Below, piece by piece: positions 1 to 64,000 of a stretch of 64,000 nucleotides of DNA. Position 1 is the first letter of the stretch. Each line of letters opens with the position of its first letter. Location of the stretch: NCBI GenBank assembly GCA_024408095.1, contig JAKSVI010000003.1, positions 2,346 to 66,345 on the forward strand, read 5' to 3'. The stretch is from Bacilli bacterium (GTDB lineage: Bacteria > Bacillota_I > Bacilli_A > RFN20 > CAG-826). A program made the position numbers and the translations under genes. The notes beneath the pieces are model-generated. The model did not search any database, was not told where the DNA came from, and saw only the letters and a program-made list of their open reading frames with translations.

Positions 1-911
1 AGCTTAAAAAGAAAGCATTAAGAGATTCCATCAAAGCTAGTAATGCGATTGAAAATATTCACACAACAGAAAAAAGAATAAATCAAATTGCCGCTGGAGA
101 TAACGCTGCTCAAACTCATTCAGAAGAAGAAATTATAGGCTATAGAAACGTTTTGAATGAGATTCATAGCTTAAATGAACGCATTAAATTTGACGAAATT
201 ACTATTTTAGATTTACATAATCAATTGCTTAAAGAAGCTGATGTAGCAGGGAGGGGACATTATAAAACTGAAGCTAACGTTATTAGCGAAAAGAGAAACG
301 GTAAGAGTTATATAGTTTTTGTTCCAACTAGACCTGATGAAGTTGAGGAATCAATGAATCAAGCATTGCTTGCTTATCAAGAAGCGATTCATGATCCAGA
401 AATTAATCCATTGCTTTTAATCCCATGTTTTATTTTAGATTTTTTGTGTATTCACCCATTTGATGACGGAAATGGCAGAATGTCTAGATTATTAACTTTA
501 TTGCTTCTATATAAAAGTGGATTTGATATTGGGAGATACATTTCAATTGAAAAGGTAATTAATGATACAAAAGATGATTATTATGATGCCTTATATAAAT
601 CTTCAATTAATTGGCACGAAAATAACAACGACTATTCTCATTTCATTTTATATATGATTAGAGTCATTTATCGTTGTTATAAATTATTAGATGAAAATGT
701 TTTTGGAATGATAGATAAAAAGCTTAATAAAAGTGAAAGAATCGAATATCTTTTATTAAATACGTTTGTTCCACTTAGTAAACAACAAATAATGGAACAA
801 TTACCGGATGTTAGCGAAAATCTTGTAGAAACAATTTTATCAAAGCTTATTTCAGAAGGAAAAATTATTAAAATAGGTAGTTATAAAGATGCAATGTATT
901 ATCGAAAATAA
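1..911 (+). CDS. Fic/DOC family protein, 5' end outside window
   Basis: The frame of ORF 153..911 stays open back to nt 3 (LKKKALRDSIKASNAIENIHTTEKR...), so the TTG at 153 is not the real start. It has the canonical Fic motif HPFDDGNGRMSRLL (HxFx[D/E]GNGRxxR). The N-terminal SNAIEN fits the S/TxxxE[G/N] autoinhibitory helix motif. The C-terminus looks like a wHTH. Confidence 0.85.
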   Translation, partial: LKKKALRDSIKASNAIENIHTTEKRINQIAAGDNAAQTHSEEEIIGYRNVLNEIHSLNERIKFDEITILDLHNQLLKEADVAGRGHYKTEANVISEKRNGKSYIVFVPTRPDEVEESMNQALLAYQEAIHDPEINPLLLIPCFILDFLCIHPFDDGNGRMSRLLTLLLLYKSGFDIGRYISIEKVINDTKDDYYDALYKSSINWHENNNDYSHFILYMIRVIYRCYKLLDENVFGMIDKKLNKSERIEYLLLNTFVPLSKQQIMEQLPDVSENLVETILSKLISEGKIIKIGSYKDAMYYRK

Positions 912-992
912 TCTAACTATAGAGGATAATTGTTATGGAAATCGAGATTTTTGCAATATAGTATTTATATAATAAGGTGATGGGTAAATAAA

Positions 993-1616
993 ATGCTTCC
1001 TGAAGAAATTGAATCAATAAGAAAAGAATTGTTTACAGAAACTGATAAAAACGAAATTGTAAAAAAACTAATTAATATAAACCAAAAGATAATACAAAAT
1101 TATTTTCTAAAAATTTTTAGTGGAAAAGAACTTGTTTGTAAGGTTTATTTAAATTGGATTGAATCTTATTTTGATAATAAATATTATCATGACATTGTTG
1201 TTGGGAGAAATAGACCAGCCTGTGATTGTAATCCAATTCAGGAAACATGCGGTAATCTTTATGTTTCCTTAAGAGGCCCTCTATATCGTCATAGGGTTGA
1301 TATTACCTTAGGAAAAAAAGATAATTTCTATTCAATTCTTTTAAAAAGAGTATCATTAGAACCTTCTAAGCCATTAAAACTTGAACAATGTGCACTTGCA
1401 AGGATTTTAGGCAAATATAATACAAATGTTTTGCATTTTGAACTTTGCAAAAAATCATCGGTTACTAGTGAAAGCGAAGAAAGAATAGGAATAATTTTAC
1501 AAGATAAACCAAATAACAATAATGATTATAAATTAGCAGAGCGTTGGTCTAAATATGTCCTGGAACACAATAGGTCAGTAAGAGTAGAGCATTTAGATAA
1601 TATATTGACAAAATAA
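993..1616 (+). CDS. hypothetical protein (207 aa), no recognisable domain
   Basis: Long ORF with AAGGTGA about 12 nt upstream of the ATG. It has a Cys cluster (ACDCNPIQETC). I recognise no family motif. Confidence 0.6.
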   Translation: MLPEEIESIRKELFTETDKNEIVKKLININQKIIQNYFLKIFSGKELVCKVYLNWIESYFDNKYYHDIVVGRNRPACDCNPIQETCGNLYVSLRGPLYRHRVDITLGKKDNFYSILLKRVSLEPSKPLKLEQCALARILGKYNTNVLHFELCKKSSVTSESEERIGIILQDKPNNNNDYKLAERWSKYVLEHNRSVRVEHLDNILTK

Positions 1617-1640
1617 AAGTTACCCCCTACATAATAAAGT

Positions 1641-1772
1641 AACCATAAAGAGTGTGGCGAGAGACAAGCTCCATGACCCACCAGCAACCTGTTAATGTAC
1701 TTACAAGGTGCTAAAACTTGAATGATGGGAAATATTTAGTAGATATGCCCATCATTGATGGGCTTTTGTTTA
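1641..1772 (+). promoter_or_regulatory. candidate S-box (SAM-I clan)-like riboswitch with intrinsic terminator expression platform
   Basis: AAAGAG junction at 1647-52. P2 pairs GUGG 1654-57 with CCAC 1678-81; it encloses GAG 1661-63/CUC 1669-71 and an AUGA (1673-76) k-turn-like bulge. GCAACC 1684-89 and GGUGCUAA 1707-14 flank a P3 hairpin. The P2 loop CAAG 1665-68 is complementary to CUUG 1717-20 (pseudoknot). The 3' P1 strand AUGAUGGG 1722-29 can pair with CCAU 1643-46 or with CCCAUCAU 1748-55 (antiterminator). A terminator follows. There is no canonical P4 between GGUGCUAA and P1. Confidence 0.6.
1747..1772 (+). terminator. intrinsic terminator (riboswitch expression platform)
   Basis: GCCCATC-ATT-GATGGGC stem-loop followed by TTTTGTTT. 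Confidence 0.7.
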
Positions 1773-1807
1773 TATCTTATGGTTGTGTTCAAAAGGAGAT
1801 AAATAAA

Positions 1808-2152
1808 ATGAAACAAATTCCTCTGGTCTACAAATCTAAAGATGATTTGAAAGCAGTTATTACAATATGTAAAAAACTAAATTATAAGATTATGCATTGT
1901 TTAGATGATATTGATTCAATAAAAGAACATATTGTAGCAATAGTATTAGATACAGAATATAAAGAAGTATTTCAATCAAATGTTACATGTATGGCTTGTT
2001 GGTGTTCTTCTAGCAAAGAACCTAGAAAACCTTTGTATGCCGACCAATTTGTTGAAAATTATGAAAAATTATTAATTGAAAAAGATGATAAATTCTACAA
2101 CAAGATGATACGAAGAAATTTCAAACTATATAAGAAAAGTATGAAAATATAA
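1808..2152 (+). CDS. hypothetical protein (114 aa, Cys-rich CMACWCSS segment)
   Basis: ATG at 1808 lies 9 nt after AAAGGAG. The listed TTG start at 1718 sits inside the riboswitch/terminator and is unlikely to be used. No family recognised. Confidence 0.6.
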   Translation: MKQIPLVYKSKDDLKAVITICKKLNYKIMHCLDDIDSIKEHIVAIVLDTEYKEVFQSNVTCMACWCSSSKEPRKPLYADQFVENYEKLLIEKDDKFYNKMIRRNFKLYKKSMKI

Positions 2153-2235
2153 CAAAATGTACTTGCACAAGTATATAAACAATATGAATGCATATCACGA
2201 TATTTTACTTTTATAATAATAACGAGGATTAAAAA

Positions 2236-3177
2236 ATGACCAAAAAAAATTTTCTTATAAACCCACTTAAATACAAAACAAAAAATGAGTTCATGATGTT
2301 TTTGAAAAAATGTGATCTAAATTATATTAGTTTAGAAATTAAACATATTGAAAAACTAAAAGATGAATATTTTCTTTTATATTTACAATATGAAGCAAGA
2401 GTTGTATCTGAAATCATAATGCCTCTTACAAATAAATATAATAAAGATAAAGAAAATTGTAATAAAAGTGAATTAAAAGAAATGGTTAACAAAACCATTA
2501 AATTTGGTTTTGAATTAAAAACAATTTTAGAATTAAAAGAAAAAGAAACATTTGAAATTGTTGATAATAAAAATAATCAAGAGAGCTTTGATAAAAAGAC
2601 ATTAATGAGACAAGCTTCAAAAACCTATAATCTATTAAATAATGCATTTAGTGATTTTTCTAAAAGTTCTTTTAATTGTGTTGATCAACTTTTGAGAAGA
2701 TTAATTAATGTACCAGTAACATATTATCAAAATTTATTGGGAATAACTAACACAGGTGATAAGACAATTGATGAGTATTTATTAAAAGAAGAAAAGCAGT
2801 TTGTTCCAGATGTTTTAGTTGGCAAATCTGAAGATATGAAGACTCATGAAAGTGGAAAGTGCTGGGCAAATTCTTATTCATTATATAGCTCTACATTTTT
2901 AGAAACATTAAAACTAATTAACGAAGCTTATTATGCTCCAGAAGTTGACCATTGTGCTTTACGCGCAAAACGATATGCACAATTAATTAGAGATTTAAGA
3001 AGTGAGGATTATATTAGTGTTTCCAAAATTCAAAAGAAATATTCAATAAGCAATAAAGTTTCTGAATCAAGAATGAATGTATTAATAAATCTTGGCTTGG
3101 TTTCAAAAACACGTGACAAATCCAGGTATAAAGTTAACAAGAAAAAATTGGAGAATCTTTTTCATGGGAATTGTTAG
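2236..3177 (+). CDS. hypothetical protein with C-terminal FtsK-gamma-like winged helix
   Basis: GAGGA RBS. The C-terminal DYISVSKIQKKYSISNKVSESRMNVLINLGLVSK resembles the FtsK gamma domain pattern (sis.lQrr..iGynRAarl.d.LE..GiVs). The N-terminal ~250 aa are unrecognised. Confidence 0.55.
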   Translation: MTKKNFLINPLKYKTKNEFMMFLKKCDLNYISLEIKHIEKLKDEYFLLYLQYEARVVSEIIMPLTNKYNKDKENCNKSELKEMVNKTIKFGFELKTILELKEKETFEIVDNKNNQESFDKKTLMRQASKTYNLLNNAFSDFSKSSFNCVDQLLRRLINVPVTYYQNLLGITNTGDKTIDEYLLKEEKQFVPDVLVGKSEDMKTHESGKCWANSYSLYSSTFLETLKLINEAYYAPEVDHCALRAKRYAQLIRDLRSEDYISVSKIQKKYSISNKVSESRMNVLINLGLVSKTRDKSRYKVNKKKLENLFHGNC

Positions 3178-3604
3178 GCATTTTACTTTAGAAAATATTA
3201 ATTTATGTAAGAAACAAGATCCAATAGTGTTATTTTATTCTTCAACTGGTGCAATGGGGCCAAGTGGACTTATATTGGTAATGCTAGAAAATGAAGATAT
3301 ATATGTTGCTAATGCTTGTAGATATAAAGAAAAAGGATATAAAGAAATAGTTGATTCTTTATTTAAAGAATTCCCCCTTCTTAATTGTATCTCTATGCCA
3401 TTAGTGAAAGGTAAAATAAAGATTCCTTCTTCTCATGAATATATTTATCTTGGCTATGGTAATGGGGCAATTATTAATAAAGGCATTATTAACAAATATA
3501 AGATTAAAGATTTTAGAAGCTTCTTTGGTTTTATAAATAAAATTGCAAAAACAGATGTAGAAAAAGTAGCATATGCCCAAATAGAATTAATTGAAGGTTT
3601 ATAA
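3164..3604 (+). CDS. hypothetical protein (146 aa)
   Basis: In-frame ATG at 3164 is preceded by GGAG and overlaps the upstream stop by 14 nt (coupled). The listed 3092 start would overlap the upstream gene by 86 nt. No motif recognised. Confidence 0.55.
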   Translation: MGIVRHFTLENINLCKKQDPIVLFYSSTGAMGPSGLILVMLENEDIYVANACRYKEKGYKEIVDSLFKEFPLLNCISMPLVKGKIKIPSSHEYIYLGYGNGAIINKGIINKYKIKDFRSFFGFINKIAKTDVEKVAYAQIELIEGL

Positions 3605-3637
3605 TTTAAAAATATTATTTAAATAGAGAGGATCATT

Positions 3638-4843
3638 ATGGCTACGAATCAAGAAAAATTCAGACGTGAATTATTAATAACATTAGAATATCTAGTTTTA
3701 TTTACGGATGAAAAACATCCTGCTATGGCATCTAAAATTTGTGAATATGCTTATAAACAATATGGGATTAAGTATCATCAAAAGCCACAACCAGGAGATG
3801 AAATAAGAAGAGATAGAGTTCAGGCTTGTCTTGTTTATTTATATAATGAATCAATTAATGGAAATAAAGCTTTAAATATCATTATTGAAAAAACAGATAA
3901 AGGAAAATTTTATGTTGAAAGCAAATATTTTAATGATGAGCAAATTGTTCAAATTGGAAGAGCAATTAAAAATGACAAATATACTGCTGATGATAAATAC
4001 TTGGTTGAATCATTATTAGATTTAACAACAAATATTTATAATAGAGAAAAAATATTTAATGAGATAAGCAGTTTTTCAATCCGATCAAATAAATATAAAG
4101 AAGAAAAAATTTTAAAAACATTAAAACAAATAAGCAAAGATAAAAAAATTGTTGAAGTTATTATTGAAGAAATTTTCATAAATAAAAAAGGCAATAAACA
4201 ATGTAGAAAAGTGGCAGAAAAATGCCTTATATATTGTTTTAAAGAATGGAATAACGTTTTGTTTGTTATAATGGTTCCTTTAGCGAAATCGGGTTTGATC
4301 GTATTACCTGTAGACAAAGTTAAAATATCTTCTTATTACGATGATTTTGATGAAAAAAGAGATGTTGATGCATTGTTTAAACAAAACTCTAATGCCAATA
4401 CAACGAGATACAATTCTATTGATGAATATTTGCACAGCTGTGTTGGTGTTAAGGATGGTGGCTTCATTACTAATGTAGCATTTTGGTACCTCTCTTCCGA
4501 CAAAAGAAAAATTGAAAGCAGTTTTTTAAGATATTTCGACAAAAATATTGATTCAATTGAGTGCAAATCGTTTTCAATCAATAGAAAAGAAAGCAAAATA
4601 ATGCCTATTGATAAAACGAAAGGCGGCACTTGTGTAGTGAATGTTTTAGCTAATCCTATTTCTATTTCTAATTGGATTAAGAGTTCTGAAGAAGTCTCTA
4701 AAGCAATTCATGTAGTAGGACCTGATATCATTAACGTAGATTTAGCTTATTATTTTTATCACAGGGCAAAGAAATACAAAGATTTTATTCCTGATATTGA
4801 AGTTGAATTTATAGAAAAAGACCCTTTTAAATATCCTGAATAA
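3638..4843 (+). CDS. putative HTH + WYL-like domain transcriptional regulator
   Basis: GAGAGGA RBS. The N-terminus LLITLEYLVLFTDEKHPAMASKICEYAYKQYGI...IRRDRVQACLVYL matches the wHTH layout of YafY/PafBC/BrxR/CapW-type regulators. The central segment CRKVAEKCLIYCFKEWNNVLFVIMVPLAKSGLIVLPVDKV resembles a WYL beta-barrel. Assigned by pattern only. Confidence 0.5.
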   Translation: MATNQEKFRRELLITLEYLVLFTDEKHPAMASKICEYAYKQYGIKYHQKPQPGDEIRRDRVQACLVYLYNESINGNKALNIIIEKTDKGKFYVESKYFNDEQIVQIGRAIKNDKYTADDKYLVESLLDLTTNIYNREKIFNEISSFSIRSNKYKEEKILKTLKQISKDKKIVEVIIEEIFINKKGNKQCRKVAEKCLIYCFKEWNNVLFVIMVPLAKSGLIVLPVDKVKISSYYDDFDEKRDVDALFKQNSNANTTRYNSIDEYLHSCVGVKDGGFITNVAFWYLSSDKRKIESSFLRYFDKNIDSIECKSFSINRKESKIMPIDKTKGGTCVVNVLANPISISNWIKSSEEVSKAIHVVGPDIINVDLAYYFYHRAKKYKDFIPDIEVEFIEKDPFKYPE

Positions 4844-5027
4844 AATACAAATGTGGAAGTATTTCTTAATTATTTTTTTATATAACAACAAATATAATAA
4901 GATAATTTAATCAAATTAATTATGAAATTTTAGATTAATTTTAAAAGATGATCAAAATATCGTAGATGTTGACAAGGATTTCAACTTAGAAAGATGCTTA
5001 GATGAACTAATAATATAACAAAGACCT

Positions 5028-5046
5028 TTATGGAATATTTCCATAA
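5028..5046. promoter_or_regulatory. perfect 19-bp palindrome, candidate operator just upstream of the ARH gene RBS
   Basis: TTATGGAA-TAT-TTCCATAA, 20 nt upstream of the ATG at 5066 and downstream of the WYL-like regulator gene. Confidence 0.3.
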
Positions 5047-5065
5047 GAGTACAGAAAGGAGTATT

Positions 5066-5914
5066 ATGCTTGGCGCGATAATTGGAGATATGGTTGGTTC
5101 GGTTTATGAATTTAACTCTATCAAAACTAAAAAATTTAATATCTTTAATATAAACAATAGAATGACGGATGATTCTATGCTTACTTTAGCAGTAGCAGAA
5201 GTTTTATCTAAATATTATCCGATTGATTATACGAAAGAAAATTTAGAAAAAATAAAAAAAGATTTAATCAAAGAATTTGTCGAAACAGTTAAAAAAGATC
5301 CTGGACGAGGTTATGGCGGATTCTTTTATGATTGGTGCAAATATAACAATAATGGCTATAAGCCATACAATTCATATGGAAATGGTTCTGCTATGAGAAT
5401 ATCTCCTGTTGGATGGATTGCAAATAGCGAAGAAGAAGTAAAAAAATTGTCAAAGGCTGTTACTGAAATTACTCATAATCATCAAGAAGGTATTAAAGGT
5501 GCAGAAGCTGTGGCAATGTGCATTTATCTTGCTAGAACAGGGAAAGACAAAGAGTATATAAAACATTATGTTAAAAATAATTATTATCCTGAAATAGATA
5601 AACTAGATTTTGATGAACTTGTAAAAACATATACTTTTAGTGTGACTTGTCAAAAAAGTGTTCCTCAAGCAATTTATTGTTTCTTAATTTCAAATAGTAT
5701 GGAAGATGCTATTAGAAACTGTATTGCTATTGGCGGTGATTGTGACACAACCGGTGCGATGGCAGGTTCAATTGCAGAGGCTTATTACCAAAGAGATGAA
5801 TTATCAGACTTTGAAAAGAAATTTATATATCTTCAAATTGATTCAGGATATATAAATCGAATAAAAAAGTTTTATAATATGCTTAATAACAAGAAACTAA
5901 TTGATGTTAGATAG
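5066..5914 (+). CDS. ADP-ribosylglycohydrolase family protein
   Basis: ATG at 5066 follows AAAGGAG. Family hallmarks: MLGAIIGDMVGSVYEF, TDDSMLTLAVAE, GNGSAMRISPVG, GGDCDTTGAMAGSIAEAYY. Confidence 0.85.
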   Translation: MLGAIIGDMVGSVYEFNSIKTKKFNIFNINNRMTDDSMLTLAVAEVLSKYYPIDYTKENLEKIKKDLIKEFVETVKKDPGRGYGGFFYDWCKYNNNGYKPYNSYGNGSAMRISPVGWIANSEEEVKKLSKAVTEITHNHQEGIKGAEAVAMCIYLARTGKDKEYIKHYVKNNYYPEIDKLDFDELVKTYTFSVTCQKSVPQAIYCFLISNSMEDAIRNCIAIGGDCDTTGAMAGSIAEAYYQRDELSDFEKKFIYLQIDSGYINRIKKFYNMLNNKKLIDVR

Positions 5915-5956
5915 TCAGAAATGGAACAAAATAGTAATAGTTAAAAGGGTAAAATT

Positions 5957-6751
5957 ATGAAAAATAAATATGAATATGTAGTTGGTGAATCAAATGGCAG
6001 TAATGTTTCAATAGATATATTAAAATATCCTAGCTTTTTAGTTACTGGTTCAACCGGTAGTGGAAAGTCTGTTTTTATAGATTCTCTTCTTGCTAAATTA
6101 TTAAACAAAAATAATAACGAGCTTCTTAATTTAGCATTTATTGATACAAAACAAGTCGAATTTTGTATTTTCAAAAACAGCAAATATCTTTATAAGGATT
6201 TAAATAAAGGCTGTTCTGGCATCGCAAATAATAAACAAGATGCGTTGGCTTTAATTGATTCATTAGTTAATGAAGCTAAACTTAGAAAGGAAATGTTTGA
6301 GACTTATAAGGTTCAAAATTTTGATGAGTTTAATCGCCAAGCAGGAAAAGCCTTAGATTTATTAAGCAATCATAAGATGCCTTTGATTTTACTAATAGTG
6401 GATGATTATGCTGATCTACATTATAACGATAACGAAAATAATATAAGTAAAAAAATGGAAGAACTTTCATCGATTTATAAAGATACTGGAATTGTTGTAA
6501 TAGTTTCTTCTCAACGTCCTAATAAAAATATATTTAATAAATCATTAATTGATTCATTTAGTACACATATTTGTTTTGCATTAACATTAAATAGTGATTC
6601 TAAATTTGTATTAGGTAATAATGATGCTACTAAATTAAACGGTGTCGGTAAAGGAATTATATATAATAGGAAAACAAATACTCAAATTCCTTTTCAATCG
6701 CCTTATATTAGTAAAAATGAATTAAAAGCAATAATTATTAGAAGAAATTAA
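5957..6751 (+). CDS. FtsK/SpoIIIE-family ATPase, motor domain only (264 aa)
   Basis: Walker A FLVTGSTGSGKSVF and Walker B PLILLIVDDYADL, then VIVSSQRP and ICFAL as in FtsK alpha/beta domains. There is no TM segment and no gamma domain. Confidence 0.8.
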   Translation: MKNKYEYVVGESNGSNVSIDILKYPSFLVTGSTGSGKSVFIDSLLAKLLNKNNNELLNLAFIDTKQVEFCIFKNSKYLYKDLNKGCSGIANNKQDALALIDSLVNEAKLRKEMFETYKVQNFDEFNRQAGKALDLLSNHKMPLILLIVDDYADLHYNDNENNISKKMEELSSIYKDTGIVVIVSSQRPNKNIFNKSLIDSFSTHICFALTLNSDSKFVLGNNDATKLNGVGKGIIYNRKTNTQIPFQSPYISKNELKAIIIRRN

Positions 6752-6772
6752 CAAGGTGAGCATATACTTAAG

Positions 6773-7143
6773 AAAAATGAAGAAGAGAAACCTAAACAAC
6801 AAGCTTTAGAGAATCCATATCAAAATGGAATAAGCAAAGTTTGGAAGCATTTAATGCACTTGATAAGACTGAGCCTCTTGGTGAGATAAATAATCAACAT
6901 GATACAGTTTATGTGAGCAATGGCTGAACCGGCTACACGTTTGATAACAATAAATATATAAGTCAATACTTAAAAGGCCCTCCGACTAATTTAACTATTA
7001 TAGTTAAGGATACAAGAAATCAAACTGGTTAAGGAACAATATCAATTATTCTTTATGGCGGCTTAATGAACTATGGTTTAGATTTGTTTAAGGACCCTGT
7101 AGATAATAAAGAAAATATTATTTCCATTTGCAAAATAACGTAG
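6773..7143 (+). pseudogene. decayed gene remnant (frameshift plus two in-frame stops)
   Basis: Frame from 6844 reads EAFNALDKTEPLGEINNQHDTVYVSNG*TGYTFDNNKYISQYLKGPPTNLTIIVKDTRNQTG*GTISIILYGGLMNYGLDLFKDPVDNKENIISICKIT. TGA is at 6925 and TAA at 7030. The upstream part (KNEEEKPKQQALENPYQNGISKV) is in another frame. No start codon or RBS. Confidence 0.5.
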
Positions 7144-7288
7144 ATTTGTAATGATTTTCACTACAAAAAAGCACCTTCTATACTAATTTTCAAACTTATT
7201 TTATAAATAAGATTCAAAAATTATTTAATTACATAATTGTTGTTTATAAAATTCAATGATAATATCATTTCTAGAAAGGAATTAAATT

Positions 7289-7939
7289 ATGACAAAATTA
7301 TTTGAAAAAATTAACAAATGGGTAATTGTTGGTATTGCTGGCGTATATGGCCTATTAAGGCTAATCGGTGGTATTATTTTAGTTTCCAAAAACACCGTTG
7401 AAAATCACGCTGGAACAGCCTCACTCTTTAGTGGACTTGTTATTGCTGCAATTGCTGGTCTCCTTATTTATTTCTTAATTAGGGACAAAAAGAAAGAAGC
7501 AACCATCGTTGGCATTGTACTTGCTGGTTCATTAGTTGTCTCCGCTCTTACAACTGCTGTTAGTGAATGGAGTATGGCCTATTCTCTTGACAGACAATTA
7601 AAAGAATTTGGCGAATGGATGTCATCTGAAAACAAGAAAGAGTTGTCAACTGCTATTAGTTATTATGTCGTTTATGGGATTGCAACCTTAACAATGTTTG
7701 TTGGCGCTGTCGCTTATATGACACCAAAACTAACACAAAAAGTACCACAAAAAGTTGTTAGCCTTGTTGCTTTAATTTCTTTTGCTGCTGCTTTTGTTCT
7801 CTTCTTAGTTGCTACCATCATTTATGGAAATTGCGAAATGCTTAAACATGCAACCGAAAGTGTCGCAAACACAATACTCAATATTGCTTCAATGGTTGAA
7901 GCTGTCTTGTTACTTGTCTTAATGAATAAAGATTTTTAA
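7289..7939 (+). CDS. multi-pass membrane protein, unknown function
   Basis: AAGGAA RBS. Several hydrophobic helices (VIVGIAGVYGLL, LFSGLVIAAIAGLLIYFLI, and others). Confidence 0.7.
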   Translation: MTKLFEKINKWVIVGIAGVYGLLRLIGGIILVSKNTVENHAGTASLFSGLVIAAIAGLLIYFLIRDKKKEATIVGIVLAGSLVVSALTTAVSEWSMAYSLDRQLKEFGEWMSSENKKELSTAISYYVVYGIATLTMFVGAVAYMTPKLTQKVPQKVVSLVALISFAAAFVLFLVATIIYGNCEMLKHATESVANTILNIASMVEAVLLLVLMNKDF

Positions 7940-7955
7940 TTCTTTATTATATTAG

Positions 7956-7990
7956 AAAAAGAACTTGGGACTCCCGAGTTCTTTTCTTAT
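7956..7990. terminator. bidirectional intrinsic terminator between convergent genes
   Basis: AAAAAGAACTTGGGA/TCCCGAGTTCTTTTC hairpin (one G-U pair) flanked by an A-run and a T-run. Confidence 0.7.
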
Positions 7991-8877
7991 TTTGAAGCTA
8001 TTAGTTTATTTCCAATTTCAACACAATGTTGATAGTCTTTATCAATTGGAAGCTTACATTTTTTAGGATAGCCTGATATTTCAAAAATTCCTCTTGGTCC
8101 AGTGGTATTATTTTGATCCATATTAAGAGCATAAAGCATTGATAAACTAGCTTTTCTTGGAGTATGAAATGCCACTTTCATAAACCCTTTTGCAATTGCA
8201 TGAAACGCCTTCTTTCTATATCCTTTTTGAATAAGGGGAGAATATGTTCCTCCTGGATGAGATAAGTCAAAAACTATATTAGAATTGGCATATTTTTCTT
8301 CAAAATAGCAAAACATATTGTTAATTGCTCTTTTACTTCGAGCATAAATTTTCATCGGTTTATATCTATTTTCCATAAAGAAATCTTTATAGTCAATTTT
8401 ATTATATCTAGTGGTTAATGAGGAGACATAAAGCATATGTACCTTGTGCTTTAATCTTTGAAAATAAGGTAAAAGTAAATTGGAAAGATATAGCGTTCCA
8501 AGATAATTAGTTCCCATGACAATTTCAAATTCATTTTCAGTTTTAGAATATGGGAGTCTAAATACACCTGCGTTATTTACAAAGTGATCAACATCATATT
8601 TTTGGATTTCTTTTGCTGCATTTTCTATTGATGAGAATGAGGCTAAATCTAATTTAATAAATCCTATATTACATTTAGGAAATTCTTGTTGTAGAGATGT
8701 AATTGCATCTTTAGCTTTAGTTTCGTTTCTACATAAAAGAAAAATATTACTTCCTAGTTTTGCACAATGTCGCGCAAGTTCAAAACCAATACCAGAGTTT
8801 CCGCCGGTTATGAAAACATTCTTATTTTCAAAATTACTTTTATTGATATTTTTGCTTATCCATTTTTCTATAGACAT
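7987..8877 (-). CDS. short-chain dehydrogenase/reductase (SDR) family oxidoreductase
   Basis: Rossmann motif VFITGGNSGIGFELA, NNAG motif, and catalytic YARSK (YxxxK). Confidence 0.85.
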   Translation of the reverse strand: MSIEKWISKNINKSNFENKNVFITGGNSGIGFELARHCAKLGSNIFLLCRNETKAKDAITSLQQEFPKCNIGFIKLDLASFSSIENAAKEIQKYDVDHFVNNAGVFRLPYSKTENEFEIVMGTNYLGTLYLSNLLLPYFQRLKHKVHMLYVSSLTTRYNKIDYKDFFMENRYKPMKIYARSKRAINNMFCYFEEKYANSNIVFDLSHPGGTYSPLIQKGYRKKAFHAIAKGFMKVAFHTPRKASLSMLYALNMDQNNTTGPRGIFEISGYPKKCKLPIDKDYQHCVEIGNKLIASK

Positions 8878-8989
8878 GTTGATATAATATCATTATTTCG
8901 TATATTACTATTAAGAATTCGCAAAAAGATGTCTATAATATCTTAAGTTTCTAAAATTGACTATACTAATTAAAGCAATTGTGAAACAT

Positions 8990-9036
8990 AATGAGACTTA
9001 ACAAATTTGTCTCAATATACTAGATTTGCAGAGGGT
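8990..9036 (+). promoter_or_regulatory. conserved 5'-leader motif, copy A (unknown function)
   Basis: AATGAGAC-N11-CAAATTTGTCTCAATA-N5-GATTTGCAGAG-GGTTT. A near-identical core lies upstream of the gene at 39412. TGAGAC/GTCTCA can form a stem. Confidence 0.35.
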
Positions 9037-9049
9037 TTCTAATTAAATT

Positions 9050-9928
9050 ATGAAGAAAATTATTAATTCGAGATGTTTATCTTTACTTACAGTTCTAATT
9101 ATTTACGTTATATGTTTTGCTGTAGGATTTTATGGATCTATATTTATTATTAATAATGATTTATTAAGATTTTTTGTCGCTGACATAATAGCTACAGTTG
9201 TGTGTTTTATTTTCTCACTTTTATTTAAAAATACTTCTGTTTATGATCCTTATTGGAGTGTTACCCCTATAGTTATTTCTTTGTATTTCTTTATTGCTTA
9301 TAAAGCATATTTTTCTATTCCTAATATTATTTTATTTGCTGTTTTAGCAATATGGGGAATTAGATTAACAGTTAATTGGATAACAACATTCCCAAATTTA
9401 ACGCATGAAGATTATAGATATAGTGATTATCGACATAAATTATCTAAAGGTAAATTTTTTATTGTAAATTTCTTTGGACTTCATATGATTCCAACATTAA
9501 TTGTTTATGTATGTTTAGTGCCTCTTTTATATCTATTCATGAGAGGTAACAACTCATATTTGACATTAATTGGTGCAGTTATTATGCTTATCGGCATTTT
9601 ACTTGAACTCTTTGCAGATAGAGATATGCATGTGTTCTTAAGAACAACAAAAGAAAGAGTAACTTGCAAACAAGGTTTATGGAATTATTCAAGACATCCT
9701 AATTACTTAGGAGAAAATTTAATTTGGATTGGTATATTTTTATCGTTTATTGTTGTCTATTCTAGTGTGTGGTACTTATCTTTAGGATTTATATTGATGA
9801 TATTATTGTTTGAATTTATATCCATTCCATTGGCTGAAAATCATCATAAGAGCCGCAGAAGCGATTATGTTGATTATATAAAAACTACTTCTAGAATGTT
9901 GATTTTGCCACATAGGAAAAGTCGTTAG
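9050..9928 (+). CDS. DUF1295 / steroid 5-alpha-reductase-like membrane protein
   Basis: Polytopic membrane protein. The C-terminal WNYSRHPNYLGENLIWIGIFL is typical of the DUF1295/ICMT-like family. Confidence 0.75.
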   Translation: MKKIINSRCLSLLTVLIIYVICFAVGFYGSIFIINNDLLRFFVADIIATVVCFIFSLLFKNTSVYDPYWSVTPIVISLYFFIAYKAYFSIPNIILFAVLAIWGIRLTVNWITTFPNLTHEDYRYSDYRHKLSKGKFFIVNFFGLHMIPTLIVYVCLVPLLYLFMRGNNSYLTLIGAVIMLIGILLELFADRDMHVFLRTTKERVTCKQGLWNYSRHPNYLGENLIWIGIFLSFIVVYSSVWYLSLGFILMILLFEFISIPLAENHHKSRRSDYVDYIKTTSRMLILPHRKSR

Positions 9929-9954
9929 AACTTATCATCAAAAATCCATGTTAA

Positions 9955-9982
9955 GGCAGTGACAATTCACAGCCCTTTTTTG
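9955..9982 (+). terminator. intrinsic terminator after the DUF1295 gene
   Basis: GGCAGTGA-CAAT-TCACAGCC hairpin (one mismatch) followed by CTTTTTTG. Confidence 0.5.
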
Positions 9983-9989
9983 TTATAAT
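9981..9989 (+). promoter_or_regulatory. extended -10 element (TGTTATAAT) upstream of addB
   Basis: TGnTATAAT match 9 nt upstream of the addB ATG region. The -35 is weak. Confidence 0.35.
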
Positions 9990-9997
9990 GAATAGGT

Positions 9998-12598
9998 ATG
10001 CAATTCAAAGAAACAATCATCCTTGCGCCAGGAGCAAACGAGACCGAATTATTAAGATCTCTTGCAAAACAAAACATCAATACTTTTGGTGTTCGTGTTT
10101 TTAGTTCGATTGATTTGGCTAAAATGGCATTAGAAAGAAATGGCGTTTCGACTGAAAAGCATCTGCTTGATGATACTTTTGCAAGCTTCTATGCTTATAA
10201 AGCTTTGGAACAAATTCAATACTTTAAAGTTTGCAAATTATCTGATGCAACTCATTTTGTACAATCCATAAATAATTTGCGTGAATATATTGTTGATATT
10301 AATCAATTTGAAAAGTTATTAAATGGCGAATTTCTTAATAAAAATGTCTCCGTTTTGCAGGGTTTTAAGAGATATCTAGAAATATTAAATAGTAAAAATT
10401 TAATAGATAAATATGAATTAATTAGAGATGTAATATCATCTAATTTAAAAATAAATGTTGATATAAAAATACTGAAATCGTTTTCTCTTAAACCATTAGA
10501 TATAGCATTAATAAAATCTTTAACTAATAAAGAGCCAACATATCTAGATTTAGAGATTGAAAACGAAAATTATTCTGTCGCAGAATATAATTCATTTTTT
10601 GGTGAAAAAGCTGAAGCGGAACACGTTATTAAATATATTATAGATAATAATATAAAATTCGATGAAGTAACTGTCGCTGTTAGCAATGCTAAATATGCAA
10701 ATGTATTTCAAGATTTAGCAATTCAAAATAATCTACCCATTGATATAGGCATGCCAAGAGATTTAAGAGTAACAATGCCAGGCCAATTTCTTTTAACCAT
10801 TATCAACTGGATGAATGGTTTTTATAATAAAGATGAACTAGAAAAATTGTTTAGCTTTCCATACATAGATAAAGAGAAATTATTTGGATTATTATGTATT
10901 GAAGATTTATCTGATATTCAAACATATAACAGAGTAGTTGAAGCAATAGGCAAAATGCGTATTAGCTTAGATTGTCTTAGCAATGAGAAAAAAATAATAT
11001 CTTTTGAAAATCAAATAAGAGAACAAAAAAACTTTGGTGGGCCCAACAATAAGATACACTATATCGTATCTGATAATTTTCCACAGGCTTTAAGAAATAT
11101 TTGTAATCTTTTTAATAATGGTTTTGCTGGTTTATTTAGCCTTCTTAAAATTGATCCTGATAATAAAATTGATGAAATGGCAAAAAACGCTATTGTTGAT
11201 TATGTTATGTTAGGCGAGTGTTTGAAAGTTCGATTAGAAGATCTCGTCGAGAACGTTCAATTATTATCATTGCCTGGAATAATCAGTAACGAAGGAAGTT
11301 TATATGTTACCACAATTTCTAAAGCAAAAAATGTAATTCGTAAACACTTATTTGTTCTTGGACTTAGCAATGAATTATATCCAGGTTCTCCGAAAGAAGA
11401 TTTTGTTCTTTTGGATATGGATTATAATTGCATGGGATATAAAGGAAATAGATCGCATGATGAATTACTAGAAAAGTCTAATTGTTTATTGGATCTACTT
11501 AAATTAAATTCTAAAAATAAAATTTATTTATCTTATCCTTATTATGAAACTGATGAACTAAAAAGTAAAAATGCATCCGCTCTTTTATTTGATATTTTCT
11601 CATCACAAAATAACGGTAAAACATCATTGGACGATTTCAACAAAATCATAAATAAACATGGATATTTTGATTCATCTATTTCAGTTGCACGAAACGTGAA
11701 TCAACAATACTTAAATAATATAAAAATCATAAAAAAAGTGGCGAATTGCAATAAAAATGATGAAAATTCTCAAGATTTGAGTGCCACTAACAATAATTAT
11801 TTAGACAAATATTATTCCGCTAGCGCGATAAACACTTACTTCCTCTGCCCTTATAAATTTTATCTAAAATATATTGTTGGTTGTGAGGATCCGTTCCTTA
11901 CTGATCCAATTGAAGATGTAGCCTATAATGATATAGGCAATGTCCTCCATAAGGCTTTAGAAGATTTAAATAAAAATGTAGATACAAAAGATGAATTTCT
12001 TAATGATGTTATAAAAGTTTTTAAATCAGAGATATGTACTACACGAGCCTTCCTAATTAAGGAAACCGCTAGGAAAAAACTGGATGAAATTTTATCTATT
12101 GCCGCTATTGCCTATGATATGGCCTCATTGAATATGCCGTACTTATGCGAAACTGAAATTTTTGCAACACATCCAAGTGGAGTAAAGTTACATGGTTTAC
12201 CCGATAGAATAGAAATAGAAAATGATAGTTTAGTAATAATAGATTATAAGACTGAAAGTAAGGTTGAAAGAGATGCTAGTAAAGTTGAAACCTTAGGACA
12301 GATTTTAACTTATGCATATTTAGTAAATAATAGTAAACACGCAAGGTACAAAGTAAAAAAATGTATTTATCGATATATTAGATTGGGCCAAGAAATCATA
12401 GTAGAAGATCAAAATTTAGAAAACCATTTAGAAAAATTTGATGTTTTGATTAATCAATTTAAAAACGATCTAACAACTGGTAATTTTATTGCCGCTCCAA
12501 GTAAGAGTAAGTGTAAATATTGCAATTATAAAGATATATGCAATAGACATATAGTTTTAACTGAGAAAGGAGAAATTTCTGATGACGAAGATGAATGA
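9998..12598 (+). CDS. addB: helicase-nuclease complex subunit B (AddB/RexB type)
   Basis: C-terminal PD-(D/E)XK nuclease with Fe-S cysteines (CPYKFYLKY ... DRIE..IIDYKT ... CKYCNYKDIC). The N-terminal NTPase motif is degenerate. It overlaps addA by 17 nt. Confidence 0.85.
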   Translation: MQFKETIILAPGANETELLRSLAKQNINTFGVRVFSSIDLAKMALERNGVSTEKHLLDDTFASFYAYKALEQIQYFKVCKLSDATHFVQSINNLREYIVDINQFEKLLNGEFLNKNVSVLQGFKRYLEILNSKNLIDKYELIRDVISSNLKINVDIKILKSFSLKPLDIALIKSLTNKEPTYLDLEIENENYSVAEYNSFFGEKAEAEHVIKYIIDNNIKFDEVTVAVSNAKYANVFQDLAIQNNLPIDIGMPRDLRVTMPGQFLLTIINWMNGFYNKDELEKLFSFPYIDKEKLFGLLCIEDLSDIQTYNRVVEAIGKMRISLDCLSNEKKIISFENQIREQKNFGGPNNKIHYIVSDNFPQALRNICNLFNNGFAGLFSLLKIDPDNKIDEMAKNAIVDYVMLGECLKVRLEDLVENVQLLSLPGIISNEGSLYVTTISKAKNVIRKHLFVLGLSNELYPGSPKEDFVLLDMDYNCMGYKGNRSHDELLEKSNCLLDLLKLNSKNKIYLSYPYYETDELKSKNASALLFDIFSSQNNGKTSLDDFNKIINKHGYFDSSISVARNVNQQYLNNIKIIKKVANCNKNDENSQDLSATNNNYLDKYYSASAINTYFLCPYKFYLKYIVGCEDPFLTDPIEDVAYNDIGNVLHKALEDLNKNVDTKDEFLNDVIKVFKSEICTTRAFLIKETARKKLDEILSIAAIAYDMASLNMPYLCETEIFATHPSGVKLHGLPDRIEIENDSLVIIDYKTESKVERDASKVETLGQILTYAYLVNNSKHARYKVKKCIYRYIRLGQEIIVEDQNLENHLEKFDVLINQFKNDLTTGNFIAAPSKSKCKYCNYKDICNRHIVLTEKGEISDDEDE

Positions 12599-15500
12599 TG
12601 ATGTCGCTAGAGATTTAATTACTAACTCTCTTAATAAAAACTATATTGTTGAGGCTGGCGCTGGTAGTGGCAAAACTACAGCTTTAGTTAAAAGATTAGT
12701 GAAATTAGTAGAAGAAGATCCAGATAATATTTCTAAGATATCTTGTATTACATTCACTAAAGCTGCTGCTAATGAATTTTTTGAACGATTTCAAGATCTT
12801 CTTTCTAAAAGATCTCATGTATATAAAGAAGATAATCATAGACCAGGTGACTTACCTGATCCTACAGAGAAAACCGCATCAAATTGTAGGCAAGCACTTA
12901 AAAATATTAATTTATGTTTTATGGGAACAATTGATGCGTTCGTACAAAAATTAACAAATGAACACCCATATGAATTTAAGGTTCCTGCAGGAATTAATGT
13001 TATTGATGAAGATAAACAAAAAACATACATTAATAAAATTTATTTAGAGATTTTAACTGGTAAATATGACAATAACATAAAAGATAATCCTTTATCTTCT
13101 TATTGCGTAAAAGCTCTTTCCTATCTCAAAAGTTCATCTGACTTCATTATAGGCATCCAATATTTCTTAAAACTAAGAAGTTCATTGCCAATTATTGAAC
13201 ATAACATAGATTTAACATTGGAATTAGATAATGCTTTATTACATGAAAAAGAGCAATTAAAAGATGTATCGCGAGAAATAAATAATTTGATAAGAAGTTT
13301 GCCCAGTCCTACAAAGGTGCAACTAGAATTGTTAAAAGCTAGCAATGTTCCTTCTTTATGTTGGGATAAACATAACCAAAGAATACTAAAATATTTAGAT
13401 ACTTTAAAAGCCGTTCACTTTAAGAAAAAATTTATTGAATCATTACCTTGCCATGAAAATAAATTAAATCTTGTAATTGATGAAGAAAATAATAACCAAT
13501 ACATAATTCAACCTGAATTCATTGAAAGAATAAAAGATGGCATTAACAATTTTATTGCTAATTATCTATTTAAGGCATTTTATGAATGTTCAAAAATTGT
13601 TTCAGATTATATTCAAGAAAAAGGATTATTTACTTATAGTGATTTTATTATAAATATTAGAGATTCTTTAAAAAACGACGTTAAATCTCAAGGGAAATTA
13701 ATAAAATTCATTCAAAAGAATAGAAAATATTATTTCTTAGATGAGTTCCAAGATACCAATCCTTTGCAGACAGAAATTTTCTTCTATTTATGTAGCGAAC
13801 AATTAGATGAAGACTATCGAAAATGTGTTTTAAAGCCTGGATCATTATTTATTGTGGGAGATCCAAAACAATCCATTTATAGATTTACAGGTGCTGATTA
13901 TTCTATGTTCTTGAGAACTGAAGAATTATTTAGAAAAGATCCTACTCACTGTGAAGTATTATTATTAAATAAAAATTTCAGATCTAATGTTGATTTAAGG
14001 AAATATTTTAATGTTCAAATGCCTCAATTATTTTCTTATCCATATGATAAGGTCGACTTCCCTGAAGTACCTGAAGATGTATATAACGATATGGATAATG
14101 TTGCTACTTTATCTGGTGTTTATACATATTTTGATGAATATGGTAAAGTATCAGATTCTGGAACAACCAAAAGTGATGCTCATAAAGTTGGCCAAATCAT
14201 AAAACAACTAATAAAGAATCAATATACTATCTCCTACACTTATAAAGATGAACAGCAACATTTATTGAAAGGTGTAAGAACGCTAAAATATGAAGACTTC
14301 ATGGTTATTTTACCAAGTAAAAAACAATTGAATAATTATTTAAAGGTATTTGTTGAGATGGGAATTCCTCATTTTATTGAAGGAGGTTCTTTATTTGATG
14401 AATCAGAAGCATTAACAGAGATTAAGCAATTGTTTAACGCAATTGTTATGCCAAATAATAAGTCTCATGTTTATCTTGCTTTATTAACGGATTATATTGG
14501 GCTACAAGAATCTGATATTCAACAATTGCTATTAAATAATATTCCGTTATCTATTAATAGAAATATTGATAATATATCTACTTTGTCAAAAGACATACAA
14601 GACAAATTCAATAAATTAGTGCATTTATATTTCGTCACTAAAGATATGTCTTATAGTGCTAAATTTTTATATCTAATTGAGAATATTAATTTATTTGATA
14701 GACATAATTATGAATATTTAGAATACGTTTATTACGCTTATGAATTAATTAAACAAGAAATTAATAACGGACTATGCAAATCTCCAGAAGAAATTATTAA
14801 GTTTGTCTCCGATATTTCTGGTGAAAATGCAGAATATGAGAGATGCTTTAATGTTTTATCAACTCCTGGTGGCAAAGTTCATATAGCAAATTTACACAAA
14901 ACTAAAGGACTTGAAGCTCCAGTAGTCATATTAGCGGCGCCTAAGAAAAAAACAAGTCCTAAAAAGAATAAATATCGTATCGAAAGAGATGCTGAAAACT
15001 CATCTGTTTATATTTTCTCTATTGATTCTCCTATAAATCAAAATGCTTCGATTACAACTTCATCAAAATACGGTAAAGAAAGCGATATTAAAAACAACAA
15101 AGAATCTAAGTATGTTGATGAAGATAGATCAAATCAGAGTGAAACAAGAAGATTAGAATATGTAGCAGCAACAAGAGCTAAGAATGTATTAATTATTTCT
15201 AAATATCTATACAAATCTACAGCTAAAAATAAACAAGATGAAGATCCAGTTATTAAAGCAGGGTTCTGGGATGATTTACTCAAGGATGATTATAGGCAAA
15301 TAGACGCTTTATTATCTAAAGATGAATCTACTACAAATAATGATGATAATGGAAATGTATGTGCTGATTATTGTGATAAACCTTTAATGTCAGAAGAATC
15401 ATTAAAGCCTTCATATAAAATAATTCATCCATCTAAAATTGATGGAAAAATGGATAATTTAAGAGATGATGATTTAGTTTCCTCATATGGTAATAATATA

Positions 15501-16010
15501 GATTCAACATCTGCAACTGCAATTGGAACGATGGTTCATAAATTATTAGAGTTAATTGTTAATTCAAATGGTCTTATCCTGAGATATGATGCAATCTCCA
15601 TAATAGTTAATGAATTCCCATTTTTAACTGATGAAAATATTCAAATGTTAGAATGTGTCTTCGATATTTTTACTAGAGGTGGTTTTAAACAAAAAAATGG
15701 AAGCTTACCTCAAGATCTTTTGAATCAAATTAAAGAATCAAAAAGCGTAATGTGCGAGGTTCCATTTGCCTATATGAAAGATTGTAATTTGTATAATGGA
15801 ATTATGGATTTAGTTATAGAAAATCAAGATGGATCCTATACGATTATTGACTATAAAACAAATGGTGAAGATGATGTTAAGAAATTAGAAGAGGAATATT
15901 ATTCTCAATTATCAAATTATGTTCAAGCATTTAAAGAAATTGTCGGAAATGATAAAAATGTTATCGCTAAAATTTATCATATAAATGTTAAAAATCTATT
16001 GCAAAACTAG
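12582..16010 (+). CDS. addA: ATP-dependent helicase/nuclease subunit A (AddA/RexA)
   Basis: UvrD-type motifs VEAGAGSGKTTALV, YFLDEFQDTNP, VGDPKQSIYRFTGA and VAATRAK. The C-terminal nuclease has IIDYKTN. Confidence 0.9.
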   Translation: MTKMNDDVARDLITNSLNKNYIVEAGAGSGKTTALVKRLVKLVEEDPDNISKISCITFTKAAANEFFERFQDLLSKRSHVYKEDNHRPGDLPDPTEKTASNCRQALKNINLCFMGTIDAFVQKLTNEHPYEFKVPAGINVIDEDKQKTYINKIYLEILTGKYDNNIKDNPLSSYCVKALSYLKSSSDFIIGIQYFLKLRSSLPIIEHNIDLTLELDNALLHEKEQLKDVSREINNLIRSLPSPTKVQLELLKASNVPSLCWDKHNQRILKYLDTLKAVHFKKKFIESLPCHENKLNLVIDEENNNQYIIQPEFIERIKDGINNFIANYLFKAFYECSKIVSDYIQEKGLFTYSDFIINIRDSLKNDVKSQGKLIKFIQKNRKYYFLDEFQDTNPLQTEIFFYLCSEQLDEDYRKCVLKPGSLFIVGDPKQSIYRFTGADYSMFLRTEELFRKDPTHCEVLLLNKNFRSNVDLRKYFNVQMPQLFSYPYDKVDFPEVPEDVYNDMDNVATLSGVYTYFDEYGKVSDSGTTKSDAHKVGQIIKQLIKNQYTISYTYKDEQQHLLKGVRTLKYEDFMVILPSKKQLNNYLKVFVEMGIPHFIEGGSLFDESEALTEIKQLFNAIVMPNNKSHVYLALLTDYIGLQESDIQQLLLNNIPLSINRNIDNISTLSKDIQDKFNKLVHLYFVTKDMSYSAKFLYLIENINLFDRHNYEYLEYVYYAYELIKQEINNGLCKSPEEIIKFVSDISGENAEYERCFNVLSTPGGKVHIANLHKTKGLEAPVVILAAPKKKTSPKKNKYRIERDAENSSVYIFSIDSPINQNASITTSSKYGKESDIKNNKESKYVDEDRSNQSETRRLEYVAATRAKNVLIISKYLYKSTAKNKQDEDPVIKAGFWDDLLKDDYRQIDALLSKDESTTNNDDNGNVCADYCDKPLMSEESLKPSYKIIHPSKIDGKMDNLRDDDLVSSYGNNIDSTSATAIGTMVHKLLELIVNSNGLILRYDAISIIVNEFPFLTDENIQMLECVFDIFTRGGFKQKNGSLPQDLLNQIKESKSVMCEVPFAYMKDCNLYNGIMDLVIENQDGSYTIIDYKTNGEDDVKKLEEEYYSQLSNYVQAFKEIVGNDKNVIAKIYHINVKNLLQN

Positions 16011-16045
16011 TGTATTTAAGCGGAAATTATTAATTTGTTAAGGTT

Positions 16046-16483
16046 ATGAAAAAATATTATTCTCAAAACTATGATTTAGCATTAAAGCCTAAAAAAGAGG
16101 AATTTAGCGATATTAATTCTCTTGATAAACTTTATGATTTGTTTTCAAAAGCGTGGAGTGAACAAACGTGTGCGCCAAGATTAAGAAACCTTTGGAATAA
16201 AAACAATATTACAGTTGGCCAATGTTCAATAACTTCTTTAATAATTCAAGACATTTACGGAGGAGAAGTTTATGGAGTGCCTTTAGAAGATGGCGGATTC
16301 CATTGCTTTAACTTTATAGATGGAATTATTTTTGATCTAACTAGTTCTCAGTTTGGAGATGTTAAGTTAAATTACACATTGAAATATAAACAAAATAAAG
16401 ATGAACAATTATTAAATGAAGATAAGAAAGCACGTTATATATTATTAAAAAATCAGGTATTAGAGGTTCTATTTGAGAGATAA
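16046..16483 (+). CDS. YunG-like small conserved protein
   Basis: The pattern WSEQTCAPR...WNKNNITVGQCSITSLIIQDIYGGEVY...HCFN..DG..FDLTSSQF recalls the YunG family. Assigned from memory of that family only. Confidence 0.5.
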   Translation: MKKYYSQNYDLALKPKKEEFSDINSLDKLYDLFSKAWSEQTCAPRLRNLWNKNNITVGQCSITSLIIQDIYGGEVYGVPLEDGGFHCFNFIDGIIFDLTSSQFGDVKLNYTLKYKQNKDEQLLNEDKKARYILLKNQVLEVLFER

Positions 16484-16550
16484 AGTGAGTGAGTTATATC
16501 CATATTATGATAAAAATGGTTTATCGCCATTTTATTTTTGATTAGATGAT

Positions 16551-17537
16551 TTATATATAAAAATAATTATCTAAACACTTTAATTTAGTGTTGCCGATAT
16601 TTGTGAATGTTGTTTCGTTAAATAATAAATACCAATGAGTGTGTTCACTGTTAAGGTATTTGTTAGTTAATTTACTCGCCTGAGTGCTAGATGCATATAT
16701 CCTAATTCTGGTTATTTGATCATACGCATTTAACTCAATAGTTACTCTATTGTAAGTCATATAGTTGCCATTATTTTTTAGATAAGGAGCGCATAAATCT
16801 AAGAAATCACTTATTACAGAAGGATGTGTTATTTGACCCTTTGAGTTAATGACTATATCTTCATTACAGCTATATTTAAATTTGCTCACTCTTTTAAATT
16901 GATGTAATTCAAAATATGAATCATCAATTTGAGATAGAGTAAATGGATATAATCCATCATCATCCCTTAAATTAGGTATAAATGTTGTTGCTGTTGTTAA
17001 ATCTCTATCAGCAATAGCGTATTTCCTTACTCCATTTACGTCTAAATAAATTTTGTTATACTCAGGAAGAGTTTTATATTCTTCGATATTTGAATATGTA
17101 TAACAAAATTTATTGGATATCATCCTAGTAGAAAGTAACGAGAAATCATTTTCATAATGAGATTTATATAATTCAAGAGCACTAGGAGTAAAATGTGAAG
17201 AATTATTAATAGTGTAGTTATTGCCCATATAAGAAATGGCTTGCTTTAGATGGGTGATATCATCAGGGTCTTCACCTTGTAAATCATCTTCTGGTTCATC
17301 ATAAACGTATGAAGGATCTATTGCTCCACATATGGAACATTCTCCATCAACATAGCTATGCTTACCTAAATTCTTTGCGAATCCAGTATGTTCACAATTA
17401 GATTCTTGCCAATGATAAGTTTCATCATATTTATATTTTTCTGAATAAGTATGTTCATGAGTATATTGTGTGCAAGAAAAGCAGCATGCAAGAGGCATGA
17501 GAAATACCGCTAAGCCTAACTTAATATGTTGTTTCAT
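16551..17537 (-). CDS. secreted/lipid-anchored protein, unknown function
   Basis: N-terminal signal MKQHIKLGLAVFLMPLACC. His/Cys-rich segment HEHTY..YHWQESNCEHTG..HSYVDGECSICG. ATG at 17537 is preferred to the listed TTG at 17543. Confidence 0.65.
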   Translation of the reverse strand: MKQHIKLGLAVFLMPLACCFSCTQYTHEHTYSEKYKYDETYHWQESNCEHTGFAKNLGKHSYVDGECSICGAIDPSYVYDEPEDDLQGEDPDDITHLKQAISYMGNNYTINNSSHFTPSALELYKSHYENDFSLLSTRMISNKFCYTYSNIEEYKTLPEYNKIYLDVNGVRKYAIADRDLTTATTFIPNLRDDDGLYPFTLSQIDDSYFELHQFKRVSKFKYSCNEDIVINSKGQITHPSVISDFLDLCAPYLKNNGNYMTYNRVTIELNAYDQITRIRIYASSTQASKLTNKYLNSEHTHWYLLFNETTFTNIGNTKLKCLDNYFYI

Positions 17538-17551
17538 TTGCAATTATTCAA

Positions 17552-19003
17552 TTAAATTTTAATCCACTCGCCATCAGAGTCGCCCCAACCTGTAATTTTA
17601 TAGCAGTTCATGTTTTGAGGCATTATTAAATCCTTGGTTTGATTCCATTTACCTCCTCCATCTGGATTTCTTCTATAAAAGAGCATTGAGGTAAAGGAGT
17701 TTGGAATTAGACATTTGTAACAGTCATCACTATATTTTTCTAATGTAATATCAAAGTTAACATCATTATTCCATATATGAACTTGGAACCATGCATTATC
17801 GGTATTCCAAACGCCTGGTTTTAGGTATAAGTCTTTTGTGTCCATTCCGACATAAGTACAGGTATTAAATTGACTATTTGTACTTAATTTAAAGTAAATA
17901 TTATAAGTTCCTGACGTTGGAACATAGTAGTCACTTTTTTGTGGAGTTGTTCTGCCAAAAACATCATTTTCCCAGTTATCAAACCAAACATCATTAGTAG
18001 ATAAGATTTTAAATTGATTGCCTTTTTGTAAAGATATTCCATGCAATTCAAATTCATCATATAGAGTTTCAGATTTCATGTATGTTAAACGATAATCTTT
18101 ATTAATTGACCAATTGTTAAAACTTCCAACTACATAATATCCGACGGATAAGTCTTCTTCTCCAACTGGTCTGATACCTTTATAAATTCGAGCTTCTGAT
18201 AAAACGTTATCGCCTCTTCCAAAAGAAGGATCGATTTTGCTTTTATCTTGATCTTTAACATATATTCTTAAAGAAAGATATTTTTCTCCAAAAGCATCCT
18301 TTCTTTCGGAAATACCCAATGATTTGATGCTTAGGTATTGAGAAGAAGGAGGTGTAAGCATTGGAGCGGTAAAACCTAAGAAGTTTGAATAATATCTATC
18401 GTTATTTGCATCCAATCCTACTGAGGTAACGTTGTAATAATATTCTTTATATTCGGACGCATATCCCCAATCCTCTTTACCATCTTCATTTTTGAAACCA
18501 TCAAGTTTTAATTTTGTGAGGTTAACAAAGCAATCATATAAATGCTCACGATTAGAATATGAAGCTTGTGATTTTGTTAGGATATATTCATCATCAAACA
18601 TTGTATCAAGGGTAGCACCTTCTTTAGCAATGATACGATGAACCTTTTTCGTTTCTTTATTTAATTTATATCCACCTGTAACTGCATCACTATATTTTGC
18701 ACTTGTTTCTAATGAGCCATCAGGGAACGCCATTAGTAACATTTCATTGGCATCATCATAATAAGTGGTTCTTTTTGGTTGGGTTTGTTTACAGTGGAAA
18801 TATCTTTCCATTTCGGAAACAGTCGCGTCATTTAAGCATATTGTTGTCTTTTTAGTATATCGAGAGTTTTCACCAATATATTCAGTAATTAAAGCGTCAA
18901 GCTTTTGGCTGACTGGTGTATCTTCTGCAGCAACCATTAAAGGTGCACTTGAAATTGTTAGTGCGGTTATTGCAAAAGGCAAAAGAAATAAACCTTTTTT
19001 CAT
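17552..19003 (-). CDS. secreted protein with C-terminal carbohydrate-binding-module-like repeats
   Basis: GAGGAG RBS and signal peptide MKKGLFLLPFAITALTISSAPLMVAAED. YYVVGSFNNW...YRL resembles CBM48/CBM20-type modules. The terminal YLKPGVWNTDNAWFQVHIWNN resembles CBM25/26-like modules. Confidence 0.6.
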   Translation of the reverse strand: MKKGLFLLPFAITALTISSAPLMVAAEDTPVSQKLDALITEYIGENSRYTKKTTICLNDATVSEMERYFHCKQTQPKRTTYYDDANEMLLMAFPDGSLETSAKYSDAVTGGYKLNKETKKVHRIIAKEGATLDTMFDDEYILTKSQASYSNREHLYDCFVNLTKLKLDGFKNEDGKEDWGYASEYKEYYYNVTSVGLDANNDRYYSNFLGFTAPMLTPPSSQYLSIKSLGISERKDAFGEKYLSLRIYVKDQDKSKIDPSFGRGDNVLSEARIYKGIRPVGEEDLSVGYYVVGSFNNWSINKDYRLTYMKSETLYDEFELHGISLQKGNQFKILSTNDVWFDNWENDVFGRTTPQKSDYYVPTSGTYNIYFKLSTNSQFNTCTYVGMDTKDLYLKPGVWNTDNAWFQVHIWNNDVNFDITLEKYSDDCYKCLIPNSFTSMLFYRRNPDGGGKWNQTKDLIMPQNMNCYKITGWGDSDGEWIKI

Positions 19004-19042
19004 AATAAGCTCCTCATTTGTATCTTTATTTTAGTAAATAAA

Positions 19043-19075
19043 TATTAAAAAAACAAAGACAAAAGTTTTTGTCTT
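19043..19075 (-). terminator. terminator-like hairpin inside the 5' leader of the 17552..19003 gene
   Basis: On the minus strand: AAGACAAA-AACT-TTTGTCTT followed by TGTTTTTTT, 40-70 nt upstream of the start codon. No upstream minus-strand gene ends here. Confidence 0.45.
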
Positions 19076-19171
19076 GATAGAATCAATGGTTTCTCGCATT
19101 CTTTTAGCCTTTTATATTATGATTTCAAATATTGAATAATGCATAACATAAGAAGGTATATAATTGACAGT

Positions 19172-20011
19172 ATGAAGAAAATACAATTACAGAACTTTTC
19201 AAAAGAAAGAAGTCTTTATAACCAACACAGTATCGAAGTTGAACAATGTACTTTTGATGGAACAGAAGATGGAGAGTCGCCATTAAAGGAATGTAGCAAT
19301 GTTTTAATAAACCAATCTGCATTTTCATTACGTTATAGTGTGTGGCATTGTTATAAAGTTAATATTAATAATTCAAATTTTTCTAATAGATGTCGCGCTC
19401 CATTTTGGTACTGCAATAATCTTAATATTTCTCAATCAAGCATTATGGGTGTTAAGGCAATTAGAGAAAGCTCAAATATAACTATTGATAGCTGTGAGAT
19501 TTCTTCACCAGAATTCATGTGGAAAAGTAATGAAATTATTGTAAAAAATAGCAAAATCACTGCAGAATACGGGTTTTTTGAAAGTAAAAATATTAAAATC
19601 GATTGTCTCAATTTCTTTGGTAAATATTCTTTTCAATATGTAGAAAACATGGAAATTTCTAATAGTGTTTTCAAAACAAAAGATGCTTTTTGGCATTCAA
19701 AAAATGTCGTTGTTAAAGATTCAATTATTGAAGGTGAATATCTTGGTTGGTACAGCGATGGATTAACACTGATCAATTGTAAAATTAGAGGTACACAGCC
19801 ATTATGTTACTGCAAGAATTTGCATTTAATAAATTGTGATATGACAGGATGTGATTTGTCGTTTGAATATAGCGATGTAGATGCAGATGTGACTGGTGAA
19901 TTATCATCCATTAAAAATCCATCTTTAGGTCTAATTAAATATGAAACTGTAAAAGAAATTATTCTTGAAGGTTCAGTTAGACCGTTTAATTGTTTGTTAG
20001 AGAAAAAATAA
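19172..20011 (+). CDS. DUF3737 family (beta-helix repeat) protein
   Basis: Collinear with the DUF3737 pattern (GESPLKE..., repeated N-I-x-I/V-x-N-S/C turns, KDAFWHSKNV, GEYLGWYS, FEYS.VDA). The start is ambiguous (19139 or 19172). Confidence 0.7.
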   Translation: MKKIQLQNFSKERSLYNQHSIEVEQCTFDGTEDGESPLKECSNVLINQSAFSLRYSVWHCYKVNINNSNFSNRCRAPFWYCNNLNISQSSIMGVKAIRESSNITIDSCEISSPEFMWKSNEIIVKNSKITAEYGFFESKNIKIDCLNFFGKYSFQYVENMEISNSVFKTKDAFWHSKNVVVKDSIIEGEYLGWYSDGLTLINCKIRGTQPLCYCKNLHLINCDMTGCDLSFEYSDVDADVTGELSSIKNPSLGLIKYETVKEIILEGSVRPFNCLLEKK

Positions 20012-20038
20012 TTTAGATACATAAAATTTAGTCATAAG

Positions 20039-20060
20039 GTGCAATTTTTGCACTTTTTTC
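20039..20060 (+). terminator. intrinsic terminator after the DUF3737 gene
   Basis: GTGCAA-TTT-TTGCAC followed by TTTTTTC. Confidence 0.55.
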
Positions 20061-20110
20061 TTGCATTAATACTTTTATAATAATATATTATTGTCGATAG
20101 AGGTGTAATT

Positions 20111-21304
20111 ATGACATTAAAAGAAACTCGCAAAAAATGCAAATTAACTCAAGAAGAAGCCGCAAAAATTGTTGGTTTATCTAAGAGAACATACGTTAGT
20201 TATGAAGCTAACGAATTAGAAGCGGATCAATTAAAACTCGAAAGAGCAATTGAAAAATTGAATGAATACGCTGCAAAAGATACTTCAATCTTGAAAGATA
20301 AAATTCTGTTGATCACTGGTGGAACAGGATCATTTGGCCACGCTGTTGTTGATAGATTCTTAAATACAGATATAAAAGAAATAAGAATATTGTCACGTGA
20401 TGAAAAGAAACAAGATGATATGCGTAAAGCATATAACAACGAAAAACTAAAATTCTACATTGGTGATGTTAGAAATTTAGAAAGTATTATTGATGCTTTT
20501 AAAGGCGTTGACTATGTATTTAGTGCAGCTGCTTTAAAGCAAGTTCCTTCATGTGAATTTTATCCTATGGAAGCTGTTAGAACTAACGTTATCGGAAGTG
20601 ATAATGTTATTACAGCATGTGTTAGAAACCACGTTAAAAAAGCAATATTCTTATCCACTGATAAAGCAGCATATCCAATAAATGCAATGGGTATTTCAAA
20701 AGCTTTAATGGAGAAAAATGTTATTGCTAGAAGTAGACAACTTTTAGAAGGTGATACGGTTTTATGCTTAACTAGATACGGAAATGTTATGGCAAGCCGT
20801 GGAAGTGTCATTCCTTTATTCTTAAATCAAATTAAAGAAGGTAAACCAATTACCATCACAAATCCAGATATGACAAGATTCATGATGACTTTAGATGATG
20901 CTGTTGATCTAGTTTTATATGCCTTTGAACATGGTGAACAAGGCGACTTATTTGTACAAAAAGCTCCAGCTGCAACAATAGAAACATTAGCAAAAGCTGT
21001 TATAAATTTAACAAAGAGTAAAACTGGTATCAGCTATATCGGCACAAGACATGGAGAAAAACTTTATGAAACTTTAGTCACTCAAGAAGAAATGCTTAAA
21101 TCAGTAGATATGGGTAATTTCTTCTGTATTAAAGCTGATAATAGAGATTTAAATTATGACAAGTATTTCTCTAAGGGAAATAAAAAATTAAACTTAGGGG
21201 AAAGCTATACTTCACATAATACTGGTAGACTTGATGTCAAAGGTATGGAAAAATTATTACAGAAACTAGAATTATTTGGTGGCCCAGTTAAACAACACGA
21301 ATAG
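20111..21304 (+). CDS. fnlA: UDP-GlcNAc 4,6-dehydratase/5-epimerase (CapE/FnlA type) with N-terminal XRE-type HTH extension
   Basis: From residue ~62 it is collinear with CapE/FnlA (KILLITGGTGSFGHAVVDRFL..IKEIRILSRDEKKQDDMR, AAALKQVPSCEF, STDKAAYPINAMGISKA, RYGNVMASRGSVIPLF). The first ~60 aa (LKETRKKCKLTQEEAAKIVGLSKRTYVSYE) are an XRE HTH. Confidence 0.85.
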   Translation: MTLKETRKKCKLTQEEAAKIVGLSKRTYVSYEANELEADQLKLERAIEKLNEYAAKDTSILKDKILLITGGTGSFGHAVVDRFLNTDIKEIRILSRDEKKQDDMRKAYNNEKLKFYIGDVRNLESIIDAFKGVDYVFSAAALKQVPSCEFYPMEAVRTNVIGSDNVITACVRNHVKKAIFLSTDKAAYPINAMGISKALMEKNVIARSRQLLEGDTVLCLTRYGNVMASRGSVIPLFLNQIKEGKPITITNPDMTRFMMTLDDAVDLVLYAFEHGEQGDLFVQKAPAATIETLAKAVINLTKSKTGISYIGTRHGEKLYETLVTQEEMLKSVDMGNFFCIKADNRDLNYDKYFSKGNKKLNLGESYTSHNTGRLDVKGMEKLLQKLELFGGPVKQHE

Positions 21305-21327
21305 TTATTGAAAAGGAGAGAAGCATT

Positions 21328-22473
21328 ATGTTTAAAAATAATGGAAAAATTAAACTCTTAATCATCGTCGGAACTAGACCAGAAATCATAAGACTTGCTG
21401 CAGTAATTAATAAATGCAGAGAATACTTTGATTGTGTTTTAGCACATACTGGTCAAAATTATGATTACACCCTCAACGGAATTTTCTTTAAAGATTTAAA
21501 CATTAAAGAACCAGATGTCTACCTTGATGCAGTCGGAGAAAACTTAGGACAAACAATGGGAAACATCATAGCAAAAAGCTATGAATTAATGGTTAAAATA
21601 AACCCTGATGCTGTTCTTGTTCTTGGAGACACCAATAGTTGTTTAAGTGTTATAGGCGCAAAAAGATTACATATCCCAATCTTCCATATGGAAGCTGGAA
21701 ATAGATGTAAAGATGAATGCTTACCAGAAGAAACAAATAGAAGAATTGTTGATATTATCTCTGATGTGAACTTAGCTTACAGTGAACATGCTAGAAGATA
21801 TTTAGCAGACTGTGGTCTTCCTAAAGAAAGAACATATGTTACAGGATCTCCTATGGCAGAAGTTTTAACGAATAATTTAAAAGGTATTGAAAGCAGTGAT
21901 ATCTTACAGCGCCTCAAATTAACAAAAGGTAAATATATCTTATTAAGCGCTCATAGAGAAGAAAACATTGATACTGATAAAAACTTTTTAAGCCTATTTA
22001 ACGCTATTAACTCATTAGCGGAAAAATATGACATGCCTGTCTTATATAGCTGTCATCCAAGAAGCAAAAAGAAACTTGAATCCACTGGATTTAAATTAGA
22101 TAAAAGAGTTGTTATGCATGAACCTCTTGGATTCTTAGATTATAACAACTTACAAATGAATGCTTATGCTGTTGTTAGCGATAGTGGAACTCTTCCAGAA
22201 GAAAGCAGTTTCTATGCATCAATTAATAAACCAATTGCTGCAGTTTGTATAAGAACATCAACAGAACGTCCTGAAGCCTTAGATGAGGCATGCTTTGTAT
22301 TAGCAGGAATTGATGAAAAGAACTTATTACAAGCTGTTGAAGTTGCGGTAAATAACAAAGCTGGTTGTAAGCCAGTAAGTAATTATGTGGATACAAATGT
22401 TTCAGACAAAGTTGTTAAACTCATCCAAAGTTATGTTGGAGTGGTAAACAAAATGGTCTGGAGAAAAGACTAA
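21328..22473 (+). CDS. fnlC: UDP-N-acetylglucosamine 2-epimerase, non-hydrolysing (CapG/FnlC type)
   Basis: IVGTRPEIIRLA, HTGQNYD, VLGDTNS and HMEAGNR motifs of WecB/CapG epimerases. Sits in the fnl context. Confidence 0.85.
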   Translation: MFKNNGKIKLLIIVGTRPEIIRLAAVINKCREYFDCVLAHTGQNYDYTLNGIFFKDLNIKEPDVYLDAVGENLGQTMGNIIAKSYELMVKINPDAVLVLGDTNSCLSVIGAKRLHIPIFHMEAGNRCKDECLPEETNRRIVDIISDVNLAYSEHARRYLADCGLPKERTYVTGSPMAEVLTNNLKGIESSDILQRLKLTKGKYILLSAHREENIDTDKNFLSLFNAINSLAEKYDMPVLYSCHPRSKKKLESTGFKLDKRVVMHEPLGFLDYNNLQMNAYAVVSDSGTLPEESSFYASINKPIAAVCIRTSTERPEALDEACFVLAGIDEKNLLQAVEVAVNNKAGCKPVSNYVDTNVSDKVVKLIQSYVGVVNKMVWRKD

Positions 22474-22477
22474 TTCG

Positions 22478-23572
22478 ATGAATGTTTTAGTTACCGGTGC
22501 TAAAGGTTTTATTGGCAAACACATGTGCCAAACATTAAAAAGAAATGGCCATGATGTTTTTGAATATGATTTAGGTTCTAGCGAAGATGAATTAATTTCT
22601 TATATTAAACAATCCAACTTTATAGTTCACTTAGCGGGTGTTAATCGCCCATTAAATAAAGAAGAATTTTATGATGGAAACGTTAACTTTACGATTAAGT
22701 TGGTTGAGCTAATTAAAAAATATAATGATAAAATTGTCATAATTTCTAATAGTTCTACTCAGGCTTCTTTAGATAATGATTATGGTAAAAGTAAGAAACA
22801 GATGGAAGACTATCTTTTAAGCTGTGGAATTAAAGTATTTGTTTATCGATTTAGTAATGTTTTTGGCAAATGGTGCAGACCAAATTATAACAGCGCATCC
22901 GCTACCTTTTGTTACAATATCGCCCATAATTTAGATATTGAAGTTAGAGATCCAAATTATGTTGTTCATTACAATTATGTTGATGACATTTGTGATGAAA
23001 TTTTGAATGTAATTTTAGGCAAAAGTAATCAAAAACCCTATCAAATCGGCTATATTTCTCCTCTTTATGATTGTTCACTTGGTCATTTAGCGGATTTACT
23101 TTATTACTTTAAAAAATGTGTTGAAAGCGATACTCATCTACCTTTACTGCATAATGAATTTGAAGTTAAGTTGTTTATTACATTCTTAGATTATTTATCA
23201 GATGAAGGAAGTACCTATAATTATGCGACTGATGCTAGAGGAAGTTTTGAAGAGTTGTATAAAAGTAAAAAGTTTGGTCAAATTAGCATGAATATGTCTT
23301 ATCCAGGAATTACAAAAGGCGGACATTATCATACATATAAAAAAGAAATTTTCTACACAGTGAAAGGCCAATGCGAAATTAAACAAAGAAATATTAAGAA
23401 TAATAAAATGTTAGTGAATAACGTTAGTGGTAATAATCCACAGCCAGTTGATATTATTCCTTATTACACTCATAGTATCACTAATACAGGTAATGAAAAT
23501 TCTTATACTATCATGTGGATAAGTGAAATCTATAAACCAGAAACTCACGACACATATAAAGAAGATCTATAA
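22478..23572 (+). CDS. fnlB: CapF/FnlB-type reductase (SDR N-domain + cupin C-domain)
   Basis: N-terminal MNVLVTGAKGFIGKH Rossmann fold. C-terminal cupin-like GITKGGHYHTYKKEIFYTVKG. Size and context match CapF/FnlB. Confidence 0.75.
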   Translation: MNVLVTGAKGFIGKHMCQTLKRNGHDVFEYDLGSSEDELISYIKQSNFIVHLAGVNRPLNKEEFYDGNVNFTIKLVELIKKYNDKIVIISNSSTQASLDNDYGKSKKQMEDYLLSCGIKVFVYRFSNVFGKWCRPNYNSASATFCYNIAHNLDIEVRDPNYVVHYNYVDDICDEILNVILGKSNQKPYQIGYISPLYDCSLGHLADLLYYFKKCVESDTHLPLLHNEFEVKLFITFLDYLSDEGSTYNYATDARGSFEELYKSKKFGQISMNMSYPGITKGGHYHTYKKEIFYTVKGQCEIKQRNIKNNKMLVNNVSGNNPQPVDIIPYYTHSITNTGNENSYTIMWISEIYKPETHDTYKEDL

Positions 23573-23624
23573 TTCAATTAAGTTAAATAAATCAAAAGAA
23601 TGATATAATCATATTGTCTTTATT

Positions 23625-24416
23625 ATGGGAAGAGAAGTCACTGTTACTGATGTTAAACAAATATCCGCTCGTATCGTAAGTGAAATTCATGAATTTTGTG
23701 AAAAGAACAACTTATGTTATGTTTTGTTTTTTGGCACATTATTAGGAGCCATTAGGCATAATGGTTATATTCCTTGGGATGATGATGTTGATATTGCTAT
23801 GCCAAGAAAAGACTATGAGATTTTTATAAAAACTTATAAATCCGAACATAGTGATGTTATTTCATGCAAATATAACAAAAAGTATCCATTACACTGGGCT
23901 AAGGTGTTTGATAAGCACACAGATCTTCATGAGAATATTGCAAAGCAAAAATATGAAATAGGTGTGTATATTGATGTTTTTCCATTAGATGAAATCGATT
24001 CTGAAAAACGTTATCTGAAACTTAGAAAAAAAGAGAATATATGGTGCAAAGGTTTGTCTTTAGCAATGGTTAAACCAATTAGCAAGAATCCTATTAAAAT
24101 GGTCTTAAGACATCTATTAAGATTACCATTCTTAGGCCACGAACATTCTCTTGGATTAAAAATAGACAATTATATGCAAGGTAACTATGAATTTAATTAC
24201 TATTGCTGCAATGATATGTATAATTTAACGAATAATATCTACATTTTTGATAAGAATATATGCGATTATCGCATACTACATAAATTTGAGGAATATGAAT
24301 TTTATATACCTAAATCTTACGATAAGGTTTTAACCAGTCTTTACAACGACTATATGAAGTTACCTCCTATCGAACAACAAGTTTGTCATCACGAATATAA
24401 AGCATTTTTTAAATAA
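23625..24416 (+). CDS. licD: LicD-family phosphocholine (phosphoalcohol) transferase
   Basis: LFFGTLLGAIRHNGYIPWDDDVDIAMPRKDY is the LicD signature. Confidence 0.85.
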   Translation: MGREVTVTDVKQISARIVSEIHEFCEKNNLCYVLFFGTLLGAIRHNGYIPWDDDVDIAMPRKDYEIFIKTYKSEHSDVISCKYNKKYPLHWAKVFDKHTDLHENIAKQKYEIGVYIDVFPLDEIDSEKRYLKLRKKENIWCKGLSLAMVKPISKNPIKMVLRHLLRLPFLGHEHSLGLKIDNYMQGNYEFNYYCCNDMYNLTNNIYIFDKNICDYRILHKFEEYEFYIPKSYDKVLTSLYNDYMKLPPIEQQVCHHEYKAFFK

Positions 24417-24485
24417 TAATGTTCAAAAAATAACAGTTGCATAAAATTTTGAACAAGAATATTATGTTCTTGGCAGTTTTTAATT

Positions 24486-26054
24486 ATGGTTTGTTACAAA
24501 AGTAATATTATTACTGTTAATAAAAATGATGATATCTTCAAATACTTAATAGTAGATAAAAAGAAAATCATTCATGTTGGTAATGATCTTCCAGAAGAAT
24601 ATAAAAATATTGAAATAGTGGATTTATCAGATAAGGCTATTTGTCCAACGTTTTGTGATACACATCAACACTTTGCTTCCTTTGCAATGTTTAATGCTGG
24701 TTTAAACGTTATGGGCGCAACTAGTAACGAGCAAATTAAATTAATGATTAAAGACTATGTTAAGACAGCAAAAGGCAAATTGCTTATTGCTTTTGGAGCT
24801 TCTCCATATTCAGTTAAAGAAAAAGTTTTATTATCTAAAAAAGAGATTGATGAAGTATGCCCAAATAAGCCAATGATGATAGTTAAATATGATGGGCATG
24901 CCTGCATTGTAAATAGTGTACTTTTAAAGAAAATTGATAAAAAAGTGCGTGATTTGCGGGGATATCATCCAGAAACAGGAGAAATGAATCAAGAAGCTTT
25001 CTTTGCAGTTAGCGATTATATTTCGTCCTCCTTATCTTTAATTGCAATGATAAAAGGAATGAAAAAAGCAATTGATTTTGAAGCAAGAAATGGCATATCG
25101 ATGATCCATAGCGTATCGGGTGTTGGCTTTCCTTTAAATATTGATATAACGCTCGAAAAATTATTTGGAAAATCATTGCAAAGAGGAATGCAATTAAGAA
25201 TATTCCCTCAATCAATGAATATAGGGGTCGCTAAGAAAAGACATTTAAAAAGAATAGGTGGTTGTTTTGAATGCGCTCTAGATGGTTGTTTTGGATCTCA
25301 AGATGCTAAACTTAACGAACCATATATTAATAATAAGGATAATGATGGTGTCTTATATTATTCTGATAAAAAAGTAATAGATTTTTGTAAGAAAGCTAAT
25401 CGTGCTGGGCTTCAAATTGAAATGCATGCTATCGGTGACAAAGCTTTTGACCAAGCGACAAAATGTTTAAAAGAAGCGTTAAATGATTATCCAAGGAATG
25501 ATCACAGACACGGAATTATTCATGATTGTTTACCAACTGATAAAGGAATTGAAATATGTTCAAAATATCATATTCAAATGCCAGTTCAATCAGCTTTTAT
25601 TTCCTGGAAACAAGAGCCTGACGAATATCTCGAATCTATATTAGGTAAAGAAAGATGTTCTAGATTAAATCCATTAAGGACTTTTTGGGATAAAGGAATA
25701 ATTATTTCTGCTGGAAGTGATGGACCGTGCACGAACCCCAATCCTATAGATTGGATTTATAAAGCTGTTAATCATTCAAATCCAAATGAAGCTTTAACAT
25801 TAAACGAAGCTATCAGGATGTGTACATATAACGGATTCTGGACTACCTTTGATGAACAAACATATGGCTCATTAGAAGTTGGTAAGTCTGCTAGCTTTGT
25901 TATTCTAAATACAAATCCATTCGATATGGAAAAATCTATGTTAAACAAATTGAATGTTCAAAATGTTTTTATAGATGGCAAAGAATATGTTGATCAAAAG
26001 CAATCAATATTGAGAATTTTATTTAAGGGAATATTCTCAAAACATAAGATTTAA
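24486..26054 (+). CDS. amidohydrolase-family metal-dependent hydrolase (YtcJ-like)
   Basis: CDTHQHF metal-binding start, HAIGD, and AGSDGP near the C-terminus. ~520 aa, typical of the Amidohydro_3 family. Confidence 0.7.
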   Translation: MVCYKSNIITVNKNDDIFKYLIVDKKKIIHVGNDLPEEYKNIEIVDLSDKAICPTFCDTHQHFASFAMFNAGLNVMGATSNEQIKLMIKDYVKTAKGKLLIAFGASPYSVKEKVLLSKKEIDEVCPNKPMMIVKYDGHACIVNSVLLKKIDKKVRDLRGYHPETGEMNQEAFFAVSDYISSSLSLIAMIKGMKKAIDFEARNGISMIHSVSGVGFPLNIDITLEKLFGKSLQRGMQLRIFPQSMNIGVAKKRHLKRIGGCFECALDGCFGSQDAKLNEPYINNKDNDGVLYYSDKKVIDFCKKANRAGLQIEMHAIGDKAFDQATKCLKEALNDYPRNDHRHGIIHDCLPTDKGIEICSKYHIQMPVQSAFISWKQEPDEYLESILGKERCSRLNPLRTFWDKGIIISAGSDGPCTNPNPIDWIYKAVNHSNPNEALTLNEAIRMCTYNGFWTTFDEQTYGSLEVGKSASFVILNTNPFDMEKSMLNKLNVQNVFIDGKEYVDQKQSILRILFKGIFSKHKI

Positions 26055-26055
26055 T

Positions 26056-27825
26056 ATGAATAAGAACGAATTTTTAATCTTAAGAGAAATATACGAAAAC
26101 GGCTATAAAAATATTAGAGAATTTTCGAATATTTTGTCGCTTTCTATCGGCACTGTGTCTTCATCAATTTCATCTTTAAAAAATCAAGGATTAATTGAAG
26201 ATAAAAATATTTCAAAAAAGGGTATAAAAGAACTTAATAATTATAGAGTTAAATCCGCGATTATATTATGTGCTGGAGCATCAACTAGATTTGCCCCATT
26301 TTCTTTTGAAAAACCAAAAGGTTTGTTTGAAGTAAAAGGTGAAATTCTTGTTGAAAGACAAATAAAACAATTAAAAGAAGCTGGAATTGCTAATATTTTT
26401 ATTGTTTTAGGATACAAAAAAGAGTCGTTCTTTTATCTTGCCGAAAAGTATGGTTTGCATGTCGTAATTAACAGTGAATTCATGAATAAGAATAATTGCG
26501 AATCTTTATATCTAGTTAAAGAACATTTTGAGAATTCATATATTTGTTCTTGTGATCAATATTTTGTAAAGAATCCATTTCATCAATATGAGTTTGAATC
26601 AATATATACAACGGTTAAAGTAGAGAAAAAATTAGATGAAGATTATGTTGAAATTGCTCATAACGATGAAATAAAAGGAAAGTCAAAAATAAGAAATAAA
26701 GGTCTTATACTTTTAGGGTTTTCATTCTGGAATAAAGAATTTGGTGATGCCTTTAAAAAATTGTTAGAGGAGCATCACGATATTGGAGATTTTGATCACG
26801 ACTATTGGGAAACTGTTTTCCTTAAAAATATTCACGTTTTACCAGCAATGCATTCTTCCTTAAATAGTGAAAAAAATATTTTTGAATTTGATAATCTAAC
26901 TCAACTAAGAAAATTTGATGAAACCTATGTTGAAAATACATCAAGTAAGATATTCGAAAATATCGCGAGTGTTTTAGACTGTGATAAAAATGATATACAT
27001 GATTTTCTTCCTATTAAAGAAGGAATGACAAATACATCATATATTTTTGAAGTTGATGGAGTTAAATATGTTTATCGTCATCCAGGTGAAGGCACAGAAA
27101 AAATTATAAAAAGAAATAACGAAAAGAAATCTTTAATTCTTGCTAAAAAATTAGGCATCGATCCAAGCTATATTTTTATGGATGAAAAAACTGGGTGGAA
27201 AATATCGAAATTTATAGAAAACACTGCAATTCCCTCATATTTATCGAAGAATGATACTAAATTAGTAATTAATAAATTAAGAGAATTGCATGATTCTAAC
27301 ATTCATGTTGATTATAATTTTTTACCATTTGAAGATGCGTTGGAAATGGAAAAAATATTAAAAACATCTCAAGGAATATCAATGCCAGATTTTGAAGAAC
27401 TTAAACAAAAAATTAATAATATTTACAAAATGGTAAAAGACGATAAATTTTCTGATAAATGCTTCTGCCATTGTGATACATATAGATTTAATTGGTTGAT
27501 TTCAAATGATACTAAAGAAGTTACTTTAATTGACTGGGAATATGCGGGCGAGGCAGATCGCGGAGTTGATGTTGGATATTATATTGTCGATGCGATGTAT
27601 GAATTTGATGAAGCAAAATCAGTAATAAAAGAATATCTCGGTGATGAATATAGTTATGAAGCAGAAAAACATTACATGAGTTATATTGCAATCGTTGCTT
27701 ACTATTGGTTTGTTTGGGCTTTATATAGAGAAAGCTGTAGAGCTATAATGGGTGAATCATTATATAACTGGTATTTTATGGCCAAGAAATATTCAAAGTA
27801 TGTATTGGAGAACTATAATGACTAA
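26056..27825 (+). CDS. wHTH + nucleotidyltransferase (LicC-like) + choline/aminoalcohol kinase (LicA-like) fusion
   Basis: N-terminal MarR-like LSIGTVSSSISSLKNQGLIE. NTP-transferase ILCAGASTRFAPFSFEKPKGL. C-terminal kinase motifs HCDTYRFNWL and LIDWEYAG. Confidence 0.8.
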   Translation: MNKNEFLILREIYENGYKNIREFSNILSLSIGTVSSSISSLKNQGLIEDKNISKKGIKELNNYRVKSAIILCAGASTRFAPFSFEKPKGLFEVKGEILVERQIKQLKEAGIANIFIVLGYKKESFFYLAEKYGLHVVINSEFMNKNNCESLYLVKEHFENSYICSCDQYFVKNPFHQYEFESIYTTVKVEKKLDEDYVEIAHNDEIKGKSKIRNKGLILLGFSFWNKEFGDAFKKLLEEHHDIGDFDHDYWETVFLKNIHVLPAMHSSLNSEKNIFEFDNLTQLRKFDETYVENTSSKIFENIASVLDCDKNDIHDFLPIKEGMTNTSYIFEVDGVKYVYRHPGEGTEKIIKRNNEKKSLILAKKLGIDPSYIFMDEKTGWKISKFIENTAIPSYLSKNDTKLVINKLRELHDSNIHVDYNFLPFEDALEMEKILKTSQGISMPDFEELKQKINNIYKMVKDDKFSDKCFCHCDTYRFNWLISNDTKEVTLIDWEYAGEADRGVDVGYYIVDAMYEFDEAKSVIKEYLGDEYSYEAEKHYMSYIAIVAYYWFVWALYRESCRAIMGESLYNWYFMAKKYSKYVLENYND

Positions 27826-28657
27826 GGAAGTTTTTGAACAGCTCGTTAAACTTGAACAAGGACAAGTTCTTAAAAACGCTGAGATGAATGATCTTAGCAA
27901 ATTTGGTTATGTTACAGACAACAAAATCAATAACGTTGGTTTGAAAGCACTAGAACCATATCGTGTCAAACGAGTAATTATTATGGCGGCAGGATTTGGC
28001 TCTAGAATGGTTCCAATAACCTTAACAATGCCAAAACCAATGGTTAAGGTTAATGGTGTTAGATTTATTGAAACTCTGATACAAAAATGTGTCAAGCAAG
28101 GGATTTTTGACATAGTTATAGTTAGAGGCTACTTAAAATATAAATTTGATGAGCTTAAAAAGGATTACCCTTTTGTTAAGTTTGTTGATAATGATCTATA
28201 CGAAAAAGAAAACAATATTGCAAGTGCAATACTTATTACAGATTATTTAGAAAACGCTTATTTATGTGAAGCTGATTTTTATATTACTGGTGATGATGTC
28301 ATAAGAAAATATGAATATGAAAATAATTATTTAGGCACAAAAGTACACTCAACTGATGATTGGTGTTTTGATATTGATAATAAAGGGAATGCAATAAATT
28401 ATAGAAAAGGTGGAAATGATTGTGTCCAAGCCTTTGGCATTTCTTATTGGGACAAAGAATCTTCAAAGGTATTAAGAGAAAAATTAAAATTGATGTATTC
28501 GAATATTGAAAATAGACAATTATTCTGGGAAATGTGTATTTTTGATAAATATAAAGAGTTTTTCAATGTAAAACCAAGATACGTAAATAAAGAAAGCATC
28601 GTTGAAATTGATAGTTTCGATGAACTTTGCGCCATAGATCCTTCATATAAAAAATAA
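27818..28657 (+). CDS. LicC-like nucleotidyltransferase with short N-terminal wHTH-like domain
   Basis: ATG at 27818 overlaps the upstream stop by 8 nt. IIMAAGFGSRMVPITLTMPKPMVKV is an NTP-transferase motif. The N-terminal ...GLKALEPYRVKR is paralogous to ...GIKELNNYRVKS of the preceding gene. Confidence 0.75.
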   Translation: MTKEVFEQLVKLEQGQVLKNAEMNDLSKFGYVTDNKINNVGLKALEPYRVKRVIIMAAGFGSRMVPITLTMPKPMVKVNGVRFIETLIQKCVKQGIFDIVIVRGYLKYKFDELKKDYPFVKFVDNDLYEKENNIASAILITDYLENAYLCEADFYITGDDVIRKYEYENNYLGTKVHSTDDWCFDIDNKGNAINYRKGGNDCVQAFGISYWDKESSKVLREKLKLMYSNIENRQLFWEMCIFDKYKEFFNVKPRYVNKESIVEIDSFDELCAIDPSYKK

Positions 28658-28658
28658 A

Positions 28659-28678
28659 AAGGATGCTAATGCATCCTT
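28659..28678. terminator. hairpin between convergent genes (T-tract on the minus strand)
   Basis: AAGGATGC-TAAT-GCATCCTT. The minus-strand transcript would continue into TTTTTATTTTTT. Confidence 0.6.
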
Positions 28679-28699
28679 AATGTCAATATAGAAACGCTA

Positions 28700-28873
28700 T
28701 TATTTAGCTTTTTCTGCTAAGATTTCGCCTCTTCTAACTTTGGCGAGTTTTGCGAGTTCCATTAAAGCTTTTCTTGCTCTTGAGGCACTGACTTTGACGC
28801 CTTTAGTAGTGAATCTTTCATTTTCTGCTACATATGCTTCCATTGCAGCAACAATTTGTTCATGTGTTGACAT
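28700..28873 (-). CDS. 57-aa histone-H1-like basic DNA-binding protein (not in the supplied ORF track)
   Basis: Hand translation: MSTHEQIVAAMEAYVAENERFTTKGVKVSASRARKALMELAKLAKVRRGEILAEKAK. AAGGAG RBS 8 nt upstream and a terminator downstream. The pattern F..KG.K.A..RARKAL.EL.KL.K..R matches bacterial histone-H1-like small proteins as I remember them. Confidence 0.6.
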   Translation of the reverse strand: MSTHEQIVAAMEAYVAENERFTTKGVKVSASRARKALMELAKLAKVRRGEILAEKAK

Positions 28874-29005
28874 TGTAAATATCTCCTTATTTGTTTTAAT
28901 ATTATTATTTTTAGCACTAAAACGCTACAAATTTATTAAAGTATTGCAATCATTTTTACTTTTTAAGAAAAAATGTTTATTATAATAATGTCGAGGTTAA
29001 TATGT

Positions 29006-31078
29006 ATGGACTCAAAATATAACTCACTTTTTACGTCTTGGAAGATAGGTAATGTGGAGATTAAAAACCGCATTGTCATGACTTCAATGGGCGGCACTTC
29101 TCTTTTTGGTTGGATGGAACCTGCTAAATTTGATAAGGAGGCAGCTAAGTTTTTATTAGAAAGAGCAAAGAACAATGTAGGATTAATACTACCAGGTATT
29201 GCACCAGTTAAAAATCCAATGATGGGTGGCTGGCTTTATAGCAATAAAAAAATGTACAAAGATTTAAAAGTATATATGGATGAATTCCATAAAACTGGAG
29301 CTAAATTATTTGTTCAATTAACTGCTGGCTTCGGTCGTAGTATGGCTTTAAATCCTTTAATGGAAAAATGTTCAACAAATAAATTGCTTGGTGGATTAAT
29401 GAAACCAATATTCAATATGAATTGGATAAATGGCGCTCCAAGTGTAACTCCTAATAGATGGACTGAGAAAGTTATGACTCATCCATTAACTCAAAAACAG
29501 ATCAAACAATTAATTGATGCTTTTGCAAAAACTGCTAAATTATGTAAAGATGCTGGAGTTGATGGTATCGAAGTCCACGCTGTTCACGAAGGATACTTAT
29601 TAGATCAATTTACATTAAAATATGCTAACTTAAGATCTGATGAATATGGTGGCAACTTTGAAAATAGATATCGTTTCCCTGTTGAAATAGTTAAAGCTAT
29701 TAAAGAAGTGTGCGGAAAAGATTTCCCTGTCTCACTTCGATATTCAGTAGTTAGTAAAACTAAAGGCTTTGGTAAAGGTGCGTTGCCTATTGAAGGTGAT
29801 AACTATACTGAAGTTGGCCGTGATATGGAAGAAAGTATTAAAGCCGCTAATTATTTAATTGATGCTGGTTACGATATGCTCAACTGTGATAATGGAACAT
29901 ATGATGCTTGGTATTGGGCTCACCCACCAGGATATATGGGAAGAAACTGCAACCTTAAAGAAGTAAGCGAATTAAAGAAACATGTTTCTGTTCCTGTTGT
30001 CTGCGCTGGAAATATGGATGCTGATGCTTCAAGTTTAGCAATTGAAAAAGGCTATATCGATGCAATGGGTGTTGCAAGACAATTCCTTGTTGATCCAGCG
30101 TGGGTAACAAAACTCAAAGAGGGAAAAGAAAAAGATATTCATCCATGTATAGAATGTCATAATGGTTGTTTCAATATGTGTCACTACAAAGGTGTACCAA
30201 ATGATCAATCGTTAAATGATGCATTACATATGGCAAGATGTGCATTAAATCCCGAAACAATGCAATCAAAAAAATACTTCATTAAAAAGGCTAAAAAGAT
30301 TAAAAAAGTTGCTGTTGTTGGTGGTGGTATTGGCGGTATGGAAAGTGCAATAACACTAGCAAAACGCGGACATAATGTCACATTATTTGAAAAAACTAAT
30401 GAATTAGGAGGCGTGTTTATTTTAGCAGCAGCCCCATCATTTAAAGCCTCTGATAGAAGATTAATTTCTTGGTATAAAGATGAACTAAAGAAATATCCAA
30501 ATATCGAAATAAAATTGAATACAGAAGTTAAATGCGGATGTGAATTATTAAAAGAATTTAATGATGTTATTATTGCTACTGGCAGTAAAGCAAATACATT
30601 AAAATTAGCTGGCAGTGAAAGAGTCATTGAAGCTTGCAAATTCTTAGCAGGGGATATGAAAAAAGCTGGCAACAACCCAATCATAATTGGTGGTGGTTTA
30701 ACAGGCTGTGAAATTGCTTACGAACTTTGTTTGTTAGGCAAAAAACCAACAATCATTGAAATGAAGAATGATTTAATCGCCGCTAAAGGTGTCTGCCTTG
30801 CTAACTCTTCTTATCTTAGAGATTATTTCGAATATGCAAAAACACCTGTTTATTTAGAAACAAGCGTTAAATCAATTACAAAAGATGGTGTTGTTGTAGT
30901 TGATAAATCTGGAAAAGAATTTGAAATTAAAGGCGATGAAGTTATCTCATCAATTGGTTACAAACCAATGCCTTTAAATAAAAAGAGTGGTCGTATCCAC
31001 TTAGTTGGTGATTGCTACTCTGTAGGCAATCTAAGAACAGTCATCTGGCGCAGCTGGGATGTCTGTATGAAAATTTAG
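29006..31078 (+). CDS. Old-Yellow-Enzyme-family flavin/Fe-S oxidoreductase (2-enoate or 2,4-dienoyl-CoA reductase type)
   Basis: ATG at 29006 follows GAGG. OYE barrel N-domain (NRIVMTSMGG, HAVHEGYLLDQF), Fe-S motif CIECHNGC, and a C-terminal FAD/NAD fold VAVVGGGIGGME. Confidence 0.8.
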   Translation: MDSKYNSLFTSWKIGNVEIKNRIVMTSMGGTSLFGWMEPAKFDKEAAKFLLERAKNNVGLILPGIAPVKNPMMGGWLYSNKKMYKDLKVYMDEFHKTGAKLFVQLTAGFGRSMALNPLMEKCSTNKLLGGLMKPIFNMNWINGAPSVTPNRWTEKVMTHPLTQKQIKQLIDAFAKTAKLCKDAGVDGIEVHAVHEGYLLDQFTLKYANLRSDEYGGNFENRYRFPVEIVKAIKEVCGKDFPVSLRYSVVSKTKGFGKGALPIEGDNYTEVGRDMEESIKAANYLIDAGYDMLNCDNGTYDAWYWAHPPGYMGRNCNLKEVSELKKHVSVPVVCAGNMDADASSLAIEKGYIDAMGVARQFLVDPAWVTKLKEGKEKDIHPCIECHNGCFNMCHYKGVPNDQSLNDALHMARCALNPETMQSKKYFIKKAKKIKKVAVVGGGIGGMESAITLAKRGHNVTLFEKTNELGGVFILAAAPSFKASDRRLISWYKDELKKYPNIEIKLNTEVKCGCELLKEFNDVIIATGSKANTLKLAGSERVIEACKFLAGDMKKAGNNPIIIGGGLTGCEIAYELCLLGKKPTIIEMKNDLIAAKGVCLANSSYLRDYFEYAKTPVYLETSVKSITKDGVVVVDKSGKEFEIKGDEVISSIGYKPMPLNKKSGRIHLVGDCYSVGNLRTVIWRSWDVCMKI

Positions 31079-31090
31079 GGAGGAATTTAT

Positions 31091-32389
31091 ATGTATACAC
31101 CTAAAATGAAATTAACTAAAGAACAACAAGAAATTTTAGAAGGTAAGCAAGGCGAAGTTAAAGCTAAAATTATGGAAACCATCGTTAGATATGGTGACAT
31201 ATTTGACGCTCCAGAATTAGTAGCAGTTACTCACCCTTGTTGTCACTTAGTTACATCTTTCGGCATGCCTTTATTAAAACCGGTTTATCGAATTATGGAT
31301 CAAATGATTAATGAAGGAATAAAAGTTCCTGGTGGATTTACAATGGATCCAAGACCTTTGGATTATAAAAATGTTAAATGTAGTCCACTTGAAAGGTTAG
31401 TATTTGATCTTGTCATGTATGGAAAACAAAAAGATTATGAAGAACAATTAACAAAACTTGGATTAGTCGATAAAGACTCATTCACATGTGCTTGTTATTT
31501 TAAAGAGAACGCCAATATACCTAAAAAAGGTGATGTTATTTCCTGGGCTGAAAGCAGCGCTGTTAACTATGCAAACTCAGTTTTAGGAGCTAGATGTAAT
31601 AGAAATAGCGGCATGATTGATATATTTGGTGCTGCTATTGGTTTTGTTCCAAAATTTGGTTTAGTTACTGACGAAGGAAGAAAAGCTACTTGGAAAGTGA
31701 CGCTTAAATTAACAAAAATGCCAGAAGCTCAAATCTTGGGAAGTGCTATTGGTATGAAAGTCTTAGAAGAAGTGCCATATGTTGTTGGATTAGACAAATG
31801 GATTGGTACAGAACTTAATGACCAAGCTTTAGACTTCTTGAAAGATTTTGGTGCTGCTACTGCAAGTAATGGTGCTGTTGGTTTATATCATATTGATAAG
31901 TTAACTCCAGAAGCAAAAGAACAAGGTGAGAAATTATTAGCAAAAGATTATAAAGAATATGTTATTGATGATGCAGAATTGGAAAGAGTATATAAGAATT
32001 ATCCAGTTATGTGGAAAGACAAAACCAAAGAAGGAAATTTAGCCTTTATCGGATGTCCACATCTTTCTTTATCTCAATTAAATGAATGGACTGAAAAAAT
32101 CACAAAAGCCTTAAAAGATAACAACAAAAAGAAGGTCCAAATTAGAACAATTATTTGTACAGCTCCAAAAGTTAAAGAAGTATTCATGAAAACTGAAAAT
32201 TATGAAAAACTTATGCAAACCGGCGCTAAATTAACTTGTATTTGTCCATTAATGTATTCAAATAACCCTCTAACAAAGAAGAGAAGAATCGTTACTTCTA
32301 GCAATAAACTTAGAACATATACACTTGCTAGGTATTACAAGACTGATGAGTTAATCAACATTATCAGCGGTAGAAAGGAAGTTAAATAA
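31091..32389 (+). CDS. aconitase X catalytic subunit (DUF521)
   Basis: GGGAGGA RBS. The N-terminus MKLTKEQQEILEGKQGEVKAKIMETIVRYGDIFDAPELV is typical of DUF521. It is paired with a DUF126 gene. Confidence 0.7.
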   Translation: MYTPKMKLTKEQQEILEGKQGEVKAKIMETIVRYGDIFDAPELVAVTHPCCHLVTSFGMPLLKPVYRIMDQMINEGIKVPGGFTMDPRPLDYKNVKCSPLERLVFDLVMYGKQKDYEEQLTKLGLVDKDSFTCACYFKENANIPKKGDVISWAESSAVNYANSVLGARCNRNSGMIDIFGAAIGFVPKFGLVTDEGRKATWKVTLKLTKMPEAQILGSAIGMKVLEEVPYVVGLDKWIGTELNDQALDFLKDFGAATASNGAVGLYHIDKLTPEAKEQGEKLLAKDYKEYVIDDAELERVYKNYPVMWKDKTKEGNLAFIGCPHLSLSQLNEWTEKITKALKDNNKKKVQIRTIICTAPKVKEVFMKTENYEKLMQTGAKLTCICPLMYSNNPLTKKRRIVTSSNKLRTYTLARYYKTDELINIISGRKEVK

Positions 32390-32391
32390 TT

Positions 32392-32832
32392 ATGAAGAAA
32401 TTTAATGGTAGAGTTTTAGCTCCTGGAAGTTATAAAGGCAAATGTATTGTTTCACATTATGGTCTTAATACATTAGCAACGTTCCAATCATCCGCGATTA
32501 AAGGTTCTAAAAATGTTATTGCTAGTGACCAAAACAATCCTGATTTGTATGGAAAAAACATCACTGGTATCGCACTATGCTTACCACAAACAATAGGCTC
32601 AACAACCGGTGGAATGGTTCTTCAAGTTATTTGCTCAATGAAAACTAATCCAGCATGTTTGTTATTCTCGGAGTCAATTGACTCTTTAGCTGCTGCAGGA
32701 ACTGTCCTTGCAGTTGTTTGGGAGAAAAGCGACATCATTGTTATTGATGGATTAGGTAAAGAATTCCTTGAAACTGTTAAGGATACTGATACACTAGAAG
32801 TATCTCCTGATGGAACAGTAACAATTTTATAA
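32392..32832 (+). CDS. aconitase X swivel-domain subunit (DUF126)
   Basis: 146 aa, 2 nt after the DUF521 gene. The G.vl.pG...G pattern, then GSTTGGMVL and AAGTVLA, as in DUF126. Confidence 0.7.
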   Translation: MKKFNGRVLAPGSYKGKCIVSHYGLNTLATFQSSAIKGSKNVIASDQNNPDLYGKNITGIALCLPQTIGSTTGGMVLQVICSMKTNPACLLFSESIDSLAAAGTVLAVVWEKSDIIVIDGLGKEFLETVKDTDTLEVSPDGTVTIL

Positions 32833-32846
32833 TTTAATTTATAAAA

Positions 32847-32873
32847 AATAGCGTTTATCTATCGCTATTTTTC
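32847..32873 (+). terminator. intrinsic terminator
   Basis: AATAGCG-(9 nt loop)-CGCTATT followed by TTTTCATTT. Confidence 0.55.
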
Positions 32874-32929
32874 ATTTAACTTGAAAATAAATATTAATTT
32901 AATTAGGATATAGGCTCGAGGTATTGAAT

Positions 32930-33634
32930 ATGAATCAAAAGATTATTCAAAAAAGATTGTTAATATCGGCCTTGATATTATTAGTGGCCACAATTTTATT
33001 TACTATTTTAGTTAAATGTATAGATGTTGTTAACTATCATCCAATTGTTGTTGAAACATTAGAGCCATATAAAGATTCTATTCAAGTAGGATTTAGTCAA
33101 TTAAACTTATTTGTTAATGGAAAAATTGGATATCACTCTCTTCCATATAAGTTATCAACTGTTTTAGGTTATGTAGCATTTGCCCCTGTTGCTGTTTTTG
33201 GGCTTATAGGACTTATTCAATTAATAAAGAGAAAATCTCTTAAAAAGGTTGATCATCACATTTTGGTTCTTGGTGTTTTTTATATTGTTGTTTTAATTGT
33301 TTATTTTGCTTTTAAATTCATACATATAAACTATCGTCCAATTATAAAAGATGGAAAATTAGAAGAAGGATTTCCTAGCAGTCATACAATGCTCGCAGTA
33401 TGCACTATGACTTCATTAATTGTTGAAATTAGATTCTTCACTAAGAATATGAAAATTAAGATTGCAACAGATGTTGTTTCCATCTTATTTATGTTAGGGA
33501 TTTTAGGTTGTAGATTTGCTGCTGGAGTTCACTGGGCTAGCGACATAATTGGTGGCTTATTATTCAGTGTAACTTTATTATTGTTTTATCTTTGGGGATT
33601 GCTCAAATTTAAACCAATTGAGACTGAGAAATAA
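32930..33634 (+). CDS. PAP2-family phosphatase (membrane)
   Basis: ATG at 32930 lies 8 nt after GAGG. PAP2 motifs FPSSHT and GVHWASDIIGG. Multiple TM helices. Confidence 0.8.
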   Translation: MNQKIIQKRLLISALILLVATILFTILVKCIDVVNYHPIVVETLEPYKDSIQVGFSQLNLFVNGKIGYHSLPYKLSTVLGYVAFAPVAVFGLIGLIQLIKRKSLKKVDHHILVLGVFYIVVLIVYFAFKFIHINYRPIIKDGKLEEGFPSSHTMLAVCTMTSLIVEIRFFTKNMKIKIATDVVSILFMLGILGCRFAAGVHWASDIIGGLLFSVTLLLFYLWGLLKFKPIETEK

Positions 33635-33636
33635 TG

Positions 33637-33666
33637 AAAAAAACCTTTAGATCAAAGGTTTTTTTC
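33637..33666. terminator. bidirectional intrinsic terminator
   Basis: AAAAAAACCTTT-AGATC-AAAGGTTTTTTT between convergent genes. Confidence 0.75.
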
Positions 33667-33675
33667 TTGAATTCG

Positions 33676-34569
33676 TTATTTTTTAAATAGCTCTTTATAT
33701 CGTTTGTCAATATAATCAAATGTTTCAATATAGCATTCAAAGAACCCTCTAGTTTCTTTAGTAATAACCTTACCTTCACTGGGCATTTTTTTAATATTTT
33801 CTAGATCATATTTGCCATTAACTTTCCATCCTTGTAGAAAGCCCATAAAGTATGCATCTTTTGGGCACATAAAACAGCATCGCATACAGCTTTCGCAGTG
33901 GTGGTGGAATCTCACCCTATTGTTCTTGTCGAAATATATGTTATTTCTTGGGCAGCTATTAACGCAAAGGCCACATTTATTACATTTGTTTTTATCAACT
34001 CTATATAGAAAACTATTAATTGGTCCACAAATATAAACTAATCTCACAAAGAAAGTTATGAATTTATGGATGAATTTGTATTTCTTTATATTATTTATTT
34101 TGTTAGTGACTTCGTAAACGATAATGTCTGCTAGTTTGTCGTTATATTCTAGCATTTCGCGAATTAAGTTATCTTCAAATCTGAAATGGATATTATAAGG
34201 CATCACAAAGTGATATTCATTCGTGAACTTGATGTGATGTCTTTTAAACCAGTTAAAAATTGAATAACTGCTCGCATCATTTGCGTGCATTGTTTCACCT
34301 GAATCTTTGTAAAAGAAATATTGACTGTTAATATTCCATTGTTGATGTCTTAACCATTTATTTATGAAATGAGGAATATTAAAACCATAAATCGGATAAC
34401 CAACACCAATTAAATCATAATGAAAAACATCTACTTTTTTAGGTGTTTTATAGTCAAGTTCTAGTGTTGTGACTTCATAACCCAGGGATTCAAATCTAGT
34501 TTTGAGGAGGTTTGTGGTATAACGTGTATTAAACGTTCCAGTCCAATATACTAATAATATTTTTTTCAT
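33676..34569 (-). CDS. EFR1-family ferredoxin (flavodoxin-like N-domain + 2x[4Fe-4S])
   Basis: MKKILLVYWTGTFNTRY flavodoxin-like start. CNKCGLCVNSCP and CESCMRCCFMCP cluster motifs. Confidence 0.75.
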   Translation of the reverse strand: MKKILLVYWTGTFNTRYTTNLLKTRFESLGYEVTTLELDYKTPKKVDVFHYDLIGVGYPIYGFNIPHFINKWLRHQQWNINSQYFFYKDSGETMHANDASSYSIFNWFKRHHIKFTNEYHFVMPYNIHFRFEDNLIREMLEYNDKLADIIVYEVTNKINNIKKYKFIHKFITFFVRLVYICGPINSFLYRVDKNKCNKCGLCVNSCPRNNIYFDKNNRVRFHHHCESCMRCCFMCPKDAYFMGFLQGWKVNGKYDLENIKKMPSEGKVITKETRGFFECYIETFDYIDKRYKELFKK

Positions 34570-34571
34570 AA

Positions 34572-36056
34572 TTAAAGTCTGTCTACGAGTGTTGGATAAT
34601 CAATAAATGGATTTCTATTTCCTTGTACATTGAAAGCCCCTTCGTTTCTTTGTTTTTCAATATCATCTACCGGATCAATAGCATTCCAATATTTTAAAAT
34701 TTTCATTGCTTGATTAACGTTAGTTGCAACAACTAAACAATATAAACATAATCCGCCAGTATATTGTCTTTGTTCTATACCAGAAAATCCGCTGTTATAG
34801 TGCATATATGTGTATAAGACAATACGAGCTACATCGCCTTTTATTTTATCTGGAACTTCCCATGTTGTTTCTGTGTATTTTATTGGAGAGCCATAAGTTG
34901 TATCTATAGTGCTGCTTTTATATCCAAATAAAGAGCCAAATTGAAGGCTGCTTCTTGTTGAATTAACATTTTTATATGTTGGTCTTATATGGTGTAGATC
35001 ACAACCCCCGCCAGTTTCTCCCCAAAGTTGTTCTTGACTTCCTGGATATGGTATAGATAGAGATTGAGCCCAAACATGTTCTCTATTTGTGTTAGATTTC
35101 GAATATGTTTTTCCAGTGTAAAAGCACTTATAATAGCTTCCACTCGTTTCTCCGGTTTTGCTATACCCACTATATAAACCGTTATAAGTCATTTTTGAGA
35201 AATCATGGGTTTCAAACATCTTGGTTTGCAAATTTGACATCAATGTATTTCCTGAAACAGATAAATCAACATTGTTGTAATAATTTCCAGAATATGTATC
35301 TGAACCAGGATATGGAATTGAAGGAATAGATTTGCCCATAGGTGTGTATCCAACTACATAGCCCTGAAATTCTTTTATATTTTTCCACGATTGATATATG
35401 GTGTAGATACCTTCAATAATAACTTCATCGCCAGCGTGTATTTTGCCATCAAGAGATCCATATGATTTTTGTTCTACATAACTATATGTATTTCCATTTT
35501 TTTGAATTGAACTTTTTGTTGAACCGCATCCATAAACTTCTATATATCCAGATGCATCAGAAATATCAAAAACACCCTTTGTAGAGTATGTATTTTGTTC
35601 AACTATGCCTTTTATTCTATATAAATGTGTTGTATCGCTAGAACTTTTGTTAATTAATGTCGAAATTGAAACTTCTATTGCTTCCGGACTAGGATCGTTA
35701 ACTGCCTTATAGTCAGTGTGTTCTTGTTCTACAGTTAGCGATAAACTTCCTTCAACGTTATCAACTGAGTTCCAAGCGTGTAAGTATGTTGACCCTGCAG
35801 AAACGCCAGTAACTAGACCATTGTTATCAACACTGGCAATAGTTGTGCTGTCGCTTGACCATGTTAACAAGCCAGAATAATTCGTTGTAGTGATTTGAAG
35901 AGTTTTTCCTACTTTCACCACTGGATTTGTAGGAGAAAAAGTTAATTCTACTTTTGGTTTGGGAGGTGGATCAGGTGGATTATCTGATCCCGGAGTGGAA
36001 TTACATCCTGTTCCTAACAAAAGGAGGGGTAATATAAGGAGTGCTATTTTTTTCAT
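34572..36056 (-). CDS. surface lipoprotein: Big_2 domain + OB-like domain + endonuclease I
   Basis: Signal with Cys (LLLLGTGCNS). Ig-like VKVGKTLQITT...ASVDNNGLVTGVSAGS. Endonuclease I motifs NREHVWAQS, DLHHIRP and GNRNPFIDYP. An alternative start is at 36077. Confidence 0.8.
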   Translation of the reverse strand: MKKIALLILPLLLLGTGCNSTPGSDNPPDPPPKPKVELTFSPTNPVVKVGKTLQITTTNYSGLLTWSSDSTTIASVDNNGLVTGVSAGSTYLHAWNSVDNVEGSLSLTVEQEHTDYKAVNDPSPEAIEVSISTLINKSSSDTTHLYRIKGIVEQNTYSTKGVFDISDASGYIEVYGCGSTKSSIQKNGNTYSYVEQKSYGSLDGKIHAGDEVIIEGIYTIYQSWKNIKEFQGYVVGYTPMGKSIPSIPYPGSDTYSGNYYNNVDLSVSGNTLMSNLQTKMFETHDFSKMTYNGLYSGYSKTGETSGSYYKCFYTGKTYSKSNTNREHVWAQSLSIPYPGSQEQLWGETGGGCDLHHIRPTYKNVNSTRSSLQFGSLFGYKSSTIDTTYGSPIKYTETTWEVPDKIKGDVARIVLYTYMHYNSGFSGIEQRQYTGGLCLYCLVVATNVNQAMKILKYWNAIDPVDDIEKQRNEGAFNVQGNRNPFIDYPTLVDRL

Positions 36057-36132
36057 ATGTTTGTTTATATTATACATTTTCTGTGGAGATAAATATATTT
36101 ATTTAATTTTGTTTGAGTGATATAATCTTTGC

Positions 36133-36801
36133 ATGAATATTGCGATAATTTTGCTTGGAGGAAATGGTAATAGATTTGGTTATGCCGTTCCAAAACAATT
36201 TTTAGTATTTCAAAATAAACCTCTATATATTTATACCTTAGAAACATTTAATAATAACCAAAATATTGATCAAATCATTGTTGTTTCAAAAGGTGAATAT
36301 ATAAATCAAATTTTATTAGATTTAAAAACATATAAACTAAATAAAGTAAGCGACGTTATTAGTGGTGGTAAAACACGACAAGAAAGCGTGTTTAAAGGAT
36401 TACACTGCAAATATTTTAATGATGATGACGTTATTCTTATTCACGATGGAGATAGAGTAAATGTTTCTAATGAAATAGTAGATAATAACATTAAAGCTAT
36501 TAGAAATAATCCTGCTGTTTTAACCGCTTATAAAGAAACCGACACAGTTTATTTAAAAAACGATGATAAATCTCTAACTAGATTAGATAGAAATTCAATA
36601 TATCATGCTCAAACACCCCAAACTTTTAAATATATATTGATAAAGAATTTGCATGAGAAATATCAAAATCAAAATTTTACTGATGATATTTCATTAGCAA
36701 TTGAAGAAGGTATTAAACCATTTATTGTGTCAGGCAATAAAAATAATATAAAAATTACAATTCCAGAAGACTTAGAAATTTTAGGGACAATAAAAAATTA
36801 A
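36133..36801 (+). CDS. IspD/TarI-family cytidylyltransferase
   Basis: IAIILLGGNGNRFGYAVPKQFL and GGKTRQES motifs. I cannot tell MEP cytidylyltransferase from ribitol-5-P cytidylyltransferase. Confidence 0.75.
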   Translation: MNIAIILLGGNGNRFGYAVPKQFLVFQNKPLYIYTLETFNNNQNIDQIIVVSKGEYINQILLDLKTYKLNKVSDVISGGKTRQESVFKGLHCKYFNDDDVILIHDGDRVNVSNEIVDNNIKAIRNNPAVLTAYKETDTVYLKNDDKSLTRLDRNSIYHAQTPQTFKYILIKNLHEKYQNQNFTDDISLAIEEGIKPFIVSGNKNNIKITIPEDLEILGTIKN

Positions 36802-36803
36802 TT

Positions 36804-39299
36804 ATGAGACATAAAATTAGCACTTCCATTTTGATATCAACATTACTGATTGGACTGAGTTCTGCAGGGATTTTGTTAAGCAATAAGCCAATTCCCAATA
36901 CATATGTAGAAACAGAAGCAACAAATCCTGAAGTAATGAAAATCAATGGACCTGTTTATGCTCCTTATAGCGGAAATTACTACGATTCAATTACTGCAAC
37001 AAGCGGTAAAGCTTTAAGAAATCAATTAACAGATTTGATTGATGGCCATACTGTAATTGGATATAAAAATTTAGAAACTGTTTATTATGATAGCGATTCA
37101 AGACCAGACGGAACTGTTTGGGATGTGTATGGCGATATTGACTATGATTTTTCTGATACCGGCCAATATTCAAAAGTTGGAGATTCATGGAATAAAGAAC
37201 ATGGAATTCCACAATCTTGGTTCGGCGAAGCGTCACCAATGAAGAGTGATGCATATCATGTTTATCCAACTGATGGATACATAAACAATTGGCGTGGAAA
37301 TATGCCACTTGGAGAAGTTAATACTGTCAGTAAAAGTTATACATTTAAAGGCACCTATGTTGAAGGCGTTTCGAAGTTGGGAACTAGCAAAACTTCTGGT
37401 ATATCTGGAACTGTTTTTGAACCTGCAGATTGCTATAAAGGAGATTTTGCTCGCTCATATTTCTATTTTGTAACTAGATACGCAAGCCAATGTGCTAGTG
37501 GAGCATGTAATAAATCATCTGAAGCAAATAAAGTTCTTACTAAAGATGACACTTATTTTCATTTAACGAAAGCTGCTGCAGATTTATTTTATAAATGGCA
37601 TAAACAAGATCCTGTAAGCCAAAAAGAAGTCAATAGATGTAATGGCATTCAACAACATCAAAAAAATAGAAATCCTTACATCGATCACCCTGAATATGTT
37701 GATGCTATTTGGGGAGATACACCTGTCCAAAAAGTTGATCCAACTGCTTTTGATTTTGAGAAAGATGAAGTTACTTTAATAAAAGATGAAACATTCAAAT
37801 TAGATGTAATTCCAACTCCAAGTAATGCAAATACCTCTGCAAATTGGGCATCTTTAGACACAAATATAGCAAGAGTCAATGATGGTTTGGTTACCGCTGT
37901 TGGTATTGGAACAACATATATAACTGCAACTAGTAAAGTAGTTCCAACAGTTAGTGCCTCATGCAAAATAACTGTTAAAGAGTTATCATCAATTTCTTTG
38001 TCTGGAACCGCAACTCAAACTGACTATTTTGAAGGAGATATTTTTAATCCTGATGGTATAACTGTTACTGCAAAATATACAGATGATAGTACATCAATTA
38101 TTGATAACTCACAATGTACTTGGGTTGATGGAAACACAGGCATTCAATATCTTTCTGTGGGAACAACCTTTGTTATTTGTAACTACCAAAATAAACAAGA
38201 ATCTTATCGCGGCATTACGGTTTCAGAGTCTCAGGGTGGATCTATAGAAATTGATATTAATTCTATTGAAGGACTATCAACTAAATATGCTTGGTATGAT
38301 TGGTCTAGTAATAACATCGAAGGTTCAATATATGCCTACCTTAGTAATAAAAATACAATTCAGATGAATAGCAGTAAGACCGCAAATATAATTTTTAATT
38401 CAAACGCTTTGCCTGGAAGAATAACAAAAGTAACAGTATATTCTGCAACAGGCACTCCAAAAGTTGAGGTTCGAACAAATAACGAGGCATTTGGAAAATG
38501 CAAAAATCCAACTACAGGAACTAGTGGCGGGCAAAAGAATGTTTCAACAACAGGAGTGACTTGGGAATTTACAACTCTTGATAAATATTTCGCAATTGTC
38601 GCTAGCGATGGTGTTTGCTATTTCTCAAAGTTTGTTATTGAATATGGAAACAAATCTCCAGACCCAGAAGTTCATGTCACCAGTGTTAATGTTTCTCCTT
38701 CTTATTTGTCTTTAAAAATCAATGATTCATATCAACTCACAACTGTTGTATTGCCAAGCAACGCAACTGATAAATCTTTAAGATATGTAAGCACTGATGA
38801 TAAGATTGTTTCTGTTTCAAATTCTGGTGAAATTCAAGCAATTAATGCAGGAACTGCAACGATTTCGGCCATTTCTAATGATGTTCCTACTATTTTTGGC
38901 ACATGCACAGTTGTTGTGGAAAATGACTATATTGAATTAGATGCAAACTCAAAATCGTTATTAGTCGGAGAGACAACAACTATCAATGTTGTCAGGGCAA
39001 GTAGAGAAGTTTCTTGGTCTTGTAATGATGACTCAATTATTAGAATAGCTGGTAGTAATACTGGTTGCCTTATTGAAGCCTTAAAACCTGGTAATGTTAC
39101 TCTAACTGCAACAGTTGGGGGGCAATCAGCATCTGTGAATGTTATAGTGAAAGAAGTTCCAGTTCCACCTCCAACTCCACCCGCTCCCAAAAAAGGGTGT
39201 GGTGGAGAGATTGCATCAACAAGTGCGATAATTGCTTTACTATCTATTTTTGGTGTAGGCATAATTTTATTAAGAAAAAAACAAAAACATGAGAAATAA
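36804..39299 (+). CDS. membrane-anchored endonuclease I with Big_2 repeats and GCGG-type C-terminal anchor
   Basis: N-terminal signal/anchor. Endonuclease I motifs WNKEHGIPQSW, DAYHVYP and NRNPYIDHP. At least three Big_2-like segments (e.g. IARVNDGLVTAVGIGTTYITA). The C-terminus is GCGGEIASTS + TM + RKKQKHEK. Confidence 0.85.
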   Translation: MRHKISTSILISTLLIGLSSAGILLSNKPIPNTYVETEATNPEVMKINGPVYAPYSGNYYDSITATSGKALRNQLTDLIDGHTVIGYKNLETVYYDSDSRPDGTVWDVYGDIDYDFSDTGQYSKVGDSWNKEHGIPQSWFGEASPMKSDAYHVYPTDGYINNWRGNMPLGEVNTVSKSYTFKGTYVEGVSKLGTSKTSGISGTVFEPADCYKGDFARSYFYFVTRYASQCASGACNKSSEANKVLTKDDTYFHLTKAAADLFYKWHKQDPVSQKEVNRCNGIQQHQKNRNPYIDHPEYVDAIWGDTPVQKVDPTAFDFEKDEVTLIKDETFKLDVIPTPSNANTSANWASLDTNIARVNDGLVTAVGIGTTYITATSKVVPTVSASCKITVKELSSISLSGTATQTDYFEGDIFNPDGITVTAKYTDDSTSIIDNSQCTWVDGNTGIQYLSVGTTFVICNYQNKQESYRGITVSESQGGSIEIDINSIEGLSTKYAWYDWSSNNIEGSIYAYLSNKNTIQMNSSKTANIIFNSNALPGRITKVTVYSATGTPKVEVRTNNEAFGKCKNPTTGTSGGQKNVSTTGVTWEFTTLDKYFAIVASDGVCYFSKFVIEYGNKSPDPEVHVTSVNVSPSYLSLKINDSYQLTTVVLPSNATDKSLRYVSTDDKIVSVSNSGEIQAINAGTATISAISNDVPTIFGTCTVVVENDYIELDANSKSLLVGETTTINVVRASREVSWSCNDDSIIRIAGSNTGCLIEALKPGNVTLTATVGGQSASVNVIVKEVPVPPPTPPAPKKGCGGEIASTSAIIALLSIFGVGIILLRKKQKHEK
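39195..39296 (+). other. 34-aa C-terminal tripartite signal (GCGG box, TM helix, basic tail), copy 1
   Basis: GCGGEIASTSAIIALLSIFGVGIILLRKKQKHEK. Same length and layout as the tail of the S8 protease. Confidence 0.6.
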
Positions 39300-39320
39300 A
39301 GTTAGGATTTATACCTAAAA

Positions 39321-39385
39321 AATGAGATTAAAACTATTTATATGTATTACTCAATTTGTCTCAATAAAGGGGATTTGCAGAGTTT
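39321..39385 (+). promoter_or_regulatory. conserved 5'-leader motif, copy B (unknown function)
   Basis: AATGAGAT-N23-TCAATTTGTCTCAATA-N5-GATTTGCAGAG-TTTTT. About 30 of 37 core positions match copy A at 9000-9036. Confidence 0.35.
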
Positions 39386-39411
39386 TTAACTAAAATTGTA
39401 GGAAATAATAT

Positions 39412-39825
39412 ATGTTTAAAATTTTAAGATGGTATCAAGAAACATGGAAATCTAATATTATTGCTTTTTTGATTGTTTCAGCAATTGGAATTGGTGGTTT
39501 TTGTCTGGTTTATTATTTGCAAAATCAAACTGTTGTTGCTGGAGCTAATGCTAGCGCAGTTGCTTTTGCTTTAACTGGAGCTACTTGTGCGTTCAGCATA
39601 CTTAACCGATTTGGAGCTTTTGATACCTTGGCTTATGGCGGTACTATGTTCATTAGAATGTTCTCATATAAACAAGAAAAAAAATATGATGATCTTGTTC
39701 AATATAAGAAAGTAAAATACGCGAAAAGATGTAAAAATTATTACTATGTCACATATGGCTTTATTGCGATTGTGTTTTTAGTGATATTAATTATTTTTGA
39801 GGTTAAATATCGCTCTATAATTTGA
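39412..39825 (+). CDS. small membrane protein (DUF3899-like)
   Basis: Three hydrophobic helices. The NRFGAFDTLAYGGTMFIRMF segment resembles DUF3899. Weak assignment. Confidence 0.55.
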   Translation: MFKILRWYQETWKSNIIAFLIVSAIGIGGFCLVYYLQNQTVVAGANASAVAFALTGATCAFSILNRFGAFDTLAYGGTMFIRMFSYKQEKKYDDLVQYKKVKYAKRCKNYYYVTYGFIAIVFLVILIIFEVKYRSII

Positions 39826-39850
39826 TTTTTTTATATTTATATAAGCAACC

Positions 39851-39880
39851 AAACTCATGAAAAAAAATGAGTTTTTTTCT
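39851..39880 (+). terminator. intrinsic terminator
   Basis: AAACTCAT-GAAAAAAA-ATGAGTTT followed by TTTTCTTT. Confidence 0.65.
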
Positions 39881-39958
39881 TTATTTGTGTGTGCAACGTG
39901 TTATATATTATATACAATATACACTCTTGCGGGCGTATATGAAAAAGGAGGTTAAGAT

Positions 39959-42900
39959 ATGAAACCTATCAAATTATTCGCAGCAGCTTTAGCCGCTGGA
40001 TTATTAGCAATCCCAGCTGGAATTACTGCTCAACCATGCGAAGTAAAGGCTAACGATGCTCGTATTATCGTTGAAGTCGACAAAGCACTTGATGGTTTAT
40101 CTAATGAAGGCATCATTAATTCTCAAGATTCAGTCATTAGTAACATTAAGAGATTTGTTTCTTCTAACGTTAAACTCGAAACACGTTATTCTGTGCTTGC
40201 AAATGCTTTCTTGCTTTCAGTTAACAGCGAGGATATTGATTTAATTAAACAAGTCCCAGGTGTTAAAAGTGTTACAGTTGACAAACTACACTTCACTGAA
40301 ACTTATGATGGAGCCAAAAACGTCACGATTTATAGAGATGGCGGATCCAGCAAATATTCAGAAAGCGACAACATTTCAGGAATTACAATGAATGCACCTG
40401 AATTATCCAAAACAAGAGGTGGCGAAGGCGTCGCTATCGCTATTCTTGATAACGAATTCATGCTCAAGAAAAATTCCGCTGGTGTCATTAACAAAGAATA
40501 TACACACGAGACTTTTAACGATTTAAAGGTTGGTATAAAAACAAAATTTACACAAGATAGCATTGCTACAATCGTGAAAAATGCTGGTGATTCATTCCAT
40601 GGAAAACCAGGTTCTGCAAAAAATGAAACCACATATTTCAATAAAAAGGTTCCATTCTATTACGATTATGGTGGAGATACAACTTCTCCAAATGCTCAAG
40701 GTATGCCAGATTTCGATACTTACAGTGATGTTGCTGCCCATGGTAGCCACGTTGCAAGTATTGCCGCAGGTAATGGTGATACCTACAAAGGACTTGCTCC
40801 AAATGCACAATTAATTTGTATGAAAGTCTTTACAGTTTATGAACCAACTGAAGCTTTTAAAGCTATTGGTGCTGCTGGAGGTAGTGGAGCTTATGATTCA
40901 GCTATATTCAATGCCCTTGAAGATTGCATTACATTAGGTGTTGATGCAATTAACATGTCCTTAGGTAGTGATTTAGATGACTTTGATCAAGATTCCCTTA
41001 CATTAAGAACATTAAGGAGCATGCAAGATAAAGGAATTATCGCATGTATTGCTGCTGGTAACTCAGGTAAATCAGCCTATTCATTCACCGGTGCTTATGG
41101 TAACTGGACTGGTGATATGGTTGAAACTGGTATTATGTCTAGTTATGCTAACGTTCCAACAACAATGACTGTTGCAGCTGGTGTTCCTCTTGCAACATAC
41201 TTTGAAACCGCTGTTAACGTAAACAACGTTTCTATTCAATATGAAGACCAAGTTAAAAATAGAGACGATGACGATACAACCTTCCGTGAAGAAGACCAAA
41301 AATATATTTGGGATTTAACTCAAGATGGAACGATTACTGATTTCGAATTTGTTAAAGTTCCAGGATATGGCGAAGCCAAAGATTATGCCGCAATAGATGT
41401 TAGAGGCAAAATTGCTGTTGTTGATCGTGGATCTATTGATTTTGAAACCAAAGTCAAGAACGCTTATGGAAAAGGTGCAATTGCAGTCTTTATTATTGAT
41501 AACGACCCAACCGCTACCGAATTTTCATTTAGATGTTCATTCGGTACTTACGTTCCAGAAATTCCAGTTGCGCTAACTCTTTATAAGAATAGACCAACAT
41601 GGATTGATGCTGATCATGGTACATTAACTGTTATTAAAGACCAAATTCTTGATAACACAAATCCATACACCGCAGCTACATTCTCTACTGATGGTGCAAC
41701 ATACAATTATGATTTAAAACCAGATATTACAACTCCTGGTGAAGGTATTAAAGGTGCTGTTCCACCATACGATAAGAACAAATATAAAGATGTTTCTAAG
41801 TATAGAACACAATACGAATGGTACAGTGGTACATCAATGGCATGTCCTAACTACTGTGGTGTTGTGGCCTTAATGTTAGGTGAACATACAAATGAAGATC
41901 CTACTTCTTATAGAGCATTTAAAGATTCTCTCAACATGAGAGTTCAATCTACCGCTACTCCAATGGTGGAAAATAATGCTCATAATGTTGAAGTATATAC
42001 ATCACCTCGTATTCAAGGTGCAGGTATGGCAAACGTTGGCAACGCTATGACTTCTCAAGTTTATTTAGAAGGATTAACACAAACTGGCGAGCCAACTGCA
42101 AGAGGTAAAGTTTGCTTATACAATAATAGTGATATTGCTAACGGAAACTTAAAAGTTTCAGTTAGAGGACATAACGAAACAGATAAAGATGTTAAATATA
42201 ACGCTAAATTAGTTATTCAATATCCTGATGTTGTTGAAACAAACGATATCATTCAATCCGATTACAACAACATGGGTGAATTAAATACTTATGTTGAATT
42301 AGTCGGAAGTGCTAACGTTCCAGCTAAATGGATTATTGATGGAGCAGAAGTTGTTAACGAAGACTTCTGTGATGATCCTCTTGATGGCAAATACATCAAA
42401 GGTGTCGATGTTTCATTACTCAAAGTAAATGATGCATATAAAGTCAAAACCATCGATGAAAAATATTATTTAGGTGGCACATTAGAAGCAAATCAAAAAG
42501 CATTCTATTTCACTGGTGCAACATTACCAGATGGCTCAATTGATAGAGCAAATTGCTGGCAACATGTACCATTTAAACAATATCAATCAGTTAAAGATCA
42601 AATTCTTGCTGAAACAACTCCAACAACTGTCACATTCAAAAGTGATTCCTCATTAATTATCGGTAATGAAAACGACATTACTATTCCATATGAAATCACT
42701 GCTGAACAAAAGAAAAAAATCAACGATTTCTATAATTATGGATGTGCTATTGAAGGATATCTAGTTTTAGAACCAATTGATGAGAATGAAGGTGTCGTAT
42801 TAAACGTTCCATTCCTCGGATTCTATGGTGACTATTCAAAAGCCCCAGCAGTTGAACCATTCTTCTTTGAAAAAGAAGTTGGAAAAATTTATCCATCTGA

Positions 42901-44302
42901 TTTACTAAATGATTTCGCTAAAAACACAATGGCGAAAGATAACACAGATTGTTCAAGTACTTGGATTGCTGGATATGCAACTTCTCCAGGTGATATCTAC
43001 ATTGATGGAGTTACCAAAAATGATGATAGCTTCAGAGCTTGGACAGAAAAAGGTAATAACTGGTACAAAGCTGGTACAGATCCATTAACTGGTGAAGTGA
43101 CTCGCGATGCTGATGGAAAAGTTGTTATCTACGCGGGTAACAGCAGAAAATCTAACACCATGATTATTCAACAAACTGTATTAAGAAGTGTTAGCAAAAA
43201 CAAAGTTACAATCACTTCTTCCACAGGCCAAGTTGTATATGAAGGATATTTCACAGAAAATATCGGATATGGCGATGAAAGTGAACTTTATAAGTCTCAC
43301 GCAATGGCATCTACATACATTGCCCACCGCGCACAGATTATTATTCCTTTATACAATAAGGCAACCGGTGAAATGTTCCCTGATGGTGAATACACAATCA
43401 GCATGAAATATACATTAGCTGGTGTTACTGATGACAGAAGCACAATCGTTCCAGAAAATGAACAAGAACTCAGATACAAATTGATAATGGATAACACACC
43501 AAGTGAATTATCAGTTGAATCTAGTGAAGGTAATATCGCCATTAAAAATAGTGCTGGCGAAGTAACTGGTCATACTACTGGAAAAGTCTTAAAAGTTAAT
43601 GTTAAGGAACAAGCATTATCATCATTAGTATTTGATAAGACAACCATTAGACCACGTTCAAGCACTAATCCAGATAAAGAAGGATACTATGGTTTCTACA
43701 AAAATAGTGATGGAACATATAGCTATGAAATCGGAGCTAACGATGCTGCTAAAGTTACACAGAAAAATAAAGGCAGATTAACAGTTGAATCAGTTGATAT
43801 GGCTCATGGCACAAACTGCTTCATCCTCAGTGGATATACAGCAGATTGTGATCCAACATTACTCCCAAGTATCTCTTCTAATTCATTAGATGCTGGAGTA
43901 AACTTCGAATTCCAAGTTAATGCTGCTAAAGATTATATTTCTGTAAACGTGTTCACATATGATTCACGTGGACACGAAGTGCCATTAACATTGACTCAAC
44001 CAATTGATGTTACATTCTGCTTAGAAGATGTACTTGGTAGAAGCAACTTAGATAACGTCAAAATATATGATGGTAACACTCAAGAAAGAGTCCAAGTCAC
44101 AGCAGAAATTAGAACTGTTGGTGACAAACACTTAGCCACCATTAAAACACAAACAGGCACAATTAAATTAGAATATCCTGCTGCACCTAGCAATAATGGT
44201 TGTGGCGGAAACATTGCTGCTACAAGCACACTCATTAGCTTATTAGCAGTATGTGGAATAGGAATTATCCTATTAAACAAGAAAAAACATATTGAAGAGT
44301 AG
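39959..44302 (+). CDS. cell-envelope S8 (subtilisin-family) serine protease with PA domain and GCGG-type C-terminal anchor
   Basis: AAAGGAGG RBS and a signal peptide. Catalytic Asp (VAIAILDNEF), His (HGSHVASIAAG), Asn (AAGNSG) and Ser (SGTSMACPN). PA-domain insert GKIAVVDRGSIDFETKVKNAYGKGAIAVFIIDN. Lactocepin/C5a-peptidase-like size. Confidence 0.9.
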   Translation: MKPIKLFAAALAAGLLAIPAGITAQPCEVKANDARIIVEVDKALDGLSNEGIINSQDSVISNIKRFVSSNVKLETRYSVLANAFLLSVNSEDIDLIKQVPGVKSVTVDKLHFTETYDGAKNVTIYRDGGSSKYSESDNISGITMNAPELSKTRGGEGVAIAILDNEFMLKKNSAGVINKEYTHETFNDLKVGIKTKFTQDSIATIVKNAGDSFHGKPGSAKNETTYFNKKVPFYYDYGGDTTSPNAQGMPDFDTYSDVAAHGSHVASIAAGNGDTYKGLAPNAQLICMKVFTVYEPTEAFKAIGAAGGSGAYDSAIFNALEDCITLGVDAINMSLGSDLDDFDQDSLTLRTLRSMQDKGIIACIAAGNSGKSAYSFTGAYGNWTGDMVETGIMSSYANVPTTMTVAAGVPLATYFETAVNVNNVSIQYEDQVKNRDDDDTTFREEDQKYIWDLTQDGTITDFEFVKVPGYGEAKDYAAIDVRGKIAVVDRGSIDFETKVKNAYGKGAIAVFIIDNDPTATEFSFRCSFGTYVPEIPVALTLYKNRPTWIDADHGTLTVIKDQILDNTNPYTAATFSTDGATYNYDLKPDITTPGEGIKGAVPPYDKNKYKDVSKYRTQYEWYSGTSMACPNYCGVVALMLGEHTNEDPTSYRAFKDSLNMRVQSTATPMVENNAHNVEVYTSPRIQGAGMANVGNAMTSQVYLEGLTQTGEPTARGKVCLYNNSDIANGNLKVSVRGHNETDKDVKYNAKLVIQYPDVVETNDIIQSDYNNMGELNTYVELVGSANVPAKWIIDGAEVVNEDFCDDPLDGKYIKGVDVSLLKVNDAYKVKTIDEKYYLGGTLEANQKAFYFTGATLPDGSIDRANCWQHVPFKQYQSVKDQILAETTPTTVTFKSDSSLIIGNENDITIPYEITAEQKKKINDFYNYGCAIEGYLVLEPIDENEGVVLNVPFLGFYGDYSKAPAVEPFFFEKEVGKIYPSDLLNDFAKNTMAKDNTDCSSTWIAGYATSPGDIYIDGVTKNDDSFRAWTEKGNNWYKAGTDPLTGEVTRDADGKVVIYAGNSRKSNTMIIQQTVLRSVSKNKVTITSSTGQVVYEGYFTENIGYGDESELYKSHAMASTYIAHRAQIIIPLYNKATGEMFPDGEYTISMKYTLAGVTDDRSTIVPENEQELRYKLIMDNTPSELSVESSEGNIAIKNSAGEVTGHTTGKVLKVNVKEQALSSLVFDKTTIRPRSSTNPDKEGYYGFYKNSDGTYSYEIGANDAAKVTQKNKGRLTVESVDMAHGTNCFILSGYTADCDPTLLPSISSNSLDAGVNFEFQVNAAKDYISVNVFTYDSRGHEVPLTLTQPIDVTFCLEDVLGRSNLDNVKIYDGNTQERVQVTAEIRTVGDKHLATIKTQTGTIKLEYPAAPSNNGCGGNIAATSTLISLLAVCGIGIILLNKKKHIEE
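44198..44299 (+). other. 34-aa C-terminal tripartite signal (GCGG box, TM helix, basic tail), copy 2
   Basis: GCGGNIAATSTLISLLAVCGIGIILLNKKKHIEE. Confidence 0.6.
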
Positions 44303-44321
44303 TGAAAGGAGAAAATAGATT

Positions 44322-47300
44322 ATGAAAAAATTTAGTAAAATTTCATTAGCTGCTTTAGTATTTACCACTGTTGGAGTTGCTGTCATTGGCTGTGACAATC
44401 ATAGTGGTGGAGGTTCTGAGCCAAGCTTTGATGATAAAGCCTTGTCTTTCTCATTAAGTGTTAATAATGGTTCAAATATTCTTAAAACAGATGAAGAATA
44501 TAAAATCAATGTCATTATTCAAACGCCAGATTTAGATTATGATCCAAAATTCACCTATGATTTAGAAAACTACTATTTCGAATATGGTGAAGATCCTACA
44601 ACTAAAGAACCTTATGTCTATGAAGCTAACGTTTGGGAATACATGGATTTAATTCAAAAAGCAGATGGATATTATGTTAAGCCATTAAAATCCACCGTCA
44701 TCACATTTAAAGGTGAAGATGGAGATTTCCATACTTTCAATGATGGGTTTGATATTAAAGTTGAAGGCAAACAGCCAACTTCTTCAGGTCTTGATAAGAA
44801 AGTTACTCAATATTATCCAGTTAGAGCCACCAGCGCTTCCCAAGCAGAAGGTGGATATAACTATTCAACTTTAAAATATGGTGATGAAGATCCATCCACT
44901 GAAATTCTTGGTAAACTTGAAAAATACGCGATGGATAACCATTTAACTGGTATCTCATTATTCGAAGATAGCGGTTATATTTGCTACAATTCACGTGTTA
45001 AATCACCAAATGAATTTAAATACTTAACTAACTATGGTTTTGGTATTCTTTCCGATGGCAAAATCGAAGGTACATTAAGTGGTGATGAAGGTAAATACAA
45101 ACCAGCATATTACCACACTCAAAGCGCTAGCAACCCACAAACTATCAACGCTTTAAATAACCAAGGTAGTGAAGTTTCTAGTTTATATGATTACATTTCT
45201 TCAAGCTACTACAGCATGAAGTTAAATGATGAGAAAAATAACTCTATTTGGTATCCAGTTTTAGCAAGCAATATTGCTAGACAAGTTAATGGCCCAATTG
45301 CTTCAACTGCTGATGGCACTGAAACAGGTTTAACAACCTCTACATGTTGGAAAATTTACGTCAAATGTAAAGAAAATAAAACTCTTTCTACAGGCGCACA
45401 TGATGATAAATTAACATATGGATATAAAGGCAGAAGAGTCGATTCCAACTATGTTTCATTCGATGGAAGAGAAGTTTCTATCGACGATTATTTATTTGCC
45501 TATCAACTTCTTTTAACCGGACACCACAACTATTTCCGTGGTAGTGAACTCGCTGGAGATACAACTTATGGTATCGTTGGAGCAGCAATATTCAATTCAC
45601 GTACAAAAGTTGCTGCAACTCCAGAAAAAGAAAAAGAATTATTTAATTCATATGTTGGAGTTAAAAAAGGCCACGATGATGATGGATATTTCATCACAAT
45701 CAACCTTTTAAATCCTGTTGATCAATTTACAGCAATGTACACATTATCAAGTTCATTATATTGCCCTGTTCCAGAAGATTTTGTTAGACAAGTTGGACCA
45801 GCCTATTATGGTACAAACACTGGAACAGATTATAAAATTACTGATAATATCTTATCTCTTGCTCCATACACACTTGAATTATGGGACGATCAAAACATCG
45901 ACTTTGTCCGTAATCCAAATTGGCAAGAATTCTTAGCCACTGACGCTGAGGATGATGTTAAAGGTAAAGGTACAATTTCTCATTATCCAGGCACAAAAGG
46001 CCGTTATTCTATTGCTGGAGTTACTAACAGAATTAACACTGCTTTAGCAAGCGATCCAAATGCTTTATTTAAAAACTACTTAAGTAACAACGTTGATGCT
46101 GCTTCAATTCCTGTTGCATATTTAAACGATGTTACAACCGATTACCGCAGTATGGGTCATAAGAGTGAAGGTTCTTCAGTCTTTAAGTTAAATATTAACT
46201 CCTGTACACAAGCTGAATGGGATAGCTTATTTGGCCCAAATGGCTCTAATCCAAAACATGTCAATAGTGAAAGTGAAAAATACACATGTAAACCATGGAT
46301 GAGCAATGACAACTTCTTAAATGGTTTAAACTTCTCTATTAACCGTAAACAATTCGCAGACAAACGTGGAGCAGATCCAAGCAACAATTACTTCTCTAAT
46401 TCATATATGTCTGATGCACGTAATTCAGTCTCATACAATAGCACTCCAGAACACGCAGAAGCGATGAAAAATTACTATCCTGAAACAAGTGGATATAACC
46501 AAACCGCTGCTCGTAGTTCATTTAAGAAAGCCATTGCTGAATTAGTTGACCAAAATGTTATTCAATATGGCACTTACAGCAATCCTACAGTATTAGATAT
46601 TGATATTTGGTGGATGTATGAAAGTGACAAGACCGACTATGGTGTTGAGATCGAAAACTACTTTACTGAATGTTTCAACGATCCAACTGTCTGTGGCGGT
46701 AAAGTTATCTTAAAAGTTAACCACTTCGCAGAAACTGCATGGGATAAAGTTTATAGCGCTCACTTACAAGTCGGTCAATTTGACTTAGGATTTGGTGCTA
46801 TTAGTGGTAACACATATAGCCCATTAAACTTCCTTGAAGTCTTAAAGAGCGATGATTCCTCAGGATTCACCCTCAACTGGGGTACTGATACTTCTGTTGC
46901 TGATCCAGCACTCGAATACGATGGCAAATACTGGTCATTTGATTCATTATGGACTGCTGCAGATCATGGTGGAATTTTCCATAATGGTGAAATTGTCACA
47001 ACATCTAAAGGCTATATTAATAAAGTATTTGATGAATTAGCAATTGATGAAAGTGGCTCTGTTATCGCCGGTGATTTATCCGCTGGTGGTAAAATCAAAA
47101 TCGATTACATCTTCGCTGATATCGTTGGTATCGTAGAAGATGATAAACGAGGTGTTAAATTTGAAATCGATAATATTCAATTATTTGCTTATGGTGATCA
47201 AGTCTTCACCTTCACTAAAGAAGATGGTGAATTATTAATTGAAAAAGACAGTGAACATCCAAATCAAGGTTCAGTAACTGTTATCATTTCTGCTCAAAGA

Positions 47301-47525
47301 GCAGCTGATATTGAAGCTGCAATTCGTAGAGGTGGCAATATTAAAGATACAGATTTAAAACACTATTTCCAAAAAATGTATTACGAAAGCAGATGGGAAC
47401 TTGAATTCCATTACACAATGCAAATCGGTAGCACAGGTATTCCAAGCAACGGAAGTAACTTCATCTACCTCGATAAAGCTGAAATGGATAAATATGTAAC
47501 CAGAGGCTTAAAACTCGGTAAATAA
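44322..47525 (+). CDS. oppA: giant lipoprotein, probable oligopeptide-binding protein (family-5 SBP, OppA-like)
   Basis: AAAGGAG RBS and lipobox AVIGC. Segments resemble family-5 SBPs (GREVSIDDYLFAYQ, YCPVPEDFV). Sits directly upstream of oppBCDF. At 1067 aa it is about twice the usual size. Confidence 0.6.
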   Translation: MKKFSKISLAALVFTTVGVAVIGCDNHSGGGSEPSFDDKALSFSLSVNNGSNILKTDEEYKINVIIQTPDLDYDPKFTYDLENYYFEYGEDPTTKEPYVYEANVWEYMDLIQKADGYYVKPLKSTVITFKGEDGDFHTFNDGFDIKVEGKQPTSSGLDKKVTQYYPVRATSASQAEGGYNYSTLKYGDEDPSTEILGKLEKYAMDNHLTGISLFEDSGYICYNSRVKSPNEFKYLTNYGFGILSDGKIEGTLSGDEGKYKPAYYHTQSASNPQTINALNNQGSEVSSLYDYISSSYYSMKLNDEKNNSIWYPVLASNIARQVNGPIASTADGTETGLTTSTCWKIYVKCKENKTLSTGAHDDKLTYGYKGRRVDSNYVSFDGREVSIDDYLFAYQLLLTGHHNYFRGSELAGDTTYGIVGAAIFNSRTKVAATPEKEKELFNSYVGVKKGHDDDGYFITINLLNPVDQFTAMYTLSSSLYCPVPEDFVRQVGPAYYGTNTGTDYKITDNILSLAPYTLELWDDQNIDFVRNPNWQEFLATDAEDDVKGKGTISHYPGTKGRYSIAGVTNRINTALASDPNALFKNYLSNNVDAASIPVAYLNDVTTDYRSMGHKSEGSSVFKLNINSCTQAEWDSLFGPNGSNPKHVNSESEKYTCKPWMSNDNFLNGLNFSINRKQFADKRGADPSNNYFSNSYMSDARNSVSYNSTPEHAEAMKNYYPETSGYNQTAARSSFKKAIAELVDQNVIQYGTYSNPTVLDIDIWWMYESDKTDYGVEIENYFTECFNDPTVCGGKVILKVNHFAETAWDKVYSAHLQVGQFDLGFGAISGNTYSPLNFLEVLKSDDSSGFTLNWGTDTSVADPALEYDGKYWSFDSLWTAADHGGIFHNGEIVTTSKGYINKVFDELAIDESGSVIAGDLSAGGKIKIDYIFADIVGIVEDDKRGVKFEIDNIQLFAYGDQVFTFTKEDGELLIEKDSEHPNQGSVTVIISAQRAADIEAAIRRGGNIKDTDLKHYFQKMYYESRWELEFHYTMQIGSTGIPSNGSNFIYLDKAEMDKYVTRGLKLGK

Positions 47526-47542
47526 TAGGAGGACGATTAAAT

Positions 47543-48592
47543 ATGAAAGCAATTAAATATTTCCCAATCGCTCTTACCGCTATTCTTCTTTCTAGCTGTG
47601 GATTTTCTAAAGGAATTCAAACATTAGCAACTGATGAAGAAGGACAAAATAATTCTACCGAAGTAGCATTAAGTTACACAGATGCTTATCTGCTTGCAAG
47701 CAGCATCCAAAATGCTCAAAAACTTTTAGTCCAACCAAACAAACTTACTTTAACAGAAACTGTTCATAGTAAAGAAATTGAAAACAGTATGGTCAAAGAA
47801 GAATACGACTATGAATATGTTGCGAGACTTGACTATGCCGAAGGTTATTATCGTACAAATTTAAAGCAAGAAAGTAAAGAATGGAACAATACCCTACAAA
47901 AGTATATAAATTATACTTACGATATTGAAAACACCGTTTGGACTACTGATTCATACAAAACATATTTCACTGAAAGATATATCAAATACGAAGACGGCAT
48001 AAAAATCGAAGACAGCAAAATTTATGCTGAATGGAATATGGGTTATTATGAAGGTCACTCAACTGTTTTTGGAAAAGGTAAAGTCGCTGCTTTAATGGAT
48101 GTCTTAAACCATTTCTTCTCAGGCAGAGCAGATGTCGGTGAAGAAATTGAAGAAAATGATTTCGGTGAATATGTTGTCAAGCATATGTTTGAGAATTTCA
48201 AAGGAACAGAAAATCTTGCGGACGCGAAAGAGGCCGCAAAAGTCCTATCAACTGGTAAACAATGGCACCCATTTAGTGGAATTACATATGAATTCTGCAA
48301 AGCCAATTTTACTGGTGATAGTCAAGACAGCTCATTATTAAAATTCTCCCGTCAATTTGCTGGAACAACTTATGATTCAGTTTACAAAACTCTTCATTTA
48401 GATTTTGATCAAGAAGACATTTGGCAAAATAATCTTTGTGTCGGAATGAAAGATAAAAGAAAATTAAATTCATTAGACAATGCCTATGTTATCGATCAAA
48501 CTGTTGCTGACAAATATTCAACAGAAGAATTTTCAAACGATCATGTTGATCCTGACAAAGAAGGCTACATTAAATTAGACCTAACCTACTAA
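47543..48592 (+). CDS. lipoprotein of unknown function
   Basis: AGGAGG RBS and lipobox LLSSC. No domain recognised. Confidence 0.7.
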   Translation: MKAIKYFPIALTAILLSSCGFSKGIQTLATDEEGQNNSTEVALSYTDAYLLASSIQNAQKLLVQPNKLTLTETVHSKEIENSMVKEEYDYEYVARLDYAEGYYRTNLKQESKEWNNTLQKYINYTYDIENTVWTTDSYKTYFTERYIKYEDGIKIEDSKIYAEWNMGYYEGHSTVFGKGKVAALMDVLNHFFSGRADVGEEIEENDFGEYVVKHMFENFKGTENLADAKEAAKVLSTGKQWHPFSGITYEFCKANFTGDSQDSSLLKFSRQFAGTTYDSVYKTLHLDFDQEDIWQNNLCVGMKDKRKLNSLDNAYVIDQTVADKYSTEEFSNDHVDPDKEGYIKLDLTY

Positions 48593-48611
48593 AATTTATT
48601 TTCATTTAAAA

Positions 48612-48642
48612 AGAGCCGCAATTATGTGGCTCTTTTTCTTTT
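48612..48642 (+). terminator. intrinsic terminator
   Basis: AGAGCCGC-AATTAT-GTGGCTCT (one G-U pair) followed by TTTTCTTTT. Confidence 0.7.
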
Positions 48643-48657
48643 AAGTTTTATTTTAAA

Positions 48658-48686
48658 ACTTGATTTAATATGTGGTATTAGTTAAA
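48658..48686 (+). promoter_or_regulatory. sigma-A-type promoter for oppBCDF
   Basis: TTGATT - 17 nt - TAAAAT, about 45 nt upstream of the oppB RBS (GAAGGAGG). Confidence 0.5.
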
Positions 48687-48732
48687 ATATAACACATATT
48701 TCATAAATGAAATAGCAAAGAAGGAGGAACGG

Positions 48733-49767
48733 ATGGTCAAATATTCGATTAAAAGAATTATTTTAGCCCTTGTTACGGCATTCATTATTTTGTCGTTAAC
48801 ATTTATTTTAGTTAAATCCATCCCATTAGTGGTTGAAGCTGGAAGTACCACTGCAAGTAAATTTGCCTTCTTTGAAAAGCAAGTTAGTTTAGGATACGTT
48901 ATTTCCACAAACACTCCTAGAAGTGATTTAGGACCTTTATTATTTAGCTATAAGCCGCAGGGCGCTGCTATGATTTATTATTATGAACGCCCAGTCTTGG
49001 ACCAATATGTTAACTGGTTAGGTAATATTTTTAGAGGAGATTGGGGTACTTCAACTGCTATTAAAATGAATGTTGGAGCGATGGACATTATTCTAGAACG
49101 ATTGCCTACTTCATTAATTATTAACATTATTTCTGTTGTTATTTCTGTTCCATTAGGAATTTTATTAGGTATTGTTGCAGGATTAAGAAAAAACACTTGG
49201 GTTGACCACTTAATTTCAACCTTAGTTATGATATTCATCTCCATTCCTTCATTCGTTATTATTACCTACATGATATATTTCTTCGCATTTAAAGCAGGAG
49301 CGCTGCCGATGATGTGGCCTAATAGCAATGCACCGATTGAGAAGAGGCTTTTAGGATTAATTATTCCTGTTGTATCTCTTTCATTTGGTTCTATTTGTGG
49401 TTATACCAGATTTGTTCGTGCTGAACTTTGTGAAGTTATGTCTAGTGAATATTTATTGCTTGCTAGAACGAAAGGTTTGACTAAGAATCAAGCTATTACC
49501 AGACACGCCTTAAGAAATGCATTCGTGCCTATTTTGCCATCGATTTTGGCAGAATTTATAGGTGTTTTTGGTGGTTCAATGATTTTGGAAGGCTTATATA
49601 ATATTCCAGGTATTGGAAGTTTATACATTGATGCTTTGAATAAGAAAGACTATAACGTTTTGATGGTTGATATGGCGGTATTTACTATCATTGGCCTTTT
49701 AGCAGGAATCGTCCTCGATTTGTCCTATGGATTTATTGATCCACGTATCAGAATGGGAGAGAAATAA
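48733..49767 (+). CDS. oppB: oligopeptide ABC transporter permease OppB
   Basis: Binding-protein-dependent transport permease fold. EAA-like loop LLARTKGLTKNQAITRHALRNA. Sits in the opp context. Confidence 0.85.
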   Translation: MVKYSIKRIILALVTAFIILSLTFILVKSIPLVVEAGSTTASKFAFFEKQVSLGYVISTNTPRSDLGPLLFSYKPQGAAMIYYYERPVLDQYVNWLGNIFRGDWGTSTAIKMNVGAMDIILERLPTSLIINIISVVISVPLGILLGIVAGLRKNTWVDHLISTLVMIFISIPSFVIITYMIYFFAFKAGALPMMWPNSNAPIEKRLLGLIIPVVSLSFGSICGYTRFVRAELCEVMSSEYLLLARTKGLTKNQAITRHALRNAFVPILPSILAEFIGVFGGSMILEGLYNIPGIGSLYIDALNKKDYNVLMVDMAVFTIIGLLAGIVLDLSYGFIDPRIRMGEK

Positions 49768-49769
49768 TT

Positions 49770-51929
49770 ATGGCGAAGAAAAATAATGACTTCGATTTAG
49801 TTAATCTTCCTATTGAAGCACAGGATCCAAGCATTTCCGCCGAAGACTTTGTTCCTACAAGTGCTGATAAACAAATCCACGAGCAACATTTCCAAACTAA
49901 ACCAACAACATTCTTTATAGATAGTATGAAGAGATTTGCGAAAAACAAATCTTCTGTTGTTGCTGCAGTTATTTTAGGCTTGCTATTAATCCTGGCGTTT
50001 GTTGTCCCTGCTGTTGAAAGCGATGTTGATAAATCAATGACTAGCTATGCAACATATCTAGAACCTAAATTATTTGATTCCGGTACAGGATGGTGGGATG
50101 GCACTAAAAAGTGTGTCGATATTGCCTTAGATCCTGTTTCAGGTTTACCTGATCCAACCGTTTATAAAGAAAACGCAATTATTGGTGGTAAAGCTGGTAT
50201 TACTAGAACTGGACGTAAAATTCGTAATAGTCCAAACCCATATGCTATTGGCGGCGATGTTAAATTCTATATTGACCGTAACACAACTACAGATTTAGCA
50301 TTCTTTAGAACTAATACTTTCTTAACATATAAAGATCCAAGTAAACCAATGGAACAACGTCAAGTTATTGAAAACGAAAACGTTGTATTTGATTCATCAA
50401 AAGAAACATTTGGTATTAAATTTGCTATTAGTAATCTTGATTATCCTAAAGAACAATATCCAGAATTAGAATTCACAGATTTTTCTATTGCCATTTACTA
50501 TAACGTTGATGGTGGATCTGATCCTTATATCTTGAAAGAATATAAGAAAGAAGATATCAAACCATCTAGTGAATTTATGGAAATTCCAGATGTCAGCAAA
50601 CAAATTAGAGACAATAAAGATACAGAGATGACAAAATTTGTTAATCCTCATATTGCCTTCATAATTAAGAACCAATATGAAGATATCGAATATTCTATAA
50701 TGATTAATCAATTATTATTTGATACTAATGGAATTACAAACAATCCTAATTTAAAAGTCGGTCTTGATGAAGCACAATTTAGCGACGCTAATGAGTGCTT
50801 ATTACGTGAAAATAAGATTGATATTAATATCAGCCAAGATAAATATAAACAATTCATCAATCCTACAGGTTGGTCAAGCAGCAGCTTTATGGGATTATCG
50901 AATGCAGTCTATGAATCATGTACCTTCGTATATGATACTTACGAGGCAGCCTTAGGTTTAACAAAAGATTATCCTCTTGGTAACGATAAATTACAATCAT
51001 ATGAAAATATGGGGTATTTTAAAACATATTTAAAGAACGCAGGTTCTTCTAGATATGTTGAAGGCAGTATCGGAGATGTTAATAGAAACACCCAATCTAT
51101 TAAACTTGAAATATTAAATTATGATAAATGCCCAATTGTTCCAACTGATCCAGAGGGCGATGTATACAAAATTAAAAATTACGATTCATATGGCTGGCAA
51201 ATTGACGTCAATATTTTGATTTATAAGTATTATGGTTATTCTTCAATGCCACGATATATTTTTGGTACCGATGCTTCAGGACATAATATGAATAAATATG
51301 TATTTGAAGGATTACGAAATTCATTGTTATTAGGTATCATTACATCCGCGATTTGCTTTGTTTTTGGTCTTTTATGGGGATCAATTTCTGGATATTTCGG
51401 TGGCACAACCGACTTAGTTATGGAACGTTTTACCGATATTCTTTCTGGTGTGCCGTGGATTGTTGTTATGACTTTGTGCATTATTAAGCTGGGACAATCA
51501 ATGCTTGTCTTTGGTATATCGTTATGTTTGACTGGGTGGATTGGCACAGCAGCAACTACACGTACGCAGTTCTATCGATTTAAAAATAGAGAATATGTAT
51601 TCGCTTCTCGAACGTTGGGCGCGAGCGATGCTCGACTTATTGTAAAACATATTTTGCCTAACGCGATGGGAACAATCATCACTGGAGCTGTTTTAATGAT
51701 ACCTAGTGTTATTTTCTCAGAAGCTACAATTTCTTATTTAGGATTAGGATTAAAAGGAATGTCTAGCTTAGGTGTTATTCTTTCTGATAACCAAAAAGAA
51801 CTCATTACCCATCCTTATCTTTTGATATTCCCATCAATCATCATTGCGTTGATTATGATCTCATTTAACTTATTCGGTAATGGATTACGTGACGCTATTA
51901 ACCCAAGCTTGAAAGGAGAAGATGAATAA
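49770..51929 (+). CDS. oppC: oligopeptide ABC transporter permease OppC with ~430-aa extracytoplasmic insertion
   Basis: The C-terminal 220 aa are a typical OppC core (ASRTLGASDARLIVKHILPNA). A long non-hydrophobic segment lies between TM1 (residues ~62-82) and the next TM (~505). Confidence 0.85.
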   Translation: MAKKNNDFDLVNLPIEAQDPSISAEDFVPTSADKQIHEQHFQTKPTTFFIDSMKRFAKNKSSVVAAVILGLLLILAFVVPAVESDVDKSMTSYATYLEPKLFDSGTGWWDGTKKCVDIALDPVSGLPDPTVYKENAIIGGKAGITRTGRKIRNSPNPYAIGGDVKFYIDRNTTTDLAFFRTNTFLTYKDPSKPMEQRQVIENENVVFDSSKETFGIKFAISNLDYPKEQYPELEFTDFSIAIYYNVDGGSDPYILKEYKKEDIKPSSEFMEIPDVSKQIRDNKDTEMTKFVNPHIAFIIKNQYEDIEYSIMINQLLFDTNGITNNPNLKVGLDEAQFSDANECLLRENKIDINISQDKYKQFINPTGWSSSSFMGLSNAVYESCTFVYDTYEAALGLTKDYPLGNDKLQSYENMGYFKTYLKNAGSSRYVEGSIGDVNRNTQSIKLEILNYDKCPIVPTDPEGDVYKIKNYDSYGWQIDVNILIYKYYGYSSMPRYIFGTDASGHNMNKYVFEGLRNSLLLGIITSAICFVFGLLWGSISGYFGGTTDLVMERFTDILSGVPWIVVMTLCIIKLGQSMLVFGISLCLTGWIGTAATTRTQFYRFKNREYVFASRTLGASDARLIVKHILPNAMGTIITGAVLMIPSVIFSEATISYLGLGLKGMSSLGVILSDNQKELITHPYLLIFPSIIIALIMISFNLFGNGLRDAINPSLKGEDE

Positions 51930-51931
51930 TT

Positions 51932-53713
51932 ATGGAAAAAGAAAATAAACAAGTTGTCTTATCCGTAAAAGACTTAAAAGTTAACTTCTCTACCGATCAT
52001 GGCTATGTTCAAGCTGTTAGAGGTGTCTCTTTTGATTTATATAAAGGCGAGACATTATGCATTGTTGGTGAATCTGGTTCAGGTAAATCTGTTACTAGTA
52101 AAACAATTATGGGCATTCTTGCTGCTAATGGAAGAATTGTTTCTGGAAGCATCATTTATGAAGGTGAAGATTTAACTAAAGTCAGTGAAGATGAATTCCA
52201 TCGTATTAGAGGGCATAAAATTGGAATGATTTTCCAAGATCCTTTATCTTCTTTAAATCCTATTATGAGAATTGGTAAACAAATTACTGAAGCAATGCTC
52301 ATAAATAACAATCGTTTAAAAAAGAAATATGATGATTTGGTAGCTGATGAATTAGTAGCTTATAAAAATTCAATTACAGAGCTTGATAGCGGAATTGCTC
52401 GTCAAAAGGAAAATGTTAAATTCTTAAAGAGTGAAAAGAAAAAGACTAATTCACAAATTAGAAACAAAGCACGTATCCAAGCTAGTGGGAAAAAATTCAA
52501 CGAAAAAATTAAATACAAAGAAGCCGTTTTAATTATTAACGGAACATTTAAAAAACAAGCCAAAGAACTAGAAAGTCTCAATCTTCCAGAAGAAGAATAT
52601 AAAAATAAATATTCTGCTTTTGAGACTGAGAAAAACTCAAAAATCACTGCAGAAAAGCAGAGATTTGCAGAGACTTTGAAACAAATTCGTGAAGAAAAGA
52701 GGGAAATTAAAAAGACCATTTCTTCGGAAATTAAAGCAAATTCTCAAGACTTTAATGACAAAATTAAAACAGCCAAAAATGATAAGAAAGTTAATATTGA
52801 TAAACTCAAGCAAACATATCGTCCTTTAGTTAAGGAAAATAGAGCCAAGTACTTAGCAAAAAGTAAGAAAGCAAAAGTTCAAGTTAAAGATTATAAACTA
52901 AAACTAAAGAGCGAATACCAAGCAGAAAAAGCTGAGATTTTAAAAAGAAAAGTAAATGCCACAACTCGCCATGCAATAAGTGAAATAAATGCTGATCTTA
53001 AAAAAGCAAAGATTAACTATATTTCTAAACTTAAAATTACCAAACATGAAGCTAAAGAACGTGCGCTGAAAATCATGAAGGAAGTTGGTATTTCTGAACC
53101 TGAAAAACGTTTCAAACAATATCCGTTTGAATTCTCAGGTGGTATGAGACAACGTATTGTTATTGCTATTGCTTTAACTGCCGATCCAGATATTTTAATT
53201 TGTGATGAACCAACAACTGCTTTAGACGTTACGATTCAAGCTCAAATTTTGGAATTGATAAACAGATTAAAAGTTGAAAGAAAACTCTCTTGTATATTTA
53301 TTACTCACGACTTAGGTGTTGTTGCTAACATGGCTGATCGTGTTGCTGTTATGTATGCTGGAAAAATTGTAGAATATGGAACAGAAAACGAAATATTCTA
53401 CGATCCAAGACATCCATACACATGGGCACTTTTATCTTCTATTCCAGACATTGACAGCAAAGAAAAATTAGAAGCCATTCCTGGTACTCCACCGAATATG
53501 GTTTATCCACCAGTTGGTGATGCTTTTGCTTTACGTAGCAAATATGCTCTTGCTATAGATTTCAAAAAAGAACCACCTTTATTTAAAATCAGTGAAACTC
53601 ACTATGCAGCTACTTGGTTACTAGATCCTCGTGCGCCTAAAGTTGAGATGCCTAAGATTGTTAAAACAAGAATCCAAAATAGCCTTAAAGCCGCTAAGAA
53701 AGGAGATAAGTAA
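51932..53713 (+). CDS. oppD: oligopeptide ABC transporter ATPase OppD with ~250-aa Lys-rich insertion
   Basis: Walker A GESGSGKS, Q-loop FQDPLSSLNP, signature FSGGMRQR, Walker B ILICDEPTTALD. A K/E-rich insert lies between the Q-loop and the signature. Confidence 0.9.
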   Translation: MEKENKQVVLSVKDLKVNFSTDHGYVQAVRGVSFDLYKGETLCIVGESGSGKSVTSKTIMGILAANGRIVSGSIIYEGEDLTKVSEDEFHRIRGHKIGMIFQDPLSSLNPIMRIGKQITEAMLINNNRLKKKYDDLVADELVAYKNSITELDSGIARQKENVKFLKSEKKKTNSQIRNKARIQASGKKFNEKIKYKEAVLIINGTFKKQAKELESLNLPEEEYKNKYSAFETEKNSKITAEKQRFAETLKQIREEKREIKKTISSEIKANSQDFNDKIKTAKNDKKVNIDKLKQTYRPLVKENRAKYLAKSKKAKVQVKDYKLKLKSEYQAEKAEILKRKVNATTRHAISEINADLKKAKINYISKLKITKHEAKERALKIMKEVGISEPEKRFKQYPFEFSGGMRQRIVIAIALTADPDILICDEPTTALDVTIQAQILELINRLKVERKLSCIFITHDLGVVANMADRVAVMYAGKIVEYGTENEIFYDPRHPYTWALLSSIPDIDSKEKLEAIPGTPPNMVYPPVGDAFALRSKYALAIDFKKEPPLFKISETHYAATWLLDPRAPKVEMPKIVKTRIQNSLKAAKKGDK

Positions 53714-53715
53714 TT

Positions 53716-55212
53716 ATGGCCAAAAGAAAAGTTTCTTATCGTCCTGAATTAGTAGAACAAAACATCGAATTGTCTGTTAGACACTTAAAACAATTCTTTA
53801 AATTTGGTCATGGACGCTCATCTTTTAAAACTAAAGCTGTCCATGATGTAAGCTTTGATATCTATAAAGGCGAATGCTTTGGCTTGGTTGGCGAATCTGG
53901 CTGTGGAAAAACAACAACTGGTCGTTCTTTAATTCGCTTATACAACATTACCTCTGGTTCTGTTTATTTCAAAGGTTATCGTGTCAGCGCTGGAAAACGT
54001 TGGAATGAAAAGGAAATTAAATGGAAAAGAATTAAATGTAGAAAAGATATTAAGAGCCTTAAAGAAGAAATGCACAATGAAATTTATGATGTTTGTGATA
54101 TTTCAGGTATTGGCGCTCAAATAAAAGAAATTGATCAACAAATTGAGAATACCAAACAAACTCTTTTAAAGGGAAAATTAGATTATAAAGACCGCATGAA
54201 AAAAGTCTCACAGGCTGATGATGAAAACGAAATGCTTGAATTAAAACAAAGCGCGGTAAAAGATTATGATAATGTTCGTTTGCCACTTCTTGATCAATTA
54301 GCAGCGTTAAAAGAAAAAAGACGTCAACTTCGCAAAGAAGTGAAGATTGCAAATAAGAACATTGAAAGTATCAATAAAGAAGAAAATAAACGTCAAATCT
54401 CCATTATTTCTGATAAATATTCAAAATTGATTGCTGAGAAAAAGACTGAATTAAAGTCAGTCATTAATGAGCAACGTGAAGCTATCAAACAAATTAATTA
54501 TGATAATCATCACGTTGATAAAAAAGTAATGACCAAGATGCAAATGATCTTCCAAGATCCAGTTGATTCTCTTGATCCTCGTATGACTGTTGAAGATATT
54601 ATTCAAGAAGGTTTACATATTCAAGGTCATTACAATCAATATGCCAATAGAAAGAAAGTAAAAGAAGTATTAGAAAAAGTTGGCCTTTTAGCTGAATATT
54701 CATCTAGATATCCTCATGAATTCTCTGGTGGCCAAAGACAACGTATTGGTATTGCTCGTGCGCTTATTATGAATCCAGAATTCTTAATTTGTGATGAGCC
54801 TATTTCTGCTCTTGATGTTTCTATTAGAGCTCAAATTATTAATTTATTAAATGATTTAAAAGAAGAGATGAACCTCACAATGTTGTTCATCGCTCATGAC
54901 TTGTCAGTTGTTAAATATTTCTGCGATAGAATTGCTGTTATGTATTTTGGAGAAATTGTTGAACTTGCCACAAGTGATGAATTATTTAAACATCCATTAC
55001 ATCCATACACCAATGCTCTTCTTTCTGCTATTCCAAAACCAGACCCTCTAAGTGAAAAAGTAAGAAAACGTTATGTTTATGTTCCAAGCAAAGAACATGA
55101 CTATAGTAAGGAAGGTCCTAAACTCACTGAAATTATTCCAGGACATTTTGTTTTAGCTAATTCTGAAGAACTAAAAAAATATAAAAAGAAAATTGAAGAA
55201 TTAGATAAATAA
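53716..55212 (+). CDS. oppF: oligopeptide ABC transporter ATPase OppF with ~175-aa Lys/Glu-rich insertion
   Basis: Walker A GESGCGKTT, Q-loop FQDPVDSLDP, signature FSGGQRQR, Walker B FLICDEPISALD. The insert lies between Walker A and the Q-loop. Confidence 0.9.
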   Translation: MAKRKVSYRPELVEQNIELSVRHLKQFFKFGHGRSSFKTKAVHDVSFDIYKGECFGLVGESGCGKTTTGRSLIRLYNITSGSVYFKGYRVSAGKRWNEKEIKWKRIKCRKDIKSLKEEMHNEIYDVCDISGIGAQIKEIDQQIENTKQTLLKGKLDYKDRMKKVSQADDENEMLELKQSAVKDYDNVRLPLLDQLAALKEKRRQLRKEVKIANKNIESINKEENKRQISIISDKYSKLIAEKKTELKSVINEQREAIKQINYDNHHVDKKVMTKMQMIFQDPVDSLDPRMTVEDIIQEGLHIQGHYNQYANRKKVKEVLEKVGLLAEYSSRYPHEFSGGQRQRIGIARALIMNPEFLICDEPISALDVSIRAQIINLLNDLKEEMNLTMLFIAHDLSVVKYFCDRIAVMYFGEIVELATSDELFKHPLHPYTNALLSAIPKPDPLSEKVRKRYVYVPSKEHDYSKEGPKLTEIIPGHFVLANSEELKKYKKKIEELDK

Positions 55213-55255
55213 TTTCGAAAATAGTTGTGTTTTGTGAGGCTTTTTAAAAAATTGC

Positions 55256-56086
55256 ATGAAAAATCAATTAGACTTACAAGTAAATTTCCATACACATACA
55301 TATAGATGCGGACACGCTCAAGGTGAAGCTGAGGAATATGTTTTAGCTGCTATTAAAGCTGGTTATAAAAGACTTGGTTTTAGTGATCATGGTCCATTTC
55401 CAAACTTCATTCAACCAGGAATGAGAATGAACTTTGAAGAATTGGAAAATTATGTTAAAGATATCGATTCTTTAAAAGAAAAATATAAAGATCAAATTGA
55501 AATCTATTGCGGTGTTGAAATTGAATTTACACCAAGTTATTTAGATTATTATAAAAAGTTATTAACCGATTACCATTTGGACTATTTAGTTATGGGAAAT
55601 CATTTAATGATGAATAATGCAGAATGCTTATGGTATTTTGAAAGACCTAATAGCATTGAAAACTTAGATGATTATATTACCAATTCTATCGCTGGATTAA
55701 AAAGTGGACTTTTCAGCATTTTTGCACATCCAGATATAATCTTAAATTCGTTTACGGACAAGTGCGATAAAGAGATTCTTAATAAATTAAAAATACTCGA
55801 ACAAGTCGCAATTGAGAACGATATTCCGCTAGAAATAAATATGCAAGGATATCGAGAGAAATTAGAGAAGTGTGGCAGTGTTAACGCCCCAATGTTTAAT
55901 AATTCTTACTGCTATCCTTATGAATCTTATTGGGCAACGTTAAAAAATAGCAAGGTAAAAGTCATTGTTAGTTTAGATGCACACAATCCAAGTTATTTTA
56001 AAGATGATAATTTTGGCTTTGCTAAATATTTGATTGAAAAATATAATCTAAACTTTACACAAAATATTCAATTAAAAAAAATATGA
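55256..56086 (+). CDS. PHP-family histidinol-phosphatase-like hydrolase
   Basis: NFHTHTYRCGHA start motif, FSDHGP and AHPD. ~275 aa. Confidence 0.8.
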   Translation: MKNQLDLQVNFHTHTYRCGHAQGEAEEYVLAAIKAGYKRLGFSDHGPFPNFIQPGMRMNFEELENYVKDIDSLKEKYKDQIEIYCGVEIEFTPSYLDYYKKLLTDYHLDYLVMGNHLMMNNAECLWYFERPNSIENLDDYITNSIAGLKSGLFSIFAHPDIILNSFTDKCDKEILNKLKILEQVAIENDIPLEINMQGYREKLEKCGSVNAPMFNNSYCYPYESYWATLKNSKVKVIVSLDAHNPSYFKDDNFGFAKYLIEKYNLNFTQNIQLKKI

Positions 56087-56721
56087 ATGTAAGAGTGGAT
56101 TTAGACCAGTTTTTATTGTCAATTCCAGAAAATGTTACTCTTGTTGCTGCAACAAAATATGTTAGCAGTGATGAAATATTAAAATTAGTAAATCATAGAA
56201 TTTTTAATATTGGAGAAAACAGGGTTGACTCTTTTTTGCTCAAATATTCTCAACTACAAAATAATGGCGTTATTTGGCATTTCATTGGACATTTGCAGCG
56301 AAATAAAGCAAAATTAGTCGCAAATAAAATAGATTTTTTGCATAGTTTAGACTCTGTTGAATTGGCAATTAAATTAAATGAATTAAGGTTAACCCCTCTT
56401 AAATGTTTTATTGAAGTTTCTATAAATAATGAAGAAAACAAAAACGGTGTCTCTTTAGAAAATCTTGATCATTTTATAGAAGAAATAAAGCCATTAAAAA
56501 ATATACAAATAGTAGGCTTGATGATGATGACTTTAAAAGGCTCTTCAGAAGAACAACAATATAAACAATTTAATAGATTAAAGTTGTTGTTAGATGAGAT
56601 TAATAAAAAACATAATTTATCTCTCAAAGAACTATCAATGGGTATGTCTGATGATTATAAAAAAGCCATAGATGCTGGATCTACTTATATACGATTAGGA
56701 AGAATATTATTCAGCGAGTAA
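56083..56721 (+). CDS. yggS: YggS-family pyridoxal-phosphate homeostasis protein
   Basis: LVAATKY, IGENRV, WHFIGHLQRNK and SMGMSDDY motifs. ATGA overlap with the upstream gene. Confidence 0.85.
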   Translation: MNVRVDLDQFLLSIPENVTLVAATKYVSSDEILKLVNHRIFNIGENRVDSFLLKYSQLQNNGVIWHFIGHLQRNKAKLVANKIDFLHSLDSVELAIKLNELRLTPLKCFIEVSINNEENKNGVSLENLDHFIEEIKPLKNIQIVGLMMMTLKGSSEEQQYKQFNRLKLLLDEINKKHNLSLKELSMGMSDDYKKAIDAGSTYIRLGRILFSE

Positions 56722-56729
56722 TTTATTGT

Positions 56730-57683
56730 CTAATCTTGTTTACGTTGTAATCTCACAAGCAAATATCCAAGTACTGTTGCGATAACAAATAATACAACAC
56801 CTAAAATAATTTCAACTTGCATAGATAAAGCGCCTTGTCCGCCGGACATCCAAAGCTTATAATATTGGCCAATTTCATTATTAAAGAATAACGCTATGAA
56901 GCTGCCAGAAATAAAGCCTATTATGCCATAGAATGTTGTTTTATGATATTTTTTAAACAAAATATTCATAATTTTACTTATTAAAAAGAAACCTAATAAA
57001 ACTCCAACAACAAAACACACCAACAAACCTGCTATTGGGCCAAATCTTGACCAGTCGCCATGGAGGCATTCTTTCATAATGGTCACTGTATCTTGAACCA
57101 AAGGCTTATAAAAACCTATTAATAGTAGGATCATACCTCCCGATATACCAGGAATAACCAAAGCAGAGGACGCTAATACGCCAACAGGTATCATCACTAT
57201 ATAAAACCAAGGTTGAGGATTTGCAAATTGACTTGAGACATCTGCTTTTTCGCCAAGGAACAACGATAATAATCCGAGACCTAAAGCAATTATGAAAGCT
57301 ATTATCAAAAATATAATGTCCTTTTTCTGAACAGATTGACCTTTGACTTCGTCTAAGACGCTAGGGAATGACCCTAATATAAAACCTGCAAAAACACATA
57401 CAATTCCAAAAACAAAGTTGTTTAAAGCGTTATCCATCAGAATCATCATTGGTATCAAAGCGATAACGACACCAATTAATACTGGAATTAATACTTTTAT
57501 AGATTTAACAAAATGTCTAAAAATGCCACTTACGGATTCAATAATTTTTTCATAAACTTTGAGGATAACAGCAATTGTACCACCTGAAACACCTGGAATA
57601 GCTGCGCCAACCCCTATACCAAAACCGCCAAGAAAGTTTTTCAAAATCTCTTTAAATTTCATGTTCGTTTTTGAGTATATCAA
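56730..57683 (-). CDS. DUF368 family membrane protein (polyprenyl-phosphate translocase-type family)
   Basis: Duplicated PGVSGGTIAVIL / PGISGGMILLLIG motifs in a polytopic protein. Confidence 0.8.
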   Translation of the reverse strand: MIYSKTNMKFKEILKNFLGGFGIGVGAAIPGVSGGTIAVILKVYEKIIESVSGIFRHFVKSIKVLIPVLIGVVIALIPMMILMDNALNNFVFGIVCVFAGFILGSFPSVLDEVKGQSVQKKDIIFLIIAFIIALGLGLLSLFLGEKADVSSQFANPQPWFYIVMIPVGVLASSALVIPGISGGMILLLIGFYKPLVQDTVTIMKECLHGDWSRFGPIAGLLVCFVVGVLLGFFLISKIMNILFKKYHKTTFYGIIGFISGSFIALFFNNEIGQYYKLWMSGGQGALSMQVEIILGVVLFVIATVLGYLLVRLQRKQD

Positions 57684-57706
57684 AAATATAACTTTTAATA
57701 AAGTTT

Positions 57707-57715
57707 GTGGTATAA
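57707..57715 (+). promoter_or_regulatory. extended -10 promoter element (TGGTATAAT) for pth-mfd
   Basis: TGnTATAAT about 20 nt upstream of the pth start. No good -35. Confidence 0.45.
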
Positions 57716-57734
57716 TTTTTTTCGGAGTTATACC

Positions 57735-58286
57735 ATGAAATTGATTGTTGGATTAGGTAATCCCGGAAGTAAATATGAACACACGAGACACAATATGGGT
57801 TTTGATGTTATTGATTTATTTTCTGATTTAATGATGATTGATATTGACAAAGAAGCCTTTCATGCTGATTTAGGGCGCGGAAAAGTTTTTGATCAAGATG
57901 TCATTTTGTTTAAACCAACAACTTTCATGAATTTATCAGGAACCGCAGTTCAAGAAGTCGTGTCTTTTTTCAAAATTGATATTGATGATATTATTGTTGT
58001 TTTTGATGATATGGCAATTCAGCCTGGCAAAATTAAGCTTCGCAAAACTGGTTCTTCTGGTGGACAAAAAGGCTTTCAAAACATTATTGATTGCCTTAAA
58101 ACAGAAGATATCAAAAGAATTCGTATTGGTATAGGCGAACCACAATGCACTGGCACGGATTATGTTTTATCTAAGCCAAGTAAAGAAGAACGGATTTTAA
58201 TTGATGAAGCAATTTCTAATGCTGTTGAGGCACTAAAGGAGGCATTGAAGTCTAATTTTGATAAGGCTATGTCACAGTATAACTAG
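57735..58286 (+). CDS. pth: peptidyl-tRNA hydrolase
   Basis: ATG at 57735 lies 7 nt after GGAG. MKLIVGLGNPGSKYEHTRHNMGF is the Pth signature. Followed by mfd. Confidence 0.95.
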   Translation: MKLIVGLGNPGSKYEHTRHNMGFDVIDLFSDLMMIDIDKEAFHADLGRGKVFDQDVILFKPTTFMNLSGTAVQEVVSFFKIDIDDIIVVFDDMAIQPGKIKLRKTGSSGGQKGFQNIIDCLKTEDIKRIRIGIGEPQCTGTDYVLSKPSKEERILIDEAISNAVEALKEALKSNFDKAMSQYN

Positions 58287-58293
58287 GAGGTAA

Positions 58294-61200
58294 ATGAACC
58301 TTTTTGACAAAGTCCGCCTTAATAAAGCTATACCCCCCTTTCTTTCGGGAAGTGGGAATTTTGTCGTTGACGATACTTTTGGTATTTCATTATTAACCTC
58401 TATCGCTTATAAAGAATCGGATAACAATTACCTTATAGTTGTTAGTAATTTATATAAAGCACAAAAAGTTTATGATTTTATTTCATCAATAGTTAATAAA
58501 GATAATGTCATTTTATTTCCGAATGATGAACTAATTAGAGCCGAATACTTATCTCAATCAAAAGAAATGGTTTCTGCTCGTATTTTTGCACTTAACGAAA
58601 TATTAAATTCAAAAAGAAAAATAGTAATAGCGAATATATCTGCCGCAACAAAATATTTGCCAAAACCTTCATTATTTACTGCAAATTGCCTATCTTTTTC
58701 GATAAATCAAAAAATTAATATAAATGAGATTAAAAAGCAATTAGTGAATATTGGATATTCACAAGTAAGTAAAATAGATCAATCTCTACAATTTGCTTCC
58801 AGAGGTGATATTTTAGATATTTTTTCTGTCAATTCGGATTATCCGATAAGAATAGAATTGTTTGGAGATGAAATTGAATCAATAAGAGAATTTGAAATTT
58901 CGACACAATTATCTATTAAGAAATTAACGAAAGCATTTATCCTACCAGCAAATGAGTTTTTATTAACTGAAGAAGAATATAAAAGCTCAAAAGATAAAAT
59001 ATTGTTTATTTTAAACAAGGATAAAGAGCACCTTGATTATAGTGTTTTTGAAACGCTTTTTAATGAGACCTATAACGATTTGGGCGATCTATCATCTAAG
59101 AACTTTTCTCAAAGATTGAATAAATATTATGGATTATTAACGGATAATCATTATTCTCTTTTTGATTATTGTAAAAACTATAAAATCATTATTGATGACG
59201 TAGAGTCTATAAAGACTGCGAATTCGTTGATATTAGATGAATCAACATCGTTTTTAAATGAATTACATGAGGCAGGAAAAATTATCTCACATTTAGGTTT
59301 AAATCAAGATATTAATTCTTTAGTAAACTTCAAAAACTGTATTAAAACATCAATGTTTTTAAAGAATTCAAGCGATATATCTTTCAATTTGAAGCCCATT
59401 CCATTTCAATCTAGCAAGACGAGTGATGCAATAAATATCATAAAGTCTTACATTAATGAAAATTATGAAATCCATATATGCGCCAACACAAAAGAATACA
59501 TTAATTTGCTTTCTAATATTTTAGAGAAAGAGTCAATAAAATTTGAATATGTAGATGGATTCGAACTGCCTAAAAATAGTAGAGTGTCTATCTCTTTGCT
59601 GAGTATATCAAATAGTTTCGTTTTAGAAGATGAGAAAATTGTCTATTTAACATGCAATGAGTTATTTAATGAAAAAGTTAAAGTATCTAGATTTGATTCA
59701 AGATTTAAAAGTGGAACAATATTAAAAACATATGAAGATTTGCAGCCTGGTGATTACGTTGTTCATGAATATCAAGGCATAGGACAATTTTTAAAATTAG
59801 AAACTCTAGATAATGATGGGGTTAAAACAGATTATCTTAAGATAGCATATCATGGCGACGAAATTTTGTATGTTCCGTTAGTACAATTTCAACTTGTTAG
59901 GAAATATCTTGGCAAGGAAGGTGTTGTCCCAAGATTATCTAGATTGCATAGTAAAGATTGGGAGAATACTAAACGAAAGATTAAAGAACGTGTCAACGAG
60001 CTTGCTGAACGCTTATTTAATTTATATGTAGAAAGAAACAAAGTGAAGGGATTTCAATTTCAAAAAGATGATGAATTCCAAAAGCAATTTGAAGAAGCTT
60101 GCCCATTTAAACTTACTAAAGATCAAGAAAAATCGTTAACAGAAATAAAAAGCGATATGGAGTCAACTCTGCCAATGGACCGCTTATTATGTGGTGATGT
60201 AGGATTTGGTAAAACAGAGGTTGCATTTAGAGCAATCTTTAAAGCAATTCTCTCTGGAAAACAAGTAGCATTATTGTGTCCAACAACACTTTTAGCGAAG
60301 CAACATTATGAACGTGCAATCGAGAGATTTCGTCCATTTGATGTGGAAATTGCAGTGTTTTCTAGATTAATTTCGCAGAAAAAGCAAAAAGAATATATTG
60401 ATGGATTAAAAAGTGGAAAAATACATTTAGCAATTGGAACCCATAGGCTTTTATCCAAGGATATTGAATATAAAGATTTAGGTTTATTAGTAGTGGATGA
60501 GGAACAAAGATTTGGTGTTGAACAGAAGGAAAGGTTGAAAGAATTGAAGAGCAATATTGATGTGCTTACCTTATCCGCCACACCTATTCCAAGAACACTA
60601 CAAATTTCACTTTTGGGGGTAAGGCAGTTATCTCAAATTAATACTGCTCCACAAGATAGAATGCCAATTCAAACTTATGTCATTCCATTTAAACAAGACA
60701 TCGTAAAAGAATTAATTCAGCGAGAATTAGGTAGAGATGGACAAGTGTTTTATCTCCATAATAACGTGGCAACTTTATATGAATGTGCTAGTAGATTGCA
60801 AAGAATGCTTCCTGGCGTGACTATCGGTGTCGCTCACGGCCAAATGGATAGAGACACAATCGAAGATGTGATGAATAGATTTTATTCAGGTGAAATCAGC
60901 GTCTTAGTATGTACTTCTATTATTGAAAATGGAATAGATATTCCTAATGCAAATATGATTATTGTTGAAGATAGCGAAAACTATGGACTTTCTCAGCTTT
61001 ATCAAATAAAAGGACGCGTAGGCAGAAGCGATAGAATTGCGTATGCATATTTAATGTATAACGAAAATAAAATGCTAAAAGAGAAAGCTCAGAAAAGGCT
61101 GAAAGCTATCCAAGATTTCACAGAACTTGGAAGTGGCTATAAGATAGCACAAAGAGATTTAATGATAAGAGGCGCTGGAGATATTTTGGGCCCTGATCAA

Positions 61201-61764
61201 GCTGGATTTATTGATTCTATTGGATTAGATTTATATATTAAATTGCTTAATGAAGCAGTCAAAGAGAAAAAAGGCGAAAAGAAAGTATCAAACGAGAGTG
61301 AATTATCATTAAAAATTGATAGTTATATACCTAGTGATTATGCCTCAGACAGCGACAAAATTGAGTTATATCAAGAAATATTATCTACAACAACTACTGA
61401 GTCGTTACTTTTGATAAAAAAGAAAGCAAAAGATGTTTTTGGAAAAATACCAAGAGAAGTAGAATTAATTTTTATTAAAAGAAACATCGATATTTTGATG
61501 CACGAATGTGGCATTAAATCAGTAAAAGAAAATAGAAACAACGTTGAGATTAATTTAGGAGACAATTTTGTTACCATAAAAGGAATAGGAAACATATTAT
61601 TTGAACTTTTAATTCCGTATATATCATCTGTGAAAATATCTTATGTAAACCATATGTTTAAAATTGTTGTGACAAAGTCAGATAAATGGCTAAATGATTT
61701 AGAAAATATTCTTTATAGTTTGGTTGAGGCACTTAAAAAGAATAAAATAGAAGAAATTGTATGA
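58294..61764 (+). CDS. mfd: transcription-repair coupling factor
   Basis: 1156 aa. CarD-like GDYVVHEYQGIG, helicase motifs GDVGFGKTEV and VVDEEQRFG, and the TRG region. Conserved pth-mfd synteny. Confidence 0.95.
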   Translation: MNLFDKVRLNKAIPPFLSGSGNFVVDDTFGISLLTSIAYKESDNNYLIVVSNLYKAQKVYDFISSIVNKDNVILFPNDELIRAEYLSQSKEMVSARIFALNEILNSKRKIVIANISAATKYLPKPSLFTANCLSFSINQKININEIKKQLVNIGYSQVSKIDQSLQFASRGDILDIFSVNSDYPIRIELFGDEIESIREFEISTQLSIKKLTKAFILPANEFLLTEEEYKSSKDKILFILNKDKEHLDYSVFETLFNETYNDLGDLSSKNFSQRLNKYYGLLTDNHYSLFDYCKNYKIIIDDVESIKTANSLILDESTSFLNELHEAGKIISHLGLNQDINSLVNFKNCIKTSMFLKNSSDISFNLKPIPFQSSKTSDAINIIKSYINENYEIHICANTKEYINLLSNILEKESIKFEYVDGFELPKNSRVSISLLSISNSFVLEDEKIVYLTCNELFNEKVKVSRFDSRFKSGTILKTYEDLQPGDYVVHEYQGIGQFLKLETLDNDGVKTDYLKIAYHGDEILYVPLVQFQLVRKYLGKEGVVPRLSRLHSKDWENTKRKIKERVNELAERLFNLYVERNKVKGFQFQKDDEFQKQFEEACPFKLTKDQEKSLTEIKSDMESTLPMDRLLCGDVGFGKTEVAFRAIFKAILSGKQVALLCPTTLLAKQHYERAIERFRPFDVEIAVFSRLISQKKQKEYIDGLKSGKIHLAIGTHRLLSKDIEYKDLGLLVVDEEQRFGVEQKERLKELKSNIDVLTLSATPIPRTLQISLLGVRQLSQINTAPQDRMPIQTYVIPFKQDIVKELIQRELGRDGQVFYLHNNVATLYECASRLQRMLPGVTIGVAHGQMDRDTIEDVMNRFYSGEISVLVCTSIIENGIDIPNANMIIVEDSENYGLSQLYQIKGRVGRSDRIAYAYLMYNENKMLKEKAQKRLKAIQDFTELGSGYKIAQRDLMIRGAGDILGPDQAGFIDSIGLDLYIKLLNEAVKEKKGEKKVSNESELSLKIDSYIPSDYASDSDKIELYQEILSTTTTESLLLIKKKAKDVFGKIPREVELIFIKRNIDILMHECGIKSVKENRNNVEINLGDNFVTIKGIGNILFELLIPYISSVKISYVNHMFKIVVTKSDKWLNDLENILYSLVEALKKNKIEEIV

Positions 61765-62021
61765 GATTAGATTTATTGTTGAAACAATCAGGATTGATTA
61801 AACGTAGAACTATTGCAAAAGAGTTCTGTTTAAAAGGACTTGTTTTTATCAATGGCAAAAAACAAAAGCCATCATATGAAGTTAAAAATGACGATGTGAT
61901 GGAGATTATTTTTGGTGAACGCGTTATCACTGTATCAATTTCTTTAGAAAAACAAGGAAAGAAAACTTTGATAACTTTATCAGAAGTGAGTAACTTTAAA
62001 TCTGGTGAATCCGATGCTTAA
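61761..62021 (+). CDS. S4-domain RNA-binding protein (YabO-like)
   Basis: MRLDLLLKQSGLIKRRTIAKEFCLKGLVFINGKKQKPSYEV is an S4 domain. 4-nt overlap with mfd. Confidence 0.8.
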   Translation: MRLDLLLKQSGLIKRRTIAKEFCLKGLVFINGKKQKPSYEVKNDDVMEIIFGERVITVSISLEKQGKKTLITLSEVSNFKSGESDA

Positions 62022-63219
62022 TCTTTCGAAAAATAAAAAATATTTATTAGCTTGTTCATTTGGGCCTGATTCAATGGCACTTTTTAAAATGCTTCTGATG
62101 GAAAATATTGAATTTGAAGTAGCGCATGTCAATTATCATTTACGTGAAGAAGCAATAAGTGAAACTGAAGGATTAAAAAAATATTGTGACGAGAATAAGA
62201 TAAAACTACATATTTTAAATGTTGTGGATATTAACAAAAACAAAAATGTTGAAGAACAATGCCGCATTAAGCGTTATGATTTTTTTGCATCATTAAATAA
62301 GAATAATAATTTTTTTGGAGTTCTCGTTGCTCACCAACAAGATGATTTAATTGAAACCTATTTAATGCAGAAACAGCGACACAATCTTGTTAAACATTTT
62401 GGTTTGAAAAAGCAGACAACAATAAAAGGGACAAAAATCATTAGGCCTCTATTGGGATTCACAAAATCTGAATTAAAAGATTTTTGTGATACCAACCATG
62501 TTCCATATGGTATTGATTCGTCTAACTTAACTGATCACTATTTGCGTAATAGAATAAGGCACAATATCGTTGAAAAATTAAGCGAAAATGAGAAAAAAGC
62601 AATCTTGCAAGAAATTAAACAAGCAAATCAAAAAAATAAAGAAATTTATGCAAAAGTTGCGCAAATCTCAAATAAAATTGATGAATTATGCAATTTGCCA
62701 GACAAGATTTTCTCCATCTATTTAAACTATATAATTGAAACAAAAATAGAAAATTATCACATTTCATTAAGCAGATCTAATTCAATAAAAGAAGCACTTA
62801 AATCTAGTAATCCAAATCTTAAATTTCCTTTAAAAAATGGCTATTATTTTGTCAAGGAATACGATACATTATCCATTAAAAAATTGTTACAAAAAAATGA
62901 CTTTACTTACGTTGTAGTTGCGCCATGTATCCTGGATACTGAATATTTCTTTCTAGATTTCACAAAAACTTCCGAAAATAGGAATGTATTTGATGATTCA
63001 TATCCATTAACTATTAGAAACGCAAAACCTTCAGATGTTATCTGTATAAAAGATTATAAAAGTTCAGTGCGTCGTCTGTTCATTGATTGGAAAATGCCTA
63101 CTGAACTAAGAAAAAGATGGCCAGTAATTTGTGATAAAGCTGGAAAAATTATTTATATTCCAAGGTATAAAAAAGAATTTGTGGTTTCTCCAGAAATTAA
63201 TTTTTTTGTAAAAAGTTAA
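62005..63219 (+). CDS. tilS: tRNA(Ile)-lysidine synthase
   Basis: PP-loop LLACSFGPDSMAL, then AHQQDDLIET. Position immediately before ftsH. Confidence 0.85.
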   Translation: MNPMLNLSKNKKYLLACSFGPDSMALFKMLLMENIEFEVAHVNYHLREEAISETEGLKKYCDENKIKLHILNVVDINKNKNVEEQCRIKRYDFFASLNKNNNFFGVLVAHQQDDLIETYLMQKQRHNLVKHFGLKKQTTIKGTKIIRPLLGFTKSELKDFCDTNHVPYGIDSSNLTDHYLRNRIRHNIVEKLSENEKKAILQEIKQANQKNKEIYAKVAQISNKIDELCNLPDKIFSIYLNYIIETKIENYHISLSRSNSIKEALKSSNPNLKFPLKNGYYFVKEYDTLSIKKLLQKNDFTYVVVAPCILDTEYFFLDFTKTSENRNVFDDSYPLTIRNAKPSDVICIKDYKSSVRRLFIDWKMPTELRKRWPVICDKAGKIIYIPRYKKEFVVSPEINFFVKS

Positions 63220-63316
63220 TTAACAATAGATGTATTTTACTTTATTAAATCATTTTTTATGCTTATAATATACGAGCATATTCTTTGAATACGATTCCCA
63301 TTAAGGAGGACATATT

Positions 63317-64000
63317 ATGCCCGATAATCAACAACCAAATCAAAAGCCAATAAAACGACCATTTCCACTTGGTGCTTTAGTTTTAATTTTGATAGCAATC
63401 GGTCTAATTGTATTTTTTACAGTTAGAGCATTTGGAAATACAGATACATCAACCCATTTACGTCTTGATCAAGTTGCCGAAAAAATAAATGAAGGTAGAC
63501 TTTCTACCTATGGCACAGAACAATATGGTGCTGGAAGACATGTTGTTCTTTATGGTGAATATACCAACGAACAAGGCGCTACTTTTACATATACATGTTA
63601 TTGTGACGACGCTTCTTTTAACGATGCTGTATTTGAATACGCTAAAGATGAAACACATCAAAAAGTTAATATTTCAGGCTTAGTCATTAAATACAATTCT
63701 GATCCAACTGTCCAAACAAAAATTGGATACAAAGTTACTAATCCTTATCAAACCACCTGGTGGGATGAATGGGGTCCAACTCTATTATTAATGGGTGGCA
63801 CATTGTTAATTTGTATTTTCTTATTCTCTCGATTAGCCGGTAGTGTCGGAGCTTCTAATAAAAGCGCTATGGATTTTAATAAGTCCAGGGCAAGAAGAGA
63901 AACACGAAGCAAAGTAAGATTTGCAGATGTTGCGGGCTGCGATGAAGAAAAAGCCGAAATGGAAGAAATTGTTTCTTATTTAAAAGAACCACAAAAATTT
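63317..64000 (+). CDS. ftsH: ATP-dependent zinc metalloprotease FtsH, 5' part (runs off window)
   Basis: AAGGAGG RBS and two TM segments. FNKSRARRETRSKVRFADVAGCDEEKAEMEEIVSYLKEPQKF is the conserved region just before the FtsH Walker A. The frame is open to the window end, so it is absent from the ORF track. Confidence 0.9.
   Translation, partial: MPDNQQPNQKPIKRPFPLGALVLILIAIGLIVFFTVRAFGNTDTSTHLRLDQVAEKINEGRLSTYGTEQYGAGRHVVLYGEYTNEQGATFTYTCYCDDASFNDAVFEYAKDETHQKVNISGLVIKYNSDPTVQTKIGYKVTNPYQTTWWDEWGPTLLLMGGTLLICIFLFSRLAGSVGASNKSAMDFNKSRARRETRSKVRFADVAGCDEEKAEMEEIVSYLKEPQKF

Follow-up and report, generated by a model that had tools for sequence, protein, structure and literature searches.

Rare accessory genes around a putative WYL regulator and an ADP-ribosylglycohydrolase in a Bacilli bacterium: a proposed patchwork rather than one machine

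Do the genes packed into the first 7 kb of this DNA belong together? A sequence-only reading of the window (the whole stretch of 64,000 nucleotides analysed here) had taken positions 1-7150 for one island, distinct from the rest, whose genes would form a single undescribed system. All the ORFs that it listed were recovered, on the same (+) strand, which carries every part of the first 7 kb described below, and at about the same coordinates; profile searches established that the genes and domains it named are real, i.e. a Fic domain, a riboswitch of the SAM-I class, an ADP-ribosylglycohydrolase (ARH) and a short FtsK-type ATPase. The idea of a single system did not survive the comparison with other loci, where the seven genes separate. 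Judged from this comparison, the first 7 kb bring rare accessory genes together in a patchwork and do not make up a single new machine.

What is conserved is delimited by two related metagenome contigs, L005 and L006. By blastn, window positions 1599-4947, 5055-5837 and 5914-6759 are matched in L005, and 1803-4900 and 5055-5830 in L006. The homology to L005 begins at 1599 and stops at 6759; the conserved block is 1599-6759, which takes in the promoter, the riboswitch and all that follows through the FtsK-like gene. Its flanks are unrelated among the three on both sides, which gives three different chromosomal contexts. The accessory character proposed for 1-7150 therefore stands, but the unit kept in relatives is 1599-6759, without the Fic and 207-aa genes. 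Core genes, or a known prophage or ICE backbone, had been named as what would speak against that character; checked by synteny, the three contexts and the tiny protein families indicate rare accessory DNA that is neither core genome nor such a backbone. The window does not include the left border of the island. The region is not set apart by composition or by strand: its GC content (0.272, where the window averages 0.313 with sd 0.024) is equalled by that of the following 9 kb, and the same-strand orientation of the genes, being the rule across most of the window, is no marker.

Within the block, the gene order 114-313-146-401 (named by protein length in aa) is strictly kept in the three close loci, at 78-84% nucleotide identity. 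The divergence from L005 is itself mosaic, with 84% nucleotide identity over 1599-4947 versus 72-73% over the ARH and FtsK-like genes. The eight ORFs of the region are all intact, and catalytic or Walker motifs are kept. AddAB is found 3 kb downstream in the window, and genes for a Y-family polymerase and YolD adjoin the block in L005.

The Fic-domain gene (1-911), truncated at its 5' end by the window edge, has a frame open from base 3 and the motif HPFDDGNGRMSR; it matches PF02661 (8e-16), phrog_5978 (1.4e-38) and the PADLOC SoFic profile (3.5e-29, profile positions 105-350 of 361), in agreement with the AMPylase domain first proposed. Blastn found no homology of this region to L005 or L006. 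The 207-aa protein (993-1616), of unplaced family, has no match in Pfam, NCBIfam, PHROGs or PADLOC and no tblastn match in phages or plasmids; at its position L005 carries an unrelated 208-aa gene. Lying outside the conserved block, both genes are mere neighbours of it. AMPylation had been combined with de-ADP-ribosylation in the sequence-only reading; we found no evidence of a joint action.

A promoter-like site (1605-1635) opens the block, with TTGACA at 1605-1610, invariant in the alignment of the window, L005 and one phage riboswitch locus, and TACATAAT at 1628-1635 as its putative -10 element. It precedes a SAM-I (S-box) aptamer with a very short P4 (1640-1731), which scores 48.7 bits with RF00162 (gathering score 44.4; 49.8 bits for the homologue of L005). 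In a six-locus alignment, 12 of the 34 riboswitch pairs show compensatory changes, and the hairpin (1747-1763) of the intrinsic terminator of the expression platform (1747-1773) is kept in the 6 loci. The 5' arm of the terminator, CCCATCATT, is complementary to the 3' strand of P1, AATGATGGG, so that this terminator would be an OFF switch at high SAM.

The riboswitch noticed at first reading stands ahead of the 114-aa gene (1808-2152), whose product was wrongly held for an orphan. It has no Pfam match, and belongs to an uncharacterised small-protein family of 67 representatives (clusters at 50% identity, E<=1e-3, among 1.84 billion proteins), with 84-96% amino acid identity across the three close loci. 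SAM riboswitches repeatedly precede its homologues, even at 39-44% identity (45.5 bits in L025, 43.5 in L026, 39.3 in L028). The pair recurs in distant genomes without the other block genes and with entirely different genes downstream, L006 carries the 114 to 401 genes without the riboswitch, and the family is absent from distant regulator loci. Riboswitch and 114-aa gene form, on this distribution, an independent recurrent unit. The terminator of the riboswitch is the only terminator-like site on the + strand in 850-7400, and a scan for promoter-like sites returned none between 1523 and 2616; there being neither terminator nor promoter-like site 3' of the 114-aa gene, the riboswitch probably gates the next two genes as well.

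These two genes (2236-3177 and 3164-3604), overlapping by 14 nt and therefore probably translationally coupled, are confined to the window, L005 and L006. The family of the 313-aa protein has 3 members among 5.8 billion protein clusters. Its helical N-terminal region is of unplaced family; its C-terminus seems to be an FtsK-gamma-like winged helix (wHTH). The evidence consists of a precomputed PF09397 (FtsK_gamma) assignment on P0007, an AF2 model confident only at residues 245-310 for which Foldseek returned generic wHTH matches only, weak PDB profile matches to MotA and FtsK gamma (E about 1), and a weak PHROG match of the C-terminus to a replication initiator (0.016). The 146-aa protein, of unplaced family, has homologues only in L005 (87%) and L006 (71%), and no match in Pfam, NCBIfam, PHROGs, PADLOC or PDB.

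The 401-aa protein (3638-4843) likewise has no match in Pfam, NCBIfam, PHROGs or PADLOC. This holds for the five proteins first listed as orphans (207, 114, 313, 146 and 401 aa), but the 114- and 401-aa proteins do have families: the latter, once considered mostly unplaceable, has 5 close members in the same 5.8 billion protein clusters and at least 11 lineages of relatives. In its AF2 model (pLDDT 65; 70-90 over the C-terminal two thirds), the ten best Foldseek matches in the PDB are all DriD or PafBC (E 8e-6 to 1.3e-3), followed by BrxR and CapW, and its best viral match is annotated 'WYL domain containing protein'. The model supports a divergent wHTH-WYL-WCX-type transcription regulator, as had been guessed, Foldseek being unable to separate the functional subtypes of WYL regulators.

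The ARH gene (5057-5914), probably translated from the ATG at 5057 after GAAAGGAG, encodes a protein matching PF03747 (2e-38), as its earlier naming implied, and phrog_6572 (6.6e-51), with the motifs GDMVGSVYE, TDDS and GGDCDTT. Between regulator and ARH lies a slot that holds three genes in L005 and six in L006; its cargo in relatives includes lipoproteins or, in L006, a UG26 defence reverse transcriptase (DRT). In the window it is empty except for a remnant of 19 aa (4935-4991; 68% identity by tblastn with L005_11293-12069, and blastn over 4938-4991) of the 258-aa cargo gene found 3' of the regulator in L005. The window copy is thus eroded. It also lacks the small FtsK-gamma ORF that L005 and L006 carry ahead of ARH, as well as a phosphatase or chaperone partner, so that this copy may be partly non-functional.

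For six independent regulator lineages, 3 kb or more of sequence is available downstream. An intact ARH lies 35 nt to 6 kb away in five of them (window, L005, L006, L016 group and L022), and an ARH remnant in the sixth, L021. The window ARH is 57-68% identical to those beside distant regulator homologues, while regulator identity falls to 24-31%; the WYL regulator and ARH are the sole pair persisting there, the 114-, 313- and 146-aa genes and the FtsK-like gene all being absent. The neighbours of these loci place the relatives of the pair, as far as gene content tells, in defence islands: a PbeA-like PLD-SNF2 helicase, a D12 methyltransferase and an REase-like protein in L016, a type III R-M system in L015, an AbiO/Nhi-like helicase, a NERD nuclease and an IetA-like ATPase in L021, and GmrSD in L022, where a phosphatase-type protein (FtsK_gamma+HAD_SAK_2) overlaps the start of ARH. 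ARH being far more conserved than the regulator, the two may have had separate histories instead of a common function. No ADP-ribosyltransferase domain (DarT DUF4433, DraT or other) was detected in any window ORF with Pfam, NCBIfam, PHROGs and PADLOC.

The last gene of the block (5957-6751) encodes a stand-alone FtsK/HerA-type P-loop ATPase of 264 aa, reduced to the motor core, as its early assignment to this clade announced: PF01580 3e-17, phrog_1358 1.3e-44, PADLOC SspH C-terminus 1.5e-27 and mad8 1e-18, with Walker A GSTGSGKS and Walker B LLIVDD. It is 60% identical to its L005 homologue and about 30% to phage FtsK/SpoIIIE-like proteins; the gene accompanies ARH in only two loci and is not visible on the L006 contig. 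Beyond the block shared with L005, three-frame translation reveals an ORF-like stretch (6838-7140) whose 101 codons include two in-frame stops. The decayed gene said to end the island is plausible on these stops, but no relative was found in any fetched locus or Pfam.

Gene content, domains and folds, the riboswitch, the block limits and the co-occurrences were computed here; from them we infer the regulatory logic and all biochemical steps. We give about an even chance to a mosaic, defence-island-type accessory stretch, composed of four or more separable units and carried by an uncultured low-GC Bacilli bacterium of the gut, with the WYL factor and ARH as its core and a logic of the ARG type. 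One unit would be the SoFic-like Fic gene and the 207-aa gene, neighbours only; another, the 114-aa gene as client of the SAM-I riboswitch, itself OFF at high SAM; the functional core would be the WYL factor and ARH flanking the variable cargo slot; and the phage-type stand-alone FtsK-like ATPase would be a fourth. By analogy with Iyer et al. (2022), the WYL factor would hold the cassette quiet until a conflict-associated ligand binds, candidates being ssDNA, as for DriD, CapW and PafBC, or an ADP-ribose-derived molecule. ARH would remove the ADP-ribose put on a host protein or nucleic acid by an invader's ADP-ribosyltransferase. One among the 207-, 114-, 313- and 146-aa proteins may be a divergent ADP-ribosyltransferase or an effector, in which case this logic would be different.

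The synteny from the 114- to the 401-aa gene is also the expected look of a single operon. The 114, 313, 146, WYL, ARH and FtsK-like genes might form one integrated conflict system transcribed from the riboswitch promoter and switched on by a drop of SAM, for example when a phage uses a SAM lyase to deplete SAM and so evade restriction, the FtsK-gamma-type wHTH of the 313-aa protein targeting the gamma-less motor to DNA. The high identity of the 114-aa protein, the single terminator, the lack of promoter-like sites in 1523-2616 and the SspH and mad8 matches of the motor are consistent with this; yet the SspH and mad8 partner genes are absent, promoter-like sites stand ahead of the regulator and ARH genes, L006 lacks the riboswitch, and both the riboswitch pair and the regulator-ARH pair are found elsewhere without the rest, so that we hold it unlikely. 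Improbable too is a decayed backbone of a small mobile element (integrative mobilisable element, phage satellite or cryptic prophage fragment), in which the FtsK-like protein would act as DNA translocase, the WYL protein as repressor and the 313-aa wHTH protein in initiation or excision. The three genomic contexts, the phage origin of the nearest FtsK-like relatives, the replication initiator match and the remnants at 4935-4991 and 6838-7140 would suit it, as would a tRNA-Ala gene found in L005 some 850 nt ahead of the left edge of the block, the 208-aa gene lying in between, and small serine recombinases in L006 and the L016 group. Against it, profile searches (Pfam, NCBIfam, PHROGs, PADLOC) found no relaxase, capsid or terminase in the window and, as already noticed by eye, no integrase; neither att-like direct repeats nor terminal inverted repeats rise above the AT-rich background, the 3' end of the tRNA is not repeated, no repeat family points to an origin, and scans of 2.9 million viral contigs and of record collections of phages and plasmids turned up nothing similar.

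The fold matches to the ssDNA-activated damage regulators DriD and PafBC raise the question of a DNA-damage regulon instead of defence, in which a WYL activator would respond to ssDNA by switching on repair functions while ARH would reverse DNA ADP-ribosylation. Polymerase-YolD and AddAB adjacency go in the same direction, but each is limited to one locus; BrxR and CapW match the model too, restriction and abortive-infection genes neighbour the distant loci, and rarity and variable placement ill suit a housekeeping regulon. A UDG-like reading of a recurrent family of 204-231-aa neighbours was dropped when a PDB profile search gave it no support. We consider such a regulon very unlikely. Equally doubtful in our eyes is that there is no system at all, only unrelated accessory genes and pseudogene debris in a recombination-prone spot, with a largely non-functional window copy: the eroded slot, the missing mini-ORF, the interrupted ORF and the mosaic divergence would fit, but intact ORFs with conserved motifs, a regulator-ARH adjacency persisting down to 24% identity and compensatory changes in the riboswitch would not be expected.

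Like BrxR, CapW, DriD and PafBC, the regulator has a predicted N-terminal wHTH, a beta-rich WYL-like domain and a C-terminal alpha/beta domain, and adjoins variable defence-type cargo; unlike them, it shows no sequence-level match to the solved members and its family is longer (401-470 aa versus about 290-330 aa). The riboswitch resembles the Bacillota S-box regulon by an aptamer above the Rfam gathering threshold, a terminator/antiterminator platform and covarying stems. Its client, however, is no methionine, cysteine or SAM enzyme or transporter but a 110-130-aa uncharacterised family, followed by non-metabolic accessory genes, and P4 is down to a few nucleotides. The ATPase shares the RecA-type core and intact Walker A and B of phage FtsK/SpoIIIE-like ATPases (phrog_1358/3551), the SspH C-terminus and MADS mad8, in a similar length class (264 versus 280-340 aa), at only about 30% identity, without membrane, alpha or gamma domains and without any Ssp or MADS partner gene. 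As in DarTG, DarHTG (with the ARH-type DarG3) and DraT-DraG, a de-ADP-ribosylating enzyme sits in a conflict-type locus, and DarHTG likewise includes an added NTPase, a helicase. Here, by the four profile libraries, the window ORFs show neither DarT (DUF4433) nor DraT nor another ADP-ribosyltransferase domain.

A computational study of 2022 had already reported WYL regulators paired with an ADP-ribosylglycohydrolase, in WYL/Nudix-regulated systems centred on ARG that, by prediction, counteract ADP-ribosylation by viruses (Iyer, Burroughs, Anantharaman & Aravind 2022, Viruses 14:1977, section 3.8; PMC9503650). As that section presents it, this computationally predicted class occurs in actinobacteria, planctomycetes and proteobacteria, whereas the lineage here is low-GC Bacilli, its WYL domain is too divergent for Pfam and the window copy has neither phosphatase nor chaperone; section 3.8 does not include FtsK-gamma-type wHTH partners, a stand-alone FtsK-like ATPase or an upstream SAM-riboswitch unit. 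On the other hand, ARH beside a one-component HTH-WYL regulator, a locus without recognisable ADP-ribosyltransferase, modules that vary among close relatives and restriction and nuclease genes around the relatives are all shared with what is described there, and the HAD-type phosphatase tightly coupled to ARH in L022 fits its 'coupled phosphatase' feature. By gene content, these ARG-centred systems, themselves predictions, are the closest known kind.

The first 7,150 nt of the window hold eight ORFs, all on the + strand. The Fic gene, whose frame is open at the window edge, runs to 911 (PF02661, 8e-16; PADLOC SoFic, 3.5e-29) and its product keeps the Fic motif, HPFDDGNGRMSR, intact; SoFic is a single-gene system, and with the NCBIfam SoFic equivalog model the protein reaches 47.6 bits for a cut-off of 550. 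Then come ORFs of 207 aa (993-1616), 114 aa (1808-2152), 313 aa (2236-3177), 146 aa (3164-3604, its start overlapping the end of the 313-aa gene) and 401 aa (3638-4843, hereafter the regulator), the gene of an ADP-ribosylglycohydrolase (ARH, 5057-5914; PF03747, 2e-38; phrog_6572, 6.6e-51) and that of a FtsK/HerA-type ATPase of 264 aa (5957-6751; PF01580, 3e-17; phrog_1358, 1.3e-44; SspH C-terminus, 1.5e-27; mad8, 1e-18). For the proteins of 207, 114, 313, 146 and 401 aa, which the sequence-only reading could not or could only partly place, Pfam, NCBIfam, PHROGs and PADLOC gave no match. At 6838-7140, 3' of the FtsK-like gene, lie 101 codons with two in-frame stops, for which no relatives were found; tRNA genes were not found in the window.

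That reading saw in 1-7150 an orphan-rich island; its observations are confirmed in part and its interpretation finds partial support. The region was said to differ from the rest of the window: its GC content, 0.272, lies below the mean of the window (0.313; sd 0.024, 7-kb windows), but the following 9 kb are equally low, and base composition was dropped as a non-discriminating island marker. Likewise the same-strand orientation of genes is general across the window and does not mark the region. Besides, tetranucleotide composition is most deviant at about 37000-45000, where GC is highest (to 0.37) and ORFs of 1447 and 1067 aa are found.

Nor does 1-7150 behave as a unit. By blastn, the window shares 1599-4947 (84%), 5055-5837 (72%) and 5914-6759 (73%) with L005, a related metagenome locus on a 125-kb contig, and 1803-4900 and 5055-5830 with a second one, L006; the Fic and 207-aa genes are absent from the shared segments, and the homologous block is thus 1599-6759. 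On the left, homology begins at a TTGACA promoter element that is conserved and closely precedes a riboswitch; on the right it ends 8 nt past the FtsK-like stop codon; the flanks differ in all three loci. In L005 the left flank carries a Y-family polymerase, YolD, a tRNA-Ala gene and a 208-aa gene that is unrelated, and the right flank encodes a lipoprotein and an ABC transporter; in L006 the upstream gene is another one and the riboswitch is absent; the right flank in the window comprises the genes of a membrane protein and a short-chain dehydrogenase, then DUF1295 and AddBA. The L005 tRNA-Ala(cgc), at 7029-7104, separates the Y-family polymerase/YolD genes from the gene 5' of the block, and no copies of its 3' end were found downstream.

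The stretch between the regulator and ARH genes is a cargo slot: three genes in L005, six in L006—among them a full-length UG26 defence-associated reverse transcriptase at 6623-7825 on the - strand (PADLOC, 1.2e-90)—and 213 nt in the window. Since 19 aa of the first cargo gene of L005 are all that remains in this slot, and since a 52-aa ORF overlapping the ARH start in L005 and L006 is missing, the window copy appears eroded. A short repeat of the type DFYG(K/R)ILG was also noticed in a 70-aa ORF of L005 (12088-12300) and at the C-terminus of a 736-aa lipoprotein of L006 (3357-5567), the two segments being 52% identical over 58 aa.

The proteins of the block have few relatives. The database labels the regulator as hypothetical, from a MAG of a 'Bacilli bacterium'. 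Among 5.8 billion protein clusters it is joined by two close relatives at 84% and 79% identity, which are those of L005 and L006, and by two at 31-33%; the 313-aa protein has two relatives only, and identical proteins are confined to contigs of apparently the same organism. The DNA-level search of phage and plasmid records returned short ARH, Fic or riboswitch matches only. Genome contigs scanned with the regulator alignment gave zero relatives, and with AddB only CPR bacteria at 23-28% identity; viral contigs scanned with the regulator alignment, the ARH, the ATPase, the 114-aa protein and its family alignment gave none.

The regulator had been guessed to be of the HTH-WYL type, and its predicted fold supports the guess where sequence methods are blind: neither WYL nor any other Pfam family matches at E<=0.1, and no PDB profile at E<=10. 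The AF2 model, built on five sequences, has a mean pLDDT of 65, the C-terminal two thirds being mostly at 70-90 and the N-terminal third of low confidence. Secondary structures follow the order H-H-H-E-E (wHTH), helices, a beta-rich part (171-234) and an alpha/beta part (243-383). The ten best PDB matches by Foldseek are all WYL regulators (DriD, PafBC; E 8e-6 to 1.3e-3, probability 0.99-1.0), BrxR and CapW ranking after them, and the best viral match is a protein annotated as WYL-domain. The model thus supports a wHTH, a WYL domain (Sm/SH3-like beta) and a C-terminal WCX-type domain, i.e. the three-part architecture of BrxR, CapW, DriD and PafBC, whereas membership of their family is not found by sequence. 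A regulator family with the WYL fold would therefore escape current domain models.

The ARH scores 133 bits against PF03747 (cut-off 26). Its sequence carries TDDS and GGDCDTT, motifs of the metal-site type which we take to be the catalytic residues, and it is 41% identical to ARHs of Clostridium botulinum plasmids; in the one plasmid context inspected, pCLK, no regulator adjoins the gene. A metagenome scan with the regulator alignment yielded nine further loci. In four near-identical human-gut contigs (L014, L015, L016 and L019) the regulator is 31% identical, and 34 nt after it comes an ARH 68% identical to that of the window; in L022, a more distant locus, the regulator is 24% identical and the ARH, 2.6 kb downstream, 63% identical; in L021, with a regulator 30% identical, the ARH is present as a remnant. 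Six lineages offer 3 kb or more of sequence downstream of the regulator; five of them hold an intact ARH and the sixth the remnant. The FtsK-like ATPase and the 114-, 313- and 146-aa proteins were found to have no relatives in any of these distant loci, and the unknown neighbours of the distant regulators show no similarity to the last three.

The genes around the regulator are defence genes: a PbeA-like PLD-SNF2 helicase, a D12 methyltransferase and a REase-like protein in L016; a type III R-M system in L015, in the corresponding position; a Schlafen/AbiO/Nhi-like helicase, a NERD nuclease and an IetA-like ATPase in L021; GmrSD in L022, where the gene overlapping the ARH start encodes an FtsK_gamma domain and a HAD_SAK_2 domain, of phosphatase type. 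In the four human-gut contigs (about 1000-9600) the cassette that differs is flanked by the gene of a small serine recombinase and that of the regulator: L019 shares the cassette of L016, and in L014 there are truncated remnants, the recombinase gene being split. Defence cassettes are thus swapped there at the strain level. A family of 204-231 aa with the motif IVG(T/S)(L/F)T(P/S)P also adjoins regulator homologues in three otherwise different loci (L005, 7330-7956; L008, 1490-2185; L021, 15016-15630); a UDG-like motif had suggested a UDG-superfamily enzyme, an idea dropped because Pfam and PDB profile searches gave it no support.

Rfam recognizes a single element in the 64 kb, a SAM-I riboswitch (RF00162) at 1640-1731, with 48.7 bits for a gathering score of 44.4; its L005 counterpart reaches 49.8 bits. 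It is a predicted aptamer with P4 nearly all deleted in the model alignment, while P1, P2 and P3 are kept; an alignment of six aptamers displays compensatory changes at 12 of 34 pairs and a common terminator. In the window this terminator occupies 1747-1773, i.e. the hairpin GCCCATCATTGATGGGC (1747-1763) plus a T-run, and the hairpin is the only terminator-like site of the + strand in 850-7400. Its 5' arm and the 3' strand of P1 are complementary, and the expression platform is predicted to be of the classical S-box OFF design.

The 114-aa gene (1808-2152) that follows belongs to a family of 67 representatives at 50% identity, collected by exhaustive HMMER search, mostly of 110-130 aa, none in a Pfam family. 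Its core motif is NVTCMACW, with T, M and W best kept; P0045 is a fusion of one member with BspA-type leucine-rich repeats. PDB profiles gave nothing significant for the family. A SAM riboswitch precedes the gene in five of seven contexts, window and L005 included: it is directly upstream in L025 (1-532; 45.5 bits, the contig end cutting the aptamer) and L026 (349-864; 43.5 bits, E 1.8e-7), and one gene upstream in L028 (458-1338; 39.3 bits, E 3e-6), and was not found in L030/L031. The genes downstream in L025 are unrelated to those of the window. Because the association recurs elsewhere, with compensatory changes and a common terminator, riboswitch and 114-aa gene make up a separate unit. In the window, no promoter- or terminator-like site lies between the 114-aa gene and the 313- and 146-aa genes, so that read-through at the riboswitch would likely control these two as well. 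An uncharacterised small-protein family under SAM-riboswitch control is thereby exposed; it is rare for a riboswitch client to have no known function, and every such client lends itself to direct testing.

A SAM-I riboswitch with a terminator was also seen in the Ruminococcus phage NatCom_28274 (L023, PV036439.1), at 4006-4129 (59.9 bits). Downstream is a gene for a hypothetical 98-aa protein (4180-4476); in the record, an annotated CDS covers the aptamer. On the opposite strand, at a distance of 2.2 kb, there is a gene for a DNA methyltransferase. No HMM match places the 98-aa protein in the 114-aa family.

The 313- and 146-aa families (2236-3177 and 3164-3604) gave nothing significant in PDB profile searches. 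The AF2 model of the 313-aa protein has a pLDDT of 46 except for a C-terminal winged helix (residues 245-310), which resembles FtsK gamma in precomputed Pfam hits and weak PDB matches; Foldseek returned generic wHTH proteins only, a result that is uninformative because the model failed outside the wHTH. Such FtsK-gamma-like winged helices were noticed on three partners: the C-terminus of the 313-aa protein, the 52-aa ORF (L005, 12415-12573; L006, 9149-9307) and the FtsK_gamma+HAD_SAK_2 protein of L022 (4924-5664). Pfam matches FtsK_gamma directly in the last one only, the case of the 52-aa ORF being read from sequence. The ATPase (5957-6751) has the Walker motifs GSTGSGKS and LLIVDD, and covers positions 27-200 of the 221-position Pfam model; in the long models of FtsK and EssC it matches a core part. 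Compared with FtsK/SpoIIIE translocases it has the motor core but, with its 264 aa, neither the membrane anchor/linker nor the alpha domain nor the gamma wHTH. Its nearest relatives outside the block are phage proteins of 280-340 aa, about 30% identical; one relative is chromosomal, beside a single unknown 247-aa gene and amid housekeeping genes.

On the preferred reading, accessory units form a mosaic here, in a spot resembling a defence island, and the regulator-ARH pair is the conserved functional core. The WYL domain would sense a ligand, sensing would lead to de-repression, and the ARH would hydrolyse ADP-ribose imposed by an invader. A single SAM-gated system of six genes is a rival, and the likely read-through from the 114-aa gene goes in its direction; on the other hand, the earlier suggestion that the gene combination may be one undescribed system is not supported: distant loci keep, of these genes, the regulator and ARH only, the riboswitch and 114-aa gene are a unit apart, and the pairing is already described, computationally, in the part of Iyer et al. 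2022 (PMC9503650) dealing with ARG domains. A bolder form takes the riboswitch as a danger sensor and not as a metabolic switch: an invader depleting SAM, e.g. a phage opposing methylation-dependent immunity with a SAM lyase, would cause read-through into the 114-, 313- and 146-aa genes, possibly also the regulator, ARH and ATPase genes, and thereby arm a conflict cassette kept in reserve. With the 114-aa family, whose link to the riboswitch is seen in at least five lineages, the S-box would then have its first client that is non-metabolic and related to conflict. As a whole, we regard this scenario as improbable.

A decayed mobile element would suit the phage relatives of the ATPase, but within 1-7400 there is no integrase or recombinase, relaxase, att repeat or phage structural gene, i.e. 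no mark of an ICE, IME, prophage or satellite, the left border being beyond the window; the absence of a visible integrase had been noted before and holds. Searches for att-like repeats, terminal inverted repeats and tRNA-Ala 3'-end copies gave AT-rich chance matches only. The region might otherwise be a damage regulon, a reading to be set beside the rank of DriD and PafBC in the Foldseek search, or mere debris, to be set beside both the erosion of the window copy and the persistence of the pair across lineages. The mosaic with a regulator-ARH core remains the reading that we prefer.

Among known systems, the PADLOC search proposed earlier did find single parts (SoFic; SspH, mad8) but no complete gene set of Ssp or MADS, no other component of either being present. 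ART/ARH toxin-antitoxin pairs (DarTG, DraTG) have the gene of an ART toxin adjacent to the hydrolase. In the window there is none, Pfam, PADLOC, PHROGs and NCBIfam revealing no ART or sirtuin family among the ORFs; DarT, DraT and ART families are likewise missing from the scanned neighbours in L005, L006, L016, L021 and L022. A divergent ART could hide among the unplaced 207-, 114-, 313- and 146-aa proteins.

The closest likeness is with the ARG-centred class of predicted conflict systems. As set out in section 3.8 of Iyer et al. 2022 (PMC9503650), it comprises an ARG domain and, next to it, a one-component regulator that joins an HTH to a WYL or Nudix sensor, and no ADP-ribosyltransferase or sirtuin is coupled to them in the genome; optional is a phosphatase of rhodanese-phosphatase, calcineurin-like, HD or HAD type, coupled in about 55% of the systems, and a peptide-binding chaperone (vWA, SseB, TY-Chap1-3) is often present. 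The proposal of that section, computational only, is that such systems strip ADP-ribose put on host molecules by phage enzymes. The window has no coupled phosphatase, whereas its relative L022 has the HAD_SAK_2 protein; as for the chaperone, Pfam matches none in the window and the PDB profile search with the 146-aa protein was empty. The two core features, the ARG domain and the adjacent WYL regulator, are both there. The locus is no new kind of system but a probable variant, in an eroded copy, of this predicted class, differing in its extra parts. The regulator-ARH pair would bring a class predicted to act against viral ADP-ribosylation into gut Bacillota, and 3638-5914 (about 2.3 kb) is a compact candidate for the first experimental test of the ARG-centred class.

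Follow-up and report, generated by a model that had tools for sequence, protein, structure and literature searches.

A probable P4-less SAM-I riboswitch ahead of an unannotated gene family in a Bacilli bacterium, with relatives on phages of gut and rumen Firmicutes

SAM riboswitches are best known, down to the textbooks, for regulating sulfur metabolism, and the leader described here precedes a gene for an orphan 114-aa protein. It lies in a 64,000-nucleotide stretch of a Bacilli bacterium contig (JAKSVI010000003.1, positions 2,346 to 66,345; hereafter the window, in which all coordinates below are numbered, on the plus strand) and raises the questions of which ligand it responds to, how it would act on expression, and why it stands in front of such a gene. 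From its sequence, we consider it likely, at a probability of about 0.8, that positions 1640–1731 constitute a genuine SAM-I (S-box) riboswitch with SAM-OFF transcriptional control.

RF00162 (SAM-I) matches 1640–1731 with 48.7 bits against a gathering score of 44.4 (E = 4e-8 across the 64 kb of the window); it ranks best among the clan models for this aptamer, which is the sole Rfam match within the window and scores 76.7 bits with a covariance model, R1, built here from homologues. The sequence-only reading had taken the leader for an S-box-clan riboswitch and proposed a comparison with the Rfam covariance models; the score above the gathering value and the complete core bear it out, and every motif it had listed was found where it had been placed. 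P1 is a 4-bp helix (CCAU/AUGG, 1643–1646/1725–1728), followed by J1/2 (AAAGAG, 1647–1652), P2a (1652–1657/1678–1682), P2b (1661–1663/1669–1671) and P3 (1683–1692/1703–1712), with GCAACC at 1684–1689 and GGUGCUAA at 1707–1714. Between P2a and P2b, the P2 stem (GUGG/CCAC) contains a k-turn (1658–1660/1672–1677) with C-GA (CGA, 1658–1660) in the 5′ strand and CAU-GA-C (CAUGAC) in the 3′ strand; Barrick and Breaker (PMC2258182) give C-C, found here next to the k-turn G-A pairs, as one of two states common at that position. The P2 loop is engaged in a pseudoknot, in which CAAG (1665–1668) pairs with CUUG (1717–1720) in the J3/4 position. The SAM-I core is complete in the window, comprising J1/2 A-AGAG, GCAACC, GGUGC-AA and the A-U/U-A pairs at the junction end of P1 (1645–1646/1725–1726). 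The folding z-score of the window leader alone is modest (−2.2), so the weight of the evidence rests on homology and covariation.

The sequence-only reading had also suggested a covariation analysis of homologous leaders, and in the 43 homologous aptamers collected for this purpose the proposed pairings are conserved with compensatory changes. Across their helices, 93.8% of cells are paired and 19 of 28 pairs show compensatory change, a result equalled in none of 500 shuffles. Covariation backs P2a, P2b, P3 and the P2-loop pseudoknot, and P1 is also supported. The pseudoknot is paired in 100% of the 43 sequences, with both sides changed in three of its four pairs (variants CAAG/CUUG, CAGC/GCUG, CUGC/GCAG, CUGG/CCAG and CCGA/UCGG). 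The core nucleotides that define SAM-I are invariant, including the two P1 A-U pairs through which solved SAM-I structures distinguish SAM from SAH.

Helix P4 is deleted in the Rfam alignment of the window aptamer and is found in none of the 43 homologues; in all 43, only 3–5 nt separate the pseudoknot strand from the P1 3′ strand, where P4 normally sits. Since P4 is absent, the window aptamer has a three-way junction in place of the four-way junction with P4. The sequence-only reading was right about this absence but not in regarding it as unusual: natural SAM-I variants with very short or no P4 have already been reported, so that the absence is not new in itself, and because the literature accepts such variants as SAM-I, we keep the window aptamer in the family as a variant (PMC12714719). 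PMC12714719 reports that SAM aptamers work in the absence of P4 and that designed aptamers lacking it respond to SAM, while loss of P4 reduced SAM affinity in model SAM-I RNAs according to the account of Heppell 2011 given in PMC12714719. The P4-less form shares with SAM-I (RF00162) the core sequence, the P2 k-turn, the pseudoknot between P2 loop and J3/4, and the OFF switch built from P1, antiterminator and terminator, but differs in its junction and in a P1 of only 4–6 bp. The P4-less SAM-I group noted in the literature is actinobacterial, whereas the present one belongs to Firmicutes and their phages.

The suggestion that the leader follows a SAM-IV or SAM-I/IV layout did not hold. None of the 43 aptamers has a conserved 3′ hairpin or PK-2, from which we conclude that the layout is neither of the two, and the P2 internal loop is kept in the window. 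The linker 3′ of P1 is short (median 19 nt) and unstructured (mean MFE −0.9 kcal/mol), and its complementarity to the P3 loop equals that of the permuted control (3.12 vs 3.12). SAM-I/IV (RF01725) and SAM-IV (RF00634) resemble the present form in their ligand-binding core and in having no P4 between P3 and P1; however, both classes carry a hairpin 3′ of P1 that is missing here, SAM-IV possesses a second pseudoknot to the P3 loop, to which the linker here is not complementary, and SAM-I/IV is without the P2 k-turn (PMC2864571, PMC6890682) that the window keeps. Among the homologues, the L007/L008 leader scores as RF01725 (48.9 vs 41.1 bits); the k-turn is lost in L007, where P2 is an almost continuous helix.

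Upstream of the aptamer lies a promoter with a −35 element TTGACA (1605–1610) and a −10 region TACATAAT (1628–1635), from which transcription would begin roughly at the first base of the aptamer, ~1640. This promoter was left unscored by the consensus scan because the spacer to CATAAT is 19 nt; the block TTGACAA...TACCCCCTACATAAT is common to the window and the homologous leader L068, and L007 carries TTGACA-17-TATAAT. The segment AUGAUGGG (1722–1729), which includes the P1 3′ strand, has two alternative partners: CCAU (1643–1646) in P1, or CCCAUCAU (1748–1755), the 5′ arm of the terminator, with which it forms the antiterminator (1722–1755). The intrinsic terminator detected by the terminator scan, GCCCAUC-AUU-GAUGGGC (1747–1763), is followed by the U-tract UUUUGUUUAU, so that the whole extends over 1747–1773; it is kept in L007, where a C-to-U change gives a G-U pair. 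The antiterminator is present in the ligand-free minimum-free-energy fold of the window leader, and an equivalent complement (7–8 nt within an 8-nt stretch) occurs in 37 of the 41 leaders listed. These observations uphold the ligand-OFF logic of terminator and antiterminator put forward earlier, and SAM-OFF control is, at the level of sequence, well supported. With SAM bound, the short P1 would be held closed, the terminator would form and transcription would stop near 1770. When SAM is low, AUGAUGGG would pair with CCCAUCAU, blocking the terminator and allowing transcription of the 114-aa gene, possibly together with the genes downstream.

Conservation, covariation and the fold of the full leader point to a further switch element behind the terminator (1773–1785). 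An additional complement of the P1 5′ strand, CUUAUGGUU (1776–1784), had been noticed earlier and proved to be real, conserved and covarying in the homologous leaders. In the window, UUAUGGUUG (1777–1785) is complementary to the aptamer 5′ strand (1640–1648), and 1642–1648 pairs with the element in the full-leader fold. The overlapping UAUCUU (1773–1778) can pair with GAGAUA (1796–1801) in the ribosome-binding site (AAGGAGA, 1793–1799, ahead of the ATG start codon at 1808–1810). Most of the 43 leaders show the element, whose family consensus is CUCUUUAUGG, and its changes are matched by changes in the P1 5′ strand (CCAUAAAGAG/CUCUUUAUGG, CCUAUAAAGAG/CUCUUUAUAGG and UCAUAAAGAG/CUCUUUAUGA). Its flanks covary with those of the Shine–Dalgarno (SD) sequence (GCACUCUU/AGGAGUGC, ACGCUCUUU/AAGGAGCGU, GUCCUCUU/AGGAGGAC and GCCCUCUUU/AAGGAGGGC); the mean complementary run is 9.37 compared with 8.34 ± 0.22 for permuted partners, in a test that carries noise, as U-tracts pair with SD regions rich in purines. 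The anti-SD pairing in the window is weak (6 bp, one of them G-U), and we therefore infer the SD-sequestration step there. The L003 leader has no terminator; all it carries is a 15-bp hairpin in which the SD is sequestered (MFE −46.3 kcal/mol, z = −4.8).

We propose that the element would pair with the aptamer 5′ strand whenever this is freed, leaving the ribosome-binding site open and the 5′ end of the mRNA paired, and that it would turn to the ribosome-binding site when SAM locks the aptamer 5′ strand, whereby read-through transcripts would also be silenced at translation. On the strength of the sequence patterns, we rate the odds of such a translational second layer, i.e. combined transcriptional and translational control, as slightly better than even. 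SAM-I (RF00162) differs from the P4-less form in not having this conserved element, for which the aptamer 5′ strand and the SD are competing partners. Dual-acting riboswitches such as E. coli lysC couple control of transcription with control of translation or with mRNA decay. As in these, a single aptamer appears to govern both a terminator and access to the ribosome-binding site; in contrast to the lysC type, covariation suggests that one anti-SD element is shared here by the SD and the aptamer 5′ strand.

The regulated gene (1808–2152) encodes the 114-aa protein, which belongs to an unannotated family, referred to as family A, and contains the motif QSNVTCMACWC. A 144-aa open reading frame with a TTG start (1718–2152) was rejected as a gene because it overlaps the aptamer and the terminator. 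The 114-aa protein has no match in Pfam, PHROGs, PADLOC or NCBIfam, in agreement with the earlier view of a target without recognisable Met/Cys/SAM function, so that the window target cannot be placed among the genes of that metabolism. No significant hit came from a profile search against PDB sequences. Foldseek with an AF2 model (pLDDT 86.9) retrieved nothing from the PDB at E < 1 and, from BFVD, uncharacterised phage proteins at weak significance only (E ≥ 0.02). The protein had been described as Cys-rich, but its three motif cysteines are not conserved in the wider family.

Family A comprises 86 clusters at 50% identity and is rare and patchy, occurring in small gene islets and mobile-element contexts, with one match in GTDB species genomes and one in JGI metagenomes; in phage collections, tblastn found no match in INPHARED and peptide patterns found none in IMG/VR. 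In seven of the eight lineages with enough upstream sequence (the window, L007/8, L003, L068, L071, L072–75 and L076–78), the family-A gene or operon is preceded by the riboswitch, and the proteins behind it are only 27–52% identical to the window protein. The closest homologue, L002 (85% identity), shows no riboswitch in its 276 available nt, and the family-A gene of L066 (Mogibacterium) is likewise without one. As to a possible common superfamily of the small proteins controlled by the riboswitch, hhalign aligns an N-terminal beta-alpha unit of family A with that of the phage families B and C, at probabilities of only 0.7–17%; no match to family B was found in plasmids. Family A forms the C-terminal domain of proteins of 207 and 440 aa whose N-terminal domain is matched by a 98-aa phage protein of L019 (pairwise E 2e-5 and 8e-7).

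Downstream of the 114-aa gene follow genes for proteins of 313 aa (2236–3177), 140 aa (3182–3604) and 401 aa (3638–4843), an ADP-ribosylglycohydrolase (ARH, 5030–5914) and an FtsK/HerA-like ATPase (5957–6751), all on the plus strand. The terminator scan gave no plus-strand terminator-like site between 2152 and 6000, and these genes are possibly co-transcribed with the 114-aa gene. In L002, L003 and L068, the gene clusters with family A include an ARH 58–67% identical to that of the window, which makes four lineages in which ARH and family A are clustered; in L068, ARH comes immediately behind the riboswitch and is itself followed by family A. ARH relatives of 38–46% identity occur in phage genomes. 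The WYL domain that the sequence-only reading had seen in this neighbourhood is not detectable in the 401-aa protein, even at a Pfam E ≤ 10, and the single-sequence AF2 model of this protein has a pLDDT of 34. PADLOC gave no match for the 114-, 140- and 401-aa proteins, only weak matches to the C-terminal end of the 313-aa protein, and matches to its SoFic and SspH/mad8 models for the Fic protein and the FtsK/HerA-like ATPase that flank the module. No compositional island is apparent, the GC content being flat at about 24–32% across 1–16 kb.

The P4-less form is also carried by phages. In IMG/VR phage contigs it greatly outnumbers the P4-containing form, as counted with two exact core patterns and with near-duplicate contigs included. 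RF00162 scores at fourteen related phage loci range from 49 to 64 bits, and the complete genome of Ruminococcus phage PV036439 carries the form as well. MetK, a classic SAM-riboswitch target, is its most frequent downstream gene, standing behind 18 of 44 aptamer-like pattern matches (42 of the 44 in phage contigs), with orphan proteins at most other loci. The phage targets include, besides MetK, DNA-methyltransferase modules and several orphan families of ~100-aa proteins. In L027, a riboswitch-MetK-ParB/MTase array adjoins terminase, portal and capsid genes; the order in L019 is riboswitch-98 aa-78 aa-Dcm; and the riboswitch of L023 and L047 is followed by MetK together with a co-transcribed orphan protein of 105 aa. 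The usual targets of SAM-I are chromosomal Met/Cys genes, in contrast to the orphan proteins, ARH and phage MetK/MTase found here. Phage-encoded riboswitches are known, such as the cyanophage manA and wcaG motifs (PMC2864571), which likewise place a metabolite-sensing RNA next to auxiliary metabolic genes on phage genomes; here, however, the ligand is probably SAM and the cargo consists of MetK, DNA methyltransferases and small orphan proteins. A limited literature check found no description of the post-terminator element or of a phage SAM riboswitch controlling orphan genes, and within this limit three things look new: the conserved element, the association of the riboswitch with family A, and the P4-less form on phages with MetK, methyltransferase and orphan targets.

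Two doubts concern the aptamer itself. The missing P4 and the very short P1 might suggest a specificity variant whose ligand is not SAM but, for instance, SAH or a nucleotide derived from SAM, and PMC6847200 notes subgroups with changed ligands in other riboswitch classes. Such a change is nevertheless very improbable, given that all positions defining the SAM-I core are kept (J1/2 AGAG, GCAACC, GGUGCUAA and the invariant P1 A-U/U-A pairs), that MetK is frequently the controlled gene and that P4-less SAM aptamers have been reported to function (PMC12714719). We give next to no credence to a decaying or chance look-alike without present function: although the Rfam score exceeds its threshold by only 4 bits and the z-score is low, promoter, aptamer, antiterminator, terminator, post-terminator element and ribosome-binding site are all intact, and these elements are conserved, with compensatory changes, before proteins as divergent as those of family A.

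The role of the switch is less certain. The occurrence of the P4-less form before family A in seven lineages and in gut phages makes it appear that a mobile-element function is switched on at low SAM. The sequence-only reading had pictured a fall in SAM, for example through a phage SAM lyase, as the trigger of a defence or mobile-element function; taken as host anti-phage defence or abortive infection, the module would be held off by SAM and released when the lyase depletes it. The OFF logic would be right for this, the neighbours recall a mobile element or defence island (Fic resembling SoFic, the ATPase resembling SspH and mad8), the L066 family-A gene adjoins type I restriction HsdR and an AAA-ATPase/RloB-like pair, and a BrnT/BrnA pair is found among the L076 neighbours. 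Yet family A and the 313-, 140- and 401-aa proteins are without significant PADLOC match, the sole copy in a clear restriction island (L066) lacks the riboswitch, and phages themselves encode ARH relatives as well as the P4-less form, which there controls MetK, methyltransferase operons and small proteins; we regard a defence role as rather unlikely. Somewhat less doubtful, though still improbable, is an ordinary SAM regulon in which the 114-aa protein would be an unrecognised part of Met/SAM homeostasis, for instance one that partners or regulates MetK, or a small protein that binds SAM or methionine. The 18 MetK loci, the pairing of MetK with an orphan 105-aa protein and the persistence of the family-A association across divergent lineages fit this explanation, but the protein shows no similarity to any Met/Cys/SAM enzyme or transporter family, its conserved cluster partner is ARH rather than a sulfur-metabolism gene, and the family is rare, patchy and found in small islets and mobile-element contexts, unlike core metabolism. 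Because phages carry the P4-less form next to MetK and methyltransferases, we favour a SAM and methylation regulon of mobile elements over a specifically host defence. We hypothesise, tentatively, that phages and mobile elements of gut and rumen Firmicutes own a SAM-sensing regulon governed by the P4-less aptamer with its terminator and anti-SD element, of which the window would be a chromosomal copy, and that the orphan proteins are effectors in methylation and restriction conflict. When SAM falls and methylation no longer protects the element, MetK, methyltransferases, ARH and the orphan ~100-aa proteins would be switched on, the latter including family A and the second domain fused to it in some proteins. 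The most likely task of the 114-aa protein and its clustered ARH may then be to see the element or its host through a shortage of SAM, a suggestion that we make with similar reserve.

In summary, a compact form of SAM riboswitch travels on phages and mobile elements and controls uncharacterised genes. Because these would be expressed when SAM is low, it opens a direct way to find out what several families of orphan proteins do. The naturally minimal SAM aptamer, with about 87 nt, a three-way junction and a putative two-layer expression platform, could serve structural work and synthetic biology. For genome annotation, it means that calling a SAM riboswitch is no proof of a metabolic gene downstream. 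Our results suggest that phages keep watch on the supply of methyl donor that any protection of theirs through DNA methylation would require.

Reading of the window sequence from 1201 to 2400 found every motif of the sequence-only reading in place, all on the plus strand. Behind a promoter box TTGACA (1605-1610) lie the P1 5' strand CCAU (1643-46), AAAGAG (1647-52) and a P2 helix (G1652 and G1654-G1657 with C1678-C1682), followed across a k-turn-like loop (CGA 1658-60 / CAUGAC 1672-77) by a P2b of GAG/CUC with the loop ACAAG. GCAACC (1684-89) and GGUGCUAA (1707-14) stand on either side of the P3 hairpin, and CUUG (1717-20) is the complement of the P2 loop CAAG (1665-68). These are followed by AUGAUGGG (1722-29), the terminator GCCCAUC-AUU-GAUGGGC (1747-63) with its U-tract, also returned by the terminator scan, CUUAUGGUU (1776-84), AAGGAG (1793-98) and the ATG at 1808. 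The sole Rfam match in the whole 64-kb window is SAM-I (RF00162) at 1640-1731, which scores 48.7 bits (gathering score 44.4; E = 4e-8), in line with the proposed S-box identity. The reported absence of P4 is borne out by the RF00162 alignment, where all 17 model positions of this hairpin are gaps in the window. The proposed antiterminator (1722-29 with 1748-55) forms in the ligand-free minimum-free-energy (MFE) fold. We put the probability that the leader is a real, OFF-acting riboswitch of the SAM type at roughly 80%, and class it within SAM-I as a variant lacking P4.

The leader of L007/L008, a contig carrying a 48%-identical homologue of the window's 114-aa gene product (family A), is 80% identical and shares the window's promoter, aptamer and terminator; its nearly uninterrupted P2 helix leads Rfam to assign it to SAM-I/IV (48.9 bits vs 41.1). 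The DNA pattern GCAACC...GGUGCUAA...GAUGG, with a spacing too tight for P4, had 54 matches in IMG/VR. Roughly 42 are true aptamers with the window's layout, and 14/14 of those tested exceeded the RF00162 threshold (49-64 bits). A covariance model built on 35 distinct copies was then run on loci retrieved independently via family-A proteins, and pairs were counted on a model-based alignment of 43 sequences, including protein-retrieved copies outside the search pattern. In this alignment, where fitting to the model and the relatedness of the sequences tilt the counts towards the structure, standard pairs fill 93.8% of cells, two-sided changes occur in 19/28 pairs, 0/500 shuffles reach the observed values, and pairing falls to 33-40% when the 3' partners are slid by 1-3 columns. 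The P2-loop pseudoknot is paired in 43/43 sequences with five different sequence solutions; the P1 core (4 bp) is invariant or shows G-U changes only, and the outer two P1 pairs form in just about one third. Compensatory changes support the pairings proposed from the window, and the number of independent solutions is large despite the nature of the alignment.

P4 is present in 0/43 of the aligned homologues. The linker 3' of P1 (median 19 nt) is essentially unstructured, and its complementarity to the P3 loop shows no excess over permuted partners; the layout is therefore not that of SAM-IV or SAM-I/IV, to which the sequence-only reading had likened it. Natural RF00162 sequences have been described as varying chiefly by deletion of P4, with an Actinomycetota group having little or no P4 on record; SAM aptamers can work without P4 at reduced affinity, and P4-less aptamers made by design are SAM-responsive (PMC12714719, 2025). 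The loss of P4 is therefore known natural variation and not a new class.

The controlled gene (1808-2152) encodes MJ227_00865 of the 'Bacilli bacterium' metagenome-assembled genome (MAG) GCA_024500515.1, a 114-aa protein with zero matches in Pfam, PHROGs, PADLOC and NCBIfam. A word-indexed search of 5.8 billion proteins returned just six clusters with homologues, and a full profile search put family A at 86 clusters (50% identity). The motif N-V-T-C-M-A-C-W-C is conserved best, although its cysteines are not kept across the wider family. The confident AF2 model (pLDDT 86.9) consists of a small alpha/beta domain followed by helices, with no neighbour in the PDB and weak neighbours only in BFVD, all uncharacterised phage proteins. 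Covariance-model search of the protein-retrieved loci placed the riboswitch upstream of a family-A gene or operon in seven lineages, with proteins 27-52% identical to the window's. Family A comes next to the riboswitch in the window, L007/8, L071 and L076-78; it follows a 318-aa gene in L003/4, with an ADP-ribosylglycohydrolase (ARH) further on, an ARH in L068/69, and a small ORF in L072-75 (Erysipelotrichaceae MAG). The proposal that the switch gates an orphan gene instead of a Met/Cys/SAM gene thus holds and generalises. No riboswitch was seen in L002, L005 and L009, contigs that end too near the family-A gene, and the same search found none at the family-A gene of L066 (Mogibacterium sp. 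MAG). The latter gene lies immediately 3' of an AAA-ATPase gene and an RloB-like gene and next to a type I restriction HsdR (1830-8167; labels from reading of translations).

Family A also forms the C-terminal domain of P0051, P0066, P0073, P0078, P0081, P0084 and P0089 (433-459 aa) and of P0046 (207 aa). The N-terminal domain of the 207- and 440-aa fusions has a homologue in the riboswitch-controlled 98-aa protein of L019, a phage contig (pairwise E 2e-5 and 8e-7), a resemblance found in at least P0081 and P0046. In P0031, family A is fused to BspA-type leucine-rich repeats, and in L006 an LRR_5 gene overlaps the family-A gene. The window's ARH (5030-5914) is 58-67% identical to those in the family-A clusters of L002, L003 and L068, a higher conservation than that of family A. 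In L068 the riboswitch is followed first by the ARH gene, and relatives in phage genomes show 38-46% identity. The ARH and the L019 homology tie the window's module to the phage riboswitch-controlled set.

No plus-strand terminator-like site was found by terminator scan between 2152 and 6000, but the putative transcription unit contains two intergenic gaps (84 and 186 nt). The first of these, which separates the 114-aa and 313-aa genes, holds a perfect 6-bp inverted repeat (TACTTG-CA-CAAGTA, 2160-2173), which is conserved in L002 (~620-640), the closest relative of the module, with a change only in the 2-nt spacer (TG). As no U-tract follows, it resembles an operator more than a terminator, and the wHTH-like C-terminus of the 313-aa protein may be what binds it. 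The 313-, 140- and 401-aa genes are common only to the window and L002, where a 400-aa reverse transcriptase (RVT_1; 6623-7825, minus strand) separates the family-A cluster from the ARH gene and may represent a group II intron or retron-like insertion. On either side of the module lie genes for a Fic-domain protein (153-911; best PADLOC match SoFic, 3.5e-29) and for an FtsK/HerA-type ATPase of 264 aa that stands alone (5957-6751; PADLOC matches SspH C-terminal region, 1.5e-27, and mad8, 1e-18); the WYL protein named for this island was not confirmed, as the 401-aa protein showed no such domain in Pfam even at E <= 10.

Among the aptamer-like pattern matches, 44 in number (42 from phage contigs, with L007, L008 and the window added), MetK comes first downstream in 18, the ~100-aa orphan family B (MRTIKEL...) in nine, the 106-132-aa orphan family C in four and family A in three (window, L007, L008); most remaining matches precede other small orphan proteins with no Pfam or PHROG match at E < 0.001. 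Several contexts are clearly phage. In L027, terminase, portal, protease and capsid genes lie behind riboswitch-MetK-ParB/N6-methyltransferase; in L036 a cytosine methyltransferase precedes riboswitch-MetK-ParB/methyltransferase; L019 has riboswitch-98 aa-78 aa-Dcm, and L023 and L047 riboswitch-105 aa-MetK. In the complete genome of Ruminococcus phage NatCom_28274 (PV036439.1), the riboswitch precedes a 98-aa family-B gene convergent with a DNA methyltransferase operon. In the modules at L027 11492-12754 (minus strand) and L036 6805-10772, MetK is short (361 aa) and followed by a ParB-domain DNA methyltransferase, the L036 neighbour being a cytosine-5 methyltransferase; these modules look like phage-encoded SAM supply coupled to SAM sensing. 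On L031 (IMG/VR), a THF riboswitch (RF01831, 71 bits; 2768-2861) and a P4-less SAM riboswitch (1366-1451) lie about 1.3 kb apart, both on the minus strand, the latter preceding a long protein that is PriA-like by eye. A rough census with two exact core patterns, skewed by pattern choice and near-duplicate contigs, gave ~66 P4-less vs 1 with P4 for an A-U closing pair and 2 vs 3 for G-C; despite this bias, the compact P4-less form clearly predominates on phage contigs.

An antiterminator complement of 7-8 nt occurs in nearly all homologous leaders. The extra complement of the P1 5' strand noted downstream of the terminator proved to be a genuine family element, as most leaders have CUCUUUAUGG or a covarying version between terminator and RBS. 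Variants of 5' strand and post-terminator element are CCAUAAAGAG/CUCUUUAUGG, CCUAUAAAGAG/CUCUUUAUAGG and UCAUAAAGAG/CUCUUUAUGA, with complementary runs of up to 14 nt, many with 0/200 shuffles as good. The element's 5' flank is complementary to bases just 3' of the Shine-Dalgarno (SD) sequence, and both sides vary in step (GCACUCUU/AGGAGUGC, ACGCUCUUU/AAGGAGCGU, GUCCUCUU/AGGAGGAC, GCCCUCUUU/AAGGAGGGC, UGCCUCUU/AGGAGGCA); the run complementary to a leader's own SD region averages 9.37, vs 8.34 +/- 0.22 with swapped SD regions (maximum 9.14 among 200 permutations). In the window, the element pairs well with the 5' strand (9 bp, formed in the full-leader MFE) and weakly at the SD (UAUCUU 1773-78 with GAGAUA 1796-1801).

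These covarying pairings slightly favour a second, translational control layer in this riboswitch family. Without SAM, the aptamer 5' strand would capture the post-terminator element and leave the SD open; the SAM-bound aptamer would hold the 5' strand, freeing the element to mask the SD. Transcription would begin close to the first base of the aptamer, which means that the alternative pairing also hides the 5' end of the mRNA, and stabilisation of the mRNA instead of an action on translation is therefore an equally possible reading of it. The L003 leader has no terminator but only the post-terminator element, which forms a 15-bp hairpin over the SD in the MFE structure (-46.3 kcal/mol, z = -4.8); at 6918-7052, CCUCUUUAUGGAUU directly follows the aptamer, then the SD-sequestering hairpin, and this family member appears to act on translation alone. 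The P4-less phage leaders of L023, L047 and L034 have no recognisable terminator, and the segment upstream of their CUCUUAUGG element is complementary to post-SD bases (GAAAUCUC / GAGAUUUU); translational-only variants may therefore be common.

As to the role of the system, the proposed host defence trigger, fired when a phage SAM lyase depletes SAM, is possible but unlikely, and we do not favour it because phages themselves carry the same P4-less switch. The contexts agree better with a response of mobile elements to low SAM, in connection with MetK and DNA methylation. The P4-less form of the SAM riboswitch is common on phages, and its association with the family-A orphan gene is conserved in seven lineages, the window's included.

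Follow-up and report, generated by a model that had tools for sequence, protein, structure and literature searches.

C-terminal sorting signals decide which proteins reach display on the bacterial surface, and earlier signals each led to a new enzyme: sortase, exosortase, archaeosortase, rhombosortase and myxosortase. The 64-kb stretch of Bacilli DNA analysed here (hereafter the window) raises the question whether one more such signal exists and, if so, how it might work. An earlier note on this DNA had pointed out that an 831-aa endonuclease and a 1447-aa S8 protease end in a tripartite module of the same length, and had put this module forward as a possible new signal for sorting or anchoring.

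Pfam models assigned Endonuclease_1 (E 1.9e-58) and three Big_2 repeats to the 831-aa ORF (NCBI record MCQ2814865.1, 'endonuclease'), and Peptidase_S8 (E 1.9e-29) with an inserted PA domain (E 9.8e-11) to the 1447-aa ORF (MCQ2814867.1, 'S8 family serine peptidase'). The parts of the two genes and their neighbours are listed in Table 1. Counted from the first Gly codon (39195 in the endonuclease gene, 44198 in the protease gene), both tails run for 34 codons up to the stop, which agrees with the equal length described in the note. When the two proteins were compared by BLASTP, the sole significant alignment was the tail (E 5e-9), with 20 of 34 residues identical (59%), 28 of 34 positives and no gaps. 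All other alignments had E values of at least 0.9, in line with the claim that no likeness exists outside the tails. The note had also stated that the tail DNA has diverged at synonymous sites, and this point holds because only eight of the 20 identical residues keep the codon and the two 102-nt stretches are 63% identical as DNA. Six-frame translation revealed no third C-terminal motif of the GCGG type in the window. For the C-terminal 500 residues of the S8 protease, a single remote homologue was retrieved, which is a fragment and lacks the tail.

Table 1. Positions in the window of the two tail-bearing genes, the parts of their tails, and neighbouring genes
Feature	Position	Strand	Basis
501-aa Endonuclease_1 + Big_2 protein, paralogous to the endonuclease, N-terminal lipoprotein signal LLLLGTGC, without tail	34572..36077	-	translation, Pfam
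831-aa secreted endonuclease I gene: N-terminal signal peptide, Big_2 repeats, GCGG tail	36804..39299	+	ORF and Pfam
Endonuclease linker EVPVPPPTPPAPKK, Pro-rich, Lys-terminated, preceding the signature	39153..39194	+	translation
Endonuclease signature box GCGGEIASTS; Cys codon 39198-39200	39195..39224	+	
Endonuclease predicted TM helix EIASTSAIIALLSIFGVGIILL; overlaps the end of the signature, contains the conserved mid-helix Gly	39207..39272	+	sequence, family position table
Endonuclease basic cytoplasmic tail RKKQKHEK and stop codon	39273..39299	+	
Small membrane protein of 137 aa, encoded between both tail genes; DUF3899-like by motif only	39412..39825	+	context
1447-aa secreted S8 subtilase gene: signal peptide, PA insert, GCGG tail	39959..44302	+	ORF and Pfam
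Protease signature box GCGGNIAATS; Cys codon 44201-44203	44198..44227	+	
Protease predicted TM helix NIAATSTLISLLAVCGIGIILL	44210..44275	+	
Protease basic tail NKKKHIEE and stop codon	44276..44302	+	
Two orphan lipoproteins (1067 aa, 349 aa), then Opp-type ABC permeases and ATPases	44322..55212	+	lipoboxes in translations, Pfam

The note had suggested a profile search as a check. A profile built from the two window tails only was run against 1.84 billion proteins (E ≤ 1e-3) and yielded 41 cluster representatives. In all 41 the match lay at the extreme C-terminus, which shows that the likeness between the two tails exceeds chance. Genomes and metagenomes were scanned with degenerate DNA patterns. 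The genome scan gave 33 further true tails, in which the stop codon follows 30-40 codons past the motif, in 23 species-level MAGs labelled Bacilli, Mollicutes, Anaeroplasma or Erysipelotrichaceae, all of them low-GC MAGs of the Bacilli/Mollicutes type; the remaining 87 matches were chance, non-C-terminal occurrences in unrelated genomes. Tail-positive MAGs include those with the assembly prefixes JAEDOI01, DJQS01, DEJH01, JAGBLE01, JALEXS01, CAMEJG01, CADCDA01, DNPJ01 and CAKPNG01. From the metagenomes, 18 of 21 matches were true tails, and one metagenome tail locus has a GC content of 54%. A word-indexed protein search returned one candidate and no match with the two-tail alignment, and nine short fragments only with an alignment of 67 tails. 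These results establish a strictly C-terminal tail family in uncultured low-GC Bacilli of the gut and rumen. According to the note, restriction of the tail to these two proteins would have spoken against a signal; instead, dozens of secreted proteins unrelated to one another carry it, in no fewer than 23 species-level MAGs and in metagenomes. The alignment confined to the tail, the different codons used for 12 of the 20 identical residues and the occurrence in a locus of 54% GC point to selection on the shared tail.

The family consensus consists of a K/P-rich hydrophilic linker (P, A, T and K are enriched at positions -8 to -2 relative to the cysteine), the signature G-C-G-G-[SN]-I-x-[AT]-T-S, a helix of about 21 residues and a Lys/Arg cluster. 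The signature abuts the helix without a spacer, and there is one conserved Gly inside the helix. In the 67 aligned tails the Cys was present in 67, G(-1), G(+1), G(+2), I(+4) and S(+8) in 66 each, G(+18) in 65 and T(+7) in 61, counts which are partly inflated because 33 of the 67 tails came from a pattern fixing those positions. Positions +4 to +24 are nearly uncharged, and the distance from the Cys to the end is 29-39 residues. Of the GCGG-x-IA-x-TS box, described in the note as invariant, the Cys, its flanking glycines, I(+4), T(+7) and S(+8) proved invariant or nearly so, whereas the A of 'IA' varies. Likewise, only the first Gly of the proposed helix motif GxGIILL, which corresponds to G(+18), is conserved, and the remainder is variable. 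Judged from these alignments, the tail is conserved well beyond what a plain membrane anchor would need.

Tails were found on proteins with the Pfam families Endonuclease_1 (10 of 28), Big_2, Big_3, Flg_new, S8 with PA, GDSL/CE2 and GH3, a hyaluronate-lyase domain and lectins, and complete tail-bearing members begin with signal peptides. The cargo consists of typical surface enzymes (nucleases, proteases, esterases and glycosidases) together with Ig-like repeat proteins. There were also mini-proteins in which a lipoprotein signal is joined to the GCGG tail by no more than a linker. Other secreted proteins encoded on tail-bearing contigs carry non-conserved helix-plus-basic anchors without the GCGG motif, from which it follows that the motif is not required merely for anchoring.

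To place the tail among catalogued signals, 39 tails, the isolated window tails and an idealised consensus were compared with the models of NCBIfam 20.0 (June 2026) and Pfam. No model in these libraries covers the GCGG box; the helix and basic part alone match weakly (LPXTG_anchor, Loki-CTERM). Isolated tails scored 16.1-17.8 bits with TIGR01167 (LPXTG_anchor; cut-off 15.9) on the helix and basic part, whereas no such match was reported for the full-length window proteins. At E ≤ 10 this model was matched by 30 of the 39 tails, and only model positions 7/8-34 (spacer, helix and basic tail) were aligned, not the LPXTG motif. Scores were 13.2 with Pfam Gram_pos_anchor (PF00746; cut-off 20) and 18.6-18.7 with Loki-CTERM (cut-off 19.9), the latter over model positions 6-25, that is, the helix and basic part. 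PEP_CTERM matched four of the 39 tails (E ≥ 0.015), and MYXO-CTERM (TIGR03901) matched one of the 39 (E 0.032, below cut-off) and neither the window tails nor the idealised consensus. The models for Synerg-CTERM (TIGR04564), JDVT-CTERM, CGP-CTERM (TIGR04288) and GlyGly-CTERM gave no match at E ≤ 10. The tails lack a PEP or PGF motif and do not belong to the PEP-, PGF-, PEF-, Loki- or Heimdall-CTERM families. As the note had observed, there is no LPXTG: no pentapeptide of this type precedes the helix in the window tails or in the 67 aligned tails. The motif strings were not found in the searchable literature.

The tails share with known C-terminal sorting domains a short signature, a TM helix and a basic cluster which together end many unrelated signal-peptide proteins within a lineage. 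The GCGG tail is apparently undescribed, but of a known tripartite kind. Because it ends dozens of surface proteins and none of the catalogued sorting signals corresponds to it, the tail probably represents a new tag for anchoring proteins; its recurrence and the lack of a match to described CTERM families support what the note had proposed.

The closest kind are the Cys-containing tripartite signals, above all MYXO-CTERM. The parallels drawn in the note can be made more precise: MYXO-, JDVT-, Synerg- and CGP-CTERM are nearer in kind than LPXTG and PEP-CTERM, which are also named there. MYXO-CTERM, a signal of Myxococcota with the cognate CPBP myxosortases MrtX, MrtC or MrtP (Haft 2023, bioRxiv 10.1101/2023.06.07.544157), is about 34 aa long and has a GCGC motif. 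Its cleavage by the CPBP protease MrtX requires the Cys (Guo, Haft & Wall 2025, PMC11980579). The GCGG tail is similar in its tripartite build and its length of about 34 aa, in the invariant Cys (67/67) set in Gly-Cys-Gly (GCGC there, GCGG here) and followed by helix and basic cluster, in a helix without charged or Pro residues, and in the many unrelated surface proteins per genome. It also has the signature abutting the helix, and such spacerless junctions are associated with deeply membrane-embedded sorting enzymes (Haft, bioRxiv 10.1101/2023.06.07.544157). In contrast to MYXO-CTERM, it has a single Cys, I-x-x-T-S, a mid-helix Gly and a Lys-rich instead of an Arg-rich end. The hosts are low-GC Bacilli and not diderm Myxococcota, so that neither an outer membrane nor type II secretion comes into play, and no recurrent cognate enzyme was found near the tails. 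Synerg-, JDVT- and CGP-CTERM likewise have an invariant Cys directly before the helix and are lineage-restricted; they are paired with the CPBP proteases MrtS, MrtJ and MrtA, and lipidation of the Cys followed by cleavage is predicted for them. They differ from the GCGG tail in their flanking motifs (a cluster of Ser and Gly with the Cys at its end, a DP motif or CGP) and in their taxa (Synergistota, scattered Proteobacteria and Thermococcales). All Cys-type CTERM systems known so far come from archaea or diderm bacteria, and their tails are rich in Arg.

Other systems share fewer of these features. LPXTG/sortase signals occur in Bacillota, end in a helix and a basic tail, have a similar cargo range and give the borderline HMM matches described above, but the GCGG tail has neither pentapeptide nor spacer and has an invariant Cys. 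In GlyGly-CTERM/rhombosortase systems a Gly-rich signature also abuts the helix, and the founding cargo, VesB, is a serine protease too; in contrast, the Cys is invariant in the GCGG tail, and rhombosortase systems are proteobacterial and dependent on type II secretion. The N-terminal lipobox (Lgt/Lsp) and the eukaryotic CAAX box (prenylation, Rce1, ICMT) resemble the tail in having an interface Cys beside a removable hydrophobic segment, with small residues (G/S/A) between helix and Cys. In the GCGG tail the orientation is reversed, with the Cys before the helix at the C-terminus.

The best explanation, which we consider about equally likely to be right or wrong, is that the GCGG tails form an uncatalogued tripartite family in which the Cys is lipidated, the helix is cut off and the enzyme is left tethered by a C-terminal lipid. 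Following Sec export, the helix would retain the protein in the membrane with the N-terminus outside and the Lys-rich end in the cytoplasm, so that the invariant Cys would come to lie at the outer face of the membrane. A membrane-embedded sorting enzyme could then recognise the helix by its conserved outer half. By analogy with MYXO-CTERM and its relatives, we infer that the Cys is lipid-modified and that an endopeptidase acting within the membrane cuts directly behind this residue and so takes off the helix, a mechanism which is here carried over to Bacilli. The endopeptidase would most likely be a 'myxosortase' of the CPBP/Rce1 type, less likely a rhomboid. The nuclease or protease would stay on the cell surface through its lipidated C-terminal cysteine, and the net effect would be the display of scavenging enzymes beside their uptake transporters. 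If lipidation of the Cys and loss of the helix do take place, Cys-type CTERM sorting would no longer be confined to diderm bacteria and archaea but would include monoderm or wall-less Bacillota.

A more specific version can be put forward only tentatively and is on balance improbable: in Mollicutes-like Bacilli of the gut and rumen, the tail would act as a 'reverse lipoprotein' signal. The interface Cys would receive its lipid from an Lgt-like transferase, and the helix would be taken off by a CPBP/Rce1-type intramembrane protease dedicated to this task, so that scavenging enzymes stay on the cell through a C-terminal lipid. The system would stand in for sortase/LPXTG anchoring in lineages whose cell wall is reduced or absent. 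If true, no earlier Cys-type CTERM/myxosortase-like system would be known from monoderm bacteria.

The note had seen no sorting enzyme in the window, and Pfam analysis of nearly all ORFs of the 64 kb agreed, the sortase Pfam family included. Recurrent families among 138 ORFs neighbouring tail genes at 32 loci were transporters and glycosidases only; their 25 most frequent Pfam families, a list ending among two-member families, included no protease or sortase. Clustering of the tail-gene neighbours gave no sorting-enzyme candidate, nor did precomputed Pfam annotations of six further metagenome contexts (±10 kb). A motif screen of about 570 kb of tail-adjacent DNA detected no TLxTC sortase motif and no rhomboid-like gene. 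The sole CPBP-like ORF of this screen, assigned by motifs only, is found at positions 4737-5513 of metagenome locus L137; it lies beside an lgt homologue, at a distance of 3-4 kb from the tail gene. It had no PDB or plasmid match, and a single CPBP/lgt locus is about what is expected by chance in such an amount of DNA. Two candidates were rejected. One was a sortase B signal of the QVPTGV type in a protein next to a tail gene (locus L032), which was not supported, and the other was DUF3899 as a partner, with only two occurrences in 59 loci.

That no processing enzyme turned up in the window, and none repeatedly in the vicinity of further tails, would also be expected if the tail were a plain unprocessed anchor of type I membrane proteins, shuffled as a module within one lineage, with the conserved GCGG/IxxTS face serving another use such as helix-helix packing, clustering by transporters, reversible S-acylation or a disulfide. 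This is the strongest of the alternatives, though in our view still rather unlikely. A hydrophobic helix with a Lys-rich stop-transfer tail suffices for anchoring, and the S/A/T/G small-residue patterns in the helix could be packing motifs. However, the co-resident secreted proteins make do with non-conserved helices, whereas five to eight positions of the tail are near-invariant across many genera and unrelated cargo, including the organism of 54% GC; taken together, these two observations call for a specific reader. Moreover, an invariant Cys at the membrane interface is a hallmark of processed Cys-type CTERM signals.

The same Cys would be left unexplained by intramembrane cleavage without lipidation, in which a rhomboid-type or rhombosortase-like enzyme would cut in the Gly/Ser/Ala/Thr-rich start of the helix and either shed the enzyme or transamidate it to an acceptor. 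The signature is rich in small residues favoured by rhomboids, the conserved Gly would destabilise the helix, and GlyGly-CTERM/rhombosortase provides a precedent for a Gly-rich motif abutting a helix. Nevertheless, the failure of the GlyGly-CTERM model to match even at E ≤ 10 and the absence of rhomboid-like genes from the screened tail-adjacent DNA make this possibility quite unlikely. A degenerate LPXTG signal with a drifted pentapeptide, cut by sortase and linked to peptidoglycan, is very improbable in spite of isolated tails exceeding the TIGR01167 cut-off and of cargo like that of Gram-positive LPXTG proteins, given that those matches skip the LPXTG motif, that pentapeptide and spacer are lacking, that neither a TLxTC sortase motif nor an LPXTG-type protein was found on the tail-bearing contigs examined, and that several of the carriers bear the label Mollicutes or Anaeroplasma, groups which classically have no cell wall.

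The GCGG tail marks the surface enzyme set of many uncultured Bacilli of the gut and rumen, a large group whose biology is known from MAGs only. A model of the tail would improve annotation, where the loose LPXTG_anchor model can pull in some members, and would allow prediction of the surface proteome of tail-bearing organisms. Such a model would also provide a clean phylogenetic-profiling query for the cognate enzyme.

The genes next to the two tail genes give some indication of the setting. The 137-aa protein has no Pfam or NCBIfam match; by BLASTP it weakly resembles (E 0.012) a protein whose DUF3899 assignment was confirmed with Pfam and which itself adjoins a tail gene (locus L040). Downstream of the protease gene, BPD_transp_1, OppC_N, ABC_tran and oligo_HPY were identified by Pfam, and the 1067-aa lipoprotein had no Pfam, NCBIfam or PDB match. 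The S8 protease, the lipoproteins and the Opp-type transporters constitute a peptide-acquisition locus. On the other side, the paralogue of the endonuclease is an enzyme of the same type with another anchor, a lipobox on the 501-aa protein in place of the GCGG tail on the 831-aa protein.

The GCGG tail, a 34-residue C-terminal module of signature, helix and basic cluster, terminates a secreted endonuclease and an S8 protease (MCQ2814865.1 and MCQ2814867.1; MAG GCA_024500545.1, 'Bacilli bacterium'), whose sequences were also assembled from SRR17543907. By six-frame regex and degenerate DNA pattern the window (GC about 30%) contains no copy besides these two, and shuffles expect none at all. The earlier note had claimed that the two enzymes are alike in the tail only and that the tail DNA has diverged at synonymous sites, and both statements held: BLASTP aligned the tail alone (20/34 identical, E 5e-9), every other segment having E >= 0.9, and the same codon is used for 8 of the 20 identical residues, with 63% nucleotide identity between the tails. 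These values indicate that the likeness is kept at the protein level and does not stem from recent DNA duplication.

Features of the window and of two loci, L040 and L137, from DNA pattern scans of genomes and metagenomes
Feature	Position	Strand	Description
Fic/DOC region	153-6751	+	Fic/DOC protein, ADP-ribosylglycohydrolase, short FtsK/SpoIIIE-like ATPase, several ORFs without family
DUF1295 protein	9050-9928	+	292 aa, 7 helices
Glycopolymer and phosphocholine set	20111-28657 and 36133-36801	+	CapD-like dehydratase with HTH domain, UDP-GlcNAc 2-epimerase, second epimerase, LicD, amidohydrolase, MarR-HTH/nucleotidyltransferase/choline-kinase fusion, second nucleotidyltransferase; IspD/TarI-like cytidylyltransferase next to the tailed endonuclease
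Endonuclease_1 + Big_2 paralogue	34572-36077	-	501 aa, lipoprotein signal (…LLLLGTGC…), no C-terminal tail
Endonuclease gene	36804..39299	+	831 aa; N-terminal signal peptide, Endonuclease_1 (E 1.9e-58), three Big_2
Endonuclease tail	starts 39195	+	34 residues, GCGGEIASTSAIIALLSIFGVGIILLRKKQKHEK
Small membrane protein	39412-39825	+	between the two tail genes; no family match
S8 protease gene	39959..44302	+	1447 aa; Peptidase_S8 with PA insert
S8 protease tail	starts 44198	+	34 residues, GCGGNIAATSTLISLLAVCGIGIILLNKKKHIEE
Two lipoproteins	44322-48592	+	1067 aa and 349 aa
Opp-type ABC genes	48733-55212	+	permease 719 aa, ATPases 593 and 498 aa; ABC_tran matches split
L040 DUF3899 protein	3215-3757		Pfam-confirmed; abuts tail gene
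L137 gene group	118-7107		JGI contig Ga0310694_10000136
L137 CPBP-motif ORF	4737-5513		258 aa, 6 helices

An HMM built from the two window tails alone, as the earlier note had proposed, was searched against 1.84 billion cluster representatives (E <= 1e-3) and extended the tail beyond the two proteins. All 41 matches end at, or a few residues from, the C-terminus of proteins 53-1447 aa long, of which those that are complete begin with signal peptides; all come from metagenome assemblies. Genomes, one per GTDB species, were scanned with the degenerate DNA pattern G-C-G-G-x-I-x-[ATS]-T-S-(9 residues)-G, which gave at least 119 loci; a match counted as a true tail if a hydrophobic stretch and a K/R cluster followed and the reading frame closed 30-40 codons past the motif. 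Among the matches listed, 33 were true tails, in 23 assemblies of 23-46% GC from rumen, horse gut and human gut, nearly all labelled Bacilli, Mollicutes, Anaeroplasma, Erysipelotrichaceae or 'Bacillales UBA' bacterium, and at least 10 assemblies carried two or more; the remaining 87 were chance, out-of-frame or internal matches, mostly in GC-rich genomes. A stricter pattern retained 24/33 true and 0/87 false loci among the matches listed, and on JGI metagenomes 18 of its 21 matches were true tails, one of them at a locus with 54% GC. Three tail genes (408, 453 and 966 aa; signatures KCGG, GCGG and SCGG) share one 8-kb stretch of JAILBR010000043.1. The GCGG tail is a tripartite domain found on secreted enzymes that are unrelated to one another; it is conserved, lineage-restricted and confined strictly to the C-terminus. 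Typical GCGG-tail genes were also seen in assemblies labelled Escherichia coli (CAVGNR010000007.1; 8-kb stretch of 40% GC) and Gemmiger formicilis ('cleanbin'; CAVDWX010000048.1; 31% GC), probably mis-binned Bacilli contigs.

The anatomy was tabulated from 67 non-redundant tails, aligned with the Cys as position 0; 33 of them were pattern-derived and so preselected at several counted positions, and the 41 HMM-derived tails give the same picture. Positions -8 to -2 are rich in P/A/T/K, K being commonest at -3 and -2. The signature follows with G(-1) 66, C(0) 67, G(+1) 66, G(+2) 66, I(+4) 66, T(+7) 61 and S(+8) 66; position +3 is S42 N18 E4 D3, +6 is A39 T18 S8, and +5 is variable. Since the variants ACGG, KCGG, SCGG, GCSG, GCKG and GCGGT occur, the minimal core is C-G-G-x-I-x-x-T-S. 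The hydrophobic run extends to +24; positions +12 and +15 are S/A, and 65/67 tails have G(+18). The run is followed by K/R at +25 to +29; from Cys to end there are 29-39 residues (median 32). Because +4 to +24 is essentially free of charged residues and Pro, signature and helix are adjacent, with no spacer between them. Three small retrieved proteins are little but tail: in P0017 (88 aa) and P0023 (76 aa) a short hydrophilic linker is all that stands between a lipoprotein signal peptide with lipobox Cys and the GCGG tail, and P0072 (78 aa) consists of an ordinary signal peptide and the tail.

The earlier note had recognised no named signal and had seen no sorting enzyme in the window, and neither statement needs revision. 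No model in NCBIfam 20.0 (June 2026) or Pfam covers the signature in the two window tails, 39 family tails or an idealised consensus, and when nearly all window ORFs >= 120 aa were run against Pfam, none matched a CPBP, rhomboid, sortase or exosortase family; several window ORFs match no family. The Synerg-, JDVT-, CGP- and GlyGly-CTERM models were absent from the results for these same queries; Loki-CTERM matched 20/39 tails under its cut-off, MYXO-CTERM one (E 0.032), and Rumino_NPXTG, Heimdall-CTERM and PEP_CTERM also matched weakly. The motif strings were not found in this context in the searchable literature. Recognised by no current model, the tail appears from its sequence to be related in kind to Cys-containing tripartite signals, the nearest kind described (Haft 2023, bioRxiv 10.1101/2023.06.07.544157). 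MYXO-CTERM likewise has about 34 aa and a helix without charged or Pro residues, with frequent GCGC in place of GCGG (Haft 2023), and its Cys-dependent cleavage by the CPBP protease MrtX has been demonstrated experimentally (PMC11980579). On the leading reading, the GCGG tail would be read by a membrane-embedded enzyme, deep membrane embedding being a trait of the enzymes that go with signatures abutting the helix (Haft 2023, bioRxiv 10.1101/2023.06.07.544157); if MYXO-CTERM and its relatives are a guide, the Cys at the membrane interface would be lipid-modified and the helix removed, leaving the enzyme tethered to the surface beside its transporter. Cys-type CTERM signals are so far undescribed in the host lineage, monoderm and possibly partly wall-less Bacilli.

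The cargo is a set typical for cell-surface anchoring signals: in 28 full-length tail proteins Pfam found Endonuclease_1 (10), Big_2 (9), Big_3 (8), Flg_new (3) and S8+PA (2), besides GDSL/CE2 esterase, GH3, hyaluronate-lyase N, ricin lectin, GA module and cadherin-like domains. The genes around the tails encode mostly ABC importers, solute-binding proteins, rhamnosidases and other glycosidases. The tail could also be an unprocessed anchor whose conserved face serves interaction, which we consider unlikely though worth keeping in mind: other secreted proteins on tail-bearing contigs have helix-plus-basic ends without conserved motif, so the GCGG signature is not needed for anchoring as such.

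Rhomboid-type cleavage or shedding, which would likewise engage a membrane protease, is a good deal less probable.

The 25 families most often found in 138 neighbouring ORFs at 32 loci, a list that ends at two-member families, did not include CPBP, rhomboid, sortase or exosortase, nor were these found within +-10 kb of the tails in six metagenome contexts. Screening some 570 kb of tail-adjacent DNA for motifs gave one candidate CPBP ORF (EExxxR, FxxxH, HxxxN), in L137, 3.2 kb downstream of the tail gene and adjoining an lgt homologue (its best tblastn match to annotated lgt genes has E 4e-14). As one such CPBP/lgt locus is the chance expectation, it is a lead, not evidence. The order in L137 is tail protein, Big_2-rich lipoprotein, CPBP-motif ORF, lgt homologue (opposite strand) and lipoprotein; its CPBP-like and lgt-like genes are the only ones in that DNA, and its GC of 54% is unlike all other loci.

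A degenerate sortase signal is very improbable: LPXTG_anchor matched 30/39 tails weakly (16-18 bits vs cut-off 15.9) on the helix and basic part, but the match spans model positions 7/8-34 and so does not include LPXTG itself, LPXTG signals have a spacer between motif and helix (Haft 2023) that the GCGG tail lacks, and about 330 kb of tail-bearing contigs showed no LPXTG-type signals.

The lipobox paralogue adjoins the tailed endonuclease in divergent orientation, two anchoring solutions for one enzyme type. The small membrane protein has a GAF(D/E)xxxYG region in common with the DUF3899 protein of L040; they are the sole two cases beside tail genes in 59 loci. Pfam, NCBIfam and PDB sequence searches gave no match for either of the two lipoproteins, which separate the S8 protease from the Opp-type permeases and by position may be substrate-binding components of the peptide transporter. 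This transporter, downstream of them, has unusually long components with long insertions, resembling the inserted Opp proteins of Mollicutes. An IspD/TarI-like cytidylyltransferase gene directly upstream of the tailed endonuclease bears, with the glycopolymer and phosphocholine set, on the question whether teichoic-acid-like polymers are made by the organism. The DUF1295 protein matches steroid reductase, PEMT and isoprenylcysteine carboxyl methyltransferase (ICMT) families weakly; ICMT acts after Rce1 in CAAX processing, and no link between this protein and the GCGG tails was found. The Fic/DOC region is possibly a mobile islet or one related to defence.
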